Positions 1 to 64,000 of a DNA stretch of 64,000 nucleotides are shown here, piece by piece. The DNA lies in assembly GCA_020723665.1 (NCBI GenBank), contig DYIL01000002.1:40188-104187 (forward strand), in the 5' to 3' direction. Position 1 is the stretch's first letter. Each line of letters opens with the position of its first letter. The notes beneath the pieces were generated by a model. It saw nothing but the letters and a program-made list of their open reading frames with translations. It had not been told where the DNA came from and searched no databases. The translations under genes were made by a program, and so were the position numbers. This DNA comes from Methyloversatilis universalis (GTDB lineage: Bacteria > Pseudomonadota > Gammaproteobacteria > Methylococcales > Methylococcaceae).

Positions 1-868
1 CTCGATATTGAATGGTAACGACATTCGACAACGCGCCCCCCTGAGGCACCGGTATCGGAAATTCGCCCCCGGCCAGGAAGGTGGCGGTCTGGCCGCTCAT
101 GGCGGTCAGACTGGGTTCGGCCAGAGTGTAGGCGTAGCCGCTACGCTCCAGCAGGCTGATGGTGCTGAGCCAGCTTTGCTTGGAGTTGCCGAATACCAAC
201 TGGAAGGCCTCCACAAATGGGAAGAAGCCGCTGGCGCTTTCCAAGAGCAGGCTGCCCGCGGCGGCGGCCGTATCGGAAGAGCCGACACCCGACAATGCAC
301 TGGGAGGGGAGACGGCCAGCGTCGTATTGGCGGAATTCTTGCCGAAGAAAAAGCCGGCTTCCTTGAGTCCCGTCCGGCTGACTTCGACCACTTTGATATC
401 GGCCTGGATCTGGGTGCCGCCGACATCGACGGTGGTGGCGTCCTGCGGGTGCGGCTTTTCCGCTTGGACCTTGGTGGCGTGTTCGTCGAGGCTGTGAAAT
501 TCGCCCTCGATCAAGCGGGGATCGATCCTCACGCGATAGAGTCTGGGCGAGCCCTTGGCGCTCAACCAGACATGCAGATCGGTCGTCCCCACCTTCTTGC
601 CGCTGACGAGCAATTCATCCGACGTCGTCATCGAGACATCGGCCACCTCGGGATCGCCCACGGCGACCCGTGCCACGCCTTCGAAGAAATGCAATACCTT
701 TTGCTGGCCTTCGGTGATGTGAATAACCTTGTAATGACTCGTCCGGTGCTTCTTTTTGCCATGCTTGTTCGCTGCGAGTGTGTCCGCGGCGAAAGCGCAG
801 GCGAACGCCAGCCACAGCGTCAGCCAGATTCGTGCGCCGGTAAAGCGTCGGTCGGTGCGATGTCTCAT
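1..868 (-). CDS. cpaC: Tad/Flp pilus secretin CpaC/RcpA, N-terminal ~289 codons (gene runs off window start)
   Basis: Not in the ORF track because there is no stop in the window. My own translation from ATG 868-866 gives MRHRTDRRFTGARIWLTLWLAFACAFA (signal peptide), then VIHITEGQQKVLHF..VARVAVGDPEVADVSMTTSDELLVSGKKVGTTDLHVW, then GYAYTLAEPSLTAMSGQTATFLAGGEFPIP (secretin-like). ATGA start/stop overlap with cpaB. Confidence 0.8.
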   Translation of the reverse strand, partial: MRHRTDRRFTGARIWLTLWLAFACAFAADTLAANKHGKKKHRTSHYKVIHITEGQQKVLHFFEGVARVAVGDPEVADVSMTTSDELLVSGKKVGTTDLHVWLSAKGSPRLYRVRIDPRLIEGEFHSLDEHATKVQAEKPHPQDATTVDVGGTQIQADIKVVEVSRTGLKEAGFFFGKNSANTTLAVSPPSALSGVGSSDTAAAAGSLLLESASGFFPFVEAFQLVFGNSKQSWLSTISLLERSGYAYTLAEPSLTAMSGQTATFLAGGEFPIPVPQGGALSNVVTIQYR

Positions 869-1692
869 GGGAATTGAATGATGCTTTTTTGACCGCCCCG
901 ATAGACTTCCACCATCGGACCTTTCGGAGCGGTTTCTTCGGGCGCAGGTGCGATGATTTCGCTCAGGCGGATGGAATCGTGATCTTCCAAACCGGCCTCC
1001 GCCATCAGCGCCGGCCTAAGCGCCAGCCGCAAAACACCCGCGTTCTCCGCCAGATTCAGCCGAACGGCGTCCCGCGCGCTGACGGCAAGCACCGCGGTAC
1101 CGGCATCCTTGCTCTTGGTCTTTTCATTCTTGCCGGTGTCTTCGGCGCTCCCCAGTTCGCTTCCGTAGGCCAGAACGCGGACCGAGCGCACCACGACCAG
1201 CGATTGGCTTTCTTTGGCCTTTTGATTGTCGCCGCGAAGATAGAGCAGCACGTCGACCTTGTCGCCCGGCCGCAAGAAACCGCCGACGCCGATCAGATTG
1301 CTCACTTTCACGGCCACGGCGCGTTCGTCCTCGCGCAGCGTCGCGGCCAGCGGATTTCCGACCGAAAAATGGCTCTCCAGCACCGGACTCCCCGCACCGA
1401 TGGCCGTAACCGGGCGTTTGCCCACGACTTCCTTGGGGTTCCGGAAAGCATCGGTTGGCATAGGATCGATCGACGCCAGCGCCAGATCGGCATCGCCGAT
1501 CTCCATCCCCGACGGAATGGGACGCGCCGCGACGACGATTTGAGGCGCGGGCTCCTTCGGCGGCATGGTCACGGTCTGCGCCGCTGCTGGCGGATTTTCC
1601 GGTGCACGGCCGATCCGCAAGGCAATGAATGCGAGAATCACAGAGCCGATGATCATCACGACGGCCAGGAATTTCAGCGTTTGGCTATTCAT
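865..1692 (-). CDS. cpaB: Flp pilus assembly protein CpaB/RcpC
   Basis: 275 aa with an N-terminal TM helix (FLAVVMIIGSVILAFIALRI). CpaB-like body (VAARPIPSGMEI..., VAVKVSNLIGVGGFLRPGDKVDVLL). Sits between the tadE-like gene and cpaC. Confidence 0.85.
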   Translation of the reverse strand: MNSQTLKFLAVVMIIGSVILAFIALRIGRAPENPPAAAQTVTMPPKEPAPQIVVAARPIPSGMEIGDADLALASIDPMPTDAFRNPKEVVGKRPVTAIGAGSPVLESHFSVGNPLAATLREDERAVAVKVSNLIGVGGFLRPGDKVDVLLYLRGDNQKAKESQSLVVVRSVRVLAYGSELGSAEDTGKNEKTKSKDAGTAVLAVSARDAVRLNLAENAGVLRLALRPALMAEAGLEDHDSIRLSEIIAPAPEETAPKGPMVEVYRGGQKSIIQFP

Positions 1693-1837
1693 TGAGGGGC
1701 TTTCCGTTACTGTTTTTCGCCGTCGTTCAAAACACGCATCTGATCGTAAGTATAGGTATTTCGAGCAAAGCTATTTTCGGTATGGCGAGCTGGTTCGAGT
1801 TGGGATAATTTCATTCGGCATTCGAGTGAACATTAAT

Positions 1838-1914
1838 CGTAGGGTGGGTCAGCGCAACCCATCGATTCGAGGTCGCTCGGTGGGTTACGGCCTCGCGGCC
1901 TAAGCCACCCTACG
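1838..1914. repeat. REP-like nested palindromic element (GTAGGGTGG...CCACCCTAC)
   Basis: Outer inverted repeat cGTAGGGTGG (1838-1847) / CCACCCTACg (1905-1914). It encloses the inner hairpins GGGTcagcgcaACCC and GGCCtcgcGGCC. Intergenic. Confidence 0.6.
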
Positions 1915-1967
1915 AAAATGAATTCCTTATCGAAAGCAATTTGGAATAAAACCGGAACGAGTTGAGT

Positions 1968-2558
1968 CTAAAGCCGGGCGCTGGCGCTCACGACAAGCGG
2001 ATCCGGCACGTCGGGGATTTTCGGCAAAAACGGAAACTGGATGACCGGCACCGATGGAACGCTATATTCCAAGGTGACGGTTACGGTCGCAATACCGGAA
2101 TCCGACTGAAATTCGGACTTGCACGTAAGCGGGTCGGGCAGCCAAGCGAGCGATCCGGATGCACTAGCACACGCCCTTTCCTTGATTTCATTCTTGTAAG
2201 CTTCGTCATCGCCGAAGCTCGCGGGATCGACGGCAACGGCGGCTCGCGCTCCCTCGGCCGCGGCGTGGGTAAGCGATTGCTCTAGGGTCATGATCAAGCT
2301 ATAGGCGACGATGCCGTAGAACAAGACGAAAAACAGGGGAAACGCCAGGGCGAACTCGATGGCGGCCGCGCCTCTTTGCCGGCGGCATCGGCTTGTCCCG
2401 CCGGAGCCCGGTAAAACGATAGGAAAGCAAAGCCTTGTCCCGTACACGCTCATACCGGCCATCTCCCGAAGAGATGAAGACCGAAAGGCATCAACTTCTG
2501 GCCGTGAAGAGTACACCAATACGTCTTTGCCATCGCCCGAAGGAACAGGACGCTTCAA
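1968..2558 (-). CDS. TadE/TadG-like pseudopilin (start uncertain, probably internal)
   Basis: Contains the TadE-type N-terminal motif RRQRGAAAIEFALAFPLFFVLFYGIV. The maximal ORF is given. M36 (2453) is a plausible start. Confidence 0.7.
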   Translation of the reverse strand: MKRPVPSGDGKDVLVYSSRPEVDAFRSSSLREMAGMSVYGTRLCFPIVLPGSGGTSRCRRQRGAAAIEFALAFPLFFVLFYGIVAYSLIMTLEQSLTHAAAEGARAAVAVDPASFGDDEAYKNEIKERACASASGSLAWLPDPLTCKSEFQSDSGIATVTVTLEYSVPSVPVIQFPFLPKIPDVPDPLVVSASARL

Positions 2559-2598
2559 ACCATTCGCTACGCGACTTTTACATTTACGGCGAAAGCAA

Positions 2599-3066
2599 TC
2601 ATCCAGGACCAGTGTGCGAAAAGCCCGCCATGGCAGCGAGAAGCCCCGCCGCGAGAAATAGACCTTGAGGAATCCGGCCTACCACAGACCTGGGATTTTC
2701 CCCGCGCCAGCCGGCACGAGCCAGGAGCGCCAAGACATAGGGCAAGGTCAGCAGGCTGCTCAGAACGAACGTGGTGAGCAGCACCTTTACGCCGCCGATC
2801 AATCCGATAGCCGAGATCAGCTTGATATCCCCGGCTCCGAGCCAACCCAGTCCGTAAAACGGCATCGAGACAATGATCGCGCCGAACCCGGCCGTCAGCG
2901 CCGAGGACGGCGCGGCACCCAGCGGACTTTGGCCCTGCACCAGCAGGTAGGCGATCGCGCATCCCGCACCTCCCAAGGTGAGCCCGTTGGGAAGGCGCCG
3001 CCACTTGAGATCGAAGACGGACAGCGCAACCGCCCAGGCGGCAAGCGCGGGATACTGCCATTGCAT
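2599..3066 (-). CDS. cpaA: Prepilin peptidase CpaA/TadV (A24 family)
   Basis: Polytopic membrane protein. Carries FDLKWRRLPN and GLGWLGAGDIKLISAIG, matching the A24 aspartyl peptidase motifs. Start taken at MQWQYP (ATG 3066). Confidence 0.8.
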   Translation of the reverse strand: MQWQYPALAAWAVALSVFDLKWRRLPNGLTLGGAGCAIAYLLVQGQSPLGAAPSSALTAGFGAIIVSMPFYGLGWLGAGDIKLISAIGLIGGVKVLLTTFVLSSLLTLPYVLALLARAGWRGENPRSVVGRIPQGLFLAAGLLAAMAGFSHTGPG

Positions 3067-3225
3067 ACGGCTTCCGTCGGACCTATTGGCAAACTCGCGC
3101 AAAGCGCCGCTCTTTACAGCGGCTTGAGCGGCCTAGACGAGCAAGGCGCACAGCGACCGTCAAACCCATGGGGATTATGGTGCTCGATGCGCGGCTTACC
3201 GGACTTAACCGATCGTTAGTTGGCT

Positions 3226-3420
3226 TCAGCCCCCAGCAGGCACTGCCGATTCGAGTGCTGTTTGTATGGCTGTGAAAATATCAGTGACCGCCGTCCTAAC
3301 GGGCGTGACAAAAGCAACAAGAGCTACGGCCACCATCCCCGCCATCAAGGCGTATTCCAACGCACTGGCCCCTTCCTCGTTCCGAAGCCATTTCTTAAAG
3401 AATCGCTTCATATTCAACAT
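3226..3420 (-). CDS. flp: Flp family type IVb pilin
   Basis: 64 aa: MLNMKRFFKKWLRNEEGASALEYALMAGMVAVALVAF..., i.e. the Flp motif G/ASALEY followed by a hydrophobic helix. The long upstream extension in the ORF track was rejected. Confidence 0.85.
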   Translation of the reverse strand: MLNMKRFFKKWLRNEEGASALEYALMAGMVAVALVAFVTPVRTAVTDIFTAIQTALESAVPAGG

Positions 3421-3561
3421 GACATGCCCTCTCCTCAAATGCGGCGGATGCCCCGCCTTTTTTATCGATATTTCGTGTCTTCTGTCACACTCTCGTAACA
3501 AAGTATAGATCATCGCAGGCAAGAACTTGCGCACTACGTAAATCAGAACATTCTCTCAATA

Positions 3562-3600
3562 TGCACCAAGATAAATCAGTAAGGTCTCTAAATTGGTGCA
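3562..3600 (+). promoter_or_regulatory. Candidate NtrC-type enhancer half-sites (TGCACCA ... TGGTGCA)
   Basis: TGCACCA (3562-3568) and TGGTGCA (3594-3600) are exact halves of the NtrC consensus TGCACCA-N3-TGGTGCA. They are 25 nt apart rather than 3. They lie 85-120 bp upstream of the sigma54 promoter. Confidence 0.3.
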
Positions 3601-3681
3601 TAACAGAATGGCAGCCCCCGCCTCGACCGAGCATTTTTAAAGTTTTCCCGCCGCATCAATACATTACGCCAACCTAAATGC

Positions 3682-3697
3682 TGGCACGATCTCTGCT
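3682..3697 (+). promoter_or_regulatory. sigma54 (-24/-12) promoter of the narK operon
   Basis: TGGCACGATCTCTGCT versus consensus TGGCACG-N4-TTGCW. GG (3683-84) and GC (3695-96) have the correct spacing. Confidence 0.6.
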
Positions 3698-3713
3698 TAA
3701 TCGGCAGTAATTC

Positions 3714-3756
3714 TCGATACGCCAACGGCGGGGTATCGAAAATCGACAAAGGCGTC
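3714..3756 (+). promoter_or_regulatory. ANTAR-type dual hexaloop hairpins (NasT target) in the narK leader
   Basis: P1 is tCGATACGCC[AACGGC]GGGGTATCGa and P2 is GAC[AAAGGC]GTC. Both loops have A1/G4. The P2 3' arm is the 5' arm of the terminator. Confidence 0.5.
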
Positions 3757-3797
3757 TCGCGGTCATCCTTCTACGGTGACCGCCGGACGCCTTTTTT
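3751..3797 (+). terminator. Leader intrinsic terminator (attenuator) upstream of narK
   Basis: GGCGTCtcGCGGTCAt..cGGTGACCGCcgGACGCC followed by TTTTTT, 45 nt before the narK ATG. Confidence 0.75.
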
Positions 3798-3841
3798 ATT
3801 GGTTCGGATAAACGCGAAATCAACCGAATGGACTTTGAACG

Positions 3842-5116
3842 ATGAACTTCAAAGAATTCAAGCAAGCAGGCCATTGGCCGACTCTGCTGTCCGCATTCCT
3901 CTATTTCGACGCCTCTTTCATGGTCTGGGTGATGCTGGGTCCCTTGTCCCTGTACATCACCAAGGACCTGGGGCTGCCGGTAAGCGAGAAGTTCACCATT
4001 GTGGCCATCCCCATTCTATCCGGCGCCGTATTCCGCGTGGTCCTCGGCTCGATGGCCGACCACCTTGGCCCCAAGCTGACCGGAATCCTGGCCCAGTTGC
4101 TGGTGATTCTCGGGCTGGCCTATGTCTTCGTATTCGGTCTGCACTCCAAGCTGGAAACGGAGCTGCTGGGCCTCCTCTTGGGTATAGCCGGAGCCAGTTT
4201 TGCCGTGGCCCTGCCCCAGGCCAGCCGCTGGTACCCGCCGCGCTATCAGGGTGTGGTGATGGGTATCGCCGGGGCCGGCAACATGGGCGTGGTGCTGGAC
4301 TCGATGATCGTCCCGTGGCTGGCGGAACGCTTCGGCTGGCAGGCGGTGTTCGGTTTCCTGCTCATCCCCCTGGTGCTGGTGCTCGTCATTTACACCGTTC
4401 TGGTCAAGGACGCCCCGGACAAGCGCACGCCAGTCACCCTGGCCAACTATGCCGCAGTCATGAAAGACCCGGACACCTGGTGGTTCATGTTCTTTTATTC
4501 GATCACCTTCGGCGGCTTCGTCGGTCTCGGCAATGCGCTGCCCCTTTACTTCACCAACTGGTATCACGTCTCCGGCATCGCCGCTGGCATGATGGCGGCG
4601 ATCGTCGTATTCGCCGGCTCCATGTTTCGCCCCGTGGGCGGCTACCTGGCCGACCGGCTGGGCGGCATACGCACGCTACAGTTCCTGTTCGTCGCGGTGT
4701 CCTTGAGCTATCTCGCCATCTCTTTTCTGCCGGAAGGCCCGGCGCCGGTCCAGAGCGCGAATGCCAAAGTCGCCGGATGGGGTTTGTTCGAACTGCCTGC
4801 CATCGCCTGGATCGCCGTCGCTATCTTCTTCGCCGGCACCATGGCCTTAGGGATGGGCAATGGATCGGTGTTCCAGCTGGTGCCCCTGCGCTTCCGCAAG
4901 GAGATCGGCGTCATCACCGGGCTGGTCGGCTGCGCCGGCGGCGTGGGCGGCTTCTTCCTGGCCAAGGCCTTGGGGTGGTCCTGGGACATGCAGCACGGCT
5001 TCGCCCTGGGCTTTAGCGTGTTCGCCGGGCTGCCGCTGCTGGGACTCTTCGGTCTCCTTATGGTCAAGAAGCGCTGGCGCACCACTTGGGGCGCGGTATC
5101 CGGCGCGCGGGTCTGA
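3842..5116 (+). CDS. narK: Nitrate/nitrite MFS transporter (NarK/NasA-type)
   Basis: 424 aa, about 12 TM segments. NarK-family features (HWPTLLSAFLYFDASFMVWVMLGPL, GAGNMG, GGVGGFFL). Located at the head of the nas/nir genes. Confidence 0.85.
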   Translation: MNFKEFKQAGHWPTLLSAFLYFDASFMVWVMLGPLSLYITKDLGLPVSEKFTIVAIPILSGAVFRVVLGSMADHLGPKLTGILAQLLVILGLAYVFVFGLHSKLETELLGLLLGIAGASFAVALPQASRWYPPRYQGVVMGIAGAGNMGVVLDSMIVPWLAERFGWQAVFGFLLIPLVLVLVIYTVLVKDAPDKRTPVTLANYAAVMKDPDTWWFMFFYSITFGGFVGLGNALPLYFTNWYHVSGIAAGMMAAIVVFAGSMFRPVGGYLADRLGGIRTLQFLFVAVSLSYLAISFLPEGPAPVQSANAKVAGWGLFELPAIAWIAVAIFFAGTMALGMGNGSVFQLVPLRFRKEIGVITGLVGCAGGVGGFFLAKALGWSWDMQHGFALGFSVFAGLPLLGLFGLLMVKKRWRTTWGAVSGARV

Positions 5117-6873
5117 ACCATGCCGCTGAGTACACGCACCGGAGTACGTCGGTGAACGCAAACGGACAACTCGCCTTGAGCGCCGCCTTCGCGTCGCATC
5201 GGGGACGCCGCGAAGACAACCAGGATTACGCCGGCATCGCCGAGCCATCGGCGCAAGATCTGGCCTGTCGCGGCGTCGTCGCGGCGGTGGCGGACGGCAT
5301 GGGCGGGGCCAAGGGGGGCCGTGTAGCCGCGGAGATGTGCGTGCACTGCTTCATGGAAGCCTATTACAGCCTGGCCGAAACCTTTGCGATGGAGCAGTTG
5401 TTGGACCGCAGCCTGGATGCCGCCAACCGCTGGATACATGCCATGGGGAGGCGCGACCCCAATCTCGCCCATATGGCCACCACCTTCAGCGCTTTGATTC
5501 TTCGCGGCCGCCGCGCCCATCTGGTGCATGTCGGGGACTCCCGCGTCTACCGATTGCGCGGCGAGCGGCTGGAACTGCTGACGACTGATCACACGCTGAA
5601 CGGCCCCGAACTGGGTCACATCCTGTACCGGGCCGTGGGTCTGGAGCCTCTGCTTCGCACCGACTACGCCGTGCACACGCTCGAAGTCCACGACCGCTTC
5701 CTCCTGTGTAGCGACGGTTTGCACGGCGTCCTCAAACAGGCCGAAATCGAGCGCATTCTGCTGGAGCGCGGCGCCACCCAAAGCAGCGCCGATGCTCTGG
5801 TCGACTCGGCGCTACAGCGCGGCGGCAGCGACAATGTCACCGCGCTGGTGGTGGACGTCATCGGTCTGCCCAGAATCGACCGCCAATCCCTGCGGGAAAT
5901 CATCGAATCCCTGCCCATCCTGGAACCACCAGGTCCGGGCGATACCGTGGACGATTTCCAACTGGAAGAACTGGTGTCTTCCGGCCGCTATAGCGTCCTG
6001 TTCCGCGCGGTCGACCTCCAGAGCGGCAACCCCGTAGTCCTCAAATTCCCGCATCCGCGCGTCGCCAGCGAGCGCCTTTACCAGGACGCTTTCATGCGCG
6101 AGGCATGGATCGGCGGACGGGTCAAGAGTCCCTGGGTAGCCGAAATTCTGGAACAGCCGCTCGAGCGGCAAAGCCGTCTCTACTCGGTCATGCCCTATTA
6201 TCGCGGCATCACCCTCGAACAGCACTTGCGCCGGAATGCCCGTATCGGCCTGGAGCCGGGCATCGATCTCGCCCTCAAGCTGTGCAAGGCGGTGCACGCC
6301 CTGCACCGCCAGCAGATCGTGCACCGCGACATCAAGCCGGACAACGTCCTGCTACTCGACGACGGCGGCTTGAAACTGCTGGACCTCGGCATCGCGCGCC
6401 TGCCGGCCTGGGACGAAGACCAGGCCGATCCGATGCCGGGCACCGCCAGCTACATGGCGCCGGAGCTCTTCCATGGCGAACGGGGCAGCGTCGCCAGCGA
6501 CATTTTCGCGCTGGGGGTGACGCTTTATCGGCTGTTCTCCGGCGGCGGCTATCCCTACGGCGAGATCGAGCCGTTCAGCACCCCGAGATTCGGAAAACCC
6601 AAGCCGCTCACCAGTCGCCGCCCGGATTTGCCGGTTTGGCTCGACGCCGCTTTGGCGCGCGCCATCGCGGTCGACCCGGACGAGCGCTATGCCGACGCCA
6701 TAGAACTCGCCTTCGAGCTGGAATCGGGACTGTCGAAAGGGGGTGGCAAGCGCATCTCCGCCCGTCCCCTCCCCCTCTATCAGCGCAATCCCGTGCTGTT
6801 CTGGCAACTGACGGCGTTGCTCCTGTTCGGCCTGCTGATGGTATGCCTGTTTCAGGCATATGGGAGGGTTTAG
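5086..6873 (+). CDS. Fused PP2C-type Ser/Thr phosphatase and Ser/Thr protein kinase with a C-terminal TM anchor
   Basis: The N-terminal half has RREDNQDY, AVADGMGG and LLCSDGLHG..GGSDNVTALVV (PP2C). The C-terminal half has HRDIKPDNVLL, DLGIARL and YMAPE (Hanks kinase). The terminal helix is LFWQLTALLLFGLLMVCLF. A likelier start is GTG 5152, preceded by GGAG. Confidence 0.85.
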   Translation: MGRGIRRAGLNHAAEYTHRSTSVNANGQLALSAAFASHRGRREDNQDYAGIAEPSAQDLACRGVVAAVADGMGGAKGGRVAAEMCVHCFMEAYYSLAETFAMEQLLDRSLDAANRWIHAMGRRDPNLAHMATTFSALILRGRRAHLVHVGDSRVYRLRGERLELLTTDHTLNGPELGHILYRAVGLEPLLRTDYAVHTLEVHDRFLLCSDGLHGVLKQAEIERILLERGATQSSADALVDSALQRGGSDNVTALVVDVIGLPRIDRQSLREIIESLPILEPPGPGDTVDDFQLEELVSSGRYSVLFRAVDLQSGNPVVLKFPHPRVASERLYQDAFMREAWIGGRVKSPWVAEILEQPLERQSRLYSVMPYYRGITLEQHLRRNARIGLEPGIDLALKLCKAVHALHRQQIVHRDIKPDNVLLLDDGGLKLLDLGIARLPAWDEDQADPMPGTASYMAPELFHGERGSVASDIFALGVTLYRLFSGGGYPYGEIEPFSTPRFGKPKPLTSRRPDLPVWLDAALARAIAVDPDERYADAIELAFELESGLSKGGGKRISARPLPLYQRNPVLFWQLTALLLFGLLMVCLFQAYGRV

Positions 6874-6980
6874 GTGTTGTTCGACATCATCGAACTCGAA
6901 CGATGCGGTTCCCTTCGTTCACCGCATCCTACAAAAAATTTGATTCGACGAACGGGATTTATCCCAAGGGTAGGTAAGCC

Positions 6981-9419
6981 ATGAAAAAACAGAAACTCAT
7001 CGTCATCGGCAATGGCATGGCCGGCATCCGAACCGTGGAGGAGTTGCTCAAAATCGCTCCCGACGCCTACGACATCACCGTGTTCGGCGCCGAACCGTAC
7101 TGCAATTACAACCGTATCCTGCTGTCCCCGGTGCTGGCCGGCGAGAAAAAGCTGGACGACATCATTCTCAACGACGATGCCTGGTACGAGTCGAACGGCA
7201 TCGCCCTGCACAAGGGCCGGAAAGTCGTCGCGATCGATCGCCGCCGGCGCCTGGTACGCACCGAGGACGGCCTGGAGGCCAACTACGATCGGCTGCTGCT
7301 CGCCACCGGCTCCACCCCTTTCATGCTCCCGGTACCCGGCAGAGACCTTCCAGGCGTGATCGGATTTCGCGACATCCGCGATGTGGAACTGATGTTGGAA
7401 GCATCGCAAAAATACCACCGCGCGGTCGTCATCGGGGGCGGCCTACTGGGACTGGAAGCGGCCAATGGGCTGAAAAAACGGGGGATGGCGGTCACCGTGG
7501 TGCATCTCCTCGACACGCTGATGGAAAGGCAGCTCGACAAGCCAGCCGCCGACCTCTTGAAACGCGCGCTCGAGGACAGCGGCCTCGAGTTCCGCATGGA
7601 GGCGGAGACCGCGGCCATACTCGGCCGCGATCGTGTCACCGGCGTGCGTTTCAAGGACGGCTCGGAAATTCCGGCCGATCTGGTAGTCATGGCGGTGGGC
7701 ATACGCCCCAACGTCGACCTGGCCAAGAGCGCCGGCATCCATTGCGAGCGCGGCATTTTGGTCAGCGACACGCTACAGACCTTCGATCCCCGCATCTATG
7801 CCGTCGGCGAGTGCGTGCAGCACCGGAAACAGCTTTTCGGGCTGGTGGCCCCGCTGTTCGAACAGGCCAGAGTGTGCGCGAATCACTTGGCGGAATACGG
7901 CATCGCGCGGTATGAAGGCTCGGTAACGTCGACCAAGCTGAAAGTAACCGGCATCGACCTTTTCTCGGCCGGCGAATTTCAAGGCGGCAACGGTTACGAA
8001 GAACTCCTGTTCCAGGACCCTGCTCGCGGCATCTACAAGAAGCTGGTAATCGAATCCAACCGCATCAAGGGCGCCGTGCTTTACGGAGACACCGGCGACG
8101 GTGCCTGGTATTTCCAGATGATGCGCGACGGTACCGATATCTCCGCTTTCCGGGAAAACATCCTGTTCGGACAGGCGCACTTGGGCGACGCCGGCCATGG
8201 CGCGGACAACCGCGCGGCGCTCATGCCGGACACGGCCGAGGTCTGCGGCTGCAACGGCGTCTGCAAGAAGACCATCGTCGACGCCATCGTTCAGAAAAAG
8301 CTGTTCACCCTGGAGGACGTGCGAGCCCATACCAAAGCTTCGGCGTCCTGCGGCTCGTGTACCGGCTTGGTCGAGCAGATTCTGCAAAGCACCCTGGGCA
8401 GCGATTATTCGGTCAGCCCGGCCAAGAAGCCACTGTGCAAGTGCACCGACCACACCCACGAAGAAGTACGGGAGGCCATTCGCTCGCAAAATCTGAAGAC
8501 GATTCCCGAGGTCATGCGGTTCCTCGACTGGAAAACCGCCGACGGCTGCCATTCCTGCCGTCCCGCGCTCAATTACTATCTGCTCTGCCAGTGGCCCAAC
8601 GAATACCGGGACGATCCCCAGTCGCGCTTCATCAACGAGCGGGCTCACGCCAATATCCAGAAGGACGGCACCTATTCCGTGGTGCCGCGCATCTGGGGCG
8701 GCGTCACCAATCCTCGCGAGCTGCGCGCCATCGCCGATGTCGCGGAGAAGTTCGAGGTTCCGATGGTCAAGATCACCGGCGGCCAACGCATCGATCTCCT
8801 GGGCGTTCCGAAAGAACAGCTTCCGGCGATTTGGGCCGAGCTCGGCAAGCACGGCCTCGTGTCCGGCCACGCCTACGGCAAGTCCCTGCGCACCGTCAAA
8901 ACCTGCGTCGGCAAGGAATGGTGCCGTTTCGGTACGCAGGACTCGACCAAAATGGGGATCGCGCTCGAAAAAATGACCTGGGGTTCATGGACGCCGGCCA
9001 AAGTCAAGATGGCGGTATCCGGCTGCCCGCGCAACTGCGCCGAGGCGACGATCAAGGACTTCGGCGTGGTGGCGGTGGATTCCGGCTGGGAACTTCACGT
9101 GGGCGGCAACGGCGGTGTCAAGGTCCGCGCCACCGATTTTCTGTGCAAGGTCGATACGGAAGAGGAAGTGATGGAATACTGCGGCGCCTACCTGCAGCTC
9201 TACCGGGAAGAAGCCCGTTATCTGGAGCGGACCGCTCACTGGATCGAACGCGTCGGTCTCGCTTATATCCAAGAGCGCGTCGTCTCGGACCCGGAAAGCC
9301 GACGTGCCTTGTACGAGCGGTTCCTCGAATCGCAGAGAAGCGCCCAGATCGACCCTTGGTCGGTGCTCGCCCGGGAGTCCGAACGGCGCCACTTCGAGCC
9401 TTTGAGGAAAGTAGGATGA
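6981..9419 (+). CDS. nirB: NAD(P)H-dependent assimilatory nitrite reductase large subunit
   Basis: 812 aa. FAD/NAD fold (KLIVIGNGMAGIRTVEEL), BFD-like Cys cluster (CGCNGVCK...CGSCTG) and a C-terminal sirohaem/4Fe-4S domain (TCVGKEWCRFG..SGCPRNCAEA). Confidence 0.95.
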   Translation: MKKQKLIVIGNGMAGIRTVEELLKIAPDAYDITVFGAEPYCNYNRILLSPVLAGEKKLDDIILNDDAWYESNGIALHKGRKVVAIDRRRRLVRTEDGLEANYDRLLLATGSTPFMLPVPGRDLPGVIGFRDIRDVELMLEASQKYHRAVVIGGGLLGLEAANGLKKRGMAVTVVHLLDTLMERQLDKPAADLLKRALEDSGLEFRMEAETAAILGRDRVTGVRFKDGSEIPADLVVMAVGIRPNVDLAKSAGIHCERGILVSDTLQTFDPRIYAVGECVQHRKQLFGLVAPLFEQARVCANHLAEYGIARYEGSVTSTKLKVTGIDLFSAGEFQGGNGYEELLFQDPARGIYKKLVIESNRIKGAVLYGDTGDGAWYFQMMRDGTDISAFRENILFGQAHLGDAGHGADNRAALMPDTAEVCGCNGVCKKTIVDAIVQKKLFTLEDVRAHTKASASCGSCTGLVEQILQSTLGSDYSVSPAKKPLCKCTDHTHEEVREAIRSQNLKTIPEVMRFLDWKTADGCHSCRPALNYYLLCQWPNEYRDDPQSRFINERAHANIQKDGTYSVVPRIWGGVTNPRELRAIADVAEKFEVPMVKITGGQRIDLLGVPKEQLPAIWAELGKHGLVSGHAYGKSLRTVKTCVGKEWCRFGTQDSTKMGIALEKMTWGSWTPAKVKMAVSGCPRNCAEATIKDFGVVAVDSGWELHVGGNGGVKVRATDFLCKVDTEEEVMEYCGAYLQLYREEARYLERTAHWIERVGLAYIQERVVSDPESRRALYERFLESQRSAQIDPWSVLARESERRHFEPLRKVG

Positions 9420-9745
9420 ATGCCATGACCGACTGGATCGAAATCGGACAGATCGAAGACATCCCCCGGCAAGGCTCGCGCGTCGTGGCGACGCCGAACG
9501 GCAATGTGGCGGTATTCCGTACGGTCGACGATGAAATCTTCGCCGTCCGCGATGTCTGTCCGCACAAAGGAGGCCCCCTCTCCCAGGGCATCGTCTGCGG
9601 CAAGCGAGTGGCCTGTCCGCTGCACAACTGGGTGATCGACCTCGCGTCCGGTGAAGCCGCTCCGCCGGACGAGGGTCGGACGGCGTGCTTTCCGGTGAAG
9701 GCGGTGGAGGGAAGATTGTGGCTGAAACTCGTTGGATCGGAATGA
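9416..9745 (+). CDS. nirD: Nitrite reductase small subunit (Rieske-like)
   Basis: 109 aa: MNAMTDWIEIGQIEDIPRQGSRVV...CPHKGGPLSQG...CPLHNW. ATGA overlap with the nirB stop. Hidden inside a longer wrong-start ORF in the track. Confidence 0.9.
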   Translation: MNAMTDWIEIGQIEDIPRQGSRVVATPNGNVAVFRTVDDEIFAVRDVCPHKGGPLSQGIVCGKRVACPLHNWVIDLASGEAAPPDEGRTACFPVKAVEGRLWLKLVGSE

Positions 9746-9884
9746 GGCTGACTTTCGGAAACGGCCCCACCTTATCCTGGTTTGCCCCTTCCAGCGCCGT
9801 GCTGTCCATCGAGCTTGAAATGAAGATGGGCACGGCCTGTCGGCTTTTGCCTATCCTACGTCTGGATGTTAGAGGAAGAGAAGC

Positions 9885-12611
9885 TTGAGTTCTGCACCAT
9901 TTTCGAATCCGTCCTTGACAAGGGAAAACGGCGCTATCGCCACCACCTGCCCTTACTGCGGCGTCGGCTGCGGCGTCCTTGCCACGGCGCGCGGTCCGGA
10001 CTCAGCCGACATCAAGGGCGATCCGGAGCATCCGTCCAACTTCGGCCGGCTTTGCTCCAAGGGCTCGTCGCTCGGTGAGACGCTGTCGCTGCAAACTCGG
10101 CTGCTTTATCCCGAAATCAACGGCCGACGGGTGAGCTGGGACGAGGCGCTCGCGACCGTCGCCGATACCTTTCGGCGAATCATCGACACTCACGGTCCCG
10201 ACTCGGTGGGGTTTTACGTCTCCGGCCAACTCTTGACCGAAGATTATTACGTCGCGAACAAGCTGATGAAGGGTTACATCGGCTCGGGAAACATCGACAC
10301 CAATTCGCGCCTCTGTATGTCGTCCACGGTCGCGGCCCAGAAACGGGCGTTCGGCGAGGATGTCGTCCCCGGCTGTTACGAGGACCTGGAACTTGCCGAC
10401 CTCGTCGTCCTGGTCGGCTCCAATGCGGCCTGGTGCCATCCCGTTTTGTTTCAGCGCCTGGTCGCGGCCAAACGGCTAAACCCGCGCCAGAAGATCGTCA
10501 ACATCGATCCGCGCCGGACCGCGACCGGTCGGTCCGCCGATCTGCACCTGTCGATCCGGCCGGGTACCGATGCGGTTTTGTTCAACGGGCTGCTGAATTA
10601 TCTTCGTCGGCACGACAGCATCGATTTCGGCTTCTTGGAAAATCGTCTGAGCCACTATGCCGAAGCGTTCGAGACCGCGCGCAAGACGGCGCCGTCTCTG
10701 CCCGCTGTCGCCAGGATCTGTGGTATTCGGGAAGAGGACCTCGCGATTTTCTACCAATGGTTCGCCCGCACCGAGAAAGTCGTTACCGCCTGGTCGCAGG
10801 GAGTCAACCAGTCGTCCAGCGGCACCGACAAGGTCAACAGCATCATCAACGTCCATCTGGCCACCGGGCGGATCGGCAAGCCCGGCACGGGACCTTTGTC
10901 CTTGACCGGTCAGCCGAACGCCATGGGCGGACGCGAGGTCGGCGGGCTCGCCAACCAGCTCGCGGCGCATCTCGACATCGAGAATCCCGAACACCGGAAA
11001 CTAGTACAGACCTTCTGGAATGCGCCGCGCATGGCGGAGAAACCCGGGCTCAAGGCGGTGGAGATGTTTCAGGCAATCGCAGAAGGACGCATCAAGGCTG
11101 TCTGGATCATGGCCACCAATCCGGCGGTCAGCCTGCCGGACGTGAACGCGGTGCGAGCTGCGCTCGGCCGCTGCGAATTCGTCGTGGTGTCCGACTGCGA
11201 GTCGGGCACGGACTTGAGCGCCTACGCCCATGTGAGTCTGCCGGCACTGGCGTGGGGCGAAAAAGACGGCACCGTGACCAACTCCGAACGGCGTATTTCC
11301 CGCCAGCGAGCGTTTCTGCCGCCACCCGGGGAAGCCAAGCCGGATTGGTGGATCATCAGCCGGGTCGCCCAGCGAATGGGTTACGACAACGATTTTAACT
11401 ACCAATCGGCCTGGGAAATTTTTCTAGAGCACGCCCGATTGTCCGGATTTCGGAATAACGGTGAACGCATGTTCGATATTTCAGGCTTGGCAGAACTCGA
11501 CCGAGTCGGCTACGACGCCTTGAGGCCGATCCAATGGCCGGTAAACGAACGCCATCCGAACGGCGCCGCGCGTCTGTTCGGCAACGGCGGATTCTCATTC
11601 TCGGACCGTCGCGCCAGACTGGTGCCGGTCGTCCCCAAAGCCCCAGCCAATCTTCCCGGTCCGGCTTATCCGCTGGTGCTCAACACCGGGCGCATTCGCG
11701 ATCAGTGGCACACCATGACCCGCACCAGCAAAACGGCTCGGCTGACGAAGCATCTTCCCGAGCCGTATGCGGAACTGAATCCGCACGATGCCGCCCGCTA
11801 CGCCGTTCCGGACGGCTCGCTGGTCCGGCTGGAAAGCCGGTTCGGACAAGCCCTGGTCCGGGCGCGCGTCACCGAAGATCAGCAACAGGGGTCGGTATTC
11901 GTTCCGATGCACTGGAGCGGCCCCCATGCCAACAAAGGCTTGATCAACGCCTTGGTCAACCCTGCGGTCGATCCCGTCTCCGGAGAGCCGGAATCGAAGC
12001 ACACGCCCATACGAATCGAACCCTACCGGCCGGCGTGGCACGGCTTCGTACTATCGCGCGAGCCGTTGGACGCTATCGAGGTCGACTACCGGGTTACGAC
12101 GCGCGGGGACGGTCACTGGCTTTACGAACTCGCACATTCCGAACCTCCGCCCGATTGGGCAGCTTGGATCCGCGGATTATGCGCCCAGCCCTCGGGTTCG
12201 AGCGAATCCGCCTCCGCTGAAACGGTGCACGGCAAGGAGGAATGGCTGCAATTCGCCGATCCTCACTCGGGCCGGTACCGCTGTGCGCTTCTCCACGGCG
12301 GACGTTTGCAGTTTTGCGTCTTTATCGACCGCAGCTTCGAACTGCCGCCGCGCAACTGGCTGGCCGGTCTCTTCTCTCTGGATCGACTCCCCGATCGGAC
12401 CCGCATGAGTCTTTTGGCCGGCAAACCGGCTTCCGCGGAGGACGATCAGGGACGTATCGTCTGCTCCTGCTTCAGCGTGGGCATCAACACCCTGAAACGC
12501 GCCATTCGAAAGCAAAATCTAACGACCACCGAACAGATTGGTGCAGCGCTCAAAGCCGGAACCAACTGCGGTTCCTGCATTCCCGAGATCAAGTCCTTGT
12601 TGCAAGGGTAA
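9885..12611 (+). CDS. nasA: Assimilatory nitrate reductase catalytic subunit (molybdopterin, with C-terminal BFD-like 2Fe-2S domain)
   Basis: 908 aa. N-terminal 4Fe-4S motif CPYCGVGCG...C and an MopB body. C-terminus is CSCFSVGINTLKRAI...GTNCGSCIPEI. TTG start preceded by GAGGAAGAG. Confidence 0.9.
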   Translation: MSSAPFSNPSLTRENGAIATTCPYCGVGCGVLATARGPDSADIKGDPEHPSNFGRLCSKGSSLGETLSLQTRLLYPEINGRRVSWDEALATVADTFRRIIDTHGPDSVGFYVSGQLLTEDYYVANKLMKGYIGSGNIDTNSRLCMSSTVAAQKRAFGEDVVPGCYEDLELADLVVLVGSNAAWCHPVLFQRLVAAKRLNPRQKIVNIDPRRTATGRSADLHLSIRPGTDAVLFNGLLNYLRRHDSIDFGFLENRLSHYAEAFETARKTAPSLPAVARICGIREEDLAIFYQWFARTEKVVTAWSQGVNQSSSGTDKVNSIINVHLATGRIGKPGTGPLSLTGQPNAMGGREVGGLANQLAAHLDIENPEHRKLVQTFWNAPRMAEKPGLKAVEMFQAIAEGRIKAVWIMATNPAVSLPDVNAVRAALGRCEFVVVSDCESGTDLSAYAHVSLPALAWGEKDGTVTNSERRISRQRAFLPPPGEAKPDWWIISRVAQRMGYDNDFNYQSAWEIFLEHARLSGFRNNGERMFDISGLAELDRVGYDALRPIQWPVNERHPNGAARLFGNGGFSFSDRRARLVPVVPKAPANLPGPAYPLVLNTGRIRDQWHTMTRTSKTARLTKHLPEPYAELNPHDAARYAVPDGSLVRLESRFGQALVRARVTEDQQQGSVFVPMHWSGPHANKGLINALVNPAVDPVSGEPESKHTPIRIEPYRPAWHGFVLSREPLDAIEVDYRVTTRGDGHWLYELAHSEPPPDWAAWIRGLCAQPSGSSESASAETVHGKEEWLQFADPHSGRYRCALLHGGRLQFCVFIDRSFELPPRNWLAGLFSLDRLPDRTRMSLLAGKPASAEDDQGRIVCSCFSVGINTLKRAIRKQNLTTTEQIGAALKAGTNCGSCIPEIKSLLQG

Positions 12612-12750
12612 AAGAGAAGCGCCGCTTCGCTCGACCACACAGGCGAACCATGCTTCGCGTCATTACATTTCAACGGCTTATGCCCCAACTTGAGGCGTCG
12701 CTTCTCCGAGCCTAGACGCGGATCGGCGTTCTCGTGCCGACAGTTCATAT

Positions 12751-12766
12751 TGGCACAACATATGCC
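12751..12766 (+). promoter_or_regulatory. sigma54 (-24/-12) promoter upstream of nasS-nasT
   Basis: TGGCACAACATATGCC, with GG (12752-53) and GC (12764-65) at consensus spacing. It lies 113 nt upstream of the nasS ATG. Confidence 0.5.
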
Positions 12767-12878
12767 TTAGACAGACTATCGGGACGGGCTATTCACCCCT
12801 TAGCCGCTAACGGAGCCCATCGGCTTTCGATATTTCACATTTTTCCCCGAAAGTTTTGGACAAGGAGACCCCTAACTC

Positions 12879-14204
12879 ATGAACTCGGTTCCCCCATGGC
12901 TCCGACCTGCCGTTCGCGCGGCGGGCGGCGAAGGACTCGAGAAACCCCGGATCGACCTCGGCTTCATTCCGCTGACGGACTGCGCGCCGCTGGTGATCGC
13001 CGAGGAAAAAGGCTTTTTTCGAAAACATGGGCTCGAGGTCAGGCTGTTCCGGGAAGTATCCTGGGCCAACATTCGCGACAAAGTCTTCGCCGGCTTGCTC
13101 GACGGCGGCCATATGCTGGCGCCCATGCCCATCGCCACGACGCTCGGCCTCGGAGAACTGAAGAAACCGACCATCACCGCGCTTTCCCTGGATCTGAACG
13201 GCAACGCCATCACCGTGTCTCAGAATTTATACCGGCGCATGGCCGAACTCGATCCGGAGGCCGCAGCCGAGCGCTCCATGTGCGTTCGCGCACTGAAGAA
13301 GATCATCGAGGCCGATCGAAAGACGGGACGCGAGCCCCTGTGCTTCGCGACGGTTTTCCCGTTTTCCCCGCACAATTACATGCTGCGCTACTGGTTGGCC
13401 GCGGGCGGCATCGACCCGGACCGGGACGTGCGCTTGGTGGTCATTCCGCCGCCCCACATGGTCGACTATTTGAGCGGCGGCGAGATCGACGGTTATTGCG
13501 TCGGCGAGCCCTGGAATGCGCAGGCGGTGGCGAAAGGCGTCGGACGCACGCTGATCACCGACTATGAAATCTGGAACAACAAGCCGGAAAAAGTGCTAGG
13601 CGTGAACCGCGACTGGGCCGAACGGCACCCCAACACTCACCGCGCCTTGCTGATGGCGCTCCTCGAATCGGCGCAATGGATAGACCGGCCCGAAAACCGT
13701 ATCGAAGTGGCCGAAATTCTGGCGCGCGAGGACTATGTCAGCGCGCCGGCGGACGTCGTGAAAATGTCCATGACCGGCTCGTTTCATTACCAAATCGATG
13801 CCGAACCGGCACCGCTCCCCGACTTCAACGTGTTCTTCCGCTACGCGGCGACGTTTCCGTGGCGCTCGCATGCCGTGTGGTTCATCACGCAGATGTACCG
13901 CTGGGGACAGTTGCGCGACCCCATCGAGATTCGCAAGCTCGCGGAAGAGGTCTATCGACCCGATCTTTACCGCGAGGCCGCCCAAGCTCTCGGTCTCCCC
14001 TTCCCCACGGTGGACTACAAGACCGAGGGACAACACGACGAGCCTTGGACGCTCCGGGAAGCCACCGAACCGATAGCGCTGGGCAAGGATCGGTTCCTGG
14101 ACGGCGGCGTGTTCGATCCGCTCCGCCCGGTGGACTATCTAGAACAGTTCGCACTTCACAATCGGCAGGTTTCACTGGACGTATTGGCCAAGGTCAATCC
14201 ATGA
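12879..14204 (+). CDS. nasS: NasS-like nitrate/nitrite sensor (NrtA/SsuA-type binding-protein fold, cytoplasmic)
   Basis: 441 aa with no signal peptide. NrtA-like motifs (IDLGFIPLTDCAPLVIAEEKGFFRKHGL, GGEIDGYCVGEPWN). Stop overlaps the nasT ATG (ATGA). Confidence 0.8.
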   Translation: MNSVPPWLRPAVRAAGGEGLEKPRIDLGFIPLTDCAPLVIAEEKGFFRKHGLEVRLFREVSWANIRDKVFAGLLDGGHMLAPMPIATTLGLGELKKPTITALSLDLNGNAITVSQNLYRRMAELDPEAAAERSMCVRALKKIIEADRKTGREPLCFATVFPFSPHNYMLRYWLAAGGIDPDRDVRLVVIPPPHMVDYLSGGEIDGYCVGEPWNAQAVAKGVGRTLITDYEIWNNKPEKVLGVNRDWAERHPNTHRALLMALLESAQWIDRPENRIEVAEILAREDYVSAPADVVKMSMTGSFHYQIDAEPAPLPDFNVFFRYAATFPWRSHAVWFITQMYRWGQLRDPIEIRKLAEEVYRPDLYREAAQALGLPFPTVDYKTEGQHDEPWTLREATEPIALGKDRFLDGGVFDPLRPVDYLEQFALHNRQVSLDVLAKVNP

Positions 14205-14779
14205 GCCTCAGAATCTTGCTGGTCGATCAGGATGCGGCTCGAAGCGCCATATTGGAGCAGGCCTTGCACGATGCCGGCCATCAGGTCGTCGCCCGGATCA
14301 AGCATGGCCACAACCTCCTTCGAGAACTCAAAGAATGCCAACCAGACATCATCATCATGGACTTGGAAGCCCCCGGCCGGGATACCCTTGAACAAATGCG
14401 GGAGATCAGCCGGGACCAGCCGAGGCCGATCATTCTGTTCTCGAACAAGCGCGATAGCGAGTACATCCGTCAGGCCGTACAAGCCGGCGTGAGCGCCTAT
14501 GTCGTGGACGGCCTCAGCCAGGAACGCGTTATGCCCATCGTCGAGGTGGCCATAGCCCGTTTCCGCGAATTCGAAGCCCTCAAGCGCGAGCTCCAGGAAA
14601 CCAAAACCCAGCTCGCCGATCGGAAAGTGGTCGATAAGGCCAAAGGCATTCTGATGCAGCGAAAAGGCTTGAGTGAAGACGAAGCCTATCAGCTGCTCCG
14701 CAAAACAGCCATGAGCCGCAATATGCGCATCGCGGATGTCGCGAGGACCTTGCTCGCCCTGGAAGGACTGACCGACTGA
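14201..14779 (+). CDS. nasT: ANTAR-domain response-regulator antiterminator NasT
   Basis: 192 aa. REC domain (ILLVDQD...IIIMDL) followed by ANTAR (LADRKVVDKAKGILMQRKGLSEDEAYQLLRKTAMSRNMRIADVA). Confidence 0.9.
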   Translation: MSLRILLVDQDAARSAILEQALHDAGHQVVARIKHGHNLLRELKECQPDIIIMDLEAPGRDTLEQMREISRDQPRPIILFSNKRDSEYIRQAVQAGVSAYVVDGLSQERVMPIVEVAIARFREFEALKRELQETKTQLADRKVVDKAKGILMQRKGLSEDEAYQLLRKTAMSRNMRIADVARTLLALEGLTD

Positions 14780-14917
14780 TAAGGCGGCAGGGTTCGCCCG
14801 GCTTTCGCGCATTTCGCACACTTTTGTCGCATACCGTTCATTGCCTCACCCACCATGACGCTGCTCCGCCGCGCTACCTACCGTGATTTCCGTGCCGTTC
14901 CGACGGTCAGACGAACT

Positions 14918-14933
14918 TGGCACGCTTCCTGTT
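14918..14933 (+). promoter_or_regulatory. sigma54-like promoter upstream of the porin gene (imperfect -12)
   Basis: TGGCACGCTTCCTGTT. The -24 element is perfect, but -12 reads GT instead of GC. Together with the downstream TAATTCTC(C)GATA it is paralogous to the narK promoter and leader. Confidence 0.4.
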
Positions 14934-14953
14934 AATTCTCCGATAACAGCCGT

Positions 14954-14995
14954 TGCGCGCCGACGAGGGTGCGCAGACGACGGACAAAGGCGTCC
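14954..14995 (+). promoter_or_regulatory. ANTAR-type dual hexaloop hairpins in the porin leader
   Basis: P1 is TGCGCGCC[GACGAG]GGTGCGCA and P2 is GGAC[AAAGGC]GTCC. P2 overlaps the 5' arm of the terminator. Confidence 0.5.
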
Positions 14996-15032
14996 TCCCG
15001 CGGGCCACAGGCCCGTGGGCGACGCCTTTTTT
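14989..15032 (+). terminator. Leader intrinsic terminator (attenuator) upstream of the porin gene
   Basis: GGCGTCctCCCGCGGGCCacaGGCCCGTGGGcGACGCC followed by TTTTTT. It has the same GGCGTC/GACGCC-TTTTTTATTG ends as the narK leader terminator. Confidence 0.75.
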
Positions 15033-15068
15033 ATTGCTGATCTGATGACAATGATCTGGGGGTACGTC

Positions 15069-16337
15069 ATGCGGATTACCGGGCAGCCGCGGAAGCGCGG
15101 CAGCTTCTTACGGATTCTCTTACTGGGGCTTGCCGCCGCTCGCCCCGTGTTTGCGCAAGGGCTGACTGAAAGTATCGAGAACGCCTTAAACGTCGGGGGA
15201 GGCAAGTTCAACATCGATCTCCGCTATCGCTTCGAATACGTGGATCAAGCCAATTTGCCCGAAGTCGCGAAGGCCGATACCCTCCGCGCGCGGATCGGCT
15301 ATCTCACGCCGACCTTCCAAGGGTTTCAAGCCTTTGCCGAGTACGAGGGCACCCAGGATATCTTCAGCAACGATTACAACAGCACCTGGAACGACAAGAC
15401 CCGCCATCCCGTCATCTCGGATCCTCAGAAAAACGAAGTTAACCAGCTCTGGATCGCATACAGCGGGGTGCCCGAAACGGTTTTCAAAGTCGGGCGTCAA
15501 CGCATCATCTTCGACAACCACCGTTTCATCGGCAACGTGGTCTGGCGCCAGCTCGAGCAGACTTACGACTCTATCGTCATCACCAACACCAGCCTGCCCG
15601 ACACCACGATCACCGCCGGATATCTCTGGAAAGTCCAGGACGTCACTTCACGCACCATCGGCATGAACTCGCCGGTTTTCAACATCGCCTATACCGGCTT
15701 CCCCTACGGCAAGCTGATCGTCCACGGAGAATGGCTGGACTACGACAATGCACGCGAAAGCTACCCCACTCAAACCTTCAATACACTCAGCAATTCCACC
15801 CAAACCGTAGGCGTTCGCTTCGAGGGCACGACGTCCCTCACCGACAATATCAAAGCGCTGTATGCAGCCGAATATGCCTGGCAAGAGGATTACGCCGACA
15901 ATCCCAAGGACTTCAAGGTTGATTACTGGATGGCCGAAGGCGGGCTGGATTTGTGGGGTTTCGTTTTCAAAGGCTCGTTCGAAGAATTGGGCTCAGACAA
16001 CGGCCAGGGTTTCCGCACCCCGCTCGCGACCCTACACGCCTTCCAGGGCTGGGCCGACAAGTTCCTAGTGACGCCGCCCGACGGCATCCGCGACGTGTAC
16101 GGCACCTTCAAGACCAACCTGTACGGCGTGGACTTGTGGTTCATCTATCACGATTTCCGGGACGACACCGGCAGCATCCGCTATGGCGAGGAATTCGACG
16201 TCCAGGTCGAAAAGAAATTCGGCAAGCACTATGCCCTGCTGTTCAAGTTTGCCGACTACAACTCATCCAATCCCAAGGCTTTCGCCGGCAACGTCGATAC
16301 CCAGAAATGGTGGCTGCAGATGGGAATCAGCTTCTGA
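15069..16337 (+). CDS. Outer-membrane beta-barrel porin, alginate-export (AlgE-like) family
   Basis: Start taken at MRITGQPRKRGSFLRILLLGLAAARPVFAQG (signal peptide). Alternating beta-strand pattern, with LRYRFEYVDQ and VGRQRIIFDNHRFIGNVVWRQ typical of the family. C-terminal ...WWLQMGISF ends in an aromatic residue. Confidence 0.7.
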   Translation: MRITGQPRKRGSFLRILLLGLAAARPVFAQGLTESIENALNVGGGKFNIDLRYRFEYVDQANLPEVAKADTLRARIGYLTPTFQGFQAFAEYEGTQDIFSNDYNSTWNDKTRHPVISDPQKNEVNQLWIAYSGVPETVFKVGRQRIIFDNHRFIGNVVWRQLEQTYDSIVITNTSLPDTTITAGYLWKVQDVTSRTIGMNSPVFNIAYTGFPYGKLIVHGEWLDYDNARESYPTQTFNTLSNSTQTVGVRFEGTTSLTDNIKALYAAEYAWQEDYADNPKDFKVDYWMAEGGLDLWGFVFKGSFEELGSDNGQGFRTPLATLHAFQGWADKFLVTPPDGIRDVYGTFKTNLYGVDLWFIYHDFRDDTGSIRYGEEFDVQVEKKFGKHYALLFKFADYNSSNPKAFAGNVDTQKWWLQMGISF

Positions 16338-16407
16338 AAGATATCGTCGACGACTTGTGGTCGGCCGCCGAGCGCAGGATAGTCCAATGTAGGGCTGGGC
16401 TGGGCCG

Positions 16408-16475
16408 GGATAGGCCTGTCCTGAGGTCCTTCGAAGGGCCTCCGTGAGCCTCGACGAAGGGGGGACAGCCATTCC
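16408..16475. repeat. REP-like element, family 2 (CCTTCGA..CTCAGGACAGGCC type), copy A
   Basis: Its reverse complement ggcCCTTCGAaggaCCTCAGGACAGGCCt matches copies at 26632-26730 and 36848-36890. Lies between convergent genes. Confidence 0.55.
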
Positions 16476-16493
16476 CGACACTGCCCTCGGACC

Positions 16494-16520
16494 AAAAAAT
16501 TCAGCTTCCGTTATCGGGAG
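16494..16520 (-). terminator. Possible intrinsic terminator of the mxa operon
   Basis: On the minus strand, CTCCCGataaCGGAAG (one mismatch) then ctgaaTTTTTT, starting 9 nt after the mxaD stop. Confidence 0.4.
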
Positions 16521-16528
16521 TTAAACCT

Positions 16529-17062
16529 TCAATTCTCGGATTCAACGATGCGTTTCAGATTTTCTAGACCGGTCTTGAAAAACGTCTGCATGGCTTGAAC
16601 GGCCGCCTCGTCGTTCAGCTCGTCCGGCGGGAAGTTACTGGTATCGCCTCGGTATAGCCGGCTTTTCCATTCCACCTTGGTGCCCTGCCCGGCCGGCGTC
16701 AGTTTTAACACCGCTGAATAAGAACTCGCCGGCAGCGCTTTGACGTTGACGTCTTTCAGCCGATAGTCGTACTCGTAGGCTTTTTCGTCGTAAAAATCGA
16801 GTTCCTCCACCAGTTGCTCGCCATTCGGAAAAGTCAGCGTGCGTTTTTCGCCGGGCTGGTTGCCGCCCTGAGCTTCGCTTTTCGCGACGGCCGGATTCCA
16901 TTGGCCTATGGCGCCGAAATCCTTGACCTTGTCCCAGACTTTTTCGATGGGCCGCTCGATCTCGACTGATTCGATGACTTTTTGAGGCGTAGGGCCGTGG
17001 GCCGAAACTCCGGCAGAAAAAGCCAAACCAAGCACCGACAAGACAGGAAGAATCATTTTCAT
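16529..17062 (-). CDS. mxaD: MxaD (periplasmic SRPBCC-fold protein of the methanol dehydrogenase system)
   Basis: 177 aa from MKMILPVLSVLGLAFSAGVSAHG (signal peptide), with an SRPBCC-like body. Last gene of the mxa operon. Confidence 0.75.
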   Translation of the reverse strand: MKMILPVLSVLGLAFSAGVSAHGPTPQKVIESVEIERPIEKVWDKVKDFGAIGQWNPAVAKSEAQGGNQPGEKRTLTFPNGEQLVEELDFYDEKAYEYDYRLKDVNVKALPASSYSAVLKLTPAGQGTKVEWKSRLYRGDTSNFPPDELNDEAAVQAMQTFFKTGLENLKRIVESEN

Positions 17063-17136
17063 GGAATAGACAACTCCTCGGATTGATAAACAGTGGAACT
17101 GCATTTCATTATTCGGATGGACAGAGCCTGTCCCCA

Positions 17137-18231
17137 TCAGCGGAGCCTGAACGGCAAAACGCCGTAAAGTACGACCAGAGCCGCCAGGGCGAGACCCACC
17201 GGCAACCACCGGATGTCGGAGGCCACCGTTTCGAAACGGGCAAATTCCGGATTTTGTAAAGCTCTGCCCAAATCCTCGATGTTTTCGAGCCGGCTGTAGA
17301 GAAGCCCGGCCTCCTCCGCCAGCCCGCGCAGATAGTCTTCCTTGAGCGAGGACAGATGTTCGGTGCCGATCACCAGCTCGCTGCCGAACGGCGCGTTACG
17401 TTCGTGATACCCCTCGATCTCGGAAGGCGGCTTGGGAGGCAGCCCGAACGTAGACCGATGCGGCACGTCGTCCTCCGAGTAAAAACCGACGGCTTCGCCG
17501 CGTTCATCGAACTTGGGGATGGGTACCAGACTCAGCCCGCCCGCACCGACGATGACCCCTTTGAGCTTGCCCTTGACGGTGCCGAATTCTCGCTTGTAGC
17601 GGGGATTGAGCGGCGGAGCTTCGTGACCGTCCGTCACAAAAACCAGGTTCGCGCCCAGATCCTGAAAGTGAATCAGCGCGTCATAGAGTCCGTCGGCGAT
17701 GCGGCTATCGGCACCCCAGGCCATGCGCCAATCGATGCGTTCTATGGCCGTATCGATGGCCTCAAACCCGCTGCAGACTTCGATGGGCTCGAACAAGAGG
17801 AACGATCGCCGCTCGGTGAAAAGCCCGAGACCCAGCCGCGAACCGCAGGGCAATTCCCGCAAAGCCGAACGCATGGCCGACTTGACCATCTCCAACCGAC
17901 TGGTCGGTCGGTCGTTGATACGATAGTCGGACACGTTCATGCTTCGGGTGATGTCGACCACGATAATGTGATCGAATACCGATCTCGACAGCTTCAGAGT
18001 GGGATGAAAAAGCGCCACCCCGACACAGAACAAAGCCAGAACGACACAGACGAAACGTGGGTCGCGCGCGCGGATCGAAAGCCTCAAGGTAAACCCCGCG
18101 GAAATCCCGGCACGCTGGTCCACAGTGATCCTTCTTCTTGTTCTTCTTTCTCCTCCAAGCCTTCGCCATGAATCCGGTCCATTTCCGGCAACAGACGCAT
18201 GGCCACTTCCAGGTTGTATTTGCTGTCCCAA
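17137..18231 (-). CDS. mxaL: MxaL (VWA-domain MDH maturation protein); start uncertain
   Basis: VWA/MIDAS motif HIIVVDITRSMNVSD, and position after mxaK. The maximal ORF is given. Candidate starts are GTG 18123 or TTG 18087 (TTGA overlap with the mxaK stop). Confidence 0.7.
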   Translation of the reverse strand: MGQQIQPGSGHASVAGNGPDSWRRLGGERRTRRRITVDQRAGISAGFTLRLSIRARDPRFVCVVLALFCVGVALFHPTLKLSRSVFDHIIVVDITRSMNVSDYRINDRPTSRLEMVKSAMRSALRELPCGSRLGLGLFTERRSFLLFEPIEVCSGFEAIDTAIERIDWRMAWGADSRIADGLYDALIHFQDLGANLVFVTDGHEAPPLNPRYKREFGTVKGKLKGVIVGAGGLSLVPIPKFDERGEAVGFYSEDDVPHRSTFGLPPKPPSEIEGYHERNAPFGSELVIGTEHLSSLKEDYLRGLAEEAGLLYSRLENIEDLGRALQNPEFARFETVASDIRWLPVGLALAALVVLYGVLPFRLR

Positions 18232-18650
18232 TGACTCGGATCCAGGCGCAGCGCCTTCTTGTAGGCGTCCTTGGCCAATTCCACCAGCGGTAGAGCACGG
18301 TTGATCTCGTTTTTCTCCACGTGCGCCAAGGCGCGCCGCAAATGGAGATTGCCCAGATCGAACAAGGCGACCACACGAAACCGAACATCGCCCCGTTCAG
18401 CTAGGTAAGCGTAAGCATCCAGCGCCTCTTCATAACGCTCCGAGGCGGCGAGATAAACCGCCCTTGCGAGCTTGACTTCCAGCGGCGCACGAACTCTCTC
18501 GTCCGGAGAAATATCCGTGCCGCGCAGTAAAGTCCGAACCTGCTCCTGCGCCAGCCGAATTCCCCGGACTTTCGCCCATTCGAACGCTCCTGCGATAATC
18601 GAACCGGCGAGCACCAGCAACGCGATTTTCAGTCTTAAGCTTTTTCCCAT
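18084..18650 (-). CDS. mxaK: MxaK (TPR-like MDH accessory protein)
   Basis: Start taken at MGKSLRLKIALLVLAGSIIAG (TM helix). Helical repeat body and acidic tail (EGLEEKEEQEEG). Position between mxaC and mxaL. Confidence 0.65.
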   Translation of the reverse strand: MGKSLRLKIALLVLAGSIIAGAFEWAKVRGIRLAQEQVRTLLRGTDISPDERVRAPLEVKLARAVYLAASERYEEALDAYAYLAERGDVRFRVVALFDLGNLHLRRALAHVEKNEINRALPLVELAKDAYKKALRLDPSHWDSKYNLEVAMRLLPEMDRIHGEGLEEKEEQEEGSLWTSVPGFPRGLP

Positions 18651-19627
18651 GGCTCCGCTTCCGCAAGTTTCACACTGACCAGCAGCAGAAGCGCCAGACC
18701 GGCCGCGCCGTAGCAAAATGGCGCCAGATCCAGACGGGGAATGCGCGCCTGATAATGGATGGGCAAACTCTCGATGCGATCGATATCGGCGATGGCCTCA
18801 CGTACGGCCGCTGGGTTTTCGGCCTCGTAGGCCTTGTACGGAATGCCGAGGCTTTGGAAAAACAGGTGCAGATAGCGCTCAGGACGGATGCTCGCGTTAT
18901 CGTCGCGGGGATCTTCCGGTATTTCGAAAATACCGGGGCTCCCTAGGGTGCGGAGAAAGATCCAATAGAGACGGATCTGATGTTCCTTGAACAGCTTGCG
19001 CAGCTTCTGCTCGCTGTCCGGATCGACCACCGCGGCTCCATCCGATACCAAGAGCACGATACGCGATCCCGTAAGCGCCTGACCGGTGAAGTACGATAGC
19101 GCAAGCAATAGCCCTTTGCCGATGTGAGTCTGCGCCAGAGCAGGTTGCCGCAACGCGTGCACGGCGGCCAGGATCGCCTCGCGGTTGTCCGTCAAGGGCA
19201 GAACGAACAAAGGGCCGGTGCTAAACGCCGCCACGCCGGTCCTGTCGTTCTTTCGCTCGCGGATGAATTCGGAAAGAAGTCGCTCAGCGACCGCGGACTT
19301 CGCTTCTTCGGCACCGGACGGGGTGCGTCCTGCGAAACTGTGGTCCATGCTTTGGCTTCGATCCAGCAGCAACACGATATGGGCACCCTTTCCGACCCGG
19401 TCGACCGTATATTCCTTCCGGTGCAGGCCGGCAAGACCCAGTACCAGGCCGGCTATTGCAACGACGCCCATGAGTTTGATTAGCCCGCTCCAAATTCGGG
19501 ACGAGGCATCGGCGGGCAGCAGAGCATTCCAAGGGGTATCGGAGGCGGTCACCGGCGAACGCACCAGCGGCAGCAGAGCCAGCCCCAAAAGCGGCAGCAA
19601 CCAGGCGTAATCAAATTCCAACCTCAT
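18635..19627 (-). CDS. mxaC: MxaC (VWA-domain MDH Ca-insertion protein)
   Basis: 330 aa. N-terminal TM helices, MIDAS motif HIVLLLDRSQSMDHSF, C-terminal TM. 4-nt overlap with mxaA. Confidence 0.75.
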   Translation of the reverse strand: MRLEFDYAWLLPLLGLALLPLVRSPVTASDTPWNALLPADASSRIWSGLIKLMGVVAIAGLVLGLAGLHRKEYTVDRVGKGAHIVLLLDRSQSMDHSFAGRTPSGAEEAKSAVAERLLSEFIRERKNDRTGVAAFSTGPLFVLPLTDNREAILAAVHALRQPALAQTHIGKGLLLALSYFTGQALTGSRIVLLVSDGAAVVDPDSEQKLRKLFKEHQIRLYWIFLRTLGSPGIFEIPEDPRDDNASIRPERYLHLFFQSLGIPYKAYEAENPAAVREAIADIDRIESLPIHYQARIPRLDLAPFCYGAAGLALLLLVSVKLAEAEPWEKA

Positions 19628-20685
19628 CGAAGATTCCGCTCGATGTCATAACAGTCCCTGCAAAGTCGTAAGAGCCGGGACATAGAAAACTCAGTGTGCT
19701 CACGCCCTCCCTGGGGTTCGCCCTGCGGGCCAGCCTTCAGCTGTCCAAATTTGTTCCCGACAAATTTGTGTTCACCCCCTCCCTGGGGTTCGCCGCGTGG
19801 GGGCCTGCTTTCAGGTCCCGGTTCGCCCTCGCCGGACGGCTCCTTTGCGGGTTCGCTGAAGAAGAAATCGTAGGAACTCGCGAAAAAAGTCTGGATTTCA
19901 TCGCGTAAAGGCCGATAGGCGGGATTTTCCGCAAAGAAAGTTTCGAGCTGTTCGGAAAACAACGGCTGCCCGTAGACGCCGTTAAACGCCCGGTGGATGG
20001 CGGTATAGGCGGCGGAATAATCGGGTGCGCCGGCCGCACGGCTCAATGCTCGGATCGTACGGCAAGCGGCTCTGAAATGGCGGCCTCTCTGCTGCCAGGG
20101 GAGATAGCCGTAGAGATAAGCAAGATACAATCCGGCTCCCACGCCGAAAGCCGCGGCCGAAAGCAGCCGAGCGCGCGGACCGGTTCCGTTCGAGAGCGTC
20201 GGCGGCACATCGGGGCGCATGGGTTCGAGTCCCCCCTCACGAAGAACCGAAAGTTCGCGTATCGGCGCCATAGTAAAGCGCCAGGTCGGCACCTCCAGTT
20301 CGAACGCCGCGCCATTTTGATTGAAGACGAGCTTGAAGGCCGGTATCGCCAAATTCTTGACCTCCAATGGCGCGTAAAAAGTTTGATACGCGAGTTCGAT
20401 CGTATAACGGCGCAAACCGTCGCGTTCCGACTCCTTCACGCCGGCCTCCCGCAATTCCAGCCAACGATTGACTCGGTTCTTGGGAATGGAATTTCGATCT
20501 AGCACCGCAGATTGATCGACGTCTACGACCAGCTTCTGACGGATGACATCGCCGATGGCATAACCGAACGGACGCGGCGTCAGCACTTGGAAGTCTCTGA
20601 CCGGTCCGGCTGCTTCTCCGGATTGAGCCTGCGAACCTACGGCTGCGAACAGGAACAGCAGAAAAACGACGTACGCCCTTCTCAT
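19624..20685 (-). CDS. mxaA: MxaA (MDH Ca-insertion protein) with a duplicated low-complexity C-terminal insert
   Basis: 353 aa with a signal peptide (MRRAYVVFLLFLFAAVGSQAQS). Assigned by position between mxaS and mxaC. The C-terminus has a repeated GEPQGG(G/R)EH motif. Confidence 0.65.
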   Translation of the reverse strand: MRRAYVVFLLFLFAAVGSQAQSGEAAGPVRDFQVLTPRPFGYAIGDVIRQKLVVDVDQSAVLDRNSIPKNRVNRWLELREAGVKESERDGLRRYTIELAYQTFYAPLEVKNLAIPAFKLVFNQNGAAFELEVPTWRFTMAPIRELSVLREGGLEPMRPDVPPTLSNGTGPRARLLSAAAFGVGAGLYLAYLYGYLPWQQRGRHFRAACRTIRALSRAAGAPDYSAAYTAIHRAFNGVYGQPLFSEQLETFFAENPAYRPLRDEIQTFFASSYDFFFSEPAKEPSGEGEPGPESRPPRGEPQGGGEHKFVGNKFGQLKAGPQGEPQGGREHTEFSMSRLLRLCRDCYDIERNLR

Positions 20686-21539
20686 ACGGCCCGCTGAAAA
20701 TATCGAGTGAGATGTTCGGCCTTGAATCCCTTCTCGAGAAACAGCGGCTCCCGTCCGTGGCTCAGGAACAGATGAGCCAAACGTTCCCGGCGGTCGCGGT
20801 AGGATTCTTCCAGCCGCGCCCGGAGCGTCGGCCGCAGCAGCAGCAGGCGCTCGGAACCGTCTTCCAGGTCACGCATGCGGCGAAAGCCGAGCGCGGTATC
20901 ACCGCCCTCTTCCCTCGAGTCCCAAAACACAATCGGCACTACGTCATGCGGCCCCAAAGTGACCAGAATTCGTTTGACCAGAGCGAGAGGCATGTGGAAA
21001 TCGGAGGCGAGAAAAACCAGCGCACGCGATGTCGGCAGGCGTCTCGCTGCATCCGCTAAAGCACGGGCATTGCTCCCCTTGGGCCGGAAACGGCGCAGTC
21101 GGTTCACCAAGCTCAAAGCCATCGCCGGGTGGCGGCACAGCGGCAAGGAAAACTCGGCGTGAATTTTTTCCGAACAGCCGACGATGCCCAAGGCATCGCC
21201 GGTCCGGTAGGTAGACAAGGCAAGGGAACCGAGAAAATCGGCCAGAGTTTCCATTTTCGAAGCGACACCCCGGAATTCCATAGATGCCGACAAATCCACA
21301 ATGGCAAACACCTTGATGGCGCTTCGCTGTTCATAGATACGGACGGCATAGCCGCCGAACGGGTCGAGCACGCTTGCCCTTAGATCGATGCGGCGCGGAT
21401 CGGGGTGTCTCAGCAAGGGCGCGAGCCCGTGAAAGCGCTCGCCCGCGCCGGAGCGGCGGCTCGGATGAAACCCCGGCCGCACGGCATCGGAGCGCCAAGA
21501 CACGCGGTAGTGGAATTCCTCGGCAGGCTTGGCCATCAC
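20682..21539 (-). CDS. mxaS: MxaS (DUF58 family)
   Basis: 285 aa. DUF58-like VFAIVDLSASMEF. Immediately downstream of the MoxR ATPase, with 4-nt overlaps on both sides. Confidence 0.75.
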   Translation of the reverse strand: MMAKPAEEFHYRVSWRSDAVRPGFHPSRRSGAGERFHGLAPLLRHPDPRRIDLRASVLDPFGGYAVRIYEQRSAIKVFAIVDLSASMEFRGVASKMETLADFLGSLALSTYRTGDALGIVGCSEKIHAEFSLPLCRHPAMALSLVNRLRRFRPKGSNARALADAARRLPTSRALVFLASDFHMPLALVKRILVTLGPHDVVPIVFWDSREEGGDTALGFRRMRDLEDGSERLLLLRPTLRARLEESYRDRRERLAHLFLSHGREPLFLEKGFKAEHLTRYFQRAV

Positions 21540-22555
21540 GGGGCCGCGATCGAATGCAGGATTTTTTCCACCAATCCAGGCACCAATTCGTCGCGCCGGT
21601 ATTCGTAGGCGGGCTTCAAGAATACCCGATGCGCCATAGCGGGATAGAAAACGGCCTGGATGTCCTCGGGGATGACGCGGTCGCGGCCTTTGAGCCAGGC
21701 GTGGACGCGGGCGGCGCGAATGAGATAACTCATGCCACGGGGGCTCGCCCCGGCCTGGATCAGCTCCGATATGTCGGCATCGGCCACGGAAATGCCGAAT
21801 CGCTCGGGTTCATGGCTGGCGCGCCACAAGTCACGGGTATAGGCGCGGAGCGTCGGACTGGCCTGGATGCCGCTCTGGATGGCCGTGGCGATGTCGTCCA
21901 GCTCACGATACGGCAGCACGGCCGGTGTCACCGCCCCGAGCAGACGGTCTACGTCGTGAAACAGCGGATCGAAGGTCAACCGATCCAGGGTTTCCGCATC
22001 GCTTGGATAGTCCATTGCGATCTCTAACAGGAAACGGTCCCGGGCAGCGGCCGGAAGTTCGAAGGTTTCCTCTTTTTCGACTCGATTGCGGTCAGCGAAT
22101 ACCTGAAGATAGGGAAATCGGAACTCGCGGTTGAATGCGGTCACGCTGCGCTCGGCCATGATGCGGAGCAGCAGCGAGTGAACCTGAGGACGAGCCCGGT
22201 TGATCTCATTGAAAAAAAAGGTCGACAGCCGCTCGCCATGCTTGAGCACGGGACCGGGGTCGACCCGGGGATGGCCTTTTTCGTCGAGGTAGGTGTAATA
22301 AATGAGATCGGCGGGCATCAGGTCGATGGTTCCTTCGATCCGTTGGTACTCCCCCCCGATCGCAATCGACACGGCTCGCAGCAGCGTGGTTTTGCCTACG
22401 CCGACATTACCCTCCAGCAGCACGTGCCCGCGCGCGAATACGGCAATGGTAATCAGCCGGATCGCTCGCGCCTGGCCGATGATGGCTTTTTCGATTTCCG
22501 ACTCGAAGCGAATAGCTTTGTCACGCCAGTCGGCCAGAAGTTGTTCGGGATGCAT
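21536..22555 (-). CDS. mxaR: MxaR (MoxR-type AAA+ ATPase)
   Basis: 339 aa. Walker A LLEGNVGVGKTTL and Walker B FFFNEINRA. MoxR family architecture. Confidence 0.9.
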   Translation of the reverse strand: MHPEQLLADWRDKAIRFESEIEKAIIGQARAIRLITIAVFARGHVLLEGNVGVGKTTLLRAVSIAIGGEYQRIEGTIDLMPADLIYYTYLDEKGHPRVDPGPVLKHGERLSTFFFNEINRARPQVHSLLLRIMAERSVTAFNREFRFPYLQVFADRNRVEKEETFELPAAARDRFLLEIAMDYPSDAETLDRLTFDPLFHDVDRLLGAVTPAVLPYRELDDIATAIQSGIQASPTLRAYTRDLWRASHEPERFGISVADADISELIQAGASPRGMSYLIRAARVHAWLKGRDRVIPEDIQAVFYPAMAHRVFLKPAYEYRRDELVPGLVEKILHSIAAP

Positions 22556-22708
22556 AGGAAGGTGTGAGTCTGAAGACGTGAGACTATAGGAGTTAAGGGC
22601 GAAACGAGTTTGCTGGCTAAAAAGCCGAGACTCGGAAGCTGGCGTAAACCGGAAAATTGTACTTCCCGACTATACCTCCAGCCTCCGGTATCAAGCCTCT
22701 GGCTACGT

Positions 22709-22984
22709 TCAATCCACCTTGTAGACGAACTTCCCGGTGTTCTTGAGATGTTCCCAGCGCTTTTGGTTACGAGCTTCCATGGCCTTGATTGCTTCCTGCT
22801 GTTTGTTCAGCTCGACCGGATCATGCTTGGGATCGTATTTGCTGCCCGCAACTTTTTCCGGATAACCGGGTTTCGGTTCCCAGCAATTGCCCGGGGCCTT
22901 GCAGTTCGTGCCATCGTAGGCACTGGCGTTGAAAGCGGCGATGGACAGCAGTCCAGCGCTCAAGACCAGAGTACGAATTTTCAT
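22709..22984 (-). CDS. mxaI: Methanol dehydrogenase small (beta) subunit
   Basis: 91 aa: signal peptide then YDGTNCKAPGNCWEPKPGYPEKVAGSKYDPKHDP..., the characteristic MxaI sequence. RBS AGGAGA. Confidence 0.92.
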   Translation of the reverse strand: MKIRTLVLSAGLLSIAAFNASAYDGTNCKAPGNCWEPKPGYPEKVAGSKYDPKHDPVELNKQQEAIKAMEARNQKRWEHLKNTGKFVYKVD

Positions 22985-23016
22985 TGCTTGAGTCTCCTGT
23001 TCACGAGGGGGGAAGG

Positions 23017-23490
23017 TTATTTGAGCCATTCGGCCTTGGCCGGGTCGCCTTTATAGATGCTCCGCAACCAAGCCATGATGTGCAGCATTTCGTCGGCATT
23101 GAGATTGCCGTTCTGAGGTCCCATCATCCCTTGAGCGCCGCCCCAAAGGATTTCGAACAAGCCGACATCGGTTGCCGCTCTCGGATAGGTCCAGTAGTCG
23201 TCTCCGAGTCCGGGTCCGAGCTTCCCTTCGGCTTCGTGCCCGTGGCAGCCGGAGCAGGCGGTGAGATATAGGCTATGGCCTTTTTCGATGGCTTCCTTAT
23301 TGCCGTTATAGGGGTTCTTGCCGGACTCCTTGAATTGCTTGAAGGCATCGGTGTCTCCGCCGGCCTTGCCGAAGCTGAAATCGAGGGTTTCGCCGGTGAC
23401 GGCATGGCGGAAGGTGATTTCCGCATAGGCCGCCGCCGAGACGAGGGCCGCGCCTACGGCAAACGCAGCCATATAGGTTCTTAATTTCAT
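23017..23490 (-). CDS. mxaG: Cytochrome cL (electron acceptor of MDH)
   Basis: Start at MKLRTYMAAFAVGAALVSAAAYA (signal peptide). Single haem motif CSGCH. Position between mxaJ and mxaI. Confidence 0.88.
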   Translation of the reverse strand: MKLRTYMAAFAVGAALVSAAAYAEITFRHAVTGETLDFSFGKAGGDTDAFKQFKESGKNPYNGNKEAIEKGHSLYLTACSGCHGHEAEGKLGPGLGDDYWTYPRAATDVGLFEILWGGAQGMMGPQNGNLNADEMLHIMAWLRSIYKGDPAKAEWLK

Positions 23491-23659
23491 GAAGCTTAAT
23501 TTCCTCTTCGTTGTTCTTTGCACTCAATCGATGTCTAGCCCGGACGGAACGGAGTAGTGTCCGAGAAAGCCCCCGGACGACACTTCACCCCATCCGGGCT
23601 ACCATCGTTTTGTTGACTTGATCCGCGCATCGGATGCGATTGACAGGAATCCAGACTTT

Positions 23660-24532
23660 TTAGCCCGGCGTACGCTTTTTATCCCCCTCCTTGGCCGCGG
23701 TGGCTCCCCCTTCTGTCAGAGGCAAAAGGGGAATGCCCTCCGCCTTGAGCAGCGCTCGGATGTCCTTCTCCCGTTTCTTCAATACCCGGTCGATGTCCGC
23801 CAACAAAGCTTCCTCGCCTTTCCGCACTCCGACCGACGTGGAGAAGTGGTGCGGTACCTTTTCGCCGTCCGAACGAGTCTGATGATCCGGAATCACCCGC
23901 ATCTCCAGAGGTCTGCTCGCGCTCTTCACGTAACGTGCGGCCTGTGGACCCCAAAGAACCGCCAGGTCGGCGTTGCCCGATTCCACTTCGCGAACCAGCT
24001 TTTCCGGATCGTAGCGGACGTATTGGTTACGGCGCGCCTTGAAACCGACAAGGGATTGCAGGTAGTTGAACTGGTCGTAGAAGCGCCCGACCTTCTTGAG
24101 CATGGTGTCCGCGGGAGTATCCGGCATGAACGCGATGCGCTCCGCCTTCTTCAGGAAGTCGCTATCCCAATCGGTGACCTTCACGCCCTTTTCCTTGCGA
24201 TACACGAACACGTAGCCGGAACGGTAATAAGGTTTCGATGTCAACAGACGCGGATCGTCCGTATCCACGCCGATGACGACGTCGCACAAGCCCCGGTCCA
24301 ACTGGTCCCGCATGAAATACCGGGGATCCTGCCACCAGACGTATTCCACCGGCCGTCCCAGTTCCTTGCCGATGAGTTCCGCCAGTTTGTTCTCGAAACC
24401 CTTGCCTTCCTTATCCGAATAGGGCAGTTCGTTTTCCGCCGCGCATACCTTGAGGGGTTCTGCGGCTGTCGTTTGTCCGGCCCACATACCGGGAAACAAA
24501 CAAGCCAAAAGTACGATGCGCGCAAAACGCAT
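23660..24532 (-). CDS. mxaJ: MxaJ (periplasmic solute-binding-like MDH accessory protein)
   Basis: Start at MRFARIVLLACLFPGMWAG. Carries LKVCAAENELPYS and YYRSGYVFVYRK, typical of MxaJ/family-3 binding proteins. Confidence 0.88.
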   Translation of the reverse strand: MRFARIVLLACLFPGMWAGQTTAAEPLKVCAAENELPYSDKEGKGFENKLAELIGKELGRPVEYVWWQDPRYFMRDQLDRGLCDVVIGVDTDDPRLLTSKPYYRSGYVFVYRKEKGVKVTDWDSDFLKKAERIAFMPDTPADTMLKKVGRFYDQFNYLQSLVGFKARRNQYVRYDPEKLVREVESGNADLAVLWGPQAARYVKSASRPLEMRVIPDHQTRSDGEKVPHHFSTSVGVRKGEEALLADIDRVLKKREKDIRALLKAEGIPLLPLTEGGATAAKEGDKKRTPG

Positions 24533-24619
24533 GAATGAATATCCTCTTGGAAAAAACAAGTCGACGCAGATGCGGGGCGGGTTAAGCGCAGCTCAAACCC
24601 GCCGTTCCGCTATGCGGTG

Positions 24620-26425
24620 TTACAGTGAGAACACGAACACCGATCCGCCCATTTGCGTGTGATGAGCCAGTTCCTTGAATGCACCGACCGCACCGAGTCC
24701 TGCGGTTGGATCCTTCAAGTCGAACACCAGCCCCACGCCCGGCCAGCCGCCGACGCCGGAGTAGATCGCGACGTACTGTCTGCCGTTGTGGAAATATGTG
24801 ATCGGATGGCCGATAACACCCGAGGGCAGCTTGAATTTCCAGACTTCCTTACCGTTACGCGAATCGAGTGCCTTGATGTATCCGTCGAGGGTACCGTAGA
24901 ACACCAAGTTGCCGGCGGTCGCCAGAGTGCCGCCCCAAACCGCAAACTTCTCCGGAATTTCCCATTCCATCTTGCCGGTAACGGAGTTCATGGCCTTGAC
25001 CTGACCCAAGGTACCCTTAGGTCCGGGATACATGTTCAGGGTCGCTCCGACGAAGAACTGGCCGGCACGGTACGGCAGCATGAACGGTTCCCAATCCATA
25101 CAGATGTGGTTTACGCCCATGAAGAACAGCTTCTTGTCCGGATCGTAAGATTCGATGCCCTGGTTGTGATAACCCATGGCCGACGGACAGATACCCTTCG
25201 CTTCGTGGTCCATACGGGTGGAATATTCCGGATCGCGGATCGGCAAACCGGTCTTCAGGTCCACCTTCTTCACCCAGTTCACGGTATCGTCGATCTTGAA
25301 CGCATTAACCAGGGAGCCGGTTTCCCGGTTTAGGGTGTAAACGATCCCGTTGCGATCGGGGTGAGTCAGGAGCGGCGTCATCTTGCCGTCCACTTCCTGC
25401 TCGGACAGCCCCATGTAATTGACGCCGGCGTAATCCCATTCGTCGTGCGGTGTTTTCTGGTATCCGAACTTGGCCAAGCCGGTATCGGGGTCGCGAGCCC
25501 AGATCGTCATGGTCCATTTATTGTCCCCAGGCCGCATGGTTTCGTTCCAGGGAGCCGGGTTACCCGAGCCGTAGTAGATCAGGTCCAGCTTGGGGTCATA
25601 GGCGTACCAGCCCCAATTGGTGCCGCCACCGATTTTCCAGGCATCGCCTTCCCACGTGGCGAGACCCAAACCGAACTGGCCGTAATGGGGGTTATGCACA
25701 TTGAACGACTTGTCCAACAACAGATCTTCGTCCGGACCGGTCGCGTAGGCCCGCCACTCCATTTTGCCGTCCTTGATATTGTAGGCCGTGACATAGCCGC
25801 GCACGCCCAGCTCCGCGCCCGAGGTACCTACCAGCACTTTATCCTTTACCACGAAAGGAGCGACCGTGAGGGTCGAGCCGACGGAGATATCGGAGTTTTC
25901 CATCTTCCAAATTTCTTCGCCGGTCTTGGCGTTCAGAGCGACGATGTGACCGTCCAACTGATTCAGGAAAATCTTGGCCGGACCATGGTCGCCGGCAGGT
26001 ACGTAGGCGAGACCGCGGTTCACCACGTCGCAGCAGGCCACAGCACGAGCCGCGGGATTCTGTTTAGGCTTGTACTGCCAGAGAATCTTGCCCGGGTCAT
26101 TGAGATCGAGTGCGTAAACGTTGTTGGGGAACGGGGTGTGGACGTACATGATGCCGTCCGCGACCAACGGCGCCCCCTCGTGACCGTGCAGAGTCCCGGT
26201 AGAGAATGTCCAGGCCACTTTGAGGTGGTGCACGTTATCCACATTGATTTGACTCAACTTGGAAAAGTGAGTGGCGCTGTAGTCCTTGGTCTGCATGACC
26301 CAGTTTCTGTCGTCCTTCGACATTTCGATGAGAGCGTCGTTTGCGGAGCCGGTACCGGAGACGGCTAAAAGCCCTCCCGCCATCAGAGCGCCGCTGACGG
26401 CTACCGCCAATTTGCGTTTTTGCAT
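24620..26425 (-). CDS. mxaF: PQQ-dependent methanol dehydrogenase large subunit, Ca-type (MxaF)
   Basis: 601 aa. Vicinal Cys pair ([11 protein letters not shown]) and W-rich propeller repeats. The active-site stretch [11 protein letters not shown] has D331-Y-A333 (Ala as in MxaF, not the Asp of lanthanide XoxF). Co-encoded with mxaI. Confidence 0.95.
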
Positions 26426-26631
26426 GTGTTTTCCTCGCTGAATTCTAATTCGGCCTGCCCGAAGACAGAGCGATCACGCTTCGATGATCACAGCGGCGAA
26501 TTTTGGAAGAACGGAAAGCGAGACTGTAGTGAAATAAGCCCGAATCGGGGCGGGAAAAAATCAGTACGATACGCGGATAACTTACAAAGCCTCGGATGAC
26601 TTTGATAGCGAGCTTAAGGAAGCTCTGATTA

Positions 26632-26730
26632 AGTCCTTCGACAGGCTCAGGACGAACGGAAACCTATTGATTCCATTCGTGGTGAGCTTGTCGAACGCTC
26701 TCCTGAGCTCGTCGAAAGACATGAACGGAA
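26632..26730. repeat. REP-like element, family 2, copy B (long imperfect hairpin)
   Basis: TCGACAGGCTCAGGA (26637-26651) pairs with TCCTGAGCTCGTCGA (26701-26715) at 13 of 15 positions. Shares CCTTCGACAGGCTCAGGAC with copies A and C. Intergenic, upstream of mxaF. Confidence 0.55.
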
Positions 26731-26955
26731 TCCACTTGTTCAGAGCTTCCTTAACGGCTGAGGAGTCGGGAAATTTTCCTTTTTTTGAAGCGCTTTACCT
26801 GAAACCTTGACGGAATCATGCGGCTTTTCTACGCTGCCTTTCTCCGAGAAACCCGCTCGAATTTGAAAGTTTTTCACCCCACCCCCGAATGGGCTCAGCA
26901 GAGCCCGCTTTCGTTTCTCGGAAAAACCCAACTCGCGCCCCGGCTGTCAAAAATC

Positions 26956-28359
26956 ATGCACGAGAGTCTTAGTTTACGTTTTCGTCTCAACCTGATGATC
27001 GTGCTTACCATGCTCGCCATACTCGGCTTGGGTACCGTGTTCGCCGTTCACAACGCCCGCCGATCGGTAGCGGAGGAGATCGGCTCCACGGTCAATCTGG
27101 CCCTGCAGTTGATTGAAGTCAGCTTGTCCGAAAACCGAAATTCCGCGGATTCGCTCGGGAACTGGTTCTCTCAGCTGAACCGACTGGACAAGACCCGTCA
27201 TCTCCGTATTCAAGTTCGCCGGATTCCAGATAGAGTCGATGGACGCAGGTTTGAATCGCCGCAAGACGAGGCCAGTCTTATCGACCTGGCTGCGCGCGGG
27301 AATCAGCGCACATCCGAAGTACCCGGCTGGTTTGCCTGGGCGGTCAGGCCCAATTCCATCGTTGCCGAAAAACGAGTTGAGACTACCGGCGACGAGGCTA
27401 TCAGCATTTTCATCGAAGCCAACCCTGAAGACGAAATCGCCGAAGCTTGGAATGAAGCGCTGGGCTTTTTGACGCTCATCGCCGTTCTCGCGGTAACGAT
27501 TTATGCGGTGGTTCACATCACCGTGGGCAGAGCCTTTCGCTGCGTCGGCGTCATTCTGGATGGTCTCGAAGATATCGAGCGAGGCGATTACGGCCGGCGC
27601 TTGCCGGGCTTTTCCTTACCCGAGTTCGCACGGATCTCCCAGGCCTTCAACCACATGGCCTCGACCCTCGAAAAAGCACGCGACGAAAACCGGGCGCTCA
27701 CGCAACAATCCCTGGCCATACAGGAAGAAGAACGACGCTATCTGGCTCAGGAACTTCACGACGAACTGGGGCAGTCGTTGAGTGCCATCAAAGTCATGGC
27801 CGCCTCCTTGCGCAAACGCGACGGCCATCCTCAGGATAACGAAGCGATTGAGCGCATCATGGCCGTTTGCGATCGTCTTTTCGGCGTGGTACGGGGAATG
27901 ATGCGCCGTCTGCGCCCCCTCATACTGGATGAACTGGGGCTGATCGCTTCGCTGGATGATCTCATCGAGAACTGGCGCAGCCGTAATCCCGGCGTCAGTC
28001 TGCACTTCGACTGCGACGACGATGTCGAAGAGTATGTCGGCGCGGCGAAGATCCACCTGTTCCGCATCATTCAGGAATGCCTTACGAATATCGTCAAGCA
28101 TGCCGAAGCCGACAGCGTTCGGATAGAGCTTCGGATCAAGGAGACCGAAGAGAATGAACAGCATGCCCGAAACCGGATTCAGCTCAGAATCATCGACAAC
28201 GGATGCGGATTCGATTCGAATCAGCCCAGACGCGGCTTCGGCTTGCTCGGCATTCGCGAGCGAGTTGCGAGTCTAGGCGGGCAGTTCCAACTCCGAACCA
28301 AGCCCGGCGAAGGCGTGTCTCTCGAAGTCTGCGTACCCTGCGGAGAAATATTTCCATGA
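26956..28359 (+). CDS. Sensor histidine kinase, HAMP + HisKA_3 (NarX/LiaS type); MxaY-like by position
   Basis: Start at MHESLSLRFRLNLMIVLTMLAILGLG. Two TM helices flank a periplasmic domain of about 170 aa. H-box is YLAQELHDELGQSLSAIK. ATPase G-boxes are DNGCGF and GFGLLGIRERV. Confidence 0.85.
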   Translation: MHESLSLRFRLNLMIVLTMLAILGLGTVFAVHNARRSVAEEIGSTVNLALQLIEVSLSENRNSADSLGNWFSQLNRLDKTRHLRIQVRRIPDRVDGRRFESPQDEASLIDLAARGNQRTSEVPGWFAWAVRPNSIVAEKRVETTGDEAISIFIEANPEDEIAEAWNEALGFLTLIAVLAVTIYAVVHITVGRAFRCVGVILDGLEDIERGDYGRRLPGFSLPEFARISQAFNHMASTLEKARDENRALTQQSLAIQEEERRYLAQELHDELGQSLSAIKVMAASLRKRDGHPQDNEAIERIMAVCDRLFGVVRGMMRRLRPLILDELGLIASLDDLIENWRSRNPGVSLHFDCDDDVEEYVGAAKIHLFRIIQECLTNIVKHAEADSVRIELRIKETEENEQHARNRIQLRIIDNGCGFDSNQPRRGFGLLGIRERVASLGGQFQLRTKPGEGVSLEVCVPCGEIFP

Positions 28360-29003
28360 ATCCGAAAATCACCGTCATGCTAGTCGACGACCATGCCGTG
28401 GTTCGCGCCGGCTATCGACTCTTGCTGTCCCAAAGCGAGAATATCGAGGTGGTCTGCGAAGCGGAACGCGGCGAGGAAGCCTGCCAGTATTATACCGAGT
28501 GGCAGCCCGATGTCATCGTCATGGACCTAAGCCTTCCGGGAATCGGCGGACTCGCCTCGATCCGGCGCATTTCGAGCCGCGATCCGGGCGCCAAGATACT
28601 GGTGTTCAGCATCCACGATGAGCTGGTCTATGTTCTCAGGGCGTTGGAGTCCGGCGCCAAGGGTTACATCACCAAGAGCAGCGCCCCCGAGACCTTGGTC
28701 GAAGCGGTGAAAAAAGTGGCCGGCGGAGAAACCTATGTAGAACCCGAGATCGCGCAAAAGCTCCTGGCGCAAACCATCGCCGGAAAGGATGCCGCCACGG
28801 ATTTGAACGCGCTGTCGGCGCGCGAATTCGACGTGTTTTGCCTGCTGGCCAAAGGTTACACGACGCGAGAGGTCGCCGACGAACTTCGTCTCAGCTATAA
28901 AACCGTCGGCAATTACACGACCCTGATCAAAAACAAACTCAATGTGAGCACCACCGCGGAAATGGCTCGACTCGCCTATCAGTACGGGCTGCTCAAAGCC
29001 TAA
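28356..29003 (+). CDS. NarL/LuxR-family response regulator; MxaB-like by position
   Basis: 215 aa. REC domain (VMLVDDHAVVRAGY...VIVMDLSLPG) and a C-terminal LuxR HTH (LSAREFDVFCLLAKGYTTREVADELRLSYKTVGNY). ATGA overlap with the kinase stop. Confidence 0.88.
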   Translation: MNPKITVMLVDDHAVVRAGYRLLLSQSENIEVVCEAERGEEACQYYTEWQPDVIVMDLSLPGIGGLASIRRISSRDPGAKILVFSIHDELVYVLRALESGAKGYITKSSAPETLVEAVKKVAGGETYVEPEIAQKLLAQTIAGKDAATDLNALSAREFDVFCLLAKGYTTREVADELRLSYKTVGNYTTLIKNKLNVSTTAEMARLAYQYGLLKA

Positions 29004-29081
29004 AGATCGGGAATTTTTCCCATACTCCGTCCTTACGAACTCCCTTACCATTTGCGGTTCCGCTGAATCTGTGGGGGTTTT

Positions 29082-31397
29082 ATGCTTATAAGAAGAATAC
29101 GTTACACGGGAACCTCGCTGCTGGTTCTCGTCGGCACAGGGGTTGCCGTTGCCGCGGAAAGCGACGACGGAAGCATCGATCTGGGCACGATCGAAATCGT
29201 GGGCGAAACACCGCTGATGGTATCGGGCGTGCCGGCTAACAAGATTCCCGCGCTCGTGCAATCGGCCACATCCGAGCAGCTGAATCAATTTCAGAGCGTT
29301 TCTCTGGCGGACTACATGCGTTGGAACTTCGGCAGTGTCAACGTCAACGACGCCCAAAACAACCCCTTCCAGCCCGACGTTCAGTTCAGAGGCTTTACCG
29401 CGTCGCCGCTGCTCGGATTGCCCCAAGGCTTGTCCGTGTACGTGAACGGTATCCGTTTCAACGAACCGTTCGGCGATACCGTCAACTGGGATCTGATCCC
29501 GGAAGGCGCCATCGAAAGAATGACGCTGCACTCCGGCTCGAACGCGGTGTACGGCTTGAACAGTCTGGGCGGAGCTATTTCAATGCGTACCAAGACGGGC
29601 TTCACCGCGCCCGGACATACGCTCGAAGTGGCGGGCGGATCCTGGGGCCGGCACTGGCAGGAAGTTACTAGCGGCGGGAATGACGGCACCCTCGGTTATT
29701 TCATCGACCTCAAGAGCTTTTACGAAGACGGCTGGCGCGATTTTTCGCCCACCGACGTCAAGCAGGGATTCGGCACGTTCAGTTGGCAAGACGAACGTTC
29801 CAAACTCAATCTGACCCTGGCTTCCAATAACAATCGGATGATCGGCAACGGGCCGCTGCCGCTCCAATTGGCCAAGAAAGACCCGGAAGCGATTTTCACC
29901 CATCCGGACCGTACCATCACGCGCTTGTTTTTGGCCTCTTTGGACGGCAGCACCTGGCTCACCGACAACTTGGAGTTGTCAGGCAACGCTTATTTCCGGC
30001 AAAACCGGATCAAGACTTTTAACGGCGACGATTCCGACTTCAAGGAGTGCGAGGACGACGAAAACGAAGGTTTCCTCTGCGCGGAAGAAGGCGACGAGGA
30101 GGAGATCGTCGAAGATGTCAACGGCAATGAGGTCTTGGCCGGCGATGCCGTCGAAGGCGCGACCAACAACACCAGCCAAACCCACCAGCGCAGTTACGGC
30201 GGCAGCCTACAGGGCGCATTCGAACACGATATGTTTGGCATGCACAACCGCATCGTCGCCGGCGGTAGCTACGACGAGGCACGCATTCATTTCAGCGCGG
30301 ACACCGAACTCGCTTCGCTTACCGATGATCGGGGCACCATCGGCAGCGGACTCTTGGTGAACGAATCGCGGGTGAGGGTTCATGCCCGTGTCCGCCACCA
30401 CGGAATTTATTTCAGCGACACCTTGTCGGTGACCGATAAGCTGGCGGTGACGGCCGCGGGGCGCTACAACCTCTCGTTCATCCGGCTCGACGACCGATAC
30501 GGGGAAGAATTGAACGGCTTTCACAAATTTGAACGCTTCAATCCGTCGGCGGGTCTTACTTATGCCTTTTTACCGGAATTCACGGCTTACGGCAGCTACA
30601 GTGAATCGAACCGCGCTCCGACGCCGGTAGAGCTCACCTGTGCGAACCCTGAGGCCCCTTGTAAGCTACCGAACGCATTTCTTGCCGACCCGCCGCTCGA
30701 CCAGGTCGTGGCCAAGACCTGGGAGGCTGGTTTCCGGGGCGAATTCGCGCAACCGTGGGGAGGGAAAATCAACTGGAGCGCCGGCGTGTTCCAGACCGAA
30801 AACCACGACGACATTCTCTTCATCAGCAGCGGCAATCTTACCAACCAGGGCTATTTCGACAACGTCGGAACCACCCGCCGCAGGGGCATCGAACTGGGAC
30901 TCTCCGGGGCGTTCGAGCGGGTGCGGTTCGGAATCAATTACACACTGCTCGATGCCACCTTCCGTACTCCGTTTCTTGCCAGCAGCCCAAACAACCCTAA
31001 CGCAAACGAGCAAGGACAAATCCCGGTTGAGAAAGGCGACCGCATTCCCGGTCTTCCGAAGCACATGCTGAAAGTCTCCACGGATGTCGAAATCTTCAAG
31101 GGATTGGTCGTCGGCGCCAACATGATCTTCAATAGCGGTCAATACTTTCGCGGCGACGAGGCCAATCTCGACCAACCGCTGGACGAATACGCCGTATTCA
31201 ACCTGCATGGCGAATACCGGTTGAACGAGCATGTAGCCCTGTTCACCCGGATCGACAACTTGTTCGACAAGCGCTACTACACGTTCGGACTGTATGGCGA
31301 AGCGGACGATGTGCTAGGCGACCAGTTCACCGATCCGCGCTTCGTAGGCATCGGTGCGCCCAGGGCCGGATGGGTCGGGCTCAAGCTTTCCCTGTGA
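29082..31397 (+). CDS. TonB-dependent outer-membrane receptor
   Basis: 771 aa. Signal peptide, TonB-box-like LGTIEIVGE, plug (DVQFRGFTASPLLGLPQGLSVYVNGIRFNEPFGDTVNWDLIP) and a long beta-barrel. Has an unusual acidic Cys-flanked loop, CEDDENEGFLCAEEGDEEEIVED. Confidence 0.88.
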   Translation: MLIRRIRYTGTSLLVLVGTGVAVAAESDDGSIDLGTIEIVGETPLMVSGVPANKIPALVQSATSEQLNQFQSVSLADYMRWNFGSVNVNDAQNNPFQPDVQFRGFTASPLLGLPQGLSVYVNGIRFNEPFGDTVNWDLIPEGAIERMTLHSGSNAVYGLNSLGGAISMRTKTGFTAPGHTLEVAGGSWGRHWQEVTSGGNDGTLGYFIDLKSFYEDGWRDFSPTDVKQGFGTFSWQDERSKLNLTLASNNNRMIGNGPLPLQLAKKDPEAIFTHPDRTITRLFLASLDGSTWLTDNLELSGNAYFRQNRIKTFNGDDSDFKECEDDENEGFLCAEEGDEEEIVEDVNGNEVLAGDAVEGATNNTSQTHQRSYGGSLQGAFEHDMFGMHNRIVAGGSYDEARIHFSADTELASLTDDRGTIGSGLLVNESRVRVHARVRHHGIYFSDTLSVTDKLAVTAAGRYNLSFIRLDDRYGEELNGFHKFERFNPSAGLTYAFLPEFTAYGSYSESNRAPTPVELTCANPEAPCKLPNAFLADPPLDQVVAKTWEAGFRGEFAQPWGGKINWSAGVFQTENHDDILFISSGNLTNQGYFDNVGTTRRRGIELGLSGAFERVRFGINYTLLDATFRTPFLASSPNNPNANEQGQIPVEKGDRIPGLPKHMLKVSTDVEIFKGLVVGANMIFNSGQYFRGDEANLDQPLDEYAVFNLHGEYRLNEHVALFTRIDNLFDKRYYTFGLYGEADDVLGDQFTDPRFVGIGAPRAGWVGLKLSL

Positions 31398-31590
31398 CTT
31401 CGTGTATTCACCGTCCGTCGTTTTACACATTGTTTTTCGGGAGGTTATAACCGAAGGGCTATTCGATTCATAATAAGGTCTTATGACAAGAATTGGCATA
31501 AATATGTATACTTTATACCAACTTCAACAGAACTTGGTGTGATTTAGTTCGATCCGTCGATTGAGTCCGGCCGAAAGTTCTCCTCCTCTT

Positions 31591-31616
31591 GGCGACCCTA
31601 GTGGTCGCTTTTTTTT
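31591..31616 (+). terminator. Intrinsic terminator preceded by a CU-rich motif
   Basis: gGCGACCctagtGGTCGC followed by TTTTTTTT. Directly preceded by TTCTCCTCCTCTT (31578-31590). Confidence 0.7.
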
Positions 31617-31631
31617 GGCCTCCAACCGGAC

Positions 31632-31656
31632 AAAAAAAAGCCCGCTTGATGCGGGC
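31632..31656 (-). terminator. Intrinsic terminator (minus strand)
   Basis: The plus strand reads AAAAAAAA-GCCCGCttgatGCGGGC, so the minus strand has a hairpin followed by U8. Confidence 0.65.
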
Positions 31657-31804
31657 AGTATCATTATTGTTATTGTTGTAGCGTAATGCGTCGACCATCA
31701 TTGGCGGCGCACCTTATTAGTGCTCTTATATTAATTATATGCCCCAGAAGGGGACTTTCCTCCTCTTTGACGACTCTATGTTTTCGCGCTTCGTCCGTAA
31801 AGCT

Positions 31805-31847
31805 GGGCACAGTCTAAAGAAAAAAATTCCTGTGTCCACTCTTTTTT
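31805..31847 (+). terminator. Possible weaker terminator downstream of the second CU-rich motif
   Basis: GGGCACAG..17-nt loop..CTGTG(T)CC then actcTTTTTT. The CU motif TTTCCTCCTCTTT is at 31757-31768. Confidence 0.35.
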
Positions 31848-31993
31848 ACTCGGCTCCTACGCTCTCAATATCCAAGAAAATTTTACCTTTAAAATCCGAA
31901 ACATAATTCAATTGGAAAAGAAGAATCTTCTAATAACCAACCACGATACTCAGGATTTGAGTAGCGATAAGTATCCGCTTTGTTTCCCAAAAT

Positions 31994-32012
31994 GAACGCT
32001 TCGTTAGCGTTC
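31994..32012 (-). terminator. Possible terminator of the Mla/MCE-like operon
   Basis: 7-bp stem (GAACGCT/AGCGTTC on the plus strand), 18 nt after the lipoprotein stop. The minus strand follows with AUUUUGGG, only a short U run. Confidence 0.35.
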
Positions 32013-32029
32013 CCGCTGTCGAAAACCGC

Positions 32030-32614
32030 TCAACGGGCGCCCAAGGAGGTCTCACGCGCGAGATCCATTTCGTCGATCCAGGTTCGAACTCCTGCTATGG
32101 CATCATCGGCCAAATTGGCTAAAGACGCCACAGCTCCGGCGGCATCGGGGCTAGGAGAGATCCTGTCGAGCACGAACGTCCGCTCGGCGAGCGGTTTCCT
32201 GCTGCCGAGATCGTAAACCGAGGCGCGAAAACGGATCAGTCCCCTGGCAAGGTCGGGTCGCTCGAAAATATGCTCGAACGCCTGGAGTTCGATTCGAATG
32301 CCAAACGGCCCGCCGTCGCCCGAAAGGCTGAAGCGTAGCGCCAGGAGGTCCGGCGGCGGCGCGATCCAGCGATCCAAAGTGTACACACCCACGCGGGTAG
32401 GATCGGAATAGGCCAAGCGATAGCGAATTCGGTCATCCTTCAGCCACTCCGGAGCCGTGACGCGCACCGAAGACCACGGCGCGGGCACGCGGTATGAGGG
32501 GCTGGACAATGGCCCCAGGTCATGCAGCCTTGCCGGCGACGATCTTTCCGGCACGACACCACAGCCAGAGGCGAGTAGCACCAATAGAAACAGCTTTGCG
32601 AAACGTTTCGTCAT
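32030..32614 (-). CDS. ABC-transport auxiliary lipoprotein (PqiC/YmbA-like, DUF330-type)
   Basis: 194 aa with lipobox LLVLLASGC. Downstream of the MCE protein with an ATGA overlap. Confidence 0.6.
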   Translation of the reverse strand: MTKRFAKLFLLVLLASGCGVVPERSSPARLHDLGPLSSPSYRVPAPWSSVRVTAPEWLKDDRIRYRLAYSDPTRVGVYTLDRWIAPPPDLLALRFSLSGDGGPFGIRIELQAFEHIFERPDLARGLIRFRASVYDLGSRKPLAERTFVLDRISPSPDAAGAVASLANLADDAIAGVRTWIDEMDLARETSLGAR

Positions 32615-33525
32615 TTAGGCTCCCGAAAACCAGGTTCTCCCGGCCCAGGTACTTGTTTGGGCGGACCGAGTAACAAAATCCGCGGGTCGTCTCTCAACAT
32701 ATCGGATAGATTCCGAATGTTGACGGCGATCGAACGGGTCTCGTCGAGCAACGCATTCACCTTGGGTAGAGTGGTCTCGACAATCACTTCGCCCGCCGAG
32801 TTACCGGCGGCGATCAGATCTTCCGTGGTTTTCGCAAGGCTCCGAATTTCCTTGACGGTGGTTCCCAAATCAGCGGTGAGGCGAGAAATTCCCGCCATCA
32901 TGCGCTGCGCCTCCCCGGCCAGCGCCGGCATCTCCGCGAGCATATCGTCCATACTTTCTTCCAATGTCGCCAATTGTTCGGCGGCGATCGCAACCGCCTC
33001 CAGAATGCGCTGAATCCGCTCGCGATTGCCCTCGTTCAGCACGCTGTTGAGCCGGTCCGCCAATATGCCGAGCTGGGTGAGGATGTCTTGCCCCGATTCG
33101 GTCAGCTTGTCGAACAACGAGGGTCGTAGTGGAATGCGTGCAGGATCGTCGGGATCCGTCGGCAAAAGGTCCTGTTGTTCACCGGTGTCGAACAATTCCA
33201 CCTGAGCCAAGCCGGTCAGTGCCTGAACGCGTAACTTGGCATAGGTTCCGCGGGTGATCGGAAGATCCTTATTCAGTTCGACCCTGACGAGAATGTTCCG
33301 CCGGTCCTCGGGATCGAAATTGATTGAAGAGACTTTACCGGCATTCACGCCGCGATAAAGAACGGTGGATTCGGGGTTGAGTCCCGAAACGGAGCCCTGA
33401 GTGACGACATAGTAGCTGTTGTATTCTTCGCCGTAGTTGCCCAGCCACAAGGCGACGATGATCGATGCTGCACCCAGAACGACTACGAACAATCCCGTCA
33501 GGAATGCATAACTCTCTCTACCCAT
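32611..33525 (-). CDS. MCE/MlaD-family substrate-binding membrane protein
   Basis: Start at MGRESYAFLTGLFVVVLGAASIIVALWL (TM anchor). MCE core is YYVVTQGSVSGLNPESTVLYRGVNAGKVSSINF. Long helical C-terminal region. Confidence 0.8.
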   Translation of the reverse strand: MGRESYAFLTGLFVVVLGAASIIVALWLGNYGEEYNSYYVVTQGSVSGLNPESTVLYRGVNAGKVSSINFDPEDRRNILVRVELNKDLPITRGTYAKLRVQALTGLAQVELFDTGEQQDLLPTDPDDPARIPLRPSLFDKLTESGQDILTQLGILADRLNSVLNEGNRERIQRILEAVAIAAEQLATLEESMDDMLAEMPALAGEAQRMMAGISRLTADLGTTVKEIRSLAKTTEDLIAAGNSAGEVIVETTLPKVNALLDETRSIAVNIRNLSDMLRDDPRILLLGPPKQVPGPGEPGFREPK

Positions 33526-33526
33526 A

Positions 33527-34306
33527 TCAATCGATCCGCTCGAAGACGCGGTGACCGCGCTTCCCGTGAAAATAATGCTGCGCAAACGGATGTTCGGAAG
33601 CCAGCGCATCCGGAATCGGGCCGCATACGACCAGGCGCTGATCGGCCAACACGCCGACCTTCGTGCATAAGTCTTTCACCGTGTCCAAGTCGTGAGTTAC
33701 CATGACGACAGTAAACCTTAGCTCCCGATGCAGAGCGCTCAACAAATCGACAAATTCCTCGCTCAGCACGGGATCGAGTCCGGATGTAGGCTCGTCGAGG
33801 AACAGCAGTTCCGGCTCCATCACCAGCGCCCGCGCCAATGCGGCGCGCTTGATCATGCCGCCCGACAATTCGGACGGCATCAATAGCCCCGCCTTCTCGC
33901 TCAATCCAACCATCGTGAGTTTCATTCGCACCAAATGATCGATGAGTTCTTCATCGAAAACACGGAATTCACGCAACGGGAATGCGATGTTATCGAACAC
34001 GCTCAAGGCACTGAACAGAGCCCCTCCCTGAAAAAGCACGCCGCAACGGTTGCGGAGCTGTTGATGGCGGCTGACTGCGATCTCTTGTAGACACTCGCCG
34101 AAAAGATAGACTTTGCCGCGGGTCGGCGCCTGAAGCCCGATCATTTCGCGCAGCAAGACCGTTTTTCCGCTTCCCGAACCGCCGACCAAACCGAAAATTT
34201 CCCCCTTGTCCAGGGACAGGCTGATGTCCCGGTGAACCACGTTCTTCCCGAAAGAGGTCCAGATCTGTTCCATTCGGATGACGGGGTCGTCCTTATCGTT
34301 CTCCAT
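33527..34306 (-). CDS. ABC transporter ATP-binding protein (MlaF-like)
   Basis: 259 aa. Walker A GGSGSGKT, signature LSGGMIKR, Walker B LLFLDEP. Confidence 0.9.
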   Translation of the reverse strand: MENDKDDPVIRMEQIWTSFGKNVVHRDISLSLDKGEIFGLVGGSGSGKTVLLREMIGLQAPTRGKVYLFGECLQEIAVSRHQQLRNRCGVLFQGGALFSALSVFDNIAFPLREFRVFDEELIDHLVRMKLTMVGLSEKAGLLMPSELSGGMIKRAALARALVMEPELLFLDEPTSGLDPVLSEEFVDLLSALHRELRFTVVMVTHDLDTVKDLCTKVGVLADQRLVVCGPIPDALASEHPFAQHYFHGKRGHRVFERID

Positions 34307-35442
34307 TACAAACCTATGTTGCGGAAAAGTATCGCGAAAACGGCGTCGATTAAGATGACCAGGGTTATCGACGCGACCACCGAGCGCGTGGTTTCATTGC
34401 TCAGGCTTTCGGTGTTCGGCTCTATGCGCAGGCCGAAATGGCAGGCCAGGAGGGCGATGAACAGCCCAAACACCGCTCCCTTGCCGAATCCGATCGCGAA
34501 ATTGGCCACCGGTACCGCATCGGGCAATTTCATGACAAATTGGTAATAGCCCACCCCTAGTTCGAAATGAGCGGCGATTGCCCCGCCGATCAATGCGACC
34601 GCATCGGTCCAGACGACCAGGAGAGGCAGCGCGATCGCCAATGCAACGACCTTTGGAAAAACGAGGCGTAGCGAACGGGAAATACCGAGAGCTTCGAGCG
34701 CGTCCAATTCCTGAGTGACCCGCATCACGCCGATGCGCGCGGTCATGGCCGACCCCGAGCGCCCCGCCACGAGGATGGCCGCAAGAAGCGGACCCAGTTC
34801 CCGAATGATGCTTAAGCCCAGGATGTTGACGATATAAATTTGCGCACCGAAGGTTTGCAATTGCAGGGACGAAAGATAGCTGACCACGATGCCAATGAGA
34901 AACCCGACCAGGGCGGTAATACCCAAGGCGCGTCCGCCGGTTTCGTGAATCGCGGCCGAAATCTCTCGCCAGGGCACGTCGCTTGGATGGCTCAGCACAT
35001 GCCCCGCATCCAACATCAGTTGTCCGAGTATCGAGACGAGCGACGTCAAATGGTCGACCCCGGCGGAAACAAGGCCGCGAATCCGCTCGCCGACGGGCTT
35101 AGGATGCCGGACTATGGGCTCGAAGGACCTTAAAGACCAATTCTGTAAGCGAGTGAAGGTAGACGCCTGTTCAGGCCGCAAATGGAGCTTGTCGGGGAGG
35201 CGTCCACCCCAGGCTCGCCAAAGCAAAAAGGCCCCGGCACTGTCCAAGGCGGCGACGTCGCGGATATCCCACTCCCATGCTTCATCGCGGGCATAGTCTT
35301 TTAGTTGCTCGCGAAGGTGACGGCTATCTGCCGAAAGGCCCCGCAGATTCCAGCCCCCCTTCAGCCTGAGAATATATCGGTCCGATATCGTTATTTTTTC
35401 GATAGACGGCGTGAATCCCTGATCGGGCGACTGCTGTACCAT
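34306..35442 (-). CDS. MlaE-family ABC permease with an N-terminal STAS (MlaB-like) domain
   Basis: 378 aa. The N-terminal ~100 aa are STAS-like (ILRLKGGWNL..., VAALDSAGAFLLWRAW). The C-terminal polytopic MlaE-like core contains RELGPLLAAILVAGRSGSAMTA. Confidence 0.8.
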   Translation of the reverse strand: MVQQSPDQGFTPSIEKITISDRYILRLKGGWNLRGLSADSRHLREQLKDYARDEAWEWDIRDVAALDSAGAFLLWRAWGGRLPDKLHLRPEQASTFTRLQNWSLRSFEPIVRHPKPVGERIRGLVSAGVDHLTSLVSILGQLMLDAGHVLSHPSDVPWREISAAIHETGGRALGITALVGFLIGIVVSYLSSLQLQTFGAQIYIVNILGLSIIRELGPLLAAILVAGRSGSAMTARIGVMRVTQELDALEALGISRSLRLVFPKVVALAIALPLLVVWTDAVALIGGAIAAHFELGVGYYQFVMKLPDAVPVANFAIGFGKGAVFGLFIALLACHFGLRIEPNTESLSNETTRSVVASITLVILIDAVFAILFRNIGL

Positions 35443-35521
35443 AACGGGTATTCAACCGCCTTTGGGGGCCGCCGACAAGGCTGCGGCCCCATGGGCATCG
35501 AGACGAGAACGAAGAGACGCG

Positions 35522-36346
35522 TCAGTGCCCTGCGGGTTGTGCCGGCCTGTCGCCGAAAACCCGCATCAAGCCTGCGATTATGGCGAGCGTTGCGAGGTAG
35601 AACAGAATTTGCACACCATCCGGCCGGGCAACGTAACCGACCAGGGTATGTAAGACCTGCCCGATCAAGCTGTCTTCCGACAGCCAATTGGACGTATTCC
35701 ACACCTCGCGGCCCAAGGGAGGAAGCAGATCGGCCTGCACCAAATAGGCCGCTCCCTGCGAAGCCAGACCGGCAGCCAGGAATAATATGAGCCAACTGGT
35801 AACCTTGAATAGATAACGCGTAGGAATGCGCAGCAAGCCGTAATACATCGCCAAACCCGCCGTGGTGCCCAGCGAAATGCCGACCATCCCGCCCGCCAGC
35901 ATGGAACCCGTCTGGTTTTCGCCCGCCGATGCGATCCCGTACAAGAAGAGAACGACTTCCGAACCTTCCCGCAGCATCGCGAGCCCGACTACGATCGCCA
36001 GGGCATAGAGCGGTCGATCGCCCGACAGCACGGCTTTACCCACGCGAGTCATCTCCAGTGCAAGCTCTCGCCCGTGGCGCTGCATCCAGATGTTGTGCCA
36101 ACCGAGCATCGCGACCGCCGTGAACAACACGACTGCGTTGAAAAGGTCCTGTCCGATACCCGATGCCGCCTCCGCGAGCGTGTCGGCAAAAGCCGCGACT
36201 ACCAAGGCGCCCACGATTCCGCCCCCGACGCCGCTCCAGATCCACCACCCTCGAGCGGCGACGCCGCGGCTGGCCGCCATGACGATGCTGATCACAAGCG
36301 CGGCTTCGATCACCTCGCGAAAAACGATGATTGCAGTGGCTAACAT
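35522..36346 (-). CDS. FTR1/EfeU-family high-affinity iron permease
   Basis: 274 aa, 7 TM segments, with two REXXE motifs (FREVIEA, LREGSEV). Confidence 0.85.
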   Translation of the reverse strand: MLATAIIVFREVIEAALVISIVMAASRGVAARGWWIWSGVGGGIVGALVVAAFADTLAEAASGIGQDLFNAVVLFTAVAMLGWHNIWMQRHGRELALEMTRVGKAVLSGDRPLYALAIVVGLAMLREGSEVVLFLYGIASAGENQTGSMLAGGMVGISLGTTAGLAMYYGLLRIPTRYLFKVTSWLILFLAAGLASQGAAYLVQADLLPPLGREVWNTSNWLSEDSLIGQVLHTLVGYVARPDGVQILFYLATLAIIAGLMRVFGDRPAQPAGH

Positions 36347-36364
36347 GTTCTGACCAGTGTTGCG

Positions 36365-36703
36365 TTATTTTGCAACGATGCGCCCTTTGGCGGATTCCTC
36401 GTGAAACTCGCCGAAAAAATCATACGTTCCGGGATCGAGCGGACCGATCGACACGGTTGCCTGACTCTTGCCCGGGATGATCTTTTCCCTTTTCAAGGAA
36501 TGGCTTTCGAATTCCTCCGGCGTCGGGTCCTCGTTTTTCACGATCAGCTTGATCTTCTGGCCTGCGGGCAGCTCGAGCTCTGCCGGTTCAAAGCGATGCT
36601 CTCTGATGACCAGCGTATAAGTCTCAGCCGCCGAAACGGAGCCGCCGACCATCAAGAGCATGCTCAACGCGATAAGCCGGCCGGAGTAAGTCCTGTTCTG
36701 CAT
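36365..36703 (-). CDS. Periplasmic cupredoxin-like protein (FtrB/EfeO-N-like partner of FTR1)
   Basis: 112 aa with a signal peptide. Carries YTLVIREHRFEPAELELPAGQKIKLIVKNEDPTPEEFES. Located upstream of the FTR1 permease. Confidence 0.65.
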   Translation of the reverse strand: MQNRTYSGRLIALSMLLMVGGSVSAAETYTLVIREHRFEPAELELPAGQKIKLIVKNEDPTPEEFESHSLKREKIIPGKSQATVSIGPLDPGTYDFFGEFHEESAKGRIVAK

Positions 36704-36770
36704 GGTGTTCGATCCTCTCGAGTTCGAAGAGATTAAGTTAACCGAGCGACGTCTACGGTTTTTCCGGAAG

Positions 36771-36789
36771 CTAAATGATAATCCTTATC
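36771..36789. promoter_or_regulatory. Fur box upstream of the cupredoxin-FTR1 operon
   Basis: CTAAATGATAATCCTTATC matches consensus GATAATGATAATCATTATC at 15 of 19 positions (15 of 16 over the core). It lies 68 nt upstream of the ATG at 36703. Confidence 0.65.
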
Positions 36790-36847
36790 AATTATTTAGG
36801 CAAATCAGCACGGGCGACTTGGAGCCGATCTCGGTCTGCCGTTTGCC

Positions 36848-36890
36848 CCGAGCCCTTCGACTTAGCTCAGGACAGGCCTGTCGAAGGACC
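36848..36890. repeat. REP-like element, family 2, copy C
   Basis: CCTTCGACttagCTCAGGACAGGCCTGTCGAAGG, with a perfect 8-bp inverted repeat CCTTCGAC/GTCGAAGG. Intergenic. Confidence 0.55.
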
Positions 36891-37018
36891 GCCAGCGTTT
36901 CCGCTCGGCATAGCCAAAAATTTTCCTTGCCCGCATTAGGAGGCCGTGTTACTTAGGCAGTGACCGGATACGAGACCGAACGCCCATTCGGAAGTCCAGC
37001 AATTGTCGAAGTCACGCC

Positions 37019-38515
37019 ATGCCCCGCTATGTCGCCGTCATCGATCAAGGCACCAGCAGCACCCGATGTATGATTTTCGATCACGACGGGCAGGTCGTCT
37101 CGATGGCTCAAGTCGAGCACCGTCAGTTCTATCCGAGACCCGGCTGGGTAGAACACGACCCCTTGGAAATTTGGCGAAATGCCCAGGCGGTTGCCGTAGA
37201 AGCGTTGCGAAAAGCAGAAATCGAAGCCGATGAAATCGCGGCGCTCGGCATAGCCAACCAGCGCGAGACGCTCGTGGTCTGGGACAAGAACACCGGGGAT
37301 CCGGTTTATCCCGCGATCGTTTGGCAAGACACGCGCAGCGCGGACATTTGCGAACGGCTAGCCATCGAAAGCGGACCGGATAGATTGCGCGCGATAACCG
37401 GACTGCCGATCGCCACCTATTTTTCCGGGCCCAAACTTCAATGGCTGTTGAATCACCTAGACGGGGTCAGATTGCACGCTGAACGCGGCGAGCTGCTGTG
37501 CGGCACGATCGACAGCTGGCTGGTTTGGAACCTAACGGGCGGCAAGGACGGCGGCGTGCATGTCACCGACGTAACCAACGCGTCGCGCACGCTGTTGATG
37601 AATCTCGAAACCCTCGCCTGGGACGACGATCTGCTCGCCGCCATGAACATACCTGCGTCCGTCCTGCCGGCGATTCGTTCTTCCTCCGAAATTTACGGCA
37701 CAGCCAAAGGGATCTTCGCCAACGTCCCGGTCGCGGGCATTCTGGGCGATCAGCAGGCCGCTCTATTCGGCCAGACCTGTTTCTCCGCGGGGGATGCAAA
37801 AAACACCTATGGCACAGGATGCTTCATGCTTCTGAACACCGGCCCCAAACCGGTGCAATCCCGTCATGGACTCATCACCACGGTCGCGTATCAACTCGGC
37901 AGTGCTGCTCCGGTTTTCGCGCTCGAAGGTTCCATAGCTGTCGCCGGAGCCCTGGTTCAGTGGCTCAGAGATAATTTGGGACTCATTCGCACGGCCACCG
38001 AGGTTGAATACCTTGCCAATACCGTCGAGGACAACGGAGGCATGTATATCGTCCCGGCTTTCTCCGGTCTGTTTGCACCGTACTGGCGCGCCGACGCACG
38101 CGGCGTCGTGGTTGGATTGACCCGTTATATCAACAAAGGCCATTTCGCCCGCGCTGCCCTGGAAGCCACAGCCTATCAGACCCGCGACATCGTGGACGCG
38201 ATGCGCCGGGAAACCGGCCTGCAGTTGGATGCGCTCAAGGTCGATGGCGGTATGGTCGTCAACGAGACCCTCATGCAATTTCAGTCCGATATCCTCGGCA
38301 TCCCGATCATTCGCCCCGACGTGACGGAAACAACGGCACTCGGGGCGGCTTACGCGGCCGGTCTTGCTGTCGGCTTCTGGAGGGACATCGACGAGATCCG
38401 TAACCTGTGGCGAAAAGATAAAGAATGGCAGCCGAGAATGACGCCGGCAGCCCGGGAGCGACTCTATGCCGGCTGGAGCAAGGCCGTCACGCGCACCTTC
38501 GGCTGGATCGATTAA
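37019..38515 (+). CDS. glpK: Glycerol kinase
   Basis: 498 aa: [27 protein letters not shown]...[11 protein letters not shown]...TYGTGCF...DGGM. A canonical GlpK sequence. Confidence 0.95.
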
Positions 38516-38641
38516 GCGACGACGCCGTCCTCGTTGACTTCCACCGCTTTCCCGGACTCTTGCGGCACAACTCGTGTTCAGCCGCGATTCAGGAAACCGG
38601 ACGGATACTAATCGCACCTTCTCAGAAAAGGAGCGAATGCC

Positions 38642-38992
38642 GTGAAAATACCAAGAACGCAGTTAATGGTACTGAGTTTTACGATCGCACTTTCGGGCTG
38701 TGCCTCCAGCGGATATCACAGCCACGGTGATTACCCTTATCGCAACACCCTCACCGGCGCCGCAATCGGTGCTGCCGGCGGTGCATTGCTCGGACATGCG
38801 GCCGACGGCGGCGGACGCGGTGCGCTCGTGGGTGGTACGGTCGGAGCCGTGGTCGGCGGAGCCGCCGGCTATTACATGGATCAGAACAGAAAACGCGAGG
38901 CTTACGACAATCGCCAGCCGGCTTACAATGACCGGTACCATCCCGCCCCCTATCCTGAACAGCAGCCCCGCACCTATCCTTATCCGTATTGA
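38642..38992 (+). CDS. Glycine-zipper outer-membrane lipoprotein
   Basis: GTG start after AAGGAG. Lipobox IALSGC. Gly-zipper GAAIGAAGGALLGHAADGGGRGALVGGTVGAVVGGAAG. Pro/Tyr-rich tail. Confidence 0.7.
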   Translation: MKIPRTQLMVLSFTIALSGCASSGYHSHGDYPYRNTLTGAAIGAAGGALLGHAADGGGRGALVGGTVGAVVGGAAGYYMDQNRKREAYDNRQPAYNDRYHPAPYPEQQPRTYPYPY

Positions 38993-39071
38993 AAGCCCAG
39001 GGCGGTTCCACCGTCCCGGTTCCTGTGAATAACGCCAGGTCTACCGAGAACCGGTCGTTTTGGAGTCGCGG

Positions 39072-39117
39072 GCGGCCCGGCCGGTGACGGCCGGGGCCGC
39101 TCGCGCGGTTTAAACCG
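39072..39117. terminator. Two GC-rich hairpins between convergent genes (possible bidirectional terminator)
   Basis: GCGGCCCGGCCGgtgaCGGCCGGGGCCGC (one bulge) followed by the perfect palindrome GCGGTTTAAACCGC. No clear U run. Confidence 0.35.
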
Positions 39118-39144
39118 CTAGTTCGAATTCTTGCTTCTGATCGC

Positions 39145-39489
39145 TTACCTTTCCTGATAAATCACTTTCGGCTCGAAGTAGGCGGCCGGGTATCGAGGGT
39201 CCGGCTGCGGGCTCTCTTCCGAGGCCCGTACGATCACTTCCGGCTCGAAATAAGCGGCCGGATATTTCGAATCCCGCTGCGGACTTTCTGCCGCGGATGC
39301 CCCTTCGGGCGCCGCGACGATCACTTTTGGCTCGAAGTCATAGGCTGGATACCGTTCATCGTCCCCAGCCAGACATACCGACGATAGGACCAACACAAAT
39401 CCGCCGAATAAAACTGCATTTCTCACGATGCTCACCCCTGTGCCGTCAGGCTTGCCTCTCATCACAACAATGGATCGAGCGTAGCTCAT
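39145..39489 (-). CDS. Small secreted protein with three YPA(A)Y(F/D)FEP(K/E)VIV repeats (unknown function)
   Basis: Hydrophobic signal-like segment AVLFGGFVLVLSSVCLAG, then RYPAYDFEPKVIV, KYPAAYFEPEVIV and RYPAAYFEPKVIY about 27 aa apart. The DNA repeat is visible. The start may be internal. Confidence 0.55.
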   Translation of the reverse strand: MSYARSIVVMRGKPDGTGVSIVRNAVLFGGFVLVLSSVCLAGDDERYPAYDFEPKVIVAAPEGASAAESPQRDSKYPAAYFEPEVIVRASEESPQPDPRYPAAYFEPKVIYQER

Positions 39490-40083
39490 TAAAGTTTTCC
39501 AAACCCTTCGGTCCCACCGTCAACGATGCTGATACGCCGTCGGGAATCGGTCGGACCGAATCAATAGAATGCCTCAAAACGCCAAAAAATCCACATCTTG
39601 GTGCAAATCCCATTTTGATTCGCGTCTCTTGCGGAAATAAACGGCGTTTCCGTCCTCCACTGTGGCGGACTCCCGAATGGATTTTCCTTTTTTCCGGCAT
39701 GGCATGAGTCGTGCCTAATAAACAGCAAGCGTGATTTTCGATCGGCGACGTCTTCCGGCAAGCGGACCGACCTTGGCCTGTCGGAAGTTATCTTCGCCGC
39801 CGTTCTGTGAGGGGTTGCCTATGAAAACATCCGCGAGAGCGTAATTGGAACACTGTCTAACGGTTTTCCTGTTGTGGGGATGCGGCTGGAAACGGCGAAG
39901 GCCATCGGGCAGCGAAAATGCGCGAAACGAATGGCAGGACCCGATGACCGGGCTATGGTACGGCGAACGGAATGCCATGGTGCTTCTTAAAGCTTACGCG
40001 GTGGCGGAGTACGGAGGGACAAACGCGAGCACGCGCCGCTGCCGGACCTATTTCTGATTTCCCATTACCTCCTCCTCTTCAAG

Positions 40084-40111
40084 CTGCTTGCGAAGGCAGT
40101 TTTATTTTTTT
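40084..40111 (+). terminator. Intrinsic terminator preceded by a CU-rich motif (3' end of a candidate sRNA)
   Basis: CTGCTT[GCGA]AGGCAG (GNRA loop) followed by TTTTATTTTTTT. Preceded by ACCTCCTCCTCTTC (40067-40080). No convincing ORF upstream. Confidence 0.65.
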
Positions 40112-40169
40112 CCCGGACGAGCCGGCTTAGCGGCGCCCGAGCTTCGCCGTTAAGCCGAACTTCAGCCGT

Positions 40170-40808
40170 TCATGCCGTATCCGTACGGTTCAAGCAGCCC
40201 TGCAGGAATAATTTGACCGCTTGCCGGGTCCAACGCTCGACTTCGTCCTCGGTTGGCGCGCTTTCCAAGCCCAGCTGTTGCCGCTGAAAGCGCTCGCCGC
40301 GGAGTGCGTTGACAAACTGTCCGGCTAAAAATGCCGGATCCATGGCGACCACATGACCTGCTTGCTGATGCATGCCGAAAAACTTCGCGAGCCGATCCAG
40401 CGTCCGCTGCGGTCCCTGCTCATAAAATTCGGCCGCCAATTCCGGAAATTGGTGCGCCTCGGCGATCAGTTGCGCACGCAGGCGAATGATCTCCGGGCGG
40501 GAAATCCGAAACAGGAAATGCTTTCCGAACGCGACCAAGGTTTCTTCCAAGGGTTTGGCGAGGGCCTGGTCCAACGGCAGCGTAGCCACCAACAGATCGC
40601 TGTAGTGGCGGATGACGGCTCCGAACAGCCCCCCTTTACCGCCGAAATATCGGTAAATGGTGCGGAGAGACACGCGAGCTTCGCGAGCGATCGCTTCCAG
40701 GCTTACGTTGCCGTAGCCTCTTTCCACGAAAAGCCGAAGCGCATGATCGAGAAGTTGATCCCGACGGATCTCAATTTCGCCCTTCCTGGGGCGGCCTATT
40801 CGATTCAT
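40170..40808 (-). CDS. TetR/AcrR-family transcriptional repressor
   Basis: 212 aa. N-terminal HTH LFVERGYGNVSLEAIAREARVSLRTIYRYFGGK. Divergent from the RND efflux operon. Confidence 0.88.
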   Translation of the reverse strand: MNRIGRPRKGEIEIRRDQLLDHALRLFVERGYGNVSLEAIAREARVSLRTIYRYFGGKGGLFGAVIRHYSDLLVATLPLDQALAKPLEETLVAFGKHFLFRISRPEIIRLRAQLIAEAHQFPELAAEFYEQGPQRTLDRLAKFFGMHQQAGHVVAMDPAFLAGQFVNALRGERFQRQQLGLESAPTEDEVERWTRQAVKLFLQGCLNRTDTA

Positions 40809-40833
40809 TATCGTTACTATTTTTGGAGATAGA

Positions 40834-40862
40834 TTGACATAGCCGTCCAGTTTCGCAAGAAT
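40834..40862 (+). promoter_or_regulatory. Candidate sigma70 promoter of the efflux operon
   Basis: TTGACA (40834-39), 17-nt spacer, then AAGAAT (40857-62). Flanked by the inverted repeat TATCGTT (40809) / AACGATA (40868). Confidence 0.35.
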
Positions 40863-41006
40863 AATGAAACGATATCTTACCTTTTCTTTTCATGTCGTGT
40901 CGCCATCCCTGCCGTTCCCGCTTGATACGCCAAACTTATGCCAGCTTCGTTTGCAGCCGCTAAAGCCCACCGTTTGTTACATCAAACTTTCAGTCCTCGA
41001 TTTCTG

Positions 41007-42191
41007 ATGTTTTCCGACACTACGTTTCGCCGTATCACGCTATGGCTAGGTCTCTTAGCGGCACTGGCCGTCCTGCTCCTCGGCTGCAGCGAACCCTCGG
41101 ATGCCCCCGCGGCGGAGGCCAAAATGCCGCCGGTTAAAGTCAAGGTCGCCCAGCCACTGCAAAAGGAAGTCTTGGAGTGGGACGAATACACGGGGCGAAT
41201 CGAAGCGATGGAGACCGTGGAAGTACGTGCGAGAATCGACGGTTACCTGGACAAGGTCAACTTCAAGGCCGGCGACAAGGTAAAAAAGGGCGATTTATTG
41301 TTTGTCATCGATCCCCGCCCATACCGAGCCGAGTTGAATCGGGCGGAAGGGGAACTCGAACGCGCCCGGGCACGGCTCGAATTGGCGAAGAACGACTTGC
41401 AGCGAGCTGAGCATCTCAGGCGGGCCAAGGCCATCTCAGAAGAAGAATACGACGCCCGGAGCAAAGGCCAACGCGAGGCTGCGGCCGCCGTTCGCGCCGC
41501 AGACGCGGCAGCGCAGACGGCCAGGCTGAATCTGGAATTCACCGAGATACGAGCGCCTATCAGCGGCCGAATCGGACGCGAGTTCGTCACCCAGGGCAAT
41601 CTGGTAAGCGGCGGCGGTGGCGGGACTCTGCTGACGGTCGTCGTATCCGTCGATCCCGTTTACGTTTATGTCGACGCGGACGAACGCGCGGTTCTGAAAT
41701 ACAGGCGTTTGGCGGAAGCCGGGAAGCGGGTGAGCGCCCGCGAAACTCGAATTACCGCGAAATTGGCCCTTATCGACGAATCCGACTTTCCACATGAAGG
41801 TTATATCGATTACATCGACCCGCGGATGGATCCCAGCACGGGCACTTTGCGCGCCAGAGCGGTCTTCAGTAATCCAAAAGAATTTCTGAGCCCCGGATTC
41901 TTCGCCCGGCTTCGCGTGCCGGGAAGCGCGCCCTATCAAGGTCTTTTGATTCCGGACAGAGCCATCGGAACCGACCAGGGACAAAAGTTCGTCTGGGTCG
42001 CGAAAGACGACGGCTCGGTCGAATATCGTCGGATCGTACTCGGCGCCGCAACCGGCCGGATGCGAGTGGTCTCGGAAGGGCTGCAGCCCGGCGACTGGGT
42101 AATCATCGAAGGCATTCAAAAAATTCGTCCCGGGACCAAGATTGAAGCGGAGCAAATCACCCTCTCGGAAACCGACGGCACTTCATCGTAG
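41007..42191 (+). CDS. RND efflux membrane-fusion (periplasmic adaptor) lipoprotein
   Basis: Start at MFSDTTFRRITLWLGLLAALAVLLLGC (lipobox). HlyD/AcrA-like coiled coil and barrel motifs (GRIEAMETVEVRARIDGYL, FVIDPRPYRAEL). Confidence 0.88.
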   Translation: MFSDTTFRRITLWLGLLAALAVLLLGCSEPSDAPAAEAKMPPVKVKVAQPLQKEVLEWDEYTGRIEAMETVEVRARIDGYLDKVNFKAGDKVKKGDLLFVIDPRPYRAELNRAEGELERARARLELAKNDLQRAEHLRRAKAISEEEYDARSKGQREAAAAVRAADAAAQTARLNLEFTEIRAPISGRIGREFVTQGNLVSGGGGGTLLTVVVSVDPVYVYVDADERAVLKYRRLAEAGKRVSARETRITAKLALIDESDFPHEGYIDYIDPRMDPSTGTLRARAVFSNPKEFLSPGFFARLRVPGSAPYQGLLIPDRAIGTDQGQKFVWVAKDDGSVEYRRIVLGAATGRMRVVSEGLQPGDWVIIEGIQKIRPGTKIEAEQITLSETDGTSS

Positions 42192-42205
42192 ACACGCCTC
42201 CGAAC

Positions 42206-45200
42206 ATGACGAGATTCACTCATTTTTTTATCGACCGTCCTATCTTCGCGTCGGTACTTTCCATTCTCATCGTTCTGGTTGGCGGACTCGCGGCATTTTC
42301 CCTACCCATCGCACAATACCCCGAGATCGCGCCGCCCACCATTCAGGTCAGCGCAACCTATCCGGGCGCGAATGCCCAAGTGTTGGCCGAGACAGTGGCA
42401 ACACCTATCGAGCAGGAGATCAACGGCGTCGAAGACATGTTGTACATGTCATCCCAGTCCACCAACGATGGGGTCATGCGCCTAACCATCACGTTCAAGC
42501 CGGGAACCGATCTCGATAAGTCGCAAGTGCTGGTACAGAACCGGCTGGCTCTGGCCGAACCGAAACTGCCGGAAGAAGTGCGACGACAGGGCATCACCGT
42601 GCGCAAGCGCAGCCCCGACTTGAGCCTGGTGGTGAACTTGATCTCGCCCGACGGACGCTACGATTCCGTTTATCTCAGCAATTACGCTCTGCTGCAGATC
42701 CGGGATGTGCTCGCCCGGCTGCCGGGCGTCGGCGATATCGTCCTGTTCGGCGAACGAGAATACAGCATGAGGGTTTGGCTCGACCCGGAAAAAGTCGCGG
42801 CCCGTAACCTGACCGCCACCGATGTCGTTCAGGCAATCCGCGAACAAAACATCCAGGTCGCGGCCGGCGTGGTGGGGCAGCCGCCCACACCGGGCGGGAT
42901 CGATTTCCAGCTCACCGTGACCACCATGGGACGCTTGATGGACGAAGCGCAATTCGGTGACATCGTCATCAAGACCGGAAAGGACGGGCAGGTGACGCGA
43001 CTCAAGGACGTCGCGAGAATCGAACTCGGAGCCAAGGACTACAGCTCGTCGCTCAAACTCGACGGTACACCCACGGTCGGCATTGCCATCTTCCAGTTGC
43101 CGGGCTCCAACGCGATCGAGACCAAGGAGGCGGTGGTGGAAGCCATGGAAAAGCTCAAACTGCGCTTCCCCGAAGGGCTCGACTATCTCCTGGTCTATGA
43201 CACGGTGGTGTTCGTGACGCAGTCTATCGCCGCGGTCGTCCAGACACTCTTCGAGGCGATCCTGCTGGTCGTGGTCGTGGTATTGGTGTTCCTGCAGAAC
43301 TGGCGAGCCACGATCATCCCGTTGCTGGCGGTACCCGTATCCCTCGTCGGCACCTTCGCGGTCATGGCTGCCATGGGATTGTCGCTGAACACACTTTCCC
43401 TGTTCGGACTGGTCCTCGCCATCGGCATCGTCGTGGACGACGCCATCGTCGTGGTCGAAAACGTGGAACGAAACATGGCGCTCGGCCTCAAGGCCCGGGA
43501 AGCGACCCGCCGAGCCATGGAAGAAGTCGTCGGTCCGATTATCGCGACATCCCTGGTATTGGTCGCGGTTTTCGTGCCGACGGCCTTCATCACCGGCGTA
43601 TCCGGTGCGTTTTACAAGCAGTTTGCCCTGACCATCTCCGTATCCACGATTATTTCCACGTTCAATTCGCTCACGCTCAGTCCGGCGCTCTGCGCCGTCC
43701 TTCTGGACCGTGCGCACGGGGAGAAAGATTGGTTCACGCGTTTGACCGATCGCCTCTTCGGATGGTTTTTCCGCGGTTTCAATCGCTTCTTCAGCGCCTT
43801 CAGCGACGGCTACTCGCGGCTGGTAGGCCGGCTGATTCGCATCACGGGCGTGATCTTGGTGCTTTACGTAGGGCTCAACAGCCTCAATTTTCTCGCTTTC
43901 GCCAAAGTGCCGACCGGATTCATCCCGCAGCAGGATCAGGGCTATCTCATTCTCTACGCGCAGCTCCCGGACGCTGCTTCGCTGGAACGTACCGACGCGG
44001 TCATCGAGCGCGCCAGCAAAATCATCCTCGAGACCGAGGGCGTCGCTCACGTGAACGCCTATGCCGGATTCTCGCTTCTGGCCGGAGGCCGCCAGTCGAA
44101 CGCCGGCACCATGTTCGCCAGTCTCACGCCCTTCGAAGATCGCGCGGGGCATCCGGAACTCTCGGCGGACTCGATCATCGCGAAACTGCGTGAAAATCTC
44201 TCCGTGATCGAGGACGCGCAGATCGCCGTGTTTTCGCCGCCGCCGGTCCGCGGCCTCAGCTCGGTGGGCGGCTTCAAGCTACAGATCCAGGACCGCGCCA
44301 ACGTCGGCCCCGAGGAATTACAGCGTGTTACGAACGAGATCATCGCCAAAGGCAACGAGCAGCCCGGGCTGGTTGGTCTATTCACAACCTTCCGGGCCAG
44401 CGCGCCACAGATCTATGTCGACATCAACCGAACCCAGGCCAAGTCGTACGACGTGCCGCTGAGCAACGTCTTCCAAACGCTGCAGATTTATCTCGGTTCG
44501 CTGTACGTCAACGATTTCAATCGATTCGGCAGAATCTATCAGGTTACGGCACAGGCCGACTCGATGTTCAGGCTCAGACCCTCGGATATCGCCAATCTCA
44601 AGACTCGCAACCTGAACGGCGACATGGTCCCTCTCGGCACCTTGGTCGATGTTCGCGAGACCGTCGGCCCCGATAAAGTGACGCATTACAACCTGTATCC
44701 CTCGGCCGAGATCAACGGCAGCACCCTGGCCGGCGTCAGTTCGGGCCAGGCCATCGCCCTCATGGAACAGGTGGCGAACCGGGAGCTTCCGCTCACCATG
44801 GGCTATGAATGGACCGAACTCAGCCTGCAGGAGATCCTGTCCGGCAATACCGCCGTGATCATATTTCCCCTGAGCGTGATCTTCGTATTTCTCGCACTAG
44901 CCGCACAGTATGAGAGCTGGTCCTTGCCGTTCGCCGTCATTCTCATCGTTCCCACATGTCTCTTGAGCTCGATGGCGGGCGTTTGGCTTCGCGGCATGGA
45001 CAACAATATCTTCACCCAAGTCGGCTTTATCGTACTGGTCGGACTGGCCAGCAAGAATGCGATTCTGATCGTCGAGTTCGCCCGCAATCTTCAAGATGCC
45101 GGCAGAGATCGTTATCAAGCCGCCATCGAAGCGGCGCGGCTGCGCCTTCGACCGATTTTGATGACCTCCTTCGCGTTCATTCTCGGCGTTTTCCCGCTGG

Positions 45201-45403
45201 TCGTATCCACCGGTGCCGGCTCCGAAAACCGGCGAATACTGGGCACCGCCGTGTTCAGCGGCATGCTGGGCGTCACGTTCTTCGGCCTGCTGTTGACGCC
45301 GGTGTTTTATGTGGTCATACGGAAGTTGGTCGAACGCCGTCAGCGGTCGTCTTCCGAGCCGACCGACGCCGAGATTCACTCTACGCCGAATAACAATCCC
45401 TGA
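42206..45403 (+). CDS. RND multidrug efflux permease (HAE1, AcrB/MexB family)
   Basis: 1065 aa: MTRFTHFFIDRPIFASVLSILIVLVGG...AQYPEIAPPTIQVSATYPGA..., 12 TM topology with two large loops. Confidence 0.95.
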   Translation: MTRFTHFFIDRPIFASVLSILIVLVGGLAAFSLPIAQYPEIAPPTIQVSATYPGANAQVLAETVATPIEQEINGVEDMLYMSSQSTNDGVMRLTITFKPGTDLDKSQVLVQNRLALAEPKLPEEVRRQGITVRKRSPDLSLVVNLISPDGRYDSVYLSNYALLQIRDVLARLPGVGDIVLFGEREYSMRVWLDPEKVAARNLTATDVVQAIREQNIQVAAGVVGQPPTPGGIDFQLTVTTMGRLMDEAQFGDIVIKTGKDGQVTRLKDVARIELGAKDYSSSLKLDGTPTVGIAIFQLPGSNAIETKEAVVEAMEKLKLRFPEGLDYLLVYDTVVFVTQSIAAVVQTLFEAILLVVVVVLVFLQNWRATIIPLLAVPVSLVGTFAVMAAMGLSLNTLSLFGLVLAIGIVVDDAIVVVENVERNMALGLKAREATRRAMEEVVGPIIATSLVLVAVFVPTAFITGVSGAFYKQFALTISVSTIISTFNSLTLSPALCAVLLDRAHGEKDWFTRLTDRLFGWFFRGFNRFFSAFSDGYSRLVGRLIRITGVILVLYVGLNSLNFLAFAKVPTGFIPQQDQGYLILYAQLPDAASLERTDAVIERASKIILETEGVAHVNAYAGFSLLAGGRQSNAGTMFASLTPFEDRAGHPELSADSIIAKLRENLSVIEDAQIAVFSPPPVRGLSSVGGFKLQIQDRANVGPEELQRVTNEIIAKGNEQPGLVGLFTTFRASAPQIYVDINRTQAKSYDVPLSNVFQTLQIYLGSLYVNDFNRFGRIYQVTAQADSMFRLRPSDIANLKTRNLNGDMVPLGTLVDVRETVGPDKVTHYNLYPSAEINGSTLAGVSSGQAIALMEQVANRELPLTMGYEWTELSLQEILSGNTAVIIFPLSVIFVFLALAAQYESWSLPFAVILIVPTCLLSSMAGVWLRGMDNNIFTQVGFIVLVGLASKNAILIVEFARNLQDAGRDRYQAAIEAARLRLRPILMTSFAFILGVFPLVVSTGAGSENRRILGTAVFSGMLGVTFFGLLLTPVFYVVIRKLVERRQRSSSEPTDAEIHSTPNNNP

Positions 45404-45414
45404 TTCGCGAAGCT

Positions 45415-46992
45415 ATGTCCAAACTTTGCACGGCCAATCGACCCGGGCGATCCGCGACAGGCGATCGCTCTTCGGGCACATCCTTGCGCAGCGCATTCAC
45501 GATCGCGCTCTCCGCCCTGATTTCCGCCTGTGCGGTCGGTCCTGACTATCAGCAACCGGACGCCGCGCCGGGCGCACAGTTCGCCCATACCGTCCTTCCC
45601 GAATTCAAACGGGACGGAATCGAGGTGGCCTGGTGGAAGCAATTCGACGATCCGGTGCTGTCGGAACTCATTGACCGAGCGGTGAGCAATAACCGGGATC
45701 TCAAGGCGGCCGAAGCGAATCTCCGAGTCGCGCGCGCACTCTACCTCGAAGCCGGGCTGGATCTGCTCCCCACGATTACCAGCCATGCCAATTACACGAC
45801 GCAAAAGCGAAGCTTCGACGCCATGAACCGCCGGACCTTTGCGCCGCGCGAGCTCGAGCTCTTCAACGTCGGCTTCGACGCCTTTTGGGAAGTGGATTTC
45901 TTCGGCCGGATACGGCGCAGCATCGAAGCGCGCGACGCTGAAGTCGAGGCCGCGGAGGCCGACCTGCGCGACCTGTTGGTCAGCGTCATTTCGGAGGTGG
46001 CGCGCAATTACTTCGAATTGCGGGGCTTGCAGAATCAACTGGACGTCGCCCAGAAAAACGCCGACAACCAGGCCGCTACCCTGGAATTGACCCAAGCCAG
46101 GCTGGAAGCCGGCCGCGGCACGGAACTGGATACCTCGCGCGCCAAAGCCCAACTCGACTCCACGCTGGCGACGATTCCGCCCATCCAAACCCGGATTCGG
46201 GAGAGCATCCATCGCCTCGGCGTGCTGATCGGTCAGCTTCCGGACAGCCTATCCAGCCAGCTGTCCGCGCCCGCGCCGATACCCAAGATTCCCGAAACGA
46301 TCCAGATCGGCTCGCCCCCCGATCTCCTGCGGCGCCGCCCGGATATCCGCGTTGCCGAGCGCAATCTGGCTGCGGCGACCGCCCGAATCGGTGTCGCCAC
46401 GGCAGATCTTTTCCCCAGGGTAACCTTCAACGGCACCATCGCCTTTGAGTCCCGCACGCTTGCCGGGCTCGGCGCCTCCGGTACCGAAGCTTTCTCGGCG
46501 GGACCACGAATCTCCTGGGCGTTTCTCGATCTCGGACGCGTCCGAGCCCGCATCAAGGCGGCGGACGCCAGCGCGGAAGCCAGGCTTGCAAATTATGAAC
46601 AAACCGTGCTGACGGCGCTTGAAGAAACCGAAAACGCACTGGTGAATTACAATCGAGAGCGCGCCCGCCGCGCATTATTGAGTTCGGCGGCAACTGCGAG
46701 CGAGCGCGCTCATCAGCTTGCACACCTTCGTTTTGAAGACGGTATCACGGATTTCCTCACCGTACTGGACGCCGAACGCCGCCTGCTCCTGGATCAGGAG
46801 CAATTGGCACAAAGCGAAACCGCCACGGCGACCGCTCTGATCGCCGTCTATAAGGCGCTGGGCGGCGGCTGGGAGGTTTTTGCACCGGACGAGAATGCCG
46901 TCGCGTCGATTCCGACGTCGACGCAACAGGCATCTTCTCTTGGCGTCGGTCGGACCGCAGTTCCGGACATGCCCGCACGAGCCACCAAATGA
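45415..46992 (+). CDS. Outer-membrane efflux factor lipoprotein (NodT/OprM family)
   Basis: 525 aa. Lipobox ALISAC followed by AVGPDYQQPD. Two OEP repeats. Confidence 0.9.
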   Translation: MSKLCTANRPGRSATGDRSSGTSLRSAFTIALSALISACAVGPDYQQPDAAPGAQFAHTVLPEFKRDGIEVAWWKQFDDPVLSELIDRAVSNNRDLKAAEANLRVARALYLEAGLDLLPTITSHANYTTQKRSFDAMNRRTFAPRELELFNVGFDAFWEVDFFGRIRRSIEARDAEVEAAEADLRDLLVSVISEVARNYFELRGLQNQLDVAQKNADNQAATLELTQARLEAGRGTELDTSRAKAQLDSTLATIPPIQTRIRESIHRLGVLIGQLPDSLSSQLSAPAPIPKIPETIQIGSPPDLLRRRPDIRVAERNLAAATARIGVATADLFPRVTFNGTIAFESRTLAGLGASGTEAFSAGPRISWAFLDLGRVRARIKAADASAEARLANYEQTVLTALEETENALVNYNRERARRALLSSAATASERAHQLAHLRFEDGITDFLTVLDAERRLLLDQEQLAQSETATATALIAVYKALGGGWEVFAPDENAVASIPTSTQQASSLGVGRTAVPDMPARATK

Positions 46993-47495
46993 AGGACGAA
47001 TTGCTTTACGAAGTCGACGAGGACGACCGGGTCGTCGGTCAGCGTACGCGCGCCGAAGTTCACAGGCTGGGATTGCGCCATCGGGCCGTGCACATCCTGG
47101 TGTTCAATCATCTCGACCAAATACTGCTGCAAAAACGTTCTAACACCAAGGACATCAATCCCGGACTTTGGGATACCTCCGCCGCCGGTCACGTCGACTG
47201 GGGCGAAAGCTACGACGAGTGCGCGTTGCGGGAGTTGGGGGAAGAACTCGGAATCGAGAGCCCTTCGCCTCTTCGATTCTTGTTCAAGCTGCCCGCATCA
47301 GTGCATACCGGATGGGAATTCGTCCAGGTTTATCGGGTCGTCCATTCCGGCACGCTGCGGCTCGACCCGAGAGAAATCGACGAGTGCCGGTGGTTCGACA
47401 CGAACGAACTGGACTCATGGGTCTACGATTCCGGAATCGGATTGACGCCGTCGTTCCGGCTGATCTGGCGAACCTATCGTAACCGCAGACCATAG
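46989..47495 (+). CDS. Nudix hydrolase
   Basis: 168 aa. Nudix box GHVDWGESYDECALRELGEELGI. ATGA overlap with the efflux OMF stop. Confidence 0.8.
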   Translation: MKDELLYEVDEDDRVVGQRTRAEVHRLGLRHRAVHILVFNHLDQILLQKRSNTKDINPGLWDTSAAGHVDWGESYDECALRELGEELGIESPSPLRFLFKLPASVHTGWEFVQVYRVVHSGTLRLDPREIDECRWFDTNELDSWVYDSGIGLTPSFRLIWRTYRNRRP

Positions 47496-47506
47496 GACAG
47501 CCGTTC

Positions 47507-48082
47507 TCAGGTCTGATCCAGCCAGGTTCGGAGCTTTACGAGCGCCAGTCTCGTCGAGTTGAAGGCTAACTCTTCGGGCGCGACATCGTAAGGGGACACC
47601 AGCCGAAAATCGGCCACGTCGTCCGCCGCCCGAAGGGTGTCGATCTGCAGCGCATCGCAAACAAAGAACAGGTCCGTGATTTTGTATAGCACACCGCCGT
47701 AAAGGTAATCATTCGGCGCACTGCTCAGATAGCGATAGTTGGTGGTTTCGATGTTCAATTCTTCTGCGATTTCCCGCCGCAGCGCGTCTTCCACGGTTTC
47801 GTCGAAATCGACGAATCCGCCGGGCAGGTCGAGTTTGCCTTTTGCCGGCTCCTTGGCGCGCACGCACAAAATGAGCTGATCTTGGTGGAATACGAACCCA
47901 CCCACCGCCGTGCACGTGTTGAAAAAAAACAAAAAGCCGCAGCGCCCGCATCTGATCGCGCGCTGCTCGTGAATGCTCAAATATTCGCCGCCGCAGCGGG
48001 GGCAGAAACGAAAGGCGTCGTACGGTCCGGGTCCCGGATCGAGGTCAACGAATGAAAAGTCTTCGGAATTTTGTGTTTTCAT
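47507..48082 (-). CDS. Nudix hydrolase with N-terminal zinc ribbon (NudC-like)
   Basis: 191 aa. CPRCGG...CGRCG ribbon. Nudix box PGGFVDFDETVEDALRREIAEELN. Confidence 0.8.
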   Translation of the reverse strand: MKTQNSEDFSFVDLDPGPGPYDAFRFCPRCGGEYLSIHEQRAIRCGRCGFLFFFNTCTAVGGFVFHQDQLILCVRAKEPAKGKLDLPGGFVDFDETVEDALRREIAEELNIETTNYRYLSSAPNDYLYGGVLYKITDLFFVCDALQIDTLRAADDVADFRLVSPYDVAPEELAFNSTRLALVKLRTWLDQT

Positions 48083-48142
48083 GGTTTCCTAAAAAGTGAA
48101 CGGGATCGCGCTTGCTTTTCTTTTTCCGCTACAGCGGAGTCG

Positions 48143-49291
48143 TTACCGAACAGGCACTAAACGAGCGATTTTGCCGTCATCGGTCGAAAAATAAAGAAAC
48201 CCTTCGGGTCCCTGCCTCACCTGGCGAAAGTTCACGTCGAGATCGTTCAGCAATTCTTCCTGCTTCACGATCTTATAGTCGGCGTCTATCACCAGTCGAC
48301 GAAGGTGCTGACCGCTCAAATTGGCCACGAACAGATTGCCCTTCCATCTTGGGAAGGCGTCACCGAAATAGAACCCGATTCCGGACGGGGAAATGGACGG
48401 TACGTAATACGCCACCGGCTGTTCCATACCGGGTTTTTCCGTACCCTCCCCTATTTTCGGCCCCCAATATTCGCGGCCATAGGTAATGACCGGCCAACCG
48501 TAGTTCGCTCCCGGGCGGATCAGGTTGATTTCGTCGCCGCCGCGGGGTCCGAATTCGCTCTCCCACAACTCGCCTGTCACCGGATGCCTGACCAATCCTT
48601 GCGGATTGCGGTGACCGTAGCTCCAAATTTCCGGCTTGGCGTCCGGGTTGTTCGCAAACGGATTGTCGACCGGCACGCTGCCGTCCTCGTTCAGGCGCAG
48701 AATTTTGCCGTTGTGGTAGCGCAGATCTTGCGCCTTATGACGCTCGTTGCGATCGCCAACCGAGATGAAGAGCTTGCCTGCACCGTCGAATTCGATCCGC
48801 GAGCCGAAGTGAATGTTATTTCCGTTCGGCTCCCAAGCGCTGAAAAGCTTCCGGTAATCTTTCAGCTCCGTTCCTTCCAGCCGACCGCGGCCGAGTGCCG
48901 TGGTCATTCCGGCATCCACCTTCTCAGAATAGGTCAGGTAAATCCACCCGTTCTTGTCGAAATCGGGATGAACCCTCACGTCAAGCAGTCCGCCTTGCCC
49001 GGCCTGAACCACGGCCGGCACGCCCTGAACGGTTTGCACCGATTGGGTACTCGGATCGAGAATACGCAACTGTCCGTCTCGTTCCGTGAATACGATCCGT
49101 CCGTCCGGGAGAAAATCGAATCCCCAGACCACGTCCTCCTGCTGAGCGATGACTTCAACCGAAAACGGTTGCCCTTCGGACTCATACGCGCCTCCGGAAG
49201 ACCGAAAAGCAACGATTCCCATGGCAATAATCGCCAAAAGGAATCCTGCGCGAATTCCAATAGTCCTCATCTTCCCGGCTTCAAGTTTCAC
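48143..49291 (-). CDS. PQQ-dependent soluble sugar (glucose/sorbosone) dehydrogenase family protein
   Basis: 382 aa with a signal/TM segment. Beta-propeller motifs (GQGGLLDV.VHPDF, HFGSRIEFD, SYGHRNPQG, EFGPRGGDEINLI..GANYGWP). Confidence 0.8.
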   Translation of the reverse strand: MKLEAGKMRTIGIRAGFLLAIIAMGIVAFRSSGGAYESEGQPFSVEVIAQQEDVVWGFDFLPDGRIVFTERDGQLRILDPSTQSVQTVQGVPAVVQAGQGGLLDVRVHPDFDKNGWIYLTYSEKVDAGMTTALGRGRLEGTELKDYRKLFSAWEPNGNNIHFGSRIEFDGAGKLFISVGDRNERHKAQDLRYHNGKILRLNEDGSVPVDNPFANNPDAKPEIWSYGHRNPQGLVRHPVTGELWESEFGPRGGDEINLIRPGANYGWPVITYGREYWGPKIGEGTEKPGMEQPVAYYVPSISPSGIGFYFGDAFPRWKGNLFVANLSGQHLRRLVIDADYKIVKQEELLNDLDVNFRQVRQGPEGFLYFSTDDGKIARLVPVR

Positions 49292-49423
49292 AACTCCTCC
49301 CTTGGAATTTCCGATCCAAAAAGCCTTTCCGTCTCTTTTAACGGATTATGCCTTTCCGCGATTTATATCCGGACTGACGCCCCATTCCTTCCCACATAGC
49401 CTCAGGCAGCCGGTCAGCTAAAG

Positions 49424-50863
49424 TCAAATTCGTCGCCAGGTGGTGCCGCCGGCCGTATCCTCCAATACGATGCCCTGCTCTTTGAGCTCATTCCGAATGC
49501 GGTCGGCGGTGGCCCAGTCTTTGTTCTTGCGTGCTTCTAGGCGCTCCTGAATTTTTTGCTCGATGCGTTCGTCATTCCAAATAATCCCGGCATCGAACTC
49601 GGCACCCGCTTTTGTTTCAAGCCTTAGTGATCCGGCTCCAGACTTCAGAAATTCTTCCGGGTCTGCCTGTAACAGGCCGAGTATTCCACCGAGCCGCTTG
49701 AGCGTAGCGGCTAAGTTTTCCGCTTCCTCCCGGCTTGCATTCCGCGCCCGATTGACATCCCTCGCCAGCTCGAACAACACGGCGATCGCTTCGGGCGTAT
49801 TGAAATCGTCGTTCATCGCTTCTTCGAAACGGGCGACGAACGCTTTACCTCGATCGCCTTCCGAAAGCGGTAAATCGCTGCGGATTCCGCGCAGAGCAGT
49901 ATAAAGCCGGGTCAGCGCGGCATTCGCTTCGTCGAGATTTTCGTCCGAGTAGTTGAGCGGGCTGCGGTAATGGCTGTTGAGAATGAAAAACCGCACCACT
50001 TCCGGGCGATAACGGGCCAGAACCTCACGGACCGTAAAGAAATTGCCCAGGGATTTGGACATCTTCTCCTCGTTCACCCGCACGAACCCGTTGTGCATCC
50101 AAACGTTGACGAACTTTTCGCCGGTAGCCCCTTCCGATTGCGCGATCTCGTTTTCGTGGTGAGGGAATTGCAAATCCATGCCGCCGCCGTGGATGTCGAA
50201 GTGATGTCCGAGGCAACGCGTGGACATGGCCGAACATTCGATGTGCCAACCGGGACGTCCCTTGCCCCACGGCGAATCCCAAGCCGGCTCTCCCGGCTTC
50301 GCCATCTTCCACAGCACGAAATCCAGGGGGTCGCGCTTGGCCTCCTCGACTTCCACCCGTTCGCCCGCCCGGAGATCTTCGATGTTCTTGCCGGATAAAC
50401 GGCCGTAACCTTCGAATTTCGACACCGCGTAGAAAACGTCGCCGTTGTCGCCGATATAGGCATAGCCGCGGTCGATCAAAGCCTGAATCATGGCCAGCAT
50501 ATCGTCGACGGATTGTGTTGCGCGCGGTTCGACATCGGGAGGCAGTACGCCCAACGCCCGCTCGTCCTCGTGCATCGCATCGATGAACCTAGCAGTCAAC
50601 GCTGCGATGGATTCTCGATTCTCGTTGGCGCGCTTGATGATCTTGTCGTCGATGTCGGTGATATTCCGAACGTACGTGACCTTAAATCCAAGATGGCGCA
50701 AATAGCGCACGACCATATCGAATACCACCATGACGCGGGCATGTCCCAAATGGCAGTAGTCGTACACGGTCATCCCGCACACATAGAGCCGGACCTTGCC
50801 CGGTTCGATGGGGGTAAAGACTTCCTTGCGGCCGGTCAGGCTGTTGTAGATCTTCAGCATCAT
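49424..50863 (-). CDS. cysS: Cysteine--tRNA ligase
   Basis: Start at M(M)[31 protein letters not shown] (HIGH) ... KMSKSLGN (KMSKS). ATGA overlap with the gltX stop. The 110-codon upstream extension in the ORF track was rejected. Confidence 0.95.
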
Positions 50864-52260
50864 TCGGACTCGTAGGTGAATTCGGCCAACCGGCGGTGCA
50901 GCCGGTGCGGGTCCAGCAATCGGTAAATCGCCCCGAGTTCCGGTCCGTCCAGACGCCCGGTTAAGCCGGCGCGGAGCGGCATGAACAGCGCCTTGCCCTT
51001 CACTCCCGTCCGAGCTTTCAGCTCGCGCAGAAATATGTCGAAATCGGCCGGAGCCGCGTTGGCCGCGTCGATGGCGGAAAGATAATAAGATTCTCCTGCT
51101 TGTGCGGCAGCTTCGGCGGCATCCGGATCGAACTGCAGCTCGTCCGTGAACAGGATGCGCGCCCAGCGGTCGGCCTGGTCCGGGAAAACGCAATTGCTAC
51201 GCACGATCTCGATGAACGCCGGAAGATGCTCGTCCGGAATGATGGCGGCGGTCTCCTTGCGCAGCCAGCCCCTGAGCGTCTCGTCGTCGGCCGATCGGAC
51301 CACCAGTTGCTGCCAGTGATCCAGGTGGGCGACGTCGAACCGTGCCGGCGATTTGCCCAGGCGGGACAGATCGAAGTTCGCCTTGAGCGCTTTGAAATCC
51401 ATGAGTTCGTCACTGTCATAGTGATGGCCCAGCCGGGCCAGCATGTTCAACAGAGCGCTCGGAAAATAGCCTTCCTCGCGCAACTGTTTCAGGCTACGGC
51501 TGCCGTTGCGCTTGGACAGGGGCGCTCCGTCATTGCCCAGAATCAGCGAAATATGGGCATACTGCGGTATTGGCAAGCCGAGCGCCGCAAGAACCAGCAT
51601 CTGCCGGGGCGTATTGGCGAGATGGTCTTCTCCCCGCAGCACGTGCGTCACCCCCATCAGTGCATCGTCGATGGCGTTGCAGAAGAAAAATGCCGCGCTT
51701 CCGTCGGCCCGGCGGATGATGAAGTCGCCGATGTCGTCGGTAGCGAATTTCTGCGGTCCGCGCACGAGATCTTCGAACTCCACCGTTTCGTTCTTCGGCA
51801 CTCGAAAGCGCAAGGTCGGTCGAAGTCCTTCCTCAAACTTGCGGCTCACCTCGTCCGCGGTGAGGTGCGAGCACTTGCCCGTGTAACGCGGCGGCTGGCC
51901 GGAACTCAACTGAATCTTGCGCGAAATCTCCAGCTCCCGCGGCGAACAGAAACAGAAATAAGCGCGCCCCTGCTGCTCGAGTTCCTCATAATAACGCTGA
52001 TAAATCGCGCCGCGGCACGATTGGAAGTATCGTTCATCCGGCTCGGCATTTTCGGGACCTTCGTCCCAATTCAAGCCCATCCAGCGCAGATCGGCGATCA
52101 GTTCATCGACGAATTCGCTGCGGCTCCGCTCGCTATCGGTATCCTCGATGCGAAGCAGGAAACGGTCCCCGAATAACGCACTGAATAATGCCGTGCGGGC
52201 GTTGCCGAGGTGCATGAGACCGGTCGGACTGGGAGCGAAGCGCGTCTTGGTTGATTTCAT
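50860..52260 (-). CDS. gltX: Glutamate--tRNA ligase
   Basis: Start at [26 protein letters not shown] (HIGH-type) ... LSKRNGS (KMSKS-type). Confidence 0.93.
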
Positions 52261-52426
52261 ATCTGAGAAGGAATGGGGGATTATATTCGGCAAGCTTCTT
52301 GCGAATAGGACAATTTAGAGCAAGGCGTAACCTGCCGCAACCCTATAAACGGTAAGCCGTCGAGAGCGTTGCTTTCGGTTGACACAGGTGTCTTTTCTCG
52401 TGAACGCCCGTTTGCACGAATATCGC

Positions 52427-52464
52427 ATGGTAAGCTTACCATCGCAGAAATTTTGATTTATAGT
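52427..52464 (+). promoter_or_regulatory. Perfect 16-bp palindrome overlapping a candidate sigma70 promoter upstream of the DAB-like operon
   Basis: ATGGTAAGCTTACCAT (52427-52442). TTACCA (52436-41), 17-nt spacer, TATAGT (52459-64). About 90 nt upstream of the first ATG (52554). Confidence 0.45.
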
Positions 52465-52553
52465 ATCGACTCAAAACATCTAGGACATTTCCGGCACTCG
52501 GCTAATCGAGCCTCAAGATTCGCGGCCGTGCCGGGCGAAATGAGCATCTGATC

Positions 52554-54023
52554 ATGTATATCCTCAGTCTGATTCTTTGGACACCCATTGTCGGTGCGTT
52601 GGTCATTTTGGCTTTACCGGCGCAGCAAATCCGCTCGATTCGAGCGGTCGCCTTGGGCTCATCGGGCGTCGTTCTGATGTTGACCGTTTGGCTTTTGTTT
52701 CAGTTCGACACATCCTCCTCGGCGATCCAATTCCCCGAGAGCCAGCTCTGGAACGCGGAACTCGGAAGTTATTACGCCCTCGGGGTCGACGGCTTTTCCC
52801 TGCCCATGGTCGTGTTGTCGGCCCTCCTTTGTCTAGTGGCGATGCTGGCCTCGGAGAGCGTGAGCACGCGGGTCAAGGGATACCATTTCTGGCTGCTCGC
52901 CCTCGAGTTCGGCATGATCGGCGTCTTTCTCGCCCAGGATTGGGCTTTGTTCTACGTGTTTTGGGAGTTGACGCTGATCCCGCTCTTTTTCCTTATCGAC
53001 CAGTGGGGCGGCAAGCGCAAACATACGGCTAGCCTCAATTTCGTTCTGTACACCATGGGTGGATCGGTGTTCATGCTGGTGAGCCTGTTGATGATTTTCA
53101 CCGCGTCCTCCGAACACTCCACGACGATGGGGTCTATGCTGGCCACTGCACGGAGCCTGCCCAAGGATCAACAAATCTGGATTTTCCTGGGCTTCCTGAT
53201 CGGATTCGGCGTAAAAATGCCGGTATTTCCCATCCACGGCTGGCTGCCGCTCGCACACGTGGAAGCGCCAAGTCCTGTGAGTATTCTGCTGTCCGGCGCG
53301 CTTCTCAAAATGGGCGCCTATGGCCTGCTCAAAGCAACCGGCATGTTGCCCGAAGCCGCTCTGGCGCTTCAGCCCCTGCTCGCCGGCCTAGCCCTGGTCA
53401 GCCTCGTGTACGGAGCGTTGCTGGCCTGGCGGCAGACCGATCTCAAGGCCATGATCGCCTATTCCTCCATTAGTCACATGGGCGTCGTGCTGATCGGCAT
53501 TGCGGCACTCAATCAAGCCGGATTGCTGGGTGCCGTGTTGCAGATGACCGCCCACGGTCTGATTGCCGGCGCGCTGTTCCTATTGATCGGTCTTCTCTAC
53601 GAACGCACCCACACCCGGGAAATCTCGGACTACAGTTCCCTGGTGCAAGTGACTCCGCGCTTCGCCTTCTTTACGACCCTGGCCCTGCTCGCGTCTATGG
53701 GATTGCCGGGCTCGGCGGGTTTCGTGGCGGAACTTCATGCCATCATCGGCGGCTTTCAGAGTTTCGGATGGATCATGCTCTTTGCGAGTCTCGGCGTGCT
53801 CATAGGCGCCTCCTACGCCATCCGGACCGCCGCCAGGCTGTTTACGGGTCCGATGCGGCCGGAAATGCAAAATGTCCACGATCTGCGCAGCCACGAGCTT
53901 GTTGCCGCCGGAGTTTTGGCGGCAGGCATCATGGCACTAGGCCTCATGCCGGGTCCGATGGTGTCGTTGACGGACGCCTCCGTCAATCAACTCAGTATGG
54001 TTTTCAATGAAAAGAATTTCTGA
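52554..54023 (+). CDS. NuoM/NdhD-like proton-antiporter subunit (PF00361-type), first gene of the DAB-like operon
   Basis: 489 aa, about 14 TM segments. Carries FYVFWELTLIPLFFLI and HGWLPLAHVEAPSPVSILLSGALLKMGAYG (NuoM signature). Confidence 0.85.
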   Translation: MYILSLILWTPIVGALVILALPAQQIRSIRAVALGSSGVVLMLTVWLLFQFDTSSSAIQFPESQLWNAELGSYYALGVDGFSLPMVVLSALLCLVAMLASESVSTRVKGYHFWLLALEFGMIGVFLAQDWALFYVFWELTLIPLFFLIDQWGGKRKHTASLNFVLYTMGGSVFMLVSLLMIFTASSEHSTTMGSMLATARSLPKDQQIWIFLGFLIGFGVKMPVFPIHGWLPLAHVEAPSPVSILLSGALLKMGAYGLLKATGMLPEAALALQPLLAGLALVSLVYGALLAWRQTDLKAMIAYSSISHMGVVLIGIAALNQAGLLGAVLQMTAHGLIAGALFLLIGLLYERTHTREISDYSSLVQVTPRFAFFTTLALLASMGLPGSAGFVAELHAIIGGFQSFGWIMLFASLGVLIGASYAIRTAARLFTGPMRPEMQNVHDLRSHELVAAGVLAAGIMALGLMPGPMVSLTDASVNQLSMVFNEKNF

Positions 54024-57000
54024 GGAGCCTAGCGTGCTATCGCCCAAATCGAAAGCTTCGAAGCCCGACGTCCGCCGGCGGTTGCAGGAGGCGGTCGATC
54101 ACCTCGATCATGTCTTGCCGGGACAGGCGCCGATCCTGAACTTCGTGCATCACAATACGCTGCACGGTTTTCAGCACCTGCCGTTCCGAGAGGCTCTGGA
54201 AGCCGTCGAGCAACTGACCGGCATCAGGGGCTATCTGCCCGATGAAGAATTCCGGAAGTTCTACGCCCAAGGCCGCATTCTCGATGAGGATCTGGCCGCC
54301 GCCTTCGCCGAGGCACCGCAACTCAAGGGCGACGAAGCACTGCTTCGAATCGGCGATCGAACGATCCTTAGGAGGGATGTCCATCGCATCGCCATGGTCT
54401 ACGGCGTGGATGCCGTGACGCCGAGCCAGTTGAACTGGCTAATCGAGGAAATGGGGGTGCTCGACCGGTTTCAAAGCGATGTCCCGCCCGATGCACGTCG
54501 CCGCCTCATGGACTCGGTCAAACGGGTGGCGGGAAGCGCGGAGGCTCTACAGGAAAGCGCTCTAATCCGCGACTTGTGGAATGCCACCTTACGAGTTCTC
54601 GGATTGGACCAGACCGCACCACACCCCGAAGACCTGACCGATCTCACGGTCCGTCAAGCCGAAAGCATGTTGAACGAGTCCGGACTATTGTCCGCGGGCG
54701 CTAAGTCAAGTACCACTTTCGCGCGGCAAAAAATGAAAGCGGAGGCCCGTGCGCTCTCCGAGAGACTCTTCGCCGACGTCGGCCACGGCATTTCGTTGCG
54801 CGGTCTGCTCCTTGCGTTGACCGGGCGGGATGTGCTCGACATGGTCCGACCGATACTGATCCGCTTTTGTGCCTCCCATTTGGACGAGGGGCTGGCGGCC
54901 TGGCATGCAGCCGACCGACGGGAAGGACTGTATTCAGCATGGCGTCGCTCGGCGCCTTACGATTTCTCGCTCGGTCTCAGCGATTTTCCGGATTGGCAGG
55001 AAGTCGTGTCGGCTTTGCCGGAACAGGCCGTCGATGCGGTTCATACGGAACTGATCCGGATGGGACTTCCGGAAGACCGCTGGGAAACGTATTTGGAGCG
55101 GATTGCTCTGGAACTCCCCGGCTGGTCGGGCATCATCAACTGGCGGCAGCATCATCCCGATTACGAGGCCAATCGGGAAGCGCCTGCCTCTCTCATGGAT
55201 TATCTCGCCGTTCGATTGGTCCTGGACCGGATCGTGATCGAAGGACTTTGCCGAGAAATCTGGGACATCTCCGGTACTTGGCCGTCACTGCGCGCCTATT
55301 TCGAACGGAACCCGTCCGAATTCCTCGTGCGCCACGCACTGTTCGAGGGCGGTCTGCCCGAGTACCTGGCGGATGCCGCGCAGCAGCTGATCGCTGAGTC
55401 ACGCCCCGGAAGCTTCGATCGCGACCGTTGGTGGTCTGTAGCAGACATGATCTCGACGTGGAAGCACAGTTCACTGGCGGAAAAACCCCAACGGCTGACC
55501 ATTTACAACAGCGGGTGGCGCTTGTTCCGTTTGGCTCAGCACTTGGGCCTTTCGAGTCATGACATTGCTTCGCTTTCTTTACAGTCCTGCGAAGCCCTCG
55601 TCGCCGCGCTGAGCGAATTGTCCTCATCCGATCGGGGCCATCTCTGGCTCACCGCCTATGAGCGCCGCTATCGAGAAGAACTGTTCAACGCCCTCGCCAA
55701 CAACCGAGGCCGTGGTCGCTGGGCTAAGCGGGACGACCGCCCGCAAGCGCAAGTCATCTTCTGCATCGACGACCGCGAGGAAGGCATTCGACGCCATCTC
55801 GAGGAATTGAACCCGCAGATCGAAACTTTGGGCGCCGCCGGCTTCTTCGGTGTACCGATCAACTGGCGAGCTCTCGACGACGAAAAGGCCACTCCCCTGT
55901 GTCCTGTCGTGGTCACGCCCGTCAACGAGGTGCGCGAAGTCGCACGCCCCGGCCAGGACGATCGCCTTGCCGAACATGATCGGCGCTTGAGCCTTCGTCA
56001 GCGGATCGGAGCGCTGTTCAACCAGGGGATTCGGCGCAATCTGGTTTCTTCTCAGATCTTGATCGATCTGCTGGCACCGGGCGTATTGCTCCCGCTGATC
56101 GGTAAAGTGTTTTTCCCGGCCCGGCAAACCGCTCTCGTTCAACGCGTAGATGCTCTCTTCGTTCCCGAGGTGCCCACCGAACTGGTCATTACGGCGCCAA
56201 ACGATAGCGCTCCTGCGAGCGTGGAACATCCGCGCCTCGGCTTTACCACCTCGGAACAGGCTGACCGAGTCGCGGCATTCTTGCGCGCCACCGGCTTGAC
56301 CTATGGCTTTGCGCCGTTGGTGGTTCTCATGGGACACGGATCGATCAGCCAGAACAACCCGCATCTCGCCGCCTACGACTGCGGCGCGTGCAGCGGCCGT
56401 CACGGAGGACCCAACGCGCGGGCTTTCGCCGCCATGGCCAACCGTCCCGAAGTCCGCCGTTTGCTCGCTGAAAAAGGCATCAACGTCCCGGACGATACCT
56501 GGTTCATCGGCGCGGAACACAATACCTGCAACGAGGACATTCTTTGGTTCGACCTGACGGATCTCCCGCCGGCTGCGCGCCCTGCGTTCGGCAAGCTCAA
56601 CAGCGATCTCGATGCCGCACGACGCCTTTCGGCCCACGAGCGTTGCCGGCGGCTCGCCTCCGCCCCGCGCAATCCGACGCCTGACACGGCGCTCGCTCAT
56701 ATTGCCGAGCGTGCCACCGATTTCAGCCAAGCTCGTCCCGAACTCGGACACGCCACCAATGCTGCCGCATTCGTCGGACGGCGGTCCTTCAGTCAAGGTG
56801 TGTTCTTCGACCGCCGGGTGTTTTTGATTTCCTACGATCCGACGCAGGATCCTTTCGGCAACGTACTTGAAAACGTTTTGCTGGCCGTGGGTCCCGTCGG
56901 GGCCGGTATCAATCTCGAGTATTACTTCTCCACCGTGAACAACGAGCGTTTCGGCTGTGGCACCAAGGTTCCCCATAACGTGACCGGACTTTTCGGCGTC

Positions 57001-57357
57001 ATGGAAGGTGCTGCCAGCGATCTCAGGACCGGACTTCCGAGGCAGATGATCGAAATCCACGAAGCTATGCGTCTGCAAATCGTCGTGGAGCACAAAACCG
57101 AAGTCCTGACTGCGATCTACGAGCGTCAACCATCATTACAGGAGCTGATCGGCAACGGCTGGGTGCTGCTGTCCGCTATCGATCCGGAGACCGGCGAGAT
57201 TTCCATGTTCGTGCCAGGCCGCGGATTCGTCGCTTGGAACCGGGAGATTCGTCCGCTGCCCGTGGTCGAACGTTCCCCCGACTGGTATGCCGGGCATACC
57301 GAGCCGGTGCCTCCCGCGCTGATTCAACAACCGTCTTCGGGAGGTGTTCATGTTTGA
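54007..57357 (+). CDS. dabA: DabA-like (DUF2309/UPF0753) inorganic-carbon pump hydration subunit
   Basis: 1116 aa. N-terminus has [14 protein letters not shown]. Zn-site pattern is FCIDDRE (C586, D588) and [22 protein letters not shown] (H777, C792). An alternative start is GTG 54034 behind GAGGAG. Confidence 0.85.
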   Translation: [1116 protein letters not shown]

Positions 57358-58906
57358 TTGGATCGTGCCGCTGGTGCCGGGCTTGCCGATTTTGGCGGCC
57401 CTGGGCATAGGCGTTGGCATCGTTTCCGGACGTATCGCCGGAGAACCGGGAGAACGGCCCACCGCGATGATAGCGGTGGGGGCAACGTTGATCTCTTTTC
57501 TATTGACCATCGCGGTGTTCTGGTGCCGCCAGGCAGAACTGATTTCCGAGCAGCTTGTGCTCGGGACCTGGCTGACCAGTGGCGATTACCTCGTCAACCT
57601 GAGCTTTGCACTAGGAAACCTGAGTCTCGGCTTGTCGTCGCTGTTCGCGTTGTTCTCGCTGATGGTGGCCAAATTTTCGGTGAATTACATGCACCGCGAA
57701 GCCGGTTTCCATCGTTTTTTCCTGGTCCTTTCCCTGTTCGCCGGTGCCATGCAGTTGCTGGTATTGGGCGGGAATGCCGTATTCACCTTTATCGGCTGGG
57801 AATTGGCAGGGGTGTGCTCCTATCTCCTCATCGCCTATGCCTATGACCGGCCGGTGGCCTCCGCCAATGCGACCTATGCATTCGTAACCAATCGGATCGG
57901 CGATGCCGGTTTCACCGGTGGAATCTTCCTGGCCTTCGCCTGGACCGGGGGCGTCGAATGGCCGCAAATTTCGCAAGGCGCTACAACACTGGACAGCTCT
58001 CAAGCCGGTCTGATCGCGATCTGCTTCTTATTGGCGGCCGCCGCCAAGTCGGCCCAGGTGCCCCTTGCGCCGTGGGTGGCCCGCGCTATGGAAGGACCGA
58101 CGCCGTCCAGCGCCATTTTCTACGGAGCCGTGATGATCCATGCCGGCGTTTTCCTGGTATTGAGGCTCCAATCGGTGTTCGAAGCGGCACCCGCGGCCAT
58201 GGCGATCATGGCGGCCATGGGGCTGGTAACGGCACTTTACGGCTTTGTGTGCGGATTGACGCAGACCGACGTCAAGTCGGCGCTTATTTTTTCCACCACC
58301 GCACAGGTCGGCCTGATGTTCTTGGCTTGCGGTCTAGGCTGGTGGCAGTTGGCAGCCTGGCATTTGGCTGCCCATACCGTACTACGCGGATACCAGTTCC
58401 TGACCGCGCCGGCGCTAATACATCGCATCATCGGCCATCCGCCGCGGCCGGTGCCGGCCTTCGCCGGCCGCTCGCACTGGCTTTATACGGCCTCATTGCA
58501 GCGGTTTTGGCTGGAACAGTTCGGCCATCAGGCCCTTGTCAAGCCGATTGCTCGCGTCGCCGCAGATTTGAACGTTTTCGACCGCCGGGTCGTGGAGGAA
58601 ATCGTCGGCCTGCCCGCACCTGCCATGCGGGGACTCTCCGCCCTGGCCGAACGGGAGGAACATCATCTCGGCGCCGGTTATCGTACCGACGGACGCCGGG
58701 TCGGCGGCCTGCCCGGAATCGTGACCGATCTCTTCGCTTCCGCCTTCCACTGGTTCGAGGAGCGCCTGGTCCTGCAAGGCATCGGTATGGATCTCGTGAC
58801 GCTCGGGCGCCGCTTCGGCATGCGGCTCAATCGCCTGGAATCCATCTTGGCCCAACCGCGCTATCTGATTCTTTTCGTCTTTTTCACTCTGCTAGCCACC
58901 GTGTAA
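57350..58906 (+). CDS. dabB: DabB-like NuoL/NdhF-type antiporter subunit
   Basis: About 519 aa. Carries IGWELAGVCSYLLIAYAYDRP and NRIGDAGF (NuoL-type), and APWVARAMEGPTPSSAIFYGAVMIHAG. ATG 57350 follows GGGAGG, and its 5' end overlaps the last 8 nt of dabA (stop included). The track start is GTG 57344. Confidence 0.85.
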   Translation: MFDWIVPLVPGLPILAALGIGVGIVSGRIAGEPGERPTAMIAVGATLISFLLTIAVFWCRQAELISEQLVLGTWLTSGDYLVNLSFALGNLSLGLSSLFALFSLMVAKFSVNYMHREAGFHRFFLVLSLFAGAMQLLVLGGNAVFTFIGWELAGVCSYLLIAYAYDRPVASANATYAFVTNRIGDAGFTGGIFLAFAWTGGVEWPQISQGATTLDSSQAGLIAICFLLAAAAKSAQVPLAPWVARAMEGPTPSSAIFYGAVMIHAGVFLVLRLQSVFEAAPAAMAIMAAMGLVTALYGFVCGLTQTDVKSALIFSTTAQVGLMFLACGLGWWQLAAWHLAAHTVLRGYQFLTAPALIHRIIGHPPRPVPAFAGRSHWLYTASLQRFWLEQFGHQALVKPIARVAADLNVFDRRVVEEIVGLPAPAMRGLSALAEREEHHLGAGYRTDGRRVGGLPGIVTDLFASAFHWFEERLVLQGIGMDLVTLGRRFGMRLNRLESILAQPRYLILFVFFTLLATV

Positions 58907-58912
58907 GAACCT

Positions 58913-60439
58913 ATGGTCGCTGAAATCAACTGGGCGACGCAGTCCGCCTTTCCTATCCTCAGCACGATGATCTTTCTGCCCTTGATGGCGATGGGCGCTG
59001 CTTATTTCGCCGAATCGCAGCGGCGCGCCTTTATCATCGGGCTGGTCGGCTCGGGTCTAGAACTCGCCCTGACGGTTTATCTCCTGATAACCTTCGACTC
59101 CAGCACCACCCATTTACAATTCGTGGAGGACCTGGCACTTCTGCCTTTCCTCCATTACCACTTGGGCGTCGACGGCTTGAGCGTACTCTTCGTTTTCGTT
59201 ACGGCGCTCTTGAGCTTCCTGCTCATGCTCTACGGGGAAATCACGCCCGAGCGCCAGTCGCCGGGGCTGTATGTCGCCAGCCTGTTCGGGTTCCAGAGTG
59301 TTCTTATCGCACTCTTCTTTACCGTCGATCTGCTTCAGTTTTGGATCCTGGCCTGTCTCGAGCTTGTACCGGCCTCGTTTATCCTGCGCCGCTGGAGCAC
59401 CGCTTCCGCGGATGCCCCCAGAGCCGTCCGGGTTCACATGCAGTTCATGCTGAGCGGTCTGGTAATGCTCTTTCTCGGCATTCTGGTTCTGGGCTGGAAT
59501 CATGCACGGGTCTCCGGCGAGTGGTCGTTCGCGCTCGGTGCGCTGCTCGAAACACTGCCTCCTCGCGGCGTTCAGTCCACGGCGTTCATACTGCTGTTCT
59601 ATGCCCTGGCGATCCGCATGGCCCAATTCCCATTTCATGCTTGGCTGCCCCAAGTCTCTCAACACGGAACACTGGCTACTATAGGTGTATTTATGGTGGG
59701 CGCTAAAGTGGGCATATACGGACTATTGCGCTTCGTGCTGCCGCTGCTGCCCGATGCGGTTAATGCCCTCAAGCCTGCCGTTATCGCCCTGGCTTTGGCG
59801 GGCCTGTTCTACGGAGCGCTGATGGCGCTGATGCAATTGAATCTGAGACGGCTTTTGGCCTTCGCGGCGGTCAGCCATACCGGCATGCTGGTGGTCGGCG
59901 TGTTCTGCCTGAATTCCGAAGGCTTGGCCGGCAGCTTGCTGCTTTCGGTGAACTTCAGCATTGCCGCGAGCGGCCTGCTGTTTGCGACAAGTTTGATGTT
60001 CAGGCGTGCCGGCAGCGCCTTGCTGCCGCGTCTCGGAGGACTGTTCGACCTCATGCCGTTGCTGGGCATCACGTTCCTGGTCTCCGCATTGAGCACCATG
60101 GCAATGCCCGGCACGCCCGGCTTCGATGCCGCCCACCTTCTTTTGGAAGGCTCGATCGAAGCCCATGATTGGGGCATTACCATTGCCGTGGCCACCGGCA
60201 ACGTTTTGGCAGCCGCGTTTCTGTTGTGGGCTTTCCAGCGCGCGTTTCTGGCACAACGCAAGACTGTATTACGGCGGCCGAAAACCCGGCTTACCGTTCC
60301 CGAGGCGACGCTGAACGGCGTGGTCTGTGCCGTCTTGTTGGGCGTCGGTTTCTATACTGAACCGTGGGTTCAGATCGTGAACGAATCCGTGGACGGATTG
60401 GCGCAGCGTTTTGAGCGCTTCGAAGAAAAAAAACATTGA
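58913..60439 (+). CDS. Divergent NuoM/N-like antiporter subunit (conserved charged motifs lost)
   Basis: 508 aa, polytopic. The homologous positions read FWILACLELVP and HAWLPQVSQHGTLATIGVFMVGAKVGIYG. Confidence 0.75.
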   Translation: MVAEINWATQSAFPILSTMIFLPLMAMGAAYFAESQRRAFIIGLVGSGLELALTVYLLITFDSSTTHLQFVEDLALLPFLHYHLGVDGLSVLFVFVTALLSFLLMLYGEITPERQSPGLYVASLFGFQSVLIALFFTVDLLQFWILACLELVPASFILRRWSTASADAPRAVRVHMQFMLSGLVMLFLGILVLGWNHARVSGEWSFALGALLETLPPRGVQSTAFILLFYALAIRMAQFPFHAWLPQVSQHGTLATIGVFMVGAKVGIYGLLRFVLPLLPDAVNALKPAVIALALAGLFYGALMALMQLNLRRLLAFAAVSHTGMLVVGVFCLNSEGLAGSLLLSVNFSIAASGLLFATSLMFRRAGSALLPRLGGLFDLMPLLGITFLVSALSTMAMPGTPGFDAAHLLLEGSIEAHDWGITIAVATGNVLAAAFLLWAFQRAFLAQRKTVLRRPKTRLTVPEATLNGVVCAVLLGVGFYTEPWVQIVNESVDGLAQRFERFEEKKH

Positions 60440-60484
60440 GTTCGCATAAATAGACTTGTCGGCTTTGGCCATCCGGAGACAACA

Positions 60485-62044
60485 TTGACTACCGTTGATT
60501 TTCCGATTCTGACCGTTCTGATATTCCTTCCGCTAGCGGCGGCCGGTTTGTTGCTTTTTCTTCCGAATCCGGCATCGGCACGGCGGTTCGCTCTCGCGGC
60601 CTCACTCGCGGAGTTGCTGCTGTCCTTCGCTCTGCTCGGCCTTTTCGATTTCGGCTCCTCGAAATTGCAACTCATCGAGCGGGCTGTCTGGATACCGAGT
60701 CTCAACGTCTTTTACACCGTCGGCGTGGACGGTTTTTCGATTCTGTTTCCGCCGCTCACGGCACTTCTGACATCGGCCGTGATTGCAGCGTCGTGGACTC
60801 AGGTTCAAAGCCAGGTCAGGCTTTATCTCGCCCTCACGTTCGTCTTGGAAAGCGCCACACTCGGCGTGTTCTGCGCACTCGATCTGGCGCTGTTCTTCCT
60901 ATTCTGGGAACTGACGCTCATCCCCATTTTCTTCCTGGTAAGCCTTTGGGGAATCGGCCCGCAACGGCGTTATGCCGCGAGCAAATACACGCTCTTCATG
61001 CTGGCGGGCGGCGTTCCGTTGCTGTTCGCCATCATCCTCCTGGCGCTAAATCACGCTGAGCAGATCGGAATGTCCGCTCCGCGCGGGCTTTCCTTCGACT
61101 ACCTGACGCTGCTTCACGTGCCGGTTTCCGAAGAGATGCGGACGGCGGTATTTCTGCTCCTTTTTCTCGGGTTCGCGGTCAAGGTGCCACTATTCCCGTT
61201 TCACACTTGGCTGCCGACGATCGCGATGGAAGGGCCGGCGGGAGTCTCGGCTCTGATTACCGGACTCAAGCTCGGGCTTTACGGTCTCATGCGATTCGCC
61301 ATCCCGTTGGTTCCCGATGCCGCCGGCGAAAACATCTGGATTTTGACGGTCCTGGGTACTATCGGCGTATTGTACGGCGCTCTCATCGCTCTTAAGCAAA
61401 CCAATTTGCGGCGTTTGTTGGCCTATTCCAGCATCAGCCACGCCGGCTTCGTGGTTATCGGCCTCGCCACGTTGAACCTCCAGGGCGTGCAAGGTGCGCT
61501 ATTTCAACTGATCAATTTTACGGTCGTGTCCGGCGGCATCTTTCTGTTAGCCGGGTTTCTCCACCACCGCCTGGGGTCGACCGAACTTTCCAATCTGGGC
61601 GGCTTGGCGCGCTCGATGCCTTTGTTCACGGCCTTTTTCTTCCTTTTTGGCATTGCTGCCATGGGTGTGCCCGGCACCAACGGCTTTGCCGCCGAGCATT
61701 TGATCATCGTCGGTGCATTCAAGGCCCACGCCGGTGCCGGTCTTGCCGCGTTGTTCGGCGTGATTTTGGGAGCCGCGTACTTCCTGGGCTTCTTTCAGCG
61801 GGCTTTCTGGGGGCCGTTAAAGCTGGCTACGATCCGTACTGCTTCCGATCTGCGTCCGCGGGAATCGGCTCTGGCCGTGATACTGATCGCTTTGGTCTTC
61901 TTGGGAGGACTCGTGCCTGGCATTGTTACCAACGCCACCGCGCCGGCGGTCACCTCCTGGGTTGCGCGGATCGACGCGACTGCAGGTCCATCTGCTTATG
62001 CCGAGTTACCGGAAAAATTTCGAACCGCCAAGTTAAATCCTTAA
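60485..62044 (+). CDS. NuoM/NdhD-like antiporter subunit
   Basis: 519 aa, TTG start after GGAGA. Carries LFFLFWELTLIPIFFLV and HTWLPTIAMEGPAGVSALITGLKLGLYG. Confidence 0.85.
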   Translation: MTTVDFPILTVLIFLPLAAAGLLLFLPNPASARRFALAASLAELLLSFALLGLFDFGSSKLQLIERAVWIPSLNVFYTVGVDGFSILFPPLTALLTSAVIAASWTQVQSQVRLYLALTFVLESATLGVFCALDLALFFLFWELTLIPIFFLVSLWGIGPQRRYAASKYTLFMLAGGVPLLFAIILLALNHAEQIGMSAPRGLSFDYLTLLHVPVSEEMRTAVFLLLFLGFAVKVPLFPFHTWLPTIAMEGPAGVSALITGLKLGLYGLMRFAIPLVPDAAGENIWILTVLGTIGVLYGALIALKQTNLRRLLAYSSISHAGFVVIGLATLNLQGVQGALFQLINFTVVSGGIFLLAGFLHHRLGSTELSNLGGLARSMPLFTAFFFLFGIAAMGVPGTNGFAAEHLIIVGAFKAHAGAGLAALFGVILGAAYFLGFFQRAFWGPLKLATIRTASDLRPRESALAVILIALVFLGGLVPGIVTNATAPAVTSWVARIDATAGPSAYAELPEKFRTAKLNP

Positions 62045-62078
62045 GCGGAGGTTGAAATTTGCAATGAGGAAATTGATT

Positions 62079-62093
62079 GTATCGATTCGATAC
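62079..62093. promoter_or_regulatory. Perfect 7-1-7 palindrome between the DAB-like operon and sulP
   Basis: GTATCGA-T-TCGATAC, 175 nt upstream of the sulP ATG. Confidence 0.3.
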
Positions 62094-62266
62094 CTGTTAT
62101 AGATTAATGCCGGGTCGGACGAGGCCTCCGCCAAAGTCCCATGATCGATCGTTCAATTCACCGATTCATCTGCGTTCTGTCGGAAAAAAGACAACGAACT
62201 TTTGTGGAACGGAATCCACGTGACTCGACCGATCGCACAACCTCACCGAATAATAGGGTTTAACTT

Positions 62267-63892
62267 ATGGTGCACAAACATATCGGTTATTACTTAAGTC
62301 ATCTGCGGAACGACGTTCCCGCAGGCATCGTCGTGTTCCTGGTCGCCCTGCCGCTGTGCCTGGGGATTGCGCTCGCCTCGGGCGCTCCACTATTTTCCGG
62401 CATCATCACCGGCATCGTCGGCGGCGTGGTGGTCGCTTGGGCCAGCGGCTCACAGCTGAGCGTGAGCGGCCCGGCGGCAGGGCTCACCGTGATCGTGCTC
62501 AATGCCATCGACAAGCTCGGCAGCTTTCAAGCCTTGCTGCTGAGCGTCGTCATCGCCGGTGGACTGCAACTGGTCCTGGGCTTCCTCCAGGCCGGGGTGA
62601 TCGGCGCCTACTTTCCGTCGGCCGTGATCAAAGGCATGCTCGCCGCCATCGGCCTGATCCTGATCCTCAAGCAGTTGCCGCACGCGGCCGGCTACGACGC
62701 CAATTTCGAGGGCGATGAGTCCTATCTCCAGGCCGACGGACACACCACGTTTTCCGAGATCGTCTATTCGCTCCAAGCGATTTCGCCGGGCGCGGTGATC
62801 GTGAGCCTGGTCGCGATCGGGATCATGCTGATGTGGGAGACCTCGCTGTTCAAGCGCAACGCCGTGCTCGGTCTCATTCCGGGGCCGTTGGTGGCGGTGC
62901 TCTGGGGGGTGGCGTACAACCTGTTTTCGGCGAAGTTCGCGCCCGCTTACGCGATCGCCCAGGAGCATCTGGTGAAGCTTCCGGAGATTCAGGGCGTGCA
63001 GGGCTTCTTTCAGCAGTTCACCTTCCCGGATTTCACGCAGTGGACCAATCCCGAGGTGTACACGGTGGCCGTCACCCTCGCCATCATCGCGAGCTTGGAG
63101 ACGCTCTTGAGCCTGGAGGCGGTGGACAAGATCGACCCCTTGAAGCGGGTCGCCCCGACCAATCGTGAATTGAAGGCGCAGGGCCTTGGCAATCTGATCG
63201 CCGGTGCCATCGGCGGGCTGCCGATGACGGCGGTGATCGTGCGCAGTTCCGCCAATGTGAACGCCGGCGGGCGCACCAAGATGGCGTGTTTCGTTCATGG
63301 CGTCCTGCTGCTGTTGAGTGTGATGTTCATCAACCAGTATTTGAACCTGATTCCGTTGGCCTGCCTGGCGGCGATCCTGCTCTTGACCGGCTACAAGCTG
63401 GCCAAGCCGAAGCTGTTCAAGGAGATGTACACCAAAGGGGCCAGCCAGATCGTGCCGTTCGTGGTCACCATCGTGGCGATCCTCGCGACCGACCTCTTGA
63501 AGGGCATTGCCGTCGGTATGGTGATCGGTCTGTATTACGTCATCCGGACCAACTTCCATGCCTCGATCACCTTGACCCAGCACGGCAACAACTATCTCTT
63601 GCGGTTGCACAAGGACGTGTCTTTCTTGAACAAGGCGCTCCTGCGACGCTATCTCGACAGCGTCGAGGAAAACGGTTATGTCATCATCGATGCGAGCCGG
63701 GCGCAGTTCATCGACCAGGATATCCTTGAGACCATCCACGACTTCGTGGCGGCTGCTTCCGACGACAACATCACCGTGGAACTTAAAAACCTCAACGGAA
63801 AACCCCAAAAAGCCAAAAAGCCCGCTTCCGCCGATAAACAACTCACTCTAGACGGAGAACATTATGAAACCACTCGAAAGGCTGCTGCTTGA
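62267..63892 (+). CDS. SulP-family anion (putative bicarbonate) transporter with C-terminal STAS domain
   Basis: 541 aa. Carries DVPAGIVVFLVALPLCLGIALASGAP and PMTAVIVRSSANVNAGGRTK (SulP core). STAS tail is YLLRLHKDVSFLNKALL. Confidence 0.88.
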   Translation: MVHKHIGYYLSHLRNDVPAGIVVFLVALPLCLGIALASGAPLFSGIITGIVGGVVVAWASGSQLSVSGPAAGLTVIVLNAIDKLGSFQALLLSVVIAGGLQLVLGFLQAGVIGAYFPSAVIKGMLAAIGLILILKQLPHAAGYDANFEGDESYLQADGHTTFSEIVYSLQAISPGAVIVSLVAIGIMLMWETSLFKRNAVLGLIPGPLVAVLWGVAYNLFSAKFAPAYAIAQEHLVKLPEIQGVQGFFQQFTFPDFTQWTNPEVYTVAVTLAIIASLETLLSLEAVDKIDPLKRVAPTNRELKAQGLGNLIAGAIGGLPMTAVIVRSSANVNAGGRTKMACFVHGVLLLLSVMFINQYLNLIPLACLAAILLLTGYKLAKPKLFKEMYTKGASQIVPFVVTIVAILATDLLKGIAVGMVIGLYYVIRTNFHASITLTQHGNNYLLRLHKDVSFLNKALLRRYLDSVEENGYVIIDASRAQFIDQDILETIHDFVAAASDDNITVELKNLNGKPQKAKKPASADKQLTLDGEHYETTRKAAA

Positions 63893-64000
63893 AAACAAAG
63901 CTTGGGCTCAAGAGAAGGCCGCCCACGATCCCGAATTTTTTGAAAAGCTGCGTCAGCCGCGGCACCCGGATGTATTCTGGATCGGTTGTTCAGACAGCCG
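63864..64000 (+). CDS. Beta-class carbonic anhydrase, N-terminal 45 codons (continues beyond window)
   Basis: My own translation gives MKPLERLLLENKAWAQEKAAHDPEFFEKLRQPRHPDVFWIGCSDS, a typical Can/CynT-type N-terminus including the Zn-ligand motif CSDSR. RBS GGAGA. Overlaps the sulP end by 29 nt. Confidence 0.8.
   Translation, partial: MKPLERLLLENKAWAQEKAAHDPEFFEKLRQPRHPDVFWIGCSDS

Follow-up and report, generated by a model that had tools for sequence, protein, structure and literature searches.

A porin gene behind a NasT-type antitermination leader in Methylocaldum, a probable outer-membrane route for nitrate or nitrite

To our knowledge, models of nitrate uptake in Gram-negative bacteria start at the inner membrane, with NrtABC or NarK, and take passage through the outer membrane for granted. 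In the described NasS-NasT and NasR systems (Paracoccus nasA, Klebsiella nasF, Azotobacter, Pseudomonas), the leader of the mRNA carries tandem hexaloop hairpins, the second of which overlaps an intrinsic terminator (PMC3369931, PMC3795266). The rule for loops bound by ANTAR domains, derived from EutV and NasR, is an A at loop position 1 and a G at position 4 (PMC3369931), and in Paracoccus it is established that NasS releases NasT in response to nitrate or nitrite (PMC3795266). The locus analysed here resembles these systems in its tandem hexaloops, its ANTAR regulator with a nitrate/nitrite sensor and its presumably nitrogen-controlled promoter (PMC3369931, PMC3795266). It differs from them in its target, which is an outer-membrane barrel and not a cytoplasmic-membrane transporter or reductase, and in two details of sequence, a G in place of A as the first base of the first loop and GT at -12 of the promoter.

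Among outer-membrane channels, OprP and OprO of Pseudomonas aeruginosa are specific for phosphate and polyphosphate and are induced by phosphate starvation, while AlgE, the founder of PF13372, is an 18-stranded barrel for alginate export, with an electropositive pore for its anionic substrate. Transcription of OpdQ rises with nitrate via NarXL (PMC4694141), an earlier case of a porin regulated by nitrate. In the methanotroph Methylotuvimicrobium buryatense 5GB1C, the porin PorA (EQU24_19165) is expressed on nitrate and is under repression by ammonium; it is reported to have 402 aa and 16 strands, it affects the uptake of ammonium and not of nitrate, and growth on millimolar nitrate was normal in a knockout (bioRxiv 10.1101/2025.01.28.635327). 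A porin of Methylomonas sp. DH-1 (RS14350), located upstream of glnA, belongs to the NtrC regulon (PMC12799797); we considered it as a relative of the porin described below, and no tie was established.

The window, i.e., the whole stretch of 64,000 nucleotides that was analysed, has the following features of relevance, all on the forward (+) strand.

3682..3801, +, leader of the narK operon, the reference copy of the module (89 bits with the covariance model R1 described below)
12879..14204, +, nasS, NrtA-like nitrate/nitrite sensor and partner of NasT (Pfam NMT1_2, 313.9 bits)
14201..14779, +, nasT, response-regulator receiver with ANTAR RNA-binding antiterminator domain (Pfam Response_reg; ANTAR, 76 bits)
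14794..14832, +, conserved block directly 3' of the nasT stop, with two direct repeats, TTTCGCGCA and TTTTGTCGCA
14918..14933, +, sigma54-type -24/-12 promoter, TGGCACG-N4-CTGTT, with GT replacing the usual GC at -12
14951..14979, +, P1 hairpin from the predicted fold, with the hexaloop GACGAG at 14962-14967
14982..14995, +, P2 hairpin, GGAC-AAAGGC-GUCC, with the loop at 14986-14991; loop plus 3' arm are the 5' arm of the terminator
14986..15032, +, intrinsic terminator with outer stem AAAGGCGUC/GACGCCUUU, variable inner stem and a run of six U
15058..15062, +, ribosome-binding site GGGGG, read from the sequence, 6 nt before the ATG and kept in four species
15069..16337, +, porin gene, 422 aa, with signal peptide, 18-stranded beta-barrel and C-terminal Phe

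The module in front of the porin gene (14918-15036) consists of a sigma54-type promoter, the two hexaloop hairpins and an intrinsic terminator overlapping P2, and this is also the architecture of the narK leader (3682-3801). An earlier note on this DNA had pointed out the shared parts, and most of them stand. Both leaders have a P1 hairpin with the top GCC[hexaloop]GG, the loop being AACGGC for narK and GACGAG for the porin, and both have the same P2 core, GAC-AAAGGC-GUC, which recurs in most nas leaders of Methylococcales. The terminators end identically: GACGCCTTTTTTATTG occurs exactly twice in the window, at 3786 and 15021, and in none of 100 shuffled versions. The P2 loop AAAGGC fits the A1/G4 rule, and the P1 loop of the porin leader has G at position 4 but also at position 1. 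This G is found in all four Methylocaldum porin leaders, and P1 loops starting with G occur also in the narK, nasT and nrtA leaders of other genera. P1 and P2 are separated by 2-6 nt, according to where the base of P1 is placed.

The same nucleotides take part in two different structures. Positions 14986-14994 belong to P2 in one fold, and in the terminator they pair with 15021-15029, so that the two folds are mutually exclusive. The terminator is predicted to be strong (-36.2 kcal/mol, z -5.9); its outer stem is conserved, while the inner stem varies among species with pairing preserved, and a simple terminator scan missed it on account of its bulged stem. For P1 the evidence comes from an alignment of 15 leaders, in which 6 of the 8 pairs show compensatory double changes, 91% of the cells are paired as against 37-60% for slid controls, and the covariation score is reached by none of 500 shuffles. 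When the four Methylocaldum species are compared, promoter, P2, terminator ends and ribosome-binding site appear as conserved islands within a diverged intergenic region, and the leader similarity is thus found in related genomes, as the earlier note required.

The porin leader genuinely belongs to one family with the narK and nrtA leaders. This can be seen from a covariance model, R1, which was built from 13 narK, nrtA and nasT leaders with the porin leaders excluded. Its score for the porin leader is 51.7 bits (E 4e-11), which puts the module as a whole well outside chance; orthologous leaders of three further Methylocaldum species reach 50-53 bits, and a porin leader from another family of the order 46 bits. 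Across the 3.9-Mb genome R1 has four matches only, each with E 1.4e-7 or better: one each in front of nrtA-nrtB-nrtC, the narK operon, the porin and an MCP (chemoreceptor) gene. A scan of the whole window at Rfam gathering thresholds gave zero matches, Rfam being without a curated family for the leader. The word duplicated, as applied earlier to the module, thus holds in the sense of a second member of one leader family, and not necessarily of a recent copy. For the chemoreceptor under leader control, the look of the sequence had led us to expect a NIT (nitrate/nitrite-sensing) domain; this claim was dropped because Pfam shows only HAMP and MCPsignal.

The consensus of sigma54 promoters has GG and GC placed 10 nt apart (TGGCAC-N5-TTGCW), and such promoters normally signal nitrogen limitation via an enhancer-binding protein. 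The motif TGGCACG-N4-CTG(C/T)T was claimed for both leaders and is present at 3682 and 14918, its sole matches in the window; at least two matches are found in 11 of 100 shuffles, which makes the motif on its own weak evidence. The block TGGCACGYTTYCTGTT is retained in the four Methylocaldum species, with GG present and the spacing right, and the GT at -12, correctly described before as degenerate, is the same in all four. GT is found at -12 also before the MCP-gene leader of this genome, and porin leaders of other taxa have the canonical GG-N10-GC at an equal distance. No sigma70-like promoter was found by a simple promoter scan across 14700-16600, a range that includes the segment between terminator and porin ATG. 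Further upstream, the block at 14794-14832 is nearly invariant in the four species, with divergent flanks, and is a candidate enhancer site for the sigma54-type promoter about 90-125 nt downstream. Another shared element noted earlier, TAATTCTC(C)GATA, is common to the porin and narK leaders of this genome, with a different position relative to P1 in each, but its lack of conservation in the congeners, where the porin leaders of three other Methylocaldum species do not keep it, led us to reject it as functional.

The regulator is encoded immediately upstream. The nasS stop overlaps the nasT start (ATGA), and NasT is the sole ANTAR match found in the 3.9-Mb assembly. Together with R1 membership and the covariation of P1, this agrees with the nitrate-specific NasT control proposed in the earlier note, and we regard NasT-dependent control of the porin, as deduced from the sequence, as well supported. 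Downstream of the porin lies a convergent gene of the mxa operon, and the porin is therefore taken to be monocistronic.

To see how such a unit might work, consider the porin gene (15069-16337) as a one-gene transcription unit under two layers of control. Transcription would begin at the sigma54-type promoter. By default, the 5' leader would fold into the strong terminator, so that transcription would stop ahead of the porin gene. When nitrate or nitrite is present, NasS would, by analogy with Paracoccus, release NasT, the ANTAR domain of which would bind the tandem hexaloop hairpins P1 and P2. With P2 held closed, the terminator would be deprived of its 5' arm, and RNA polymerase could read into the porin gene. 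The barrel, finally, would pass nitrate and/or nitrite through the outer membrane towards the NrtA/NarK uptake systems of the periplasm, with the benefit expected to be greatest when external nitrate is low. Taken as a whole, this scheme of sigma54 promoter, NasT antitermination and a barrel that serves as outer-membrane route for nitrate or nitrite seems to us a likely one.

The protein itself has a signal peptide ending AFA|QG and a C terminus ending GISF. Its AlphaFold2 model has 18 strands (pLDDT 84.7), and it is predicted to be an outer-membrane barrel of the monomeric type. It had been called an AlgE-like barrel of 422 aa; length, match to Alginate_exp and fold class are as stated, the likeness being one of fold class only. 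The Pfam profile Alginate_exp (PF13372) matches residues 47-272 only, with 34.3 bits against a cut-off of 25.2, and a profile of the porin family has zero matches among the sequences of solved structures at E values up to 10, AlgE chains included. Zero NCBIfam models match the porin. In Foldseek the model matches both OprD/Occ channels and AlgE with E about 1e-13, with TM values of 0.64-0.67 for OprD/Occ versus 0.58-0.61 for AlgE, so that the OprD/Occ fit is at least as good, and by TM the better one. The best structural matches are thus the 18-stranded OprD/Occ channels, with OpdQ (OccK6, 3t24) having the highest TM among the matches listed, while a sequence relationship between these and the porin is not detectable. 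OpdQ differs also in lying outside nitrate clusters, under a DNA-binding regulator, and it is not known to carry nitrate.

In the family alignment, R52, R54, R73, R75, K140, R143, R145, R152 and R160 are invariant or nearly so. From the strand periodicity read from the sequence, R52, R54, R73 and R75 are on the lumen side, and a conserved Arg/Lys cluster facing the lumen is predicted for strands S1, S2 and S5 and loop L3. The conserved residues overall are 21 acidic versus 17 basic, and from this follows that anion selectivity is unreadable from composition. By analogy, the porin may resemble OprP/OprO as an inducible outer-membrane channel for an anionic nutrient, co-regulated with ABC uptake that depends on a periplasmic binding protein and with an Arg-rich lumen; OprP, in contrast, is trimeric and 16-stranded, belongs to another family and has a measured selectivity, while the present porin is known from sequence and model.

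What points to the solute is the company that related genes keep. At least 584 relatives were found, and 80 loci from public genomes were sampled. Nas/nrt-type (or NarK-like) neighbours occur in 58 of the 80, and an R1 leader lies on the porin strand, at most 5.5 kb upstream, in about 39. Among 20 Methylococcales porin loci, nas/nrt genes adjoin in 13, and 4 more are in or beside nar clusters, so that co-occurrence of such porins with nasST in other genomes, which the earlier note wanted checked, is strongly borne out. Overall, 70 of the 101 relatives examined adjoin nitrate genes, 30 are without a nitrate neighbour and one is linked to amt. Among the arrangements are operons of the form leader-nrtABC(D)-porin-nirA-nasA, leader-porin units and narGHJI-porin clusters. 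To exemplify, Methylomicrobium sp. wino1 has a tightly packed leader-nrtA-nrtB-nrtCD-porin-nirA-nasA operon, and in 6 of the 80 loci (Halopseudomonas oceani, a Pseudomonas MAG, Nevskia, Chromatiaceae, a gammaproteobacterial MAG and Verrucomicrobiales) the leader stands directly before the porin. In most relatives the porin lies inside an nrtABC(D)-porin-nirA-nasA operon under presumed NasT control; in Methylocaldum it stands apart, after nasST, with its own copy of promoter plus leader. In the sampled tree, nitrate-linked copies occur to either side of the deepest split. Nitrate neighbours are lacking throughout a Desulfobulbales clade. A porin match is absent from 21 of 41 Methylococcales genomes, of which 13 still have nas leaders, and the porin is therefore not essential.

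With a predicted nitrate-responsive RNA switch in front of the gene and relatives inside nitrate clusters, gene context makes it probable that the porin is a channel dedicated to the passage of nitrate or nitrite through the outer membrane. More tentatively, the barrels may form a widespread and so far unrecognised family of nitrate/nitrite-selective channels, the missing outer-membrane part of the nrt/nas and nar pathways in many Proteobacteria and in Verrucomicrobia. It could be argued instead that they are general small-solute channels, induced by nitrogen scarcity and wired into the nitrogen regulon of each genome, which pass ammonium, nitrate, nitrite and maybe other small nitrogen compounds; nitrate control in Methylocaldum would then be uninformative on selectivity. 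Such a role is suggested by a genome of the same family (G019), where one paralogue, the sister in the tree and closest relative of the nas-linked copy, heads a porin-amtB-glnK cluster directly upstream of amtB and glnK, and this argues against strict nitrate specificity. It is suggested also by the fact that every such leader lies behind a sigma54-type promoter, typical of general nitrogen control, and by the known case of an ammonium-repressed methanotroph porin that speeds ammonium uptake (bioRxiv 10.1101/2025.01.28.635327). PorA is like the present porin in being a methanotroph porin tied to nitrogen supply, and its knockout is a possible precedent against a nitrate role; it is, however, probably a different protein from the nas-operon porin, since its reported 402 aa and 16 strands set it apart from the nas-operon porin of about 423 aa in a related strain. 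Against a general channel speak the single amt-linked case versus 70 nitrate-linked ones among the 101, and that urea, amino-acid and amt genes are not recurrent in the sampled neighbourhoods. Moreover, some copies end narGHJI clusters or lie beside narK, which means respiration and not nitrogen scavenging; this linkage, outside nitrogen-limitation control, points to nitrate/nitrite as the common factor, and we judge the general channel unlikely.

The leader could also have a more trivial meaning, with hairpins and terminator being a mere transcription stop for nasST, or a decayed leader, and the porin transcribed from some other promoter whatever the nitrate supply. In favour of this, the nasT stop and the terminator are about 250 nt apart with no other terminator found in between, the -12 element departs from the consensus and P1 has a loop beginning with G. 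Yet a plain terminator would not retain compensatory changes in P1 and the exact P2 hexaloop in four species, nor would 51.7 bits be expected against a model of working leaders. Since, in addition, conservation extends to the -24/-12 block, the scan between terminator and ATG found no sigma70-like promoter, and unrelated taxa have the leader-porin unit behind canonical promoters, this account is very improbable. Taking the database name literally, as export of alginate or another acidic polysaccharide, is scarcely credible: the Alginate_exp score is above cut-off, AlgE is among the structural matches and has likewise 18 strands, but of the 395 profile positions only 5-224, the N-terminal half, are matched, the family profile reaches no AlgE chain at E 10, Occ/OprD channels fit the model at least as well, and genes for alginate synthesis or secretion (alg8, alg44, algK, algX and others) adjoin in none of about 100 loci, where the neighbours are either nitrate genes or unrelated ones. 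AlgK and AlgX, the partners of AlgE in its operon for polysaccharide secretion, are absent at the porin locus. In the search of the genome, an alginate-lyase match was sub-threshold, and ALGX gave no match with its controls silent too, so that the ALGX search is uninformative.

When the dedicated-route reading is carried further, the fact that many lineages appear to co-transcribe the channel with their transporters and reductases for nitrate suggests that, at the micromolar concentrations of the environment, nitrate acquisition is limited by permeation of the outer membrane. The Methylocaldum channel has retained the predicted nitrate-specific RNA switch even outside the operon, as if cells pay for the pore only when there is nitrate. 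Should the barrels form the selective family considered above, nitrate would enter Gram-negative cells by a regulated step that depends on a specific protein, and not solely by passive leakage via general porins. If the dedicated-route reading is true, the channel would be to nitrate what the porin OprP is to phosphate. Proteins that bear the label 'alginate export family protein', a large set, would gain a function, metagenomics a new marker of nitrate use, and the cultivation of methanotrophs on nitrate a target for engineering. A full-text literature search, with most subscription journals outside its coverage, found no paper describing a nitrate/nitrite porin or an association of porin and nitrate genes.

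The public sequencing runs with parts of this stretch consist of fragmentary metagenome and metatranscriptome contigs, which are uninformative on regulation. A contig from a rhizosphere metatranscriptome, in itself no proof of transcription, has 281 nt and lies inside the porin open reading frame with 100% identity.

Comparison among leaders shows that the 422-aa barrel gene downstream of nasST, here called the porin, has a leader of its own that belongs to the NasT family of leaders and follows a conserved sigma54-type promoter, and comparison of gene order shows a linkage of its gene family to nitrate genes that extends across phyla. The features concerned are the following.

3842-14779, nitrate assimilation cluster (Pfam and NCBIfam scans): narK; PP2C/Ser-Thr kinase fusion; nirB; nirD; nasA; nasS (NMT1_2); nasT (receiver and ANTAR domains)
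14794-14832, 39-nt block directly after the nasT stop
14918-14933, -24/-12 type promoter of the porin leader
14986-14994, segment common to the leader hairpin P2 and the terminator
15069-16337 (+), porin ORF: 422 aa, signal peptide, C-terminal Phe

Between the nasT stop at 14779 and the porin ORF there is a 289-nt intergenic region, and the gene after the porin is convergent, from which follows that the porin is monocistronic. Pfam Alginate_exp matches the N-terminal half of the protein with 34.3 bits, the database name for such proteins is 'alginate export family protein', and the present one is 99% identical to an NCBI protein assigned to M. szegediense. The genome that contains the window is of the genus Methylocaldum.

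All leader elements named in the earlier note are present, including the promoter, the P1 top GCC[hexaloop]GG, where the porin loop is GACGAG, and P2, GAC-AAAGGC-GUC, of which the porin and narK leaders have identical copies. Exactly two copies of the terminator's 3' end, GACGCCTTTTTTATTG, are present in the window, one per leader (0 of 100 shuffles). The string TAATTCTC(C)GATA is truly common to both leaders, but its proposed role as an element is dropped, since its structural position differs between the two and it is absent from the porin leaders of the congeners. The porin-leader terminator folds with -36.2 kcal/mol (z -5.9), and when its 3' arm is left out the leader RNA folds as P1 and P2; the segment that P2 and terminator have in common gives the classical mutually exclusive arrangement. 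Two departures from textbook motifs, GT at -12 and a G-first P1 loop, are each conserved, and other leaders show them too.

Membership of the leader family was evaluated with a covariance model (R1) of P1 and the terminator stem, built from 13 leaders upstream of narK, nrtA and nasT in nine Methylococcales genomes, with zero porin leaders among them. R1 assigns 51.7 bits (E 4e-11) to the held-out porin leader of the window, 50-53 bits to held-out orthologues in three other Methylocaldum species, and 46 bits to a held-out porin leader from another family of the order. Across the 3.9-Mb assembly there are four matches at E 1.4e-7 or better, and next none better than E 0.06; they precede nrtA-nrtB-nrtC, the narK operon, the porin and a methyl-accepting chemotaxis protein gene, and all four have the layout promoter, P1, P2, terminator. 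When 15 leaders are aligned, 11 of them directly before a porin gene, compensatory double changes occur in six of the eight P1 pairs, and the P1 covariation score is reached by none of 500 shuffles. The fraction of paired P1 cells is 91%, compared with 37-60% when the partners are slid; fitting of the alignment to the model favours pairing, and the slid controls carry this bias too. Since nasT is the single ANTAR-domain gene found in the genome (assembly 94% complete), NasT is the only candidate reader of the leader RNAs.

When the nasT-porin intergenic region is aligned for four Methylocaldum species, conserved islands stand amid diverged sequence: the 39-nt block, the -24/-12 block, the P1 top, P2 with the terminator ends, and the RBS. 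The -12 element is GT in all four species, and the inner stem of the terminator varies in sequence with its pairing kept. The 39-nt block is nearly invariant in these species and precedes the porin promoter by about 90-125 nt. Within it, the direct repeats TTTCGCGCA and TTTTGTCGCA are spaced about 20 nt from each other. The block is unlike the NtrC half-sites assigned upstream of narK and may be an enhancer-binding site. At locus L004 of one species (genome G003), an insertion of about 130 nt lies between this block and the porin promoter, and the promoter-leader unit is intact.

NasS frees NasT when nitrate or nitrite binds (PMC3795266), and ANTAR dimers bind tandem hexaloop hairpins, whereby terminator formation is prevented (PMC3369931). 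In the proposed scheme, porin transcription would begin under nitrogen limitation and would halt at 15032 unless NasT is free, and the predicted function of the barrel is to conduct nitrate and/or nitrite to the periplasm. A leader RNA switch is of a known kind, and so is an inducible nutrient-specific porin, as exemplified by OprP. For a nitrate-regulated porin, OpdQ, via NarXL, is one precedent (PMC4694141); full-text literature searches found no description of porins that, as a family, sit within nitrate operons and are under NasT antitermination. Public sequencing runs were uninformative on expression and regulation of the porin. One rhizosphere metatranscriptome run has a 281-nt contig that is 100% identical to the porin ORF at 15368-15648; this shows that the strain, or a near-identical one, was in that sample and does not prove transcription.

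Relatives of the porin occur in 20 of 41 Methylococcales genomes, and in 13 of 20 loci nas/nrt genes adjoin it (9-kb flanks), arranged as nasA-porin, as leader-nasT-porin and foremost as leader-nrtA-nrtB-nrtC(D)-porin-nirA-nasA; gaps of 21 and 11 nt flank the porin in Methylomicrobium sp. wino1. The earlier note proposed a check for co-occurrence of AlgE-like porins with nasST in other genomes; among public genomes (the best 80 of 584 relatives, in a scan at one genome per species), the porin has nas/nrt-type (or NarK-like) genes as neighbours at 58 of the 80 loci. At about 39 of the 80, an R1 leader on the same strand as the porin lies at most 5.5 kb upstream, and at six it immediately precedes the porin, as it does in Methylocaldum (Halopseudomonas oceani, a Pseudomonas MAG, Nevskia, Chromatiaceae, a gammaproteobacterial MAG and Verrucomicrobiales). 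A GG-N10-GC promoter lies upstream in five of these six units, with none evident in the gammaproteobacterial MAG.

The 101 porin copies divide into 70 with nitrate linkage (58 nas, 7 nar, 5 both), one with amt linkage and 30 without such a neighbour, several of the 30 on short contigs; as the loci are mutually related, these counts are descriptive and not a statistical test. At ten unlinked copies with long flanks, the genes upstream bear no relation to one another. In a FastTree phylogeny, nitrate-linked copies occur to either side of the deepest split, with the nar-linked ones interspersed among the nas-linked, and no nitrate link is seen in a Desulfobulbales clade. The nar-type positions are the end of a narK-narGHJI cluster, after narGHJ and a PpiC-type isomerase gene, and after two narK, and by such gene order these copies link the family to respiratory nitrate reduction too. 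Copies of this kind lie in other Methylococcales families (L038:54-10196, L043:10-7295, L037:5456-10187), and one Methylococcales MAG has two tandem paralogues (L063:6835 and L063:10058) with an nrtA-like gene between them, directly after narGHJ.

In most relatives the porin comes after the ATPase gene of the nrt operon. The Methylocaldum nrtA-nrtB-nrtC operon (L137:307-3385, equal to C63:25806-28884 of the source genome, upstream of the window) has its own leader and no porin, and in the source genome it ends before a convergent PAS-GGDEF-EAL gene. The porin gene appears to have moved behind nasST in Methylocaldum, with control kept via its own promoter-leader unit. In many relatives nitrate assimilation does not require the porin: thirteen Methylococcales genomes have leaders without a porin match.

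The AlphaFold2 model, computed with an alignment of 30 sequences, is a barrel of 18 strands (pLDDT 84.7, pTM 0.80), for which Foldseek ranks the OprD/Occ substrate-specific channels at the top (TM 0.64-0.67), OpdQ having the highest TM among the matches listed, whereas AlgE has a similar E-value and a lower TM, 0.58-0.61. The porin-family profile matched no sequence of a solved structure, and NCBIfam has no model for the porin. Invariant or near-invariant basic residues (R52, R54, R73, R75, K140, R143, R145, R152, R160) cluster in strands 1, 2 and 5 and loop 3, and the polar/hydrophobic alternation in strands 1 and 2 puts R52, R54, R73 and R75 on the predicted lumen face. Occ channels have basic ladders, and the pores of AlgE and OprP are lined with arginine; the porin cluster resembles both. 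Conserved acidic residues are equally numerous, and from this follows that selectivity is not deducible.

In genome G019 a second porin copy (L032:7348-10314 (-)) immediately precedes amtB and a P-II (glnK-like) gene; this copy shares 60-62% identity with the porin of the window and is sister to the nas-linked copy of the same genome. Its position suggests recruitment of the family to ammonium uptake, and with a sister paralogue heading porin-amtB-glnK, either the family can also serve ammonium uptake or the pores it forms lack strict selectivity. The published methanotroph porin PorA is also ammonium-related (bioRxiv 10.1101/2025.01.28.635327); by its reported size and strand number, which differ from those of the present family, it is probably a different protein.

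The fourth NasT-type leader of the source genome lies outside the window (contig C30:7350-7449 (-), 43.7 bits), and its promoter has GT at -12 as well. The chemotaxis protein encoded after it has MCPsignal (148 bits) and HAMP domains, and its periplasmic domain, about 300 aa long, has no Pfam match; this chemoreceptor could be nitrate-induced.

Follow-up and report, generated by a model that had tools for sequence, protein, structure and literature searches.

Layout of the operon and its neighbours

The stretch of DNA analysed here (the window, 64,000 nucleotides) comes from a relative of Methylocaldum and contains a PQQ methanol-dehydrogenase cluster, in agreement with an earlier note on this DNA that had taken the host to be a C1 oxidiser. 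Five plus-strand genes lie at 52554-62044 in the order M1-DabA-DabB-M2-M3, overlapping or near-abutting, and every reading frame of the tightly packed group described in that note is present. The features of the locus are as follows.

52436..52464, + strand: candidate sigma-70-like promoter, TTACCA-17-TATAGT, 9/12 matches (weak evidence)
52554..54023, + strand: M1, NuoM-type antiporter-like subunit, 489 aa
54007..57357, + strand: DabA, beta-carbonic-anhydrase-like catalytic subunit, 1116 aa, PF10070
57350..58906, + strand: DabB, NuoL/NdhF-like subunit, 518 aa from ATG 57350 (520 aa from GTG 57344)
58913..60439, + strand: M2, divergent NuoM-type subunit with a degenerate channel, 508 aa
60485..62044, + strand: M3, NuoM-type subunit, 519 aa, TTG start with a GGAGA ribosome-binding site upstream
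62267..63892, + strand: SulP/STAS anion transporter, PF00916 (189 bits) plus STAS

The junctions within the operon measure -17, -14, +6 and +45 nt, the second becoming -8 if DabB starts at ATG 57350, a start with which the length of close DabB homologues (518 aa) agrees. The putative promoter sits in the 260-nt gap between the divergent gltX and M1, and since the region has just as many promoter-like sites as expected from shuffled sequence it is only a candidate. No Rfam element was found in the leader upstream of M1. Profile and ORF searches revealed no NuoA/H/J/K-like, peripheral-arm or small hydrophobic ORFs inside or adjoining the operon, as the earlier note had said of the complex I genes, and none of the latter (NuoA/H/J/K/N, redox arm) was found when the window was examined from 46 to 64 kb together with the homologous loci L082-L087, which carry Pfam annotation. 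Neither small MrpB/C/E/F/G-like subunits in or beside the operon, which holds only four PF00361 genes and dabA, nor a Cup-like (CupA/CupB) gene at the locus could be found, and NCBIfam Mrp models score far below their own cut-offs on the operon proteins. The gene set, one PF10070 and four PF00361 matches, is that of a DAB-type system with extra antiporter-like subunits, as had been proposed.

The SulP gene, to which the earlier note does not refer, starts 222 nt past M3, has its own promoter-like site at 62225-62254, and encodes a protein scoring far under the NCBIfam cut-offs for BicA (108 vs 880) and DauA (182 vs 614). Of 80 related loci, 26 have such a gene within 10 kb, upstream or downstream of the operon and in both orientations. 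It is not present in the Methylococcus capsulatus and N. oceani loci. It is a frequent, loosely linked neighbour outside the operon core, and was noted earlier in the COGNAT study too (PMC5700660).

Conservation of the five genes as a unit

The five-gene operon is widespread and its neighbourhood has been known since 2017, when COGNAT described a 'clade C' with ybcC upstream of a nuoL homologue and extra NuoM and SulP genes, and already raised the speculation of "more subunits, more ions" (PMC5700660). Experimental work on the five-gene form was not found in the literature. What is new here is the division into M1, M2 and M3 groups, the degeneracy of M2, the topology of DabB, the fusion of DabB with M2 and an invariant His in DabA. 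In a neighbourhood survey of 80 related genome loci, a check of the kind that the earlier note had called for, the order M1-DabA-DabB-M2-M3 was kept in 57, and in 18 of the remaining 23 either a contig end cuts the locus or DabB and M2 are fused. The hosts are methanotrophs, ammonia oxidisers and other nitrifiers, sulfur-oxidising (thiotrophic) symbionts and Competibacteraceae. Median intergenic distances across the loci are -19, -7, +7 and +5 nt, and independent gene calls gave the same five Pfam architectures for M. capsulatus, N. oceani and three distant M2 homologues, all of the distant M2 homologues being located within the same five-gene operon. In the flanks of the 80 loci, core nuo genes are nowhere linked to the operon. 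The five-gene set behaves as a single conserved unit. Current annotations of the host genomes list its members as isolated "NADH-quinone oxidoreductase subunit L/M" and "DUF2309" genes, so that carbon-acquisition capacity and complex I gene counts are probably being misread.

In four Competibacteraceae/Contendobacter MAGs (L004, L005, L010, L011) DabB and M2 form a single ORF. Since DabB has an odd number of TM helices and ends in one of them, its C-terminus should lie on the side of the NuoM N-terminus, which makes the fusion topologically consistent. As judged from these reading frames, at least M2 is in physical contact with DabB, which bears on the idea that the operon encodes two machines, a normal DabAB and a separate cation/proton transporter built from M1, M2 and M3, which might for example export H+ or exchange Na+ against an acid load. 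Hydration of CO2 plus H+ entry does acidify the cytoplasm, as pointed out in the DAB1 preprint (10.64898/2026.05.01.722082), Mrp antiporter-like subunits exchange Na+/H+, and a SulP anion transporter is often near. However, M2 at least is linked to DabB by the fusion, M1 is translationally coupled to dabA (17-nt overlap here, median -19 nt), and the small Mrp-like subunits are not present; nor are M-type subunits of the Mrp and complex I families known to act alone. We thus regard two separate machines as very improbable.

Residue patterns of the catalytic and antiporter-like subunits

DabA matches PF10070 with 869 bits (cut-off 25, E 3e-261), which bears out the assignment in the very Pfam search proposed for it; the profile is fully covered (1-747), its 747 positions being spread across residues 30-1053. 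The Zn ligands C586/D588/H777/C792, correctly placed in the earlier note, pair with C351/D353/H524/C539 of DabA2 in a phmmer alignment to the solved chain 9rd0_A, in which the correspondence was counted by hand, and they are invariant across 79 DabA orthologues save for one D to E change. His915 is invariant as well (80/80). It is aligned with Leu658 of DabA2, which occupies the canonical Gln/His position and is strictly conserved in 150 DabA2 homologues (PMC13144422); DabA1, too, carries Leu there. The AF2 model of DabA (pLDDT 76.8) has CsoSCA as its top fold match, with a probability of 0.99. This catalytic site bears on the original COGNAT proposal, which predates the discovery of DAB function, of an energy-conserving enzyme whose soluble subunit catalyses an exergonic reaction and thereby powers outward ion pumping. 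That proposal was put forward from the same neighbourhood data (PMC5700660), and MpsAB was first described as a membrane-potential-generating system. But the beta-CA Zn site of DabA is intact and is accompanied by no other catalytic motif, characterised homologues spend pmf to accumulate bicarbonate (PMC13144422; 10.1101/476713), and near-equilibrium CO2 hydration gives too little energy for several ions, so that an outward pump is scarcely tenable.

Elsewhere, DabA has a helical N-terminal region that is ~235 aa larger than that of DabA2, and a predicted hydrophobic helix-loop-helix 'finger' at ~651-718 with P691 and K700. The predicted helices of the finger are 651-679, 683-702 and 704-718, and the sole hydrophobic segment (680-698) aligns to the finger region of DabA2. 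D687 is the aligned counterpart of DabA2 Glu444, a finger residue essential for DAB2 (PMC13144422), and is variable among orthologues (D/A/N/L/T). The Zn-site Asp and the second Zn Cys are 204 residues apart, compared with 258 in T. albus and 186 in DabA2, and by this measure the long DAB1 'arm' appears to be absent here.

DabB contains PF00662 plus PF00361 (profile positions 5-225 only), and its top NCBIfam models are those of NuoL. Its top PDB sequence match is NdhF1 (6hum_F, 202 bits), while DabB2 reaches only 116 bits. In the AF2 model (pLDDT 79, of low confidence past residue 420) the core superposes on the NuoL/NdhF chains retrieved by Foldseek with an rmsd of 2.2-3 A, and E153/R184/D187/K235/H344/R348 are invariant, a result that for E153, D187, K235, H344 and R348 covers 70 orthologues. 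The predicted topology consists of TM1-11, ~140 aa of amphipathic helices and a single C-terminal TM helix (501-519), hydropathy giving no hydrophobic segment between ~362 and 500. The C-terminal region keeps a conserved length of 164-180 aa and opens with a motif resembling the NdhF lateral helix, its profile matching NdhF1 564-616 at borderline significance (E 0.04). The best two of 177,635 PDB sequences for this profile are NdhF chains (E 0.04 and 0.41), whereas a match to the lateral helix of E. coli NuoL was not detectable. Given that the counterpart of Glu444 is not conserved and that DabB lacks TM12-14, the proton path must differ from that of DAB2.

All three M proteins match both PF00361 and the NuoM model TIGR01972, M1 with 229 and 504 bits, M2 with 127 and 297 bits, and M3 with 225 and 465 bits. 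In the tree they form three monophyletic groups, M1 beside E. coli NuoM and M2 sister to M3, all clustering with NuoM and none being of NuoN type, and we read them as three ancient orthologous groups. M1 residues E138/K221/K252/H308/H334/E393 align to E144/K234/K265/H322/H348/E407 of E. coli NuoM and are found in 73-74 of 74 orthologues; M3 has E142, K233, K262, H319, F345 and E404, invariant in 61 orthologues apart from a lone E to D change at 404. In M2, on the other hand, the TM5 Glu is replaced by C148, the TM7 Lys by R235 and the TM12 Glu by A407, with K265 and H322 retained. This pattern is constant among 59 orthologues, all of which have lost both glutamates (TM5 is A/V/L/F/C, TM12 is A/V/G) and all of which keep R235 and K265. 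The earlier note had counted one hydration subunit wired to four antiporter-like subunits. That gene set stands, but M2 has neither the TM5 Glu nor the TM12 Glu/Lys in any orthologue, and by their residues only DabB, M1 and M3 at most look like competent channels.

The loss of channel residues from M2 would suit a scaffold-only role, in which M1, M2 and M3 would lend DabAB stability or bring about its oligomerisation, the function proposed for DabC, and the H+ to CO2 stoichiometry would be that of ordinary DABs. Contrary to the earlier view that characterised DABs are two-gene units, DAB1 is a DabA/DabB/DabC heterotrimer, in which the essential, non-conducting DabC sits beside DabB at the position that NuoM takes beside NuoL (10.64898/2026.05.01.722082). 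By our estimate, moreover, one H+ at normal pmf suffices for the ~100-fold disequilibrium needed by a CO2-concentrating mechanism, so that extra channels are not obviously needed thermodynamically. However, the canonical NuoM channel residues kept in M1 (73-74/74) and M3 (60-61/61), which persist in orthologues down to 24-47% identity, are difficult to account for unless proton transfer has been under selection, and a purely structural role for all three is in our view unlikely.

Another possibility is redox coupling of the NDH-1MS kind, with DabB and the M subunits replacing NuoL/NuoM on the core of the host's respiratory complex I, and electron transfer, not pmf by itself, powering hydration by DabA. 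DabB is nearer in sequence to bona fide NdhF1 and NuoL (202 and 175 bits) than to the stand-alone DabB2, it retains the NuoL interface ion-pair residues E153/R184/D187/K235, and M1 and M3 have the NuoM-specific TM12 Glu that faces NuoL in complex I; in cyanobacteria, NdhD3/NdhF3/CupA dock onto a shared NDH-1 core (background in 10.64898/2026.05.01.722082). Yet neighbouring ordinary two-gene DabBs share the ion-pair residues, which are therefore not diagnostic. In addition, no NuoN-type subunit is encoded, core nuo genes are never linked in the flanks of the 80 loci, DabB brings its own lateral region and anchor, and DAB1 and DAB2 function stand-alone in E. coli (PMC13144422; 10.1101/476713). 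Attachment to complex I is thus decidedly unlikely.

A proposed multi-channel DAB and its relation to known systems

We somewhat favour the reading that the five proteins make up one DAB-type complex, a vectorial carbonic anhydrase that is driven by pmf and has an enlarged, multi-channel membrane arm. Synteny and the one fusion suggest both a single complex and the order of its subunits. DabA would be a Zn beta-CA-like enzyme in the cytoplasm that inserts one finger into the membrane and turns cytoplasmic CO2 into HCO3-. It would sit upon DabB, the NuoL-like half-channel subunit (TM1-11), whose amphipathic C-terminal helices and terminal TM anchor may extend along the adjacent NuoM-type subunits and hold them like a clamp. 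M2, directly beside DabB as DabC is in DAB1 (10.64898/2026.05.01.722082), would be a degenerate connector keeping only the central Arg/Lys/His axis, and M1 and M3 would serve as functional proton channels. Protons moving inward through DabB plus M1 and M3 would then power a conformational cycle that makes hydration one-way (DAB2 is pmf-dependent; PMC13144422), so that inorganic carbon would be retained in the form of bicarbonate and feed RuBisCO and other carboxylases. The analysis demonstrates the gene set, its conservation, the patterns of residues and the DabB-M2 fusion; the direction and number of protons are inferred, and the physiological role is tentative, many hosts being non-autotrophic (RuMP methanotrophs, Competibacter). 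The higher-stoichiometry, cation-driven CO2 trap of the earlier note is speculation.

A bolder and more tentative reading, possible although we do not expect it to hold, takes the five-gene form as a free-standing, redox-independent 'complex-I membrane arm' with a carbonic anhydrase as its sole peripheral module. A truncated L-type subunit with its clamp, a degenerate M connector and two active M channels would here form several laterally coupled inward proton channels powering one chemical step, and DabC of DAB1 would be a shrunken remnant of an M2-like subunit. If so, the five-gene form would be an evolutionary link between DABs and the complex I/Mrp/NDH-1MS lineage, and a minimal natural system for cross-talk among antiporter-like subunits.

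There is continuing debate on what makes the carbonic-anhydrase chemistry of DABs and of cyanobacterial Cup complexes one-directional, and also on the way in which energy travels along the chain of complex I antiporter-like subunits. A DAB with a multi-subunit arm bears on both debates through its two apparently intact channels, its conserved dead channel and its putative lateral clamp, and allows stoichiometry, lateral coupling and the part played by DabC-like subunits to be compared within one natural system. Its hosts, which include Methylococcus capsulatus, Nitrosospira, Nitrosococcus, tubeworm and clam symbionts and wastewater Competibacter, are environmentally important.

With its PF10070 protein, beta-CA Zn site and adjacent NuoL-like PF00361 partner with conserved proton-path residues, the system belongs to the DAB/MpsAB/DAC group. 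It shares with DAB2 (DabA2/DabB2, Halothiobacillus neapolitanus, PDB 9rd0) the C-x-D...H...C Zn ligands at equivalent positions in a PF10070 subunit, a hydrophobic segment that aligns with the membrane-inserted finger of DabA2, and a NuoL-like partner retaining the TM5/TM7/TM11 residues. It is not of the DAB2 subtype, being a five-gene rather than a two-gene unit with three extra NuoM-type genes. Its DabA has 1116 aa instead of 827, with ~235 extra residues in the helical N-terminal region, His915 in place of the strictly conserved Leu658 (PMC13144422), and K700 and P691 in the finger instead of a conserved counterpart of the essential Glu444, and its DabB combines 11+1 TM helices with an amphipathic region of 140 aa where DabB2 has 15 TM helices and a short lateral helix. 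With DAB1 (Thermocrinis albus, H. neapolitanus) it shares dabA upstream of dabB and a third membrane protein next to DabB, DabC being non-conducting as M2 appears to be (10.64898/2026.05.01.722082). However, DabC is small, half-NuoM-sized and without a Pfam match, and its gene lies between dabA and dabB, whereas the dabA and dabB of the present operon overlap and their products have as partners three PF00361 proteins of full length, two of them with intact channel residues; no small DabC-type hydrophobic ORF was found in or beside the operon, and the DAB1 subtype was rejected.

Cyanobacterial NDH-1MS and NDH-1MS' (NdhF3/NdhD3/CupA/CupS; NdhF4/NdhD4/CupB) likewise place a CO2-hydrating peripheral protein on an L-type plus M-type pair, read here from the genes, and follow the same vectorial carbonic-anhydrase logic, cyanobacterial NdhF being the best PDB sequence match of DabB. 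But the peripheral protein here is the beta-CA-like DabA and not CupA/B, there are three M-type subunits and not one, NDH-1 core genes are unlinked and redox coupling is not indicated; the absence of a Cup-like gene and a DabB score of 165 bits against TIGR01960 (NdhF3 family, cut-off 589) led us to reject this assignment. With the complex I arm (NuoL-NuoM-NuoN) and Mrp, finally, the system would share a chain of homologous antiporter-like subunits, an L-type subunit whose sequence suggests an amphipathic lateral helix followed by a TM anchor at the C-terminus, and, in M1 and M3, the NuoM residue set including the TM12 Glu. It is neither respiratory complex I, having no membrane core or redox arm genes and no NuoN-type M protein, nor an Mrp (CPA3) antiporter, given the missing small subunits and the low Mrp model scores. 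It differs from both in combining an L-type subunit without TM12-14 and one degenerate M protein with a carbonic anhydrase as the peripheral module, in place of NuoA/H/J/K/N, MrpB/C/E/F/G and a redox module.

The five-gene locus and its setting

Five plus-strand ORFs span positions 52554-62044 of the window at the coordinates assigned to them in the earlier note, and profile searches returned the identities proposed there, namely a PF10070 protein (DabA), a NuoL-type partner (DabB) and three NuoM-type subunits (M1, M2 and M3), with DabB and the three M subunits all matching PF00361.

Genes of the five-gene operon
52554-54023, plus strand: M1, 489 aa; PF00361; NuoM subfamily model TIGR01972, 504 bits (cut-off 264)
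54007-57357, plus strand: DabA, 1116 aa; PF10070, 869 bits
57344/57350-58906, plus strand: DabB, 520/518 aa; PF00662 and PF00361, the latter over profile positions 5-225 only; top NCBIfam models NuoL
58913-60439, plus strand: M2, 508 aa; PF00361; TIGR01972, 297 bits
60485-62044, plus strand: M3, 519 aa; PF00361; TIGR01972, 465 bits

The genes are as tightly packed as had been described, with junctions of -17, -14/-8, +6 and +45 nt. Residues C586, D588, H777 and C792 of DabA lie exactly where the earlier note had placed them, and alignment to the solved chain 9rd0_A pairs them, as proposed there, with the zinc ligands C351, D353, H524 and C539 of DabA2. It was likewise borne out that NuoA/H/J/K and peripheral-arm genes are absent within or flanking the cluster, an observation that counts against the rival explanation of redox coupling through complex I; small hydrophobic ORFs are also lacking within or next to the five genes. 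Upstream lie the divergent gltX and cysS genes, and a SulP/STAS transporter gene (62267-63892) follows 222 nt downstream of M3. Promoter and terminator scans gave site counts no higher than chance level, and Rfam produced zero matches across the whole window. A 501-aa ORF lying antisense within dabA (55624-57129, minus strand) is most likely no true gene but a shadow ORF that results from the GC-richness of the coding strand.

The window DabA shares 86% identity with its M. gracile counterpart and, on sequence grounds, the source organism is a relative of Methylocaldum. That the host is a C1 oxidiser, as had been supposed, is supported by a PQQ methanol-dehydrogenase cluster elsewhere in the window (23017-28359).

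Genes of the methanol-oxidation cluster
23017-23523, minus strand: cytochrome c
23660-24559, minus strand: solute-binding-protein-like gene
24620-26425, minus strand: PQQ-dependent dehydrogenase
26818-28359, plus strand: sensor kinase with LapD/MoxY periplasmic domain

The window also carries an FTR1-family iron permease gene (35522-36703, minus strand) adjoining a small cupredoxin-like gene, MlaE/MlaD-type genes near that permease gene (32611-35442), and an RND efflux operon encoding a membrane-fusion protein, an AcrB-family pump and an outer-membrane factor, with a divergent TetR-family regulator (40170-46992).

Conservation and distribution

A scan at one genome per species retrieved 305 relatives of the window DabA, and in the best 80 loci (L001-L080) six-frame ORFs were assigned to the five window proteins by phmmer. 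The order M1-DabA-DabB-M2-M3 was found in 57 of these 80 loci, with junction medians, estimated over the 57, of -19, -7, +7 and +5 nt. Among the remaining 23, a contig end cuts the operon in 14, DabB and M2 are fused in four, and five are apparent exceptions (L031, L045, L054, L058 and L077), L054 containing frameshifts. Operon hosts include Methylococcaceae, Methylobacter, Methylomonas, Crenothrix, Nitrosospira and Nitrosomonas mobilis, as well as Competibacteraceae, Sedimenticolaceae, Chromatiaceae and tubeworm and lucinid symbionts. In Methylococcus capsulatus, where cysS-gltX lies upstream as in the window, and in Nitrosococcus oceani, gene calls made independently and carrying precomputed Pfam hits reproduce the five architectures. 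It had been considered that the NuoM-like genes might routinely occur without dabA; three homologues of M2 taken from among the most distant matches listed (45-48% identity) all lie inside the same five-gene operon. A SulP gene is present within 10 kb in 26/80 loci, on either side and either strand, and its linkage is looser than that of the five core genes.

Additional ORFs assigned by phmmer to M3 (L037, L038) or M1 (L057, L060) adjoin the operon; these could be tandem copies or frameshift-split genes, so that the number of M subunits may vary. Two database records call for comment. The 7.7-kb contig JAIVTC010000400.1 (L080) is assigned to a bin named 'Candidatus Bathyarchaeota archaeon', but its M1-DabA-DabB stretch (50% identity) is of proteobacterial type, so that it is probably misbinned, and the 5.3-Mb Methylocaldum sp. 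GT1BB record NZ_CP194902.1 (L001), titled 'plasmid unnamed', is probably a mislabelled chromosome.

Subunit features and a proposed mechanism

The M subunits were aligned to E. coli NuoL/M/N and then across orthologues (M1, n=74; M3, n=61; M2, n=59).

Channel residues of the M subunits at E. coli NuoM positions
E144 (TM5): M1 E138; M3 E142; M2 C148 (A/V/L/F/C in orthologues)
K234 (TM7): M1 K221; M3 K233; M2 R235, invariant
K265 (TM8): M1 K252; M3 K262; M2 K265, invariant
H322: M1 H308; M3 H319; M2 H322 (54/59)
H348: M1 H334; M3 F345; M2 F348
E407 (TM12): M1 E393; M3 E404; M2 A407 (A/V/G in orthologues)

Each M1 position is kept in 73-74 of 74 orthologues and the M3 set in 60-61 of 61. M2 has retained the central axis alone and lost both terminal acid positions, a pattern like that of the non-conducting DabC of DAB1. 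The intact sets of M1 and M3 speak against the rival explanation of the extra subunits as pure scaffolding, and the losses in M2 speak for it. Neighbour-joining on 16 taxa from each group recovers M1, M2 and M3 as monophyletic, and all fall on the NuoM and not the NuoN side, M2 as sister to M3 and M1 beside E. coli NuoM. By this tree the three are old, specialised paralogues and do not stem from recent duplication.

Among PDB sequences DabB is closest to cyanobacterial NdhF1 (6hum_F), with 202 bits across aa 2-367, followed by E. coli NuoL with 175 bits; DabB2 reaches just 116. TM1-11 are confidently modelled by AF2 (pLDDT 79), and Foldseek superposes the model on NuoL/NdhF chains at 2.2-3 A rmsd for a core of ~360 residues; further helices are modelled at 372-385, 390-421, 426-441, 456-478, 483-502 and 505-519, with low confidence past residue 420. 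Hydropathy gives no membrane-like segment in ~362-500 and one at 501-519, and of the window protein and its 70 orthologues, 71 sequences in all, 60 have a tail of 164-180 aa after R348. When a profile of the C-terminal region was run against 177,635 PDB sequences, the top two matches were NdhF1 564-616 (E 0.04) and plant NdhF 656-698 (E 0.41), both in the lateral-helix region of L-type subunits. Since residues 363-520 align locally to E. coli NuoL with a score below the shuffle mean, and with negative profile scores, we regard homology of this region to the L-type lateral helix as suggestive. The resulting picture of DabB is that of an L-type subunit without TM12-14 that retains a lateral element and an anchor. 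With ~90 helical residues within 390-502 the lateral element would be long, and it may extend along two or more of the adjacent subunits. The NuoL ion pairs E153/R184 and D187/K235 were rejected as a speciality of the five-gene form, being shared by the DabBs of two adjacent two-gene DABs (L059 and L040).

DabB and M2 form a single ORF of ~1089 codons in four separate Competibacteraceae/Contendobacter MAGs (L004 7578-10844; L005 6568-9834; L010 13206-16472; L011 10981-14247), with the DabB match at 56-575 and the M2 match at 594-1086. This constitutes Rosetta-stone evidence that the DabB C-terminus abuts the M2 N-terminus, and 11 + 1 TM helices in DabB, which put its C-terminus and a NuoM N-terminus on one side of the membrane, are consistent with it. 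The fusion counts against the rival explanation that one operon encodes two separate machines, at least as far as M2 is concerned; we find support for the five gene products being one complex. In Candidatus Competibacter phosphatis M2 is seemingly separate (P0331, 505 aa). Between the fusion and M3, L010 carries a PIN-domain gene (PF18475) and a GNAT acetyltransferase gene (16484-17681), a pair that looks like a toxin-antitoxin-type insertion within the operon; L004, L005 and L011 have similar gaps of 1.1-2.8 kb.

The AF2 model of DabA (pLDDT 76.8) is all-helical to ~565, followed by two alpha/beta domains and helices 651-718. Foldseek returned the carboxysomal beta-CA CsoSCA as the top match (probability 0.99) and not DAB2, the fold library (to April 2026) being older than the DAB2 release. 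Compared with DabA2, ~235 more residues precede the first zinc ligand (C586 versus C351), and this extended N-terminal region contains many invariant residues. At the position of DabA2 Leu658 (L825 of T. albus DabA1), where the transition state of canonical beta-CAs is stabilised by Gln or His, DabA has His915, invariant in 80/80 loci. It was rejected as a hallmark of the five-gene form, as the DabAs of the adjacent two-gene systems carry His too, and it differs solely from the DabA1 and DabA2 types with solved structures. In the finger, the hydrophobic helix-loop-helix of DabA, the equivalent of Glu444, essential in DAB2, is D687 and unconserved among orthologues; R676, P691 and K700 are conserved. 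From these features of DabA, catalytic and coupling details likely differ from both solved DABs.

We propose that DabA would hydrate CO2 of the cytoplasm and that, as DAB1 and DAB2 do, it would couple through a channel formed by DabB and the DabA finger. M2, adjoining DabB, would act as a connector, M1 and M3 would contribute working proton channels, and the lateral helices of DabB would clamp the arm. The extra channels might increase the number of H+ used per CO2, give better kinetics or affinity when pmf is low, or carry off the catalytic proton. Since one H+ at normal pmf covers, by our own estimate, the ~100-fold disequilibrium of a CO2-concentrating mechanism, the thermodynamic need is not compelling. 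A rival to this inward-coupled scheme is that the complex pumps ions outward.

Comparison with known systems

In 2017, before DAB function was known, a "clade C" was described in which ybcC precedes a nuoL homologue and additional NuoM (COG1008) and SulP (COG0659) genes are present, and it was speculated that the extra membrane subunits allow more ions to be moved (PMC5700660). For its DabB tree the 2018 DAB preprint left out "genes with divergent operon structure", and the 2026 structural papers treat DABs as A+B or A+B+C. In our literature search neither experiments on the five-gene form nor structures of it came to light, and the Nitrosococcus oceani literature found concerns other nuo clusters or nothing pertinent. 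New here are the division of the M subunits into three specialised orthologue groups, a predicted dead M2 channel, the DabB-M2 fusion, a truncated DabB with a putative clamp, His915 and the breadth of distribution.

An ordinary two-gene DAB directly adjoins the five-gene operon in Nitrosomonas mobilis (L059 18760-23238) and in a Methylococcaceae MAG (L040 3184-7664), with a DabA of ~860 aa, His at the Leu658 position and a DabB of ~630 aa. This side-by-side occurrence argues against redundancy of the two forms and suggests two inorganic-carbon systems differing in properties.

The operon is a real, strongly conserved and uncharacterised five-subunit variant of DAB. It shares with DABs in general the PF10070 protein, the zinc site and the L-type partner, yet differs from the DAB2 subtype in having neither two genes nor Leu658 and from DAB1 in lacking DabC, while identity with complex I, Mrp or NDH-1MS is excluded on gene content.
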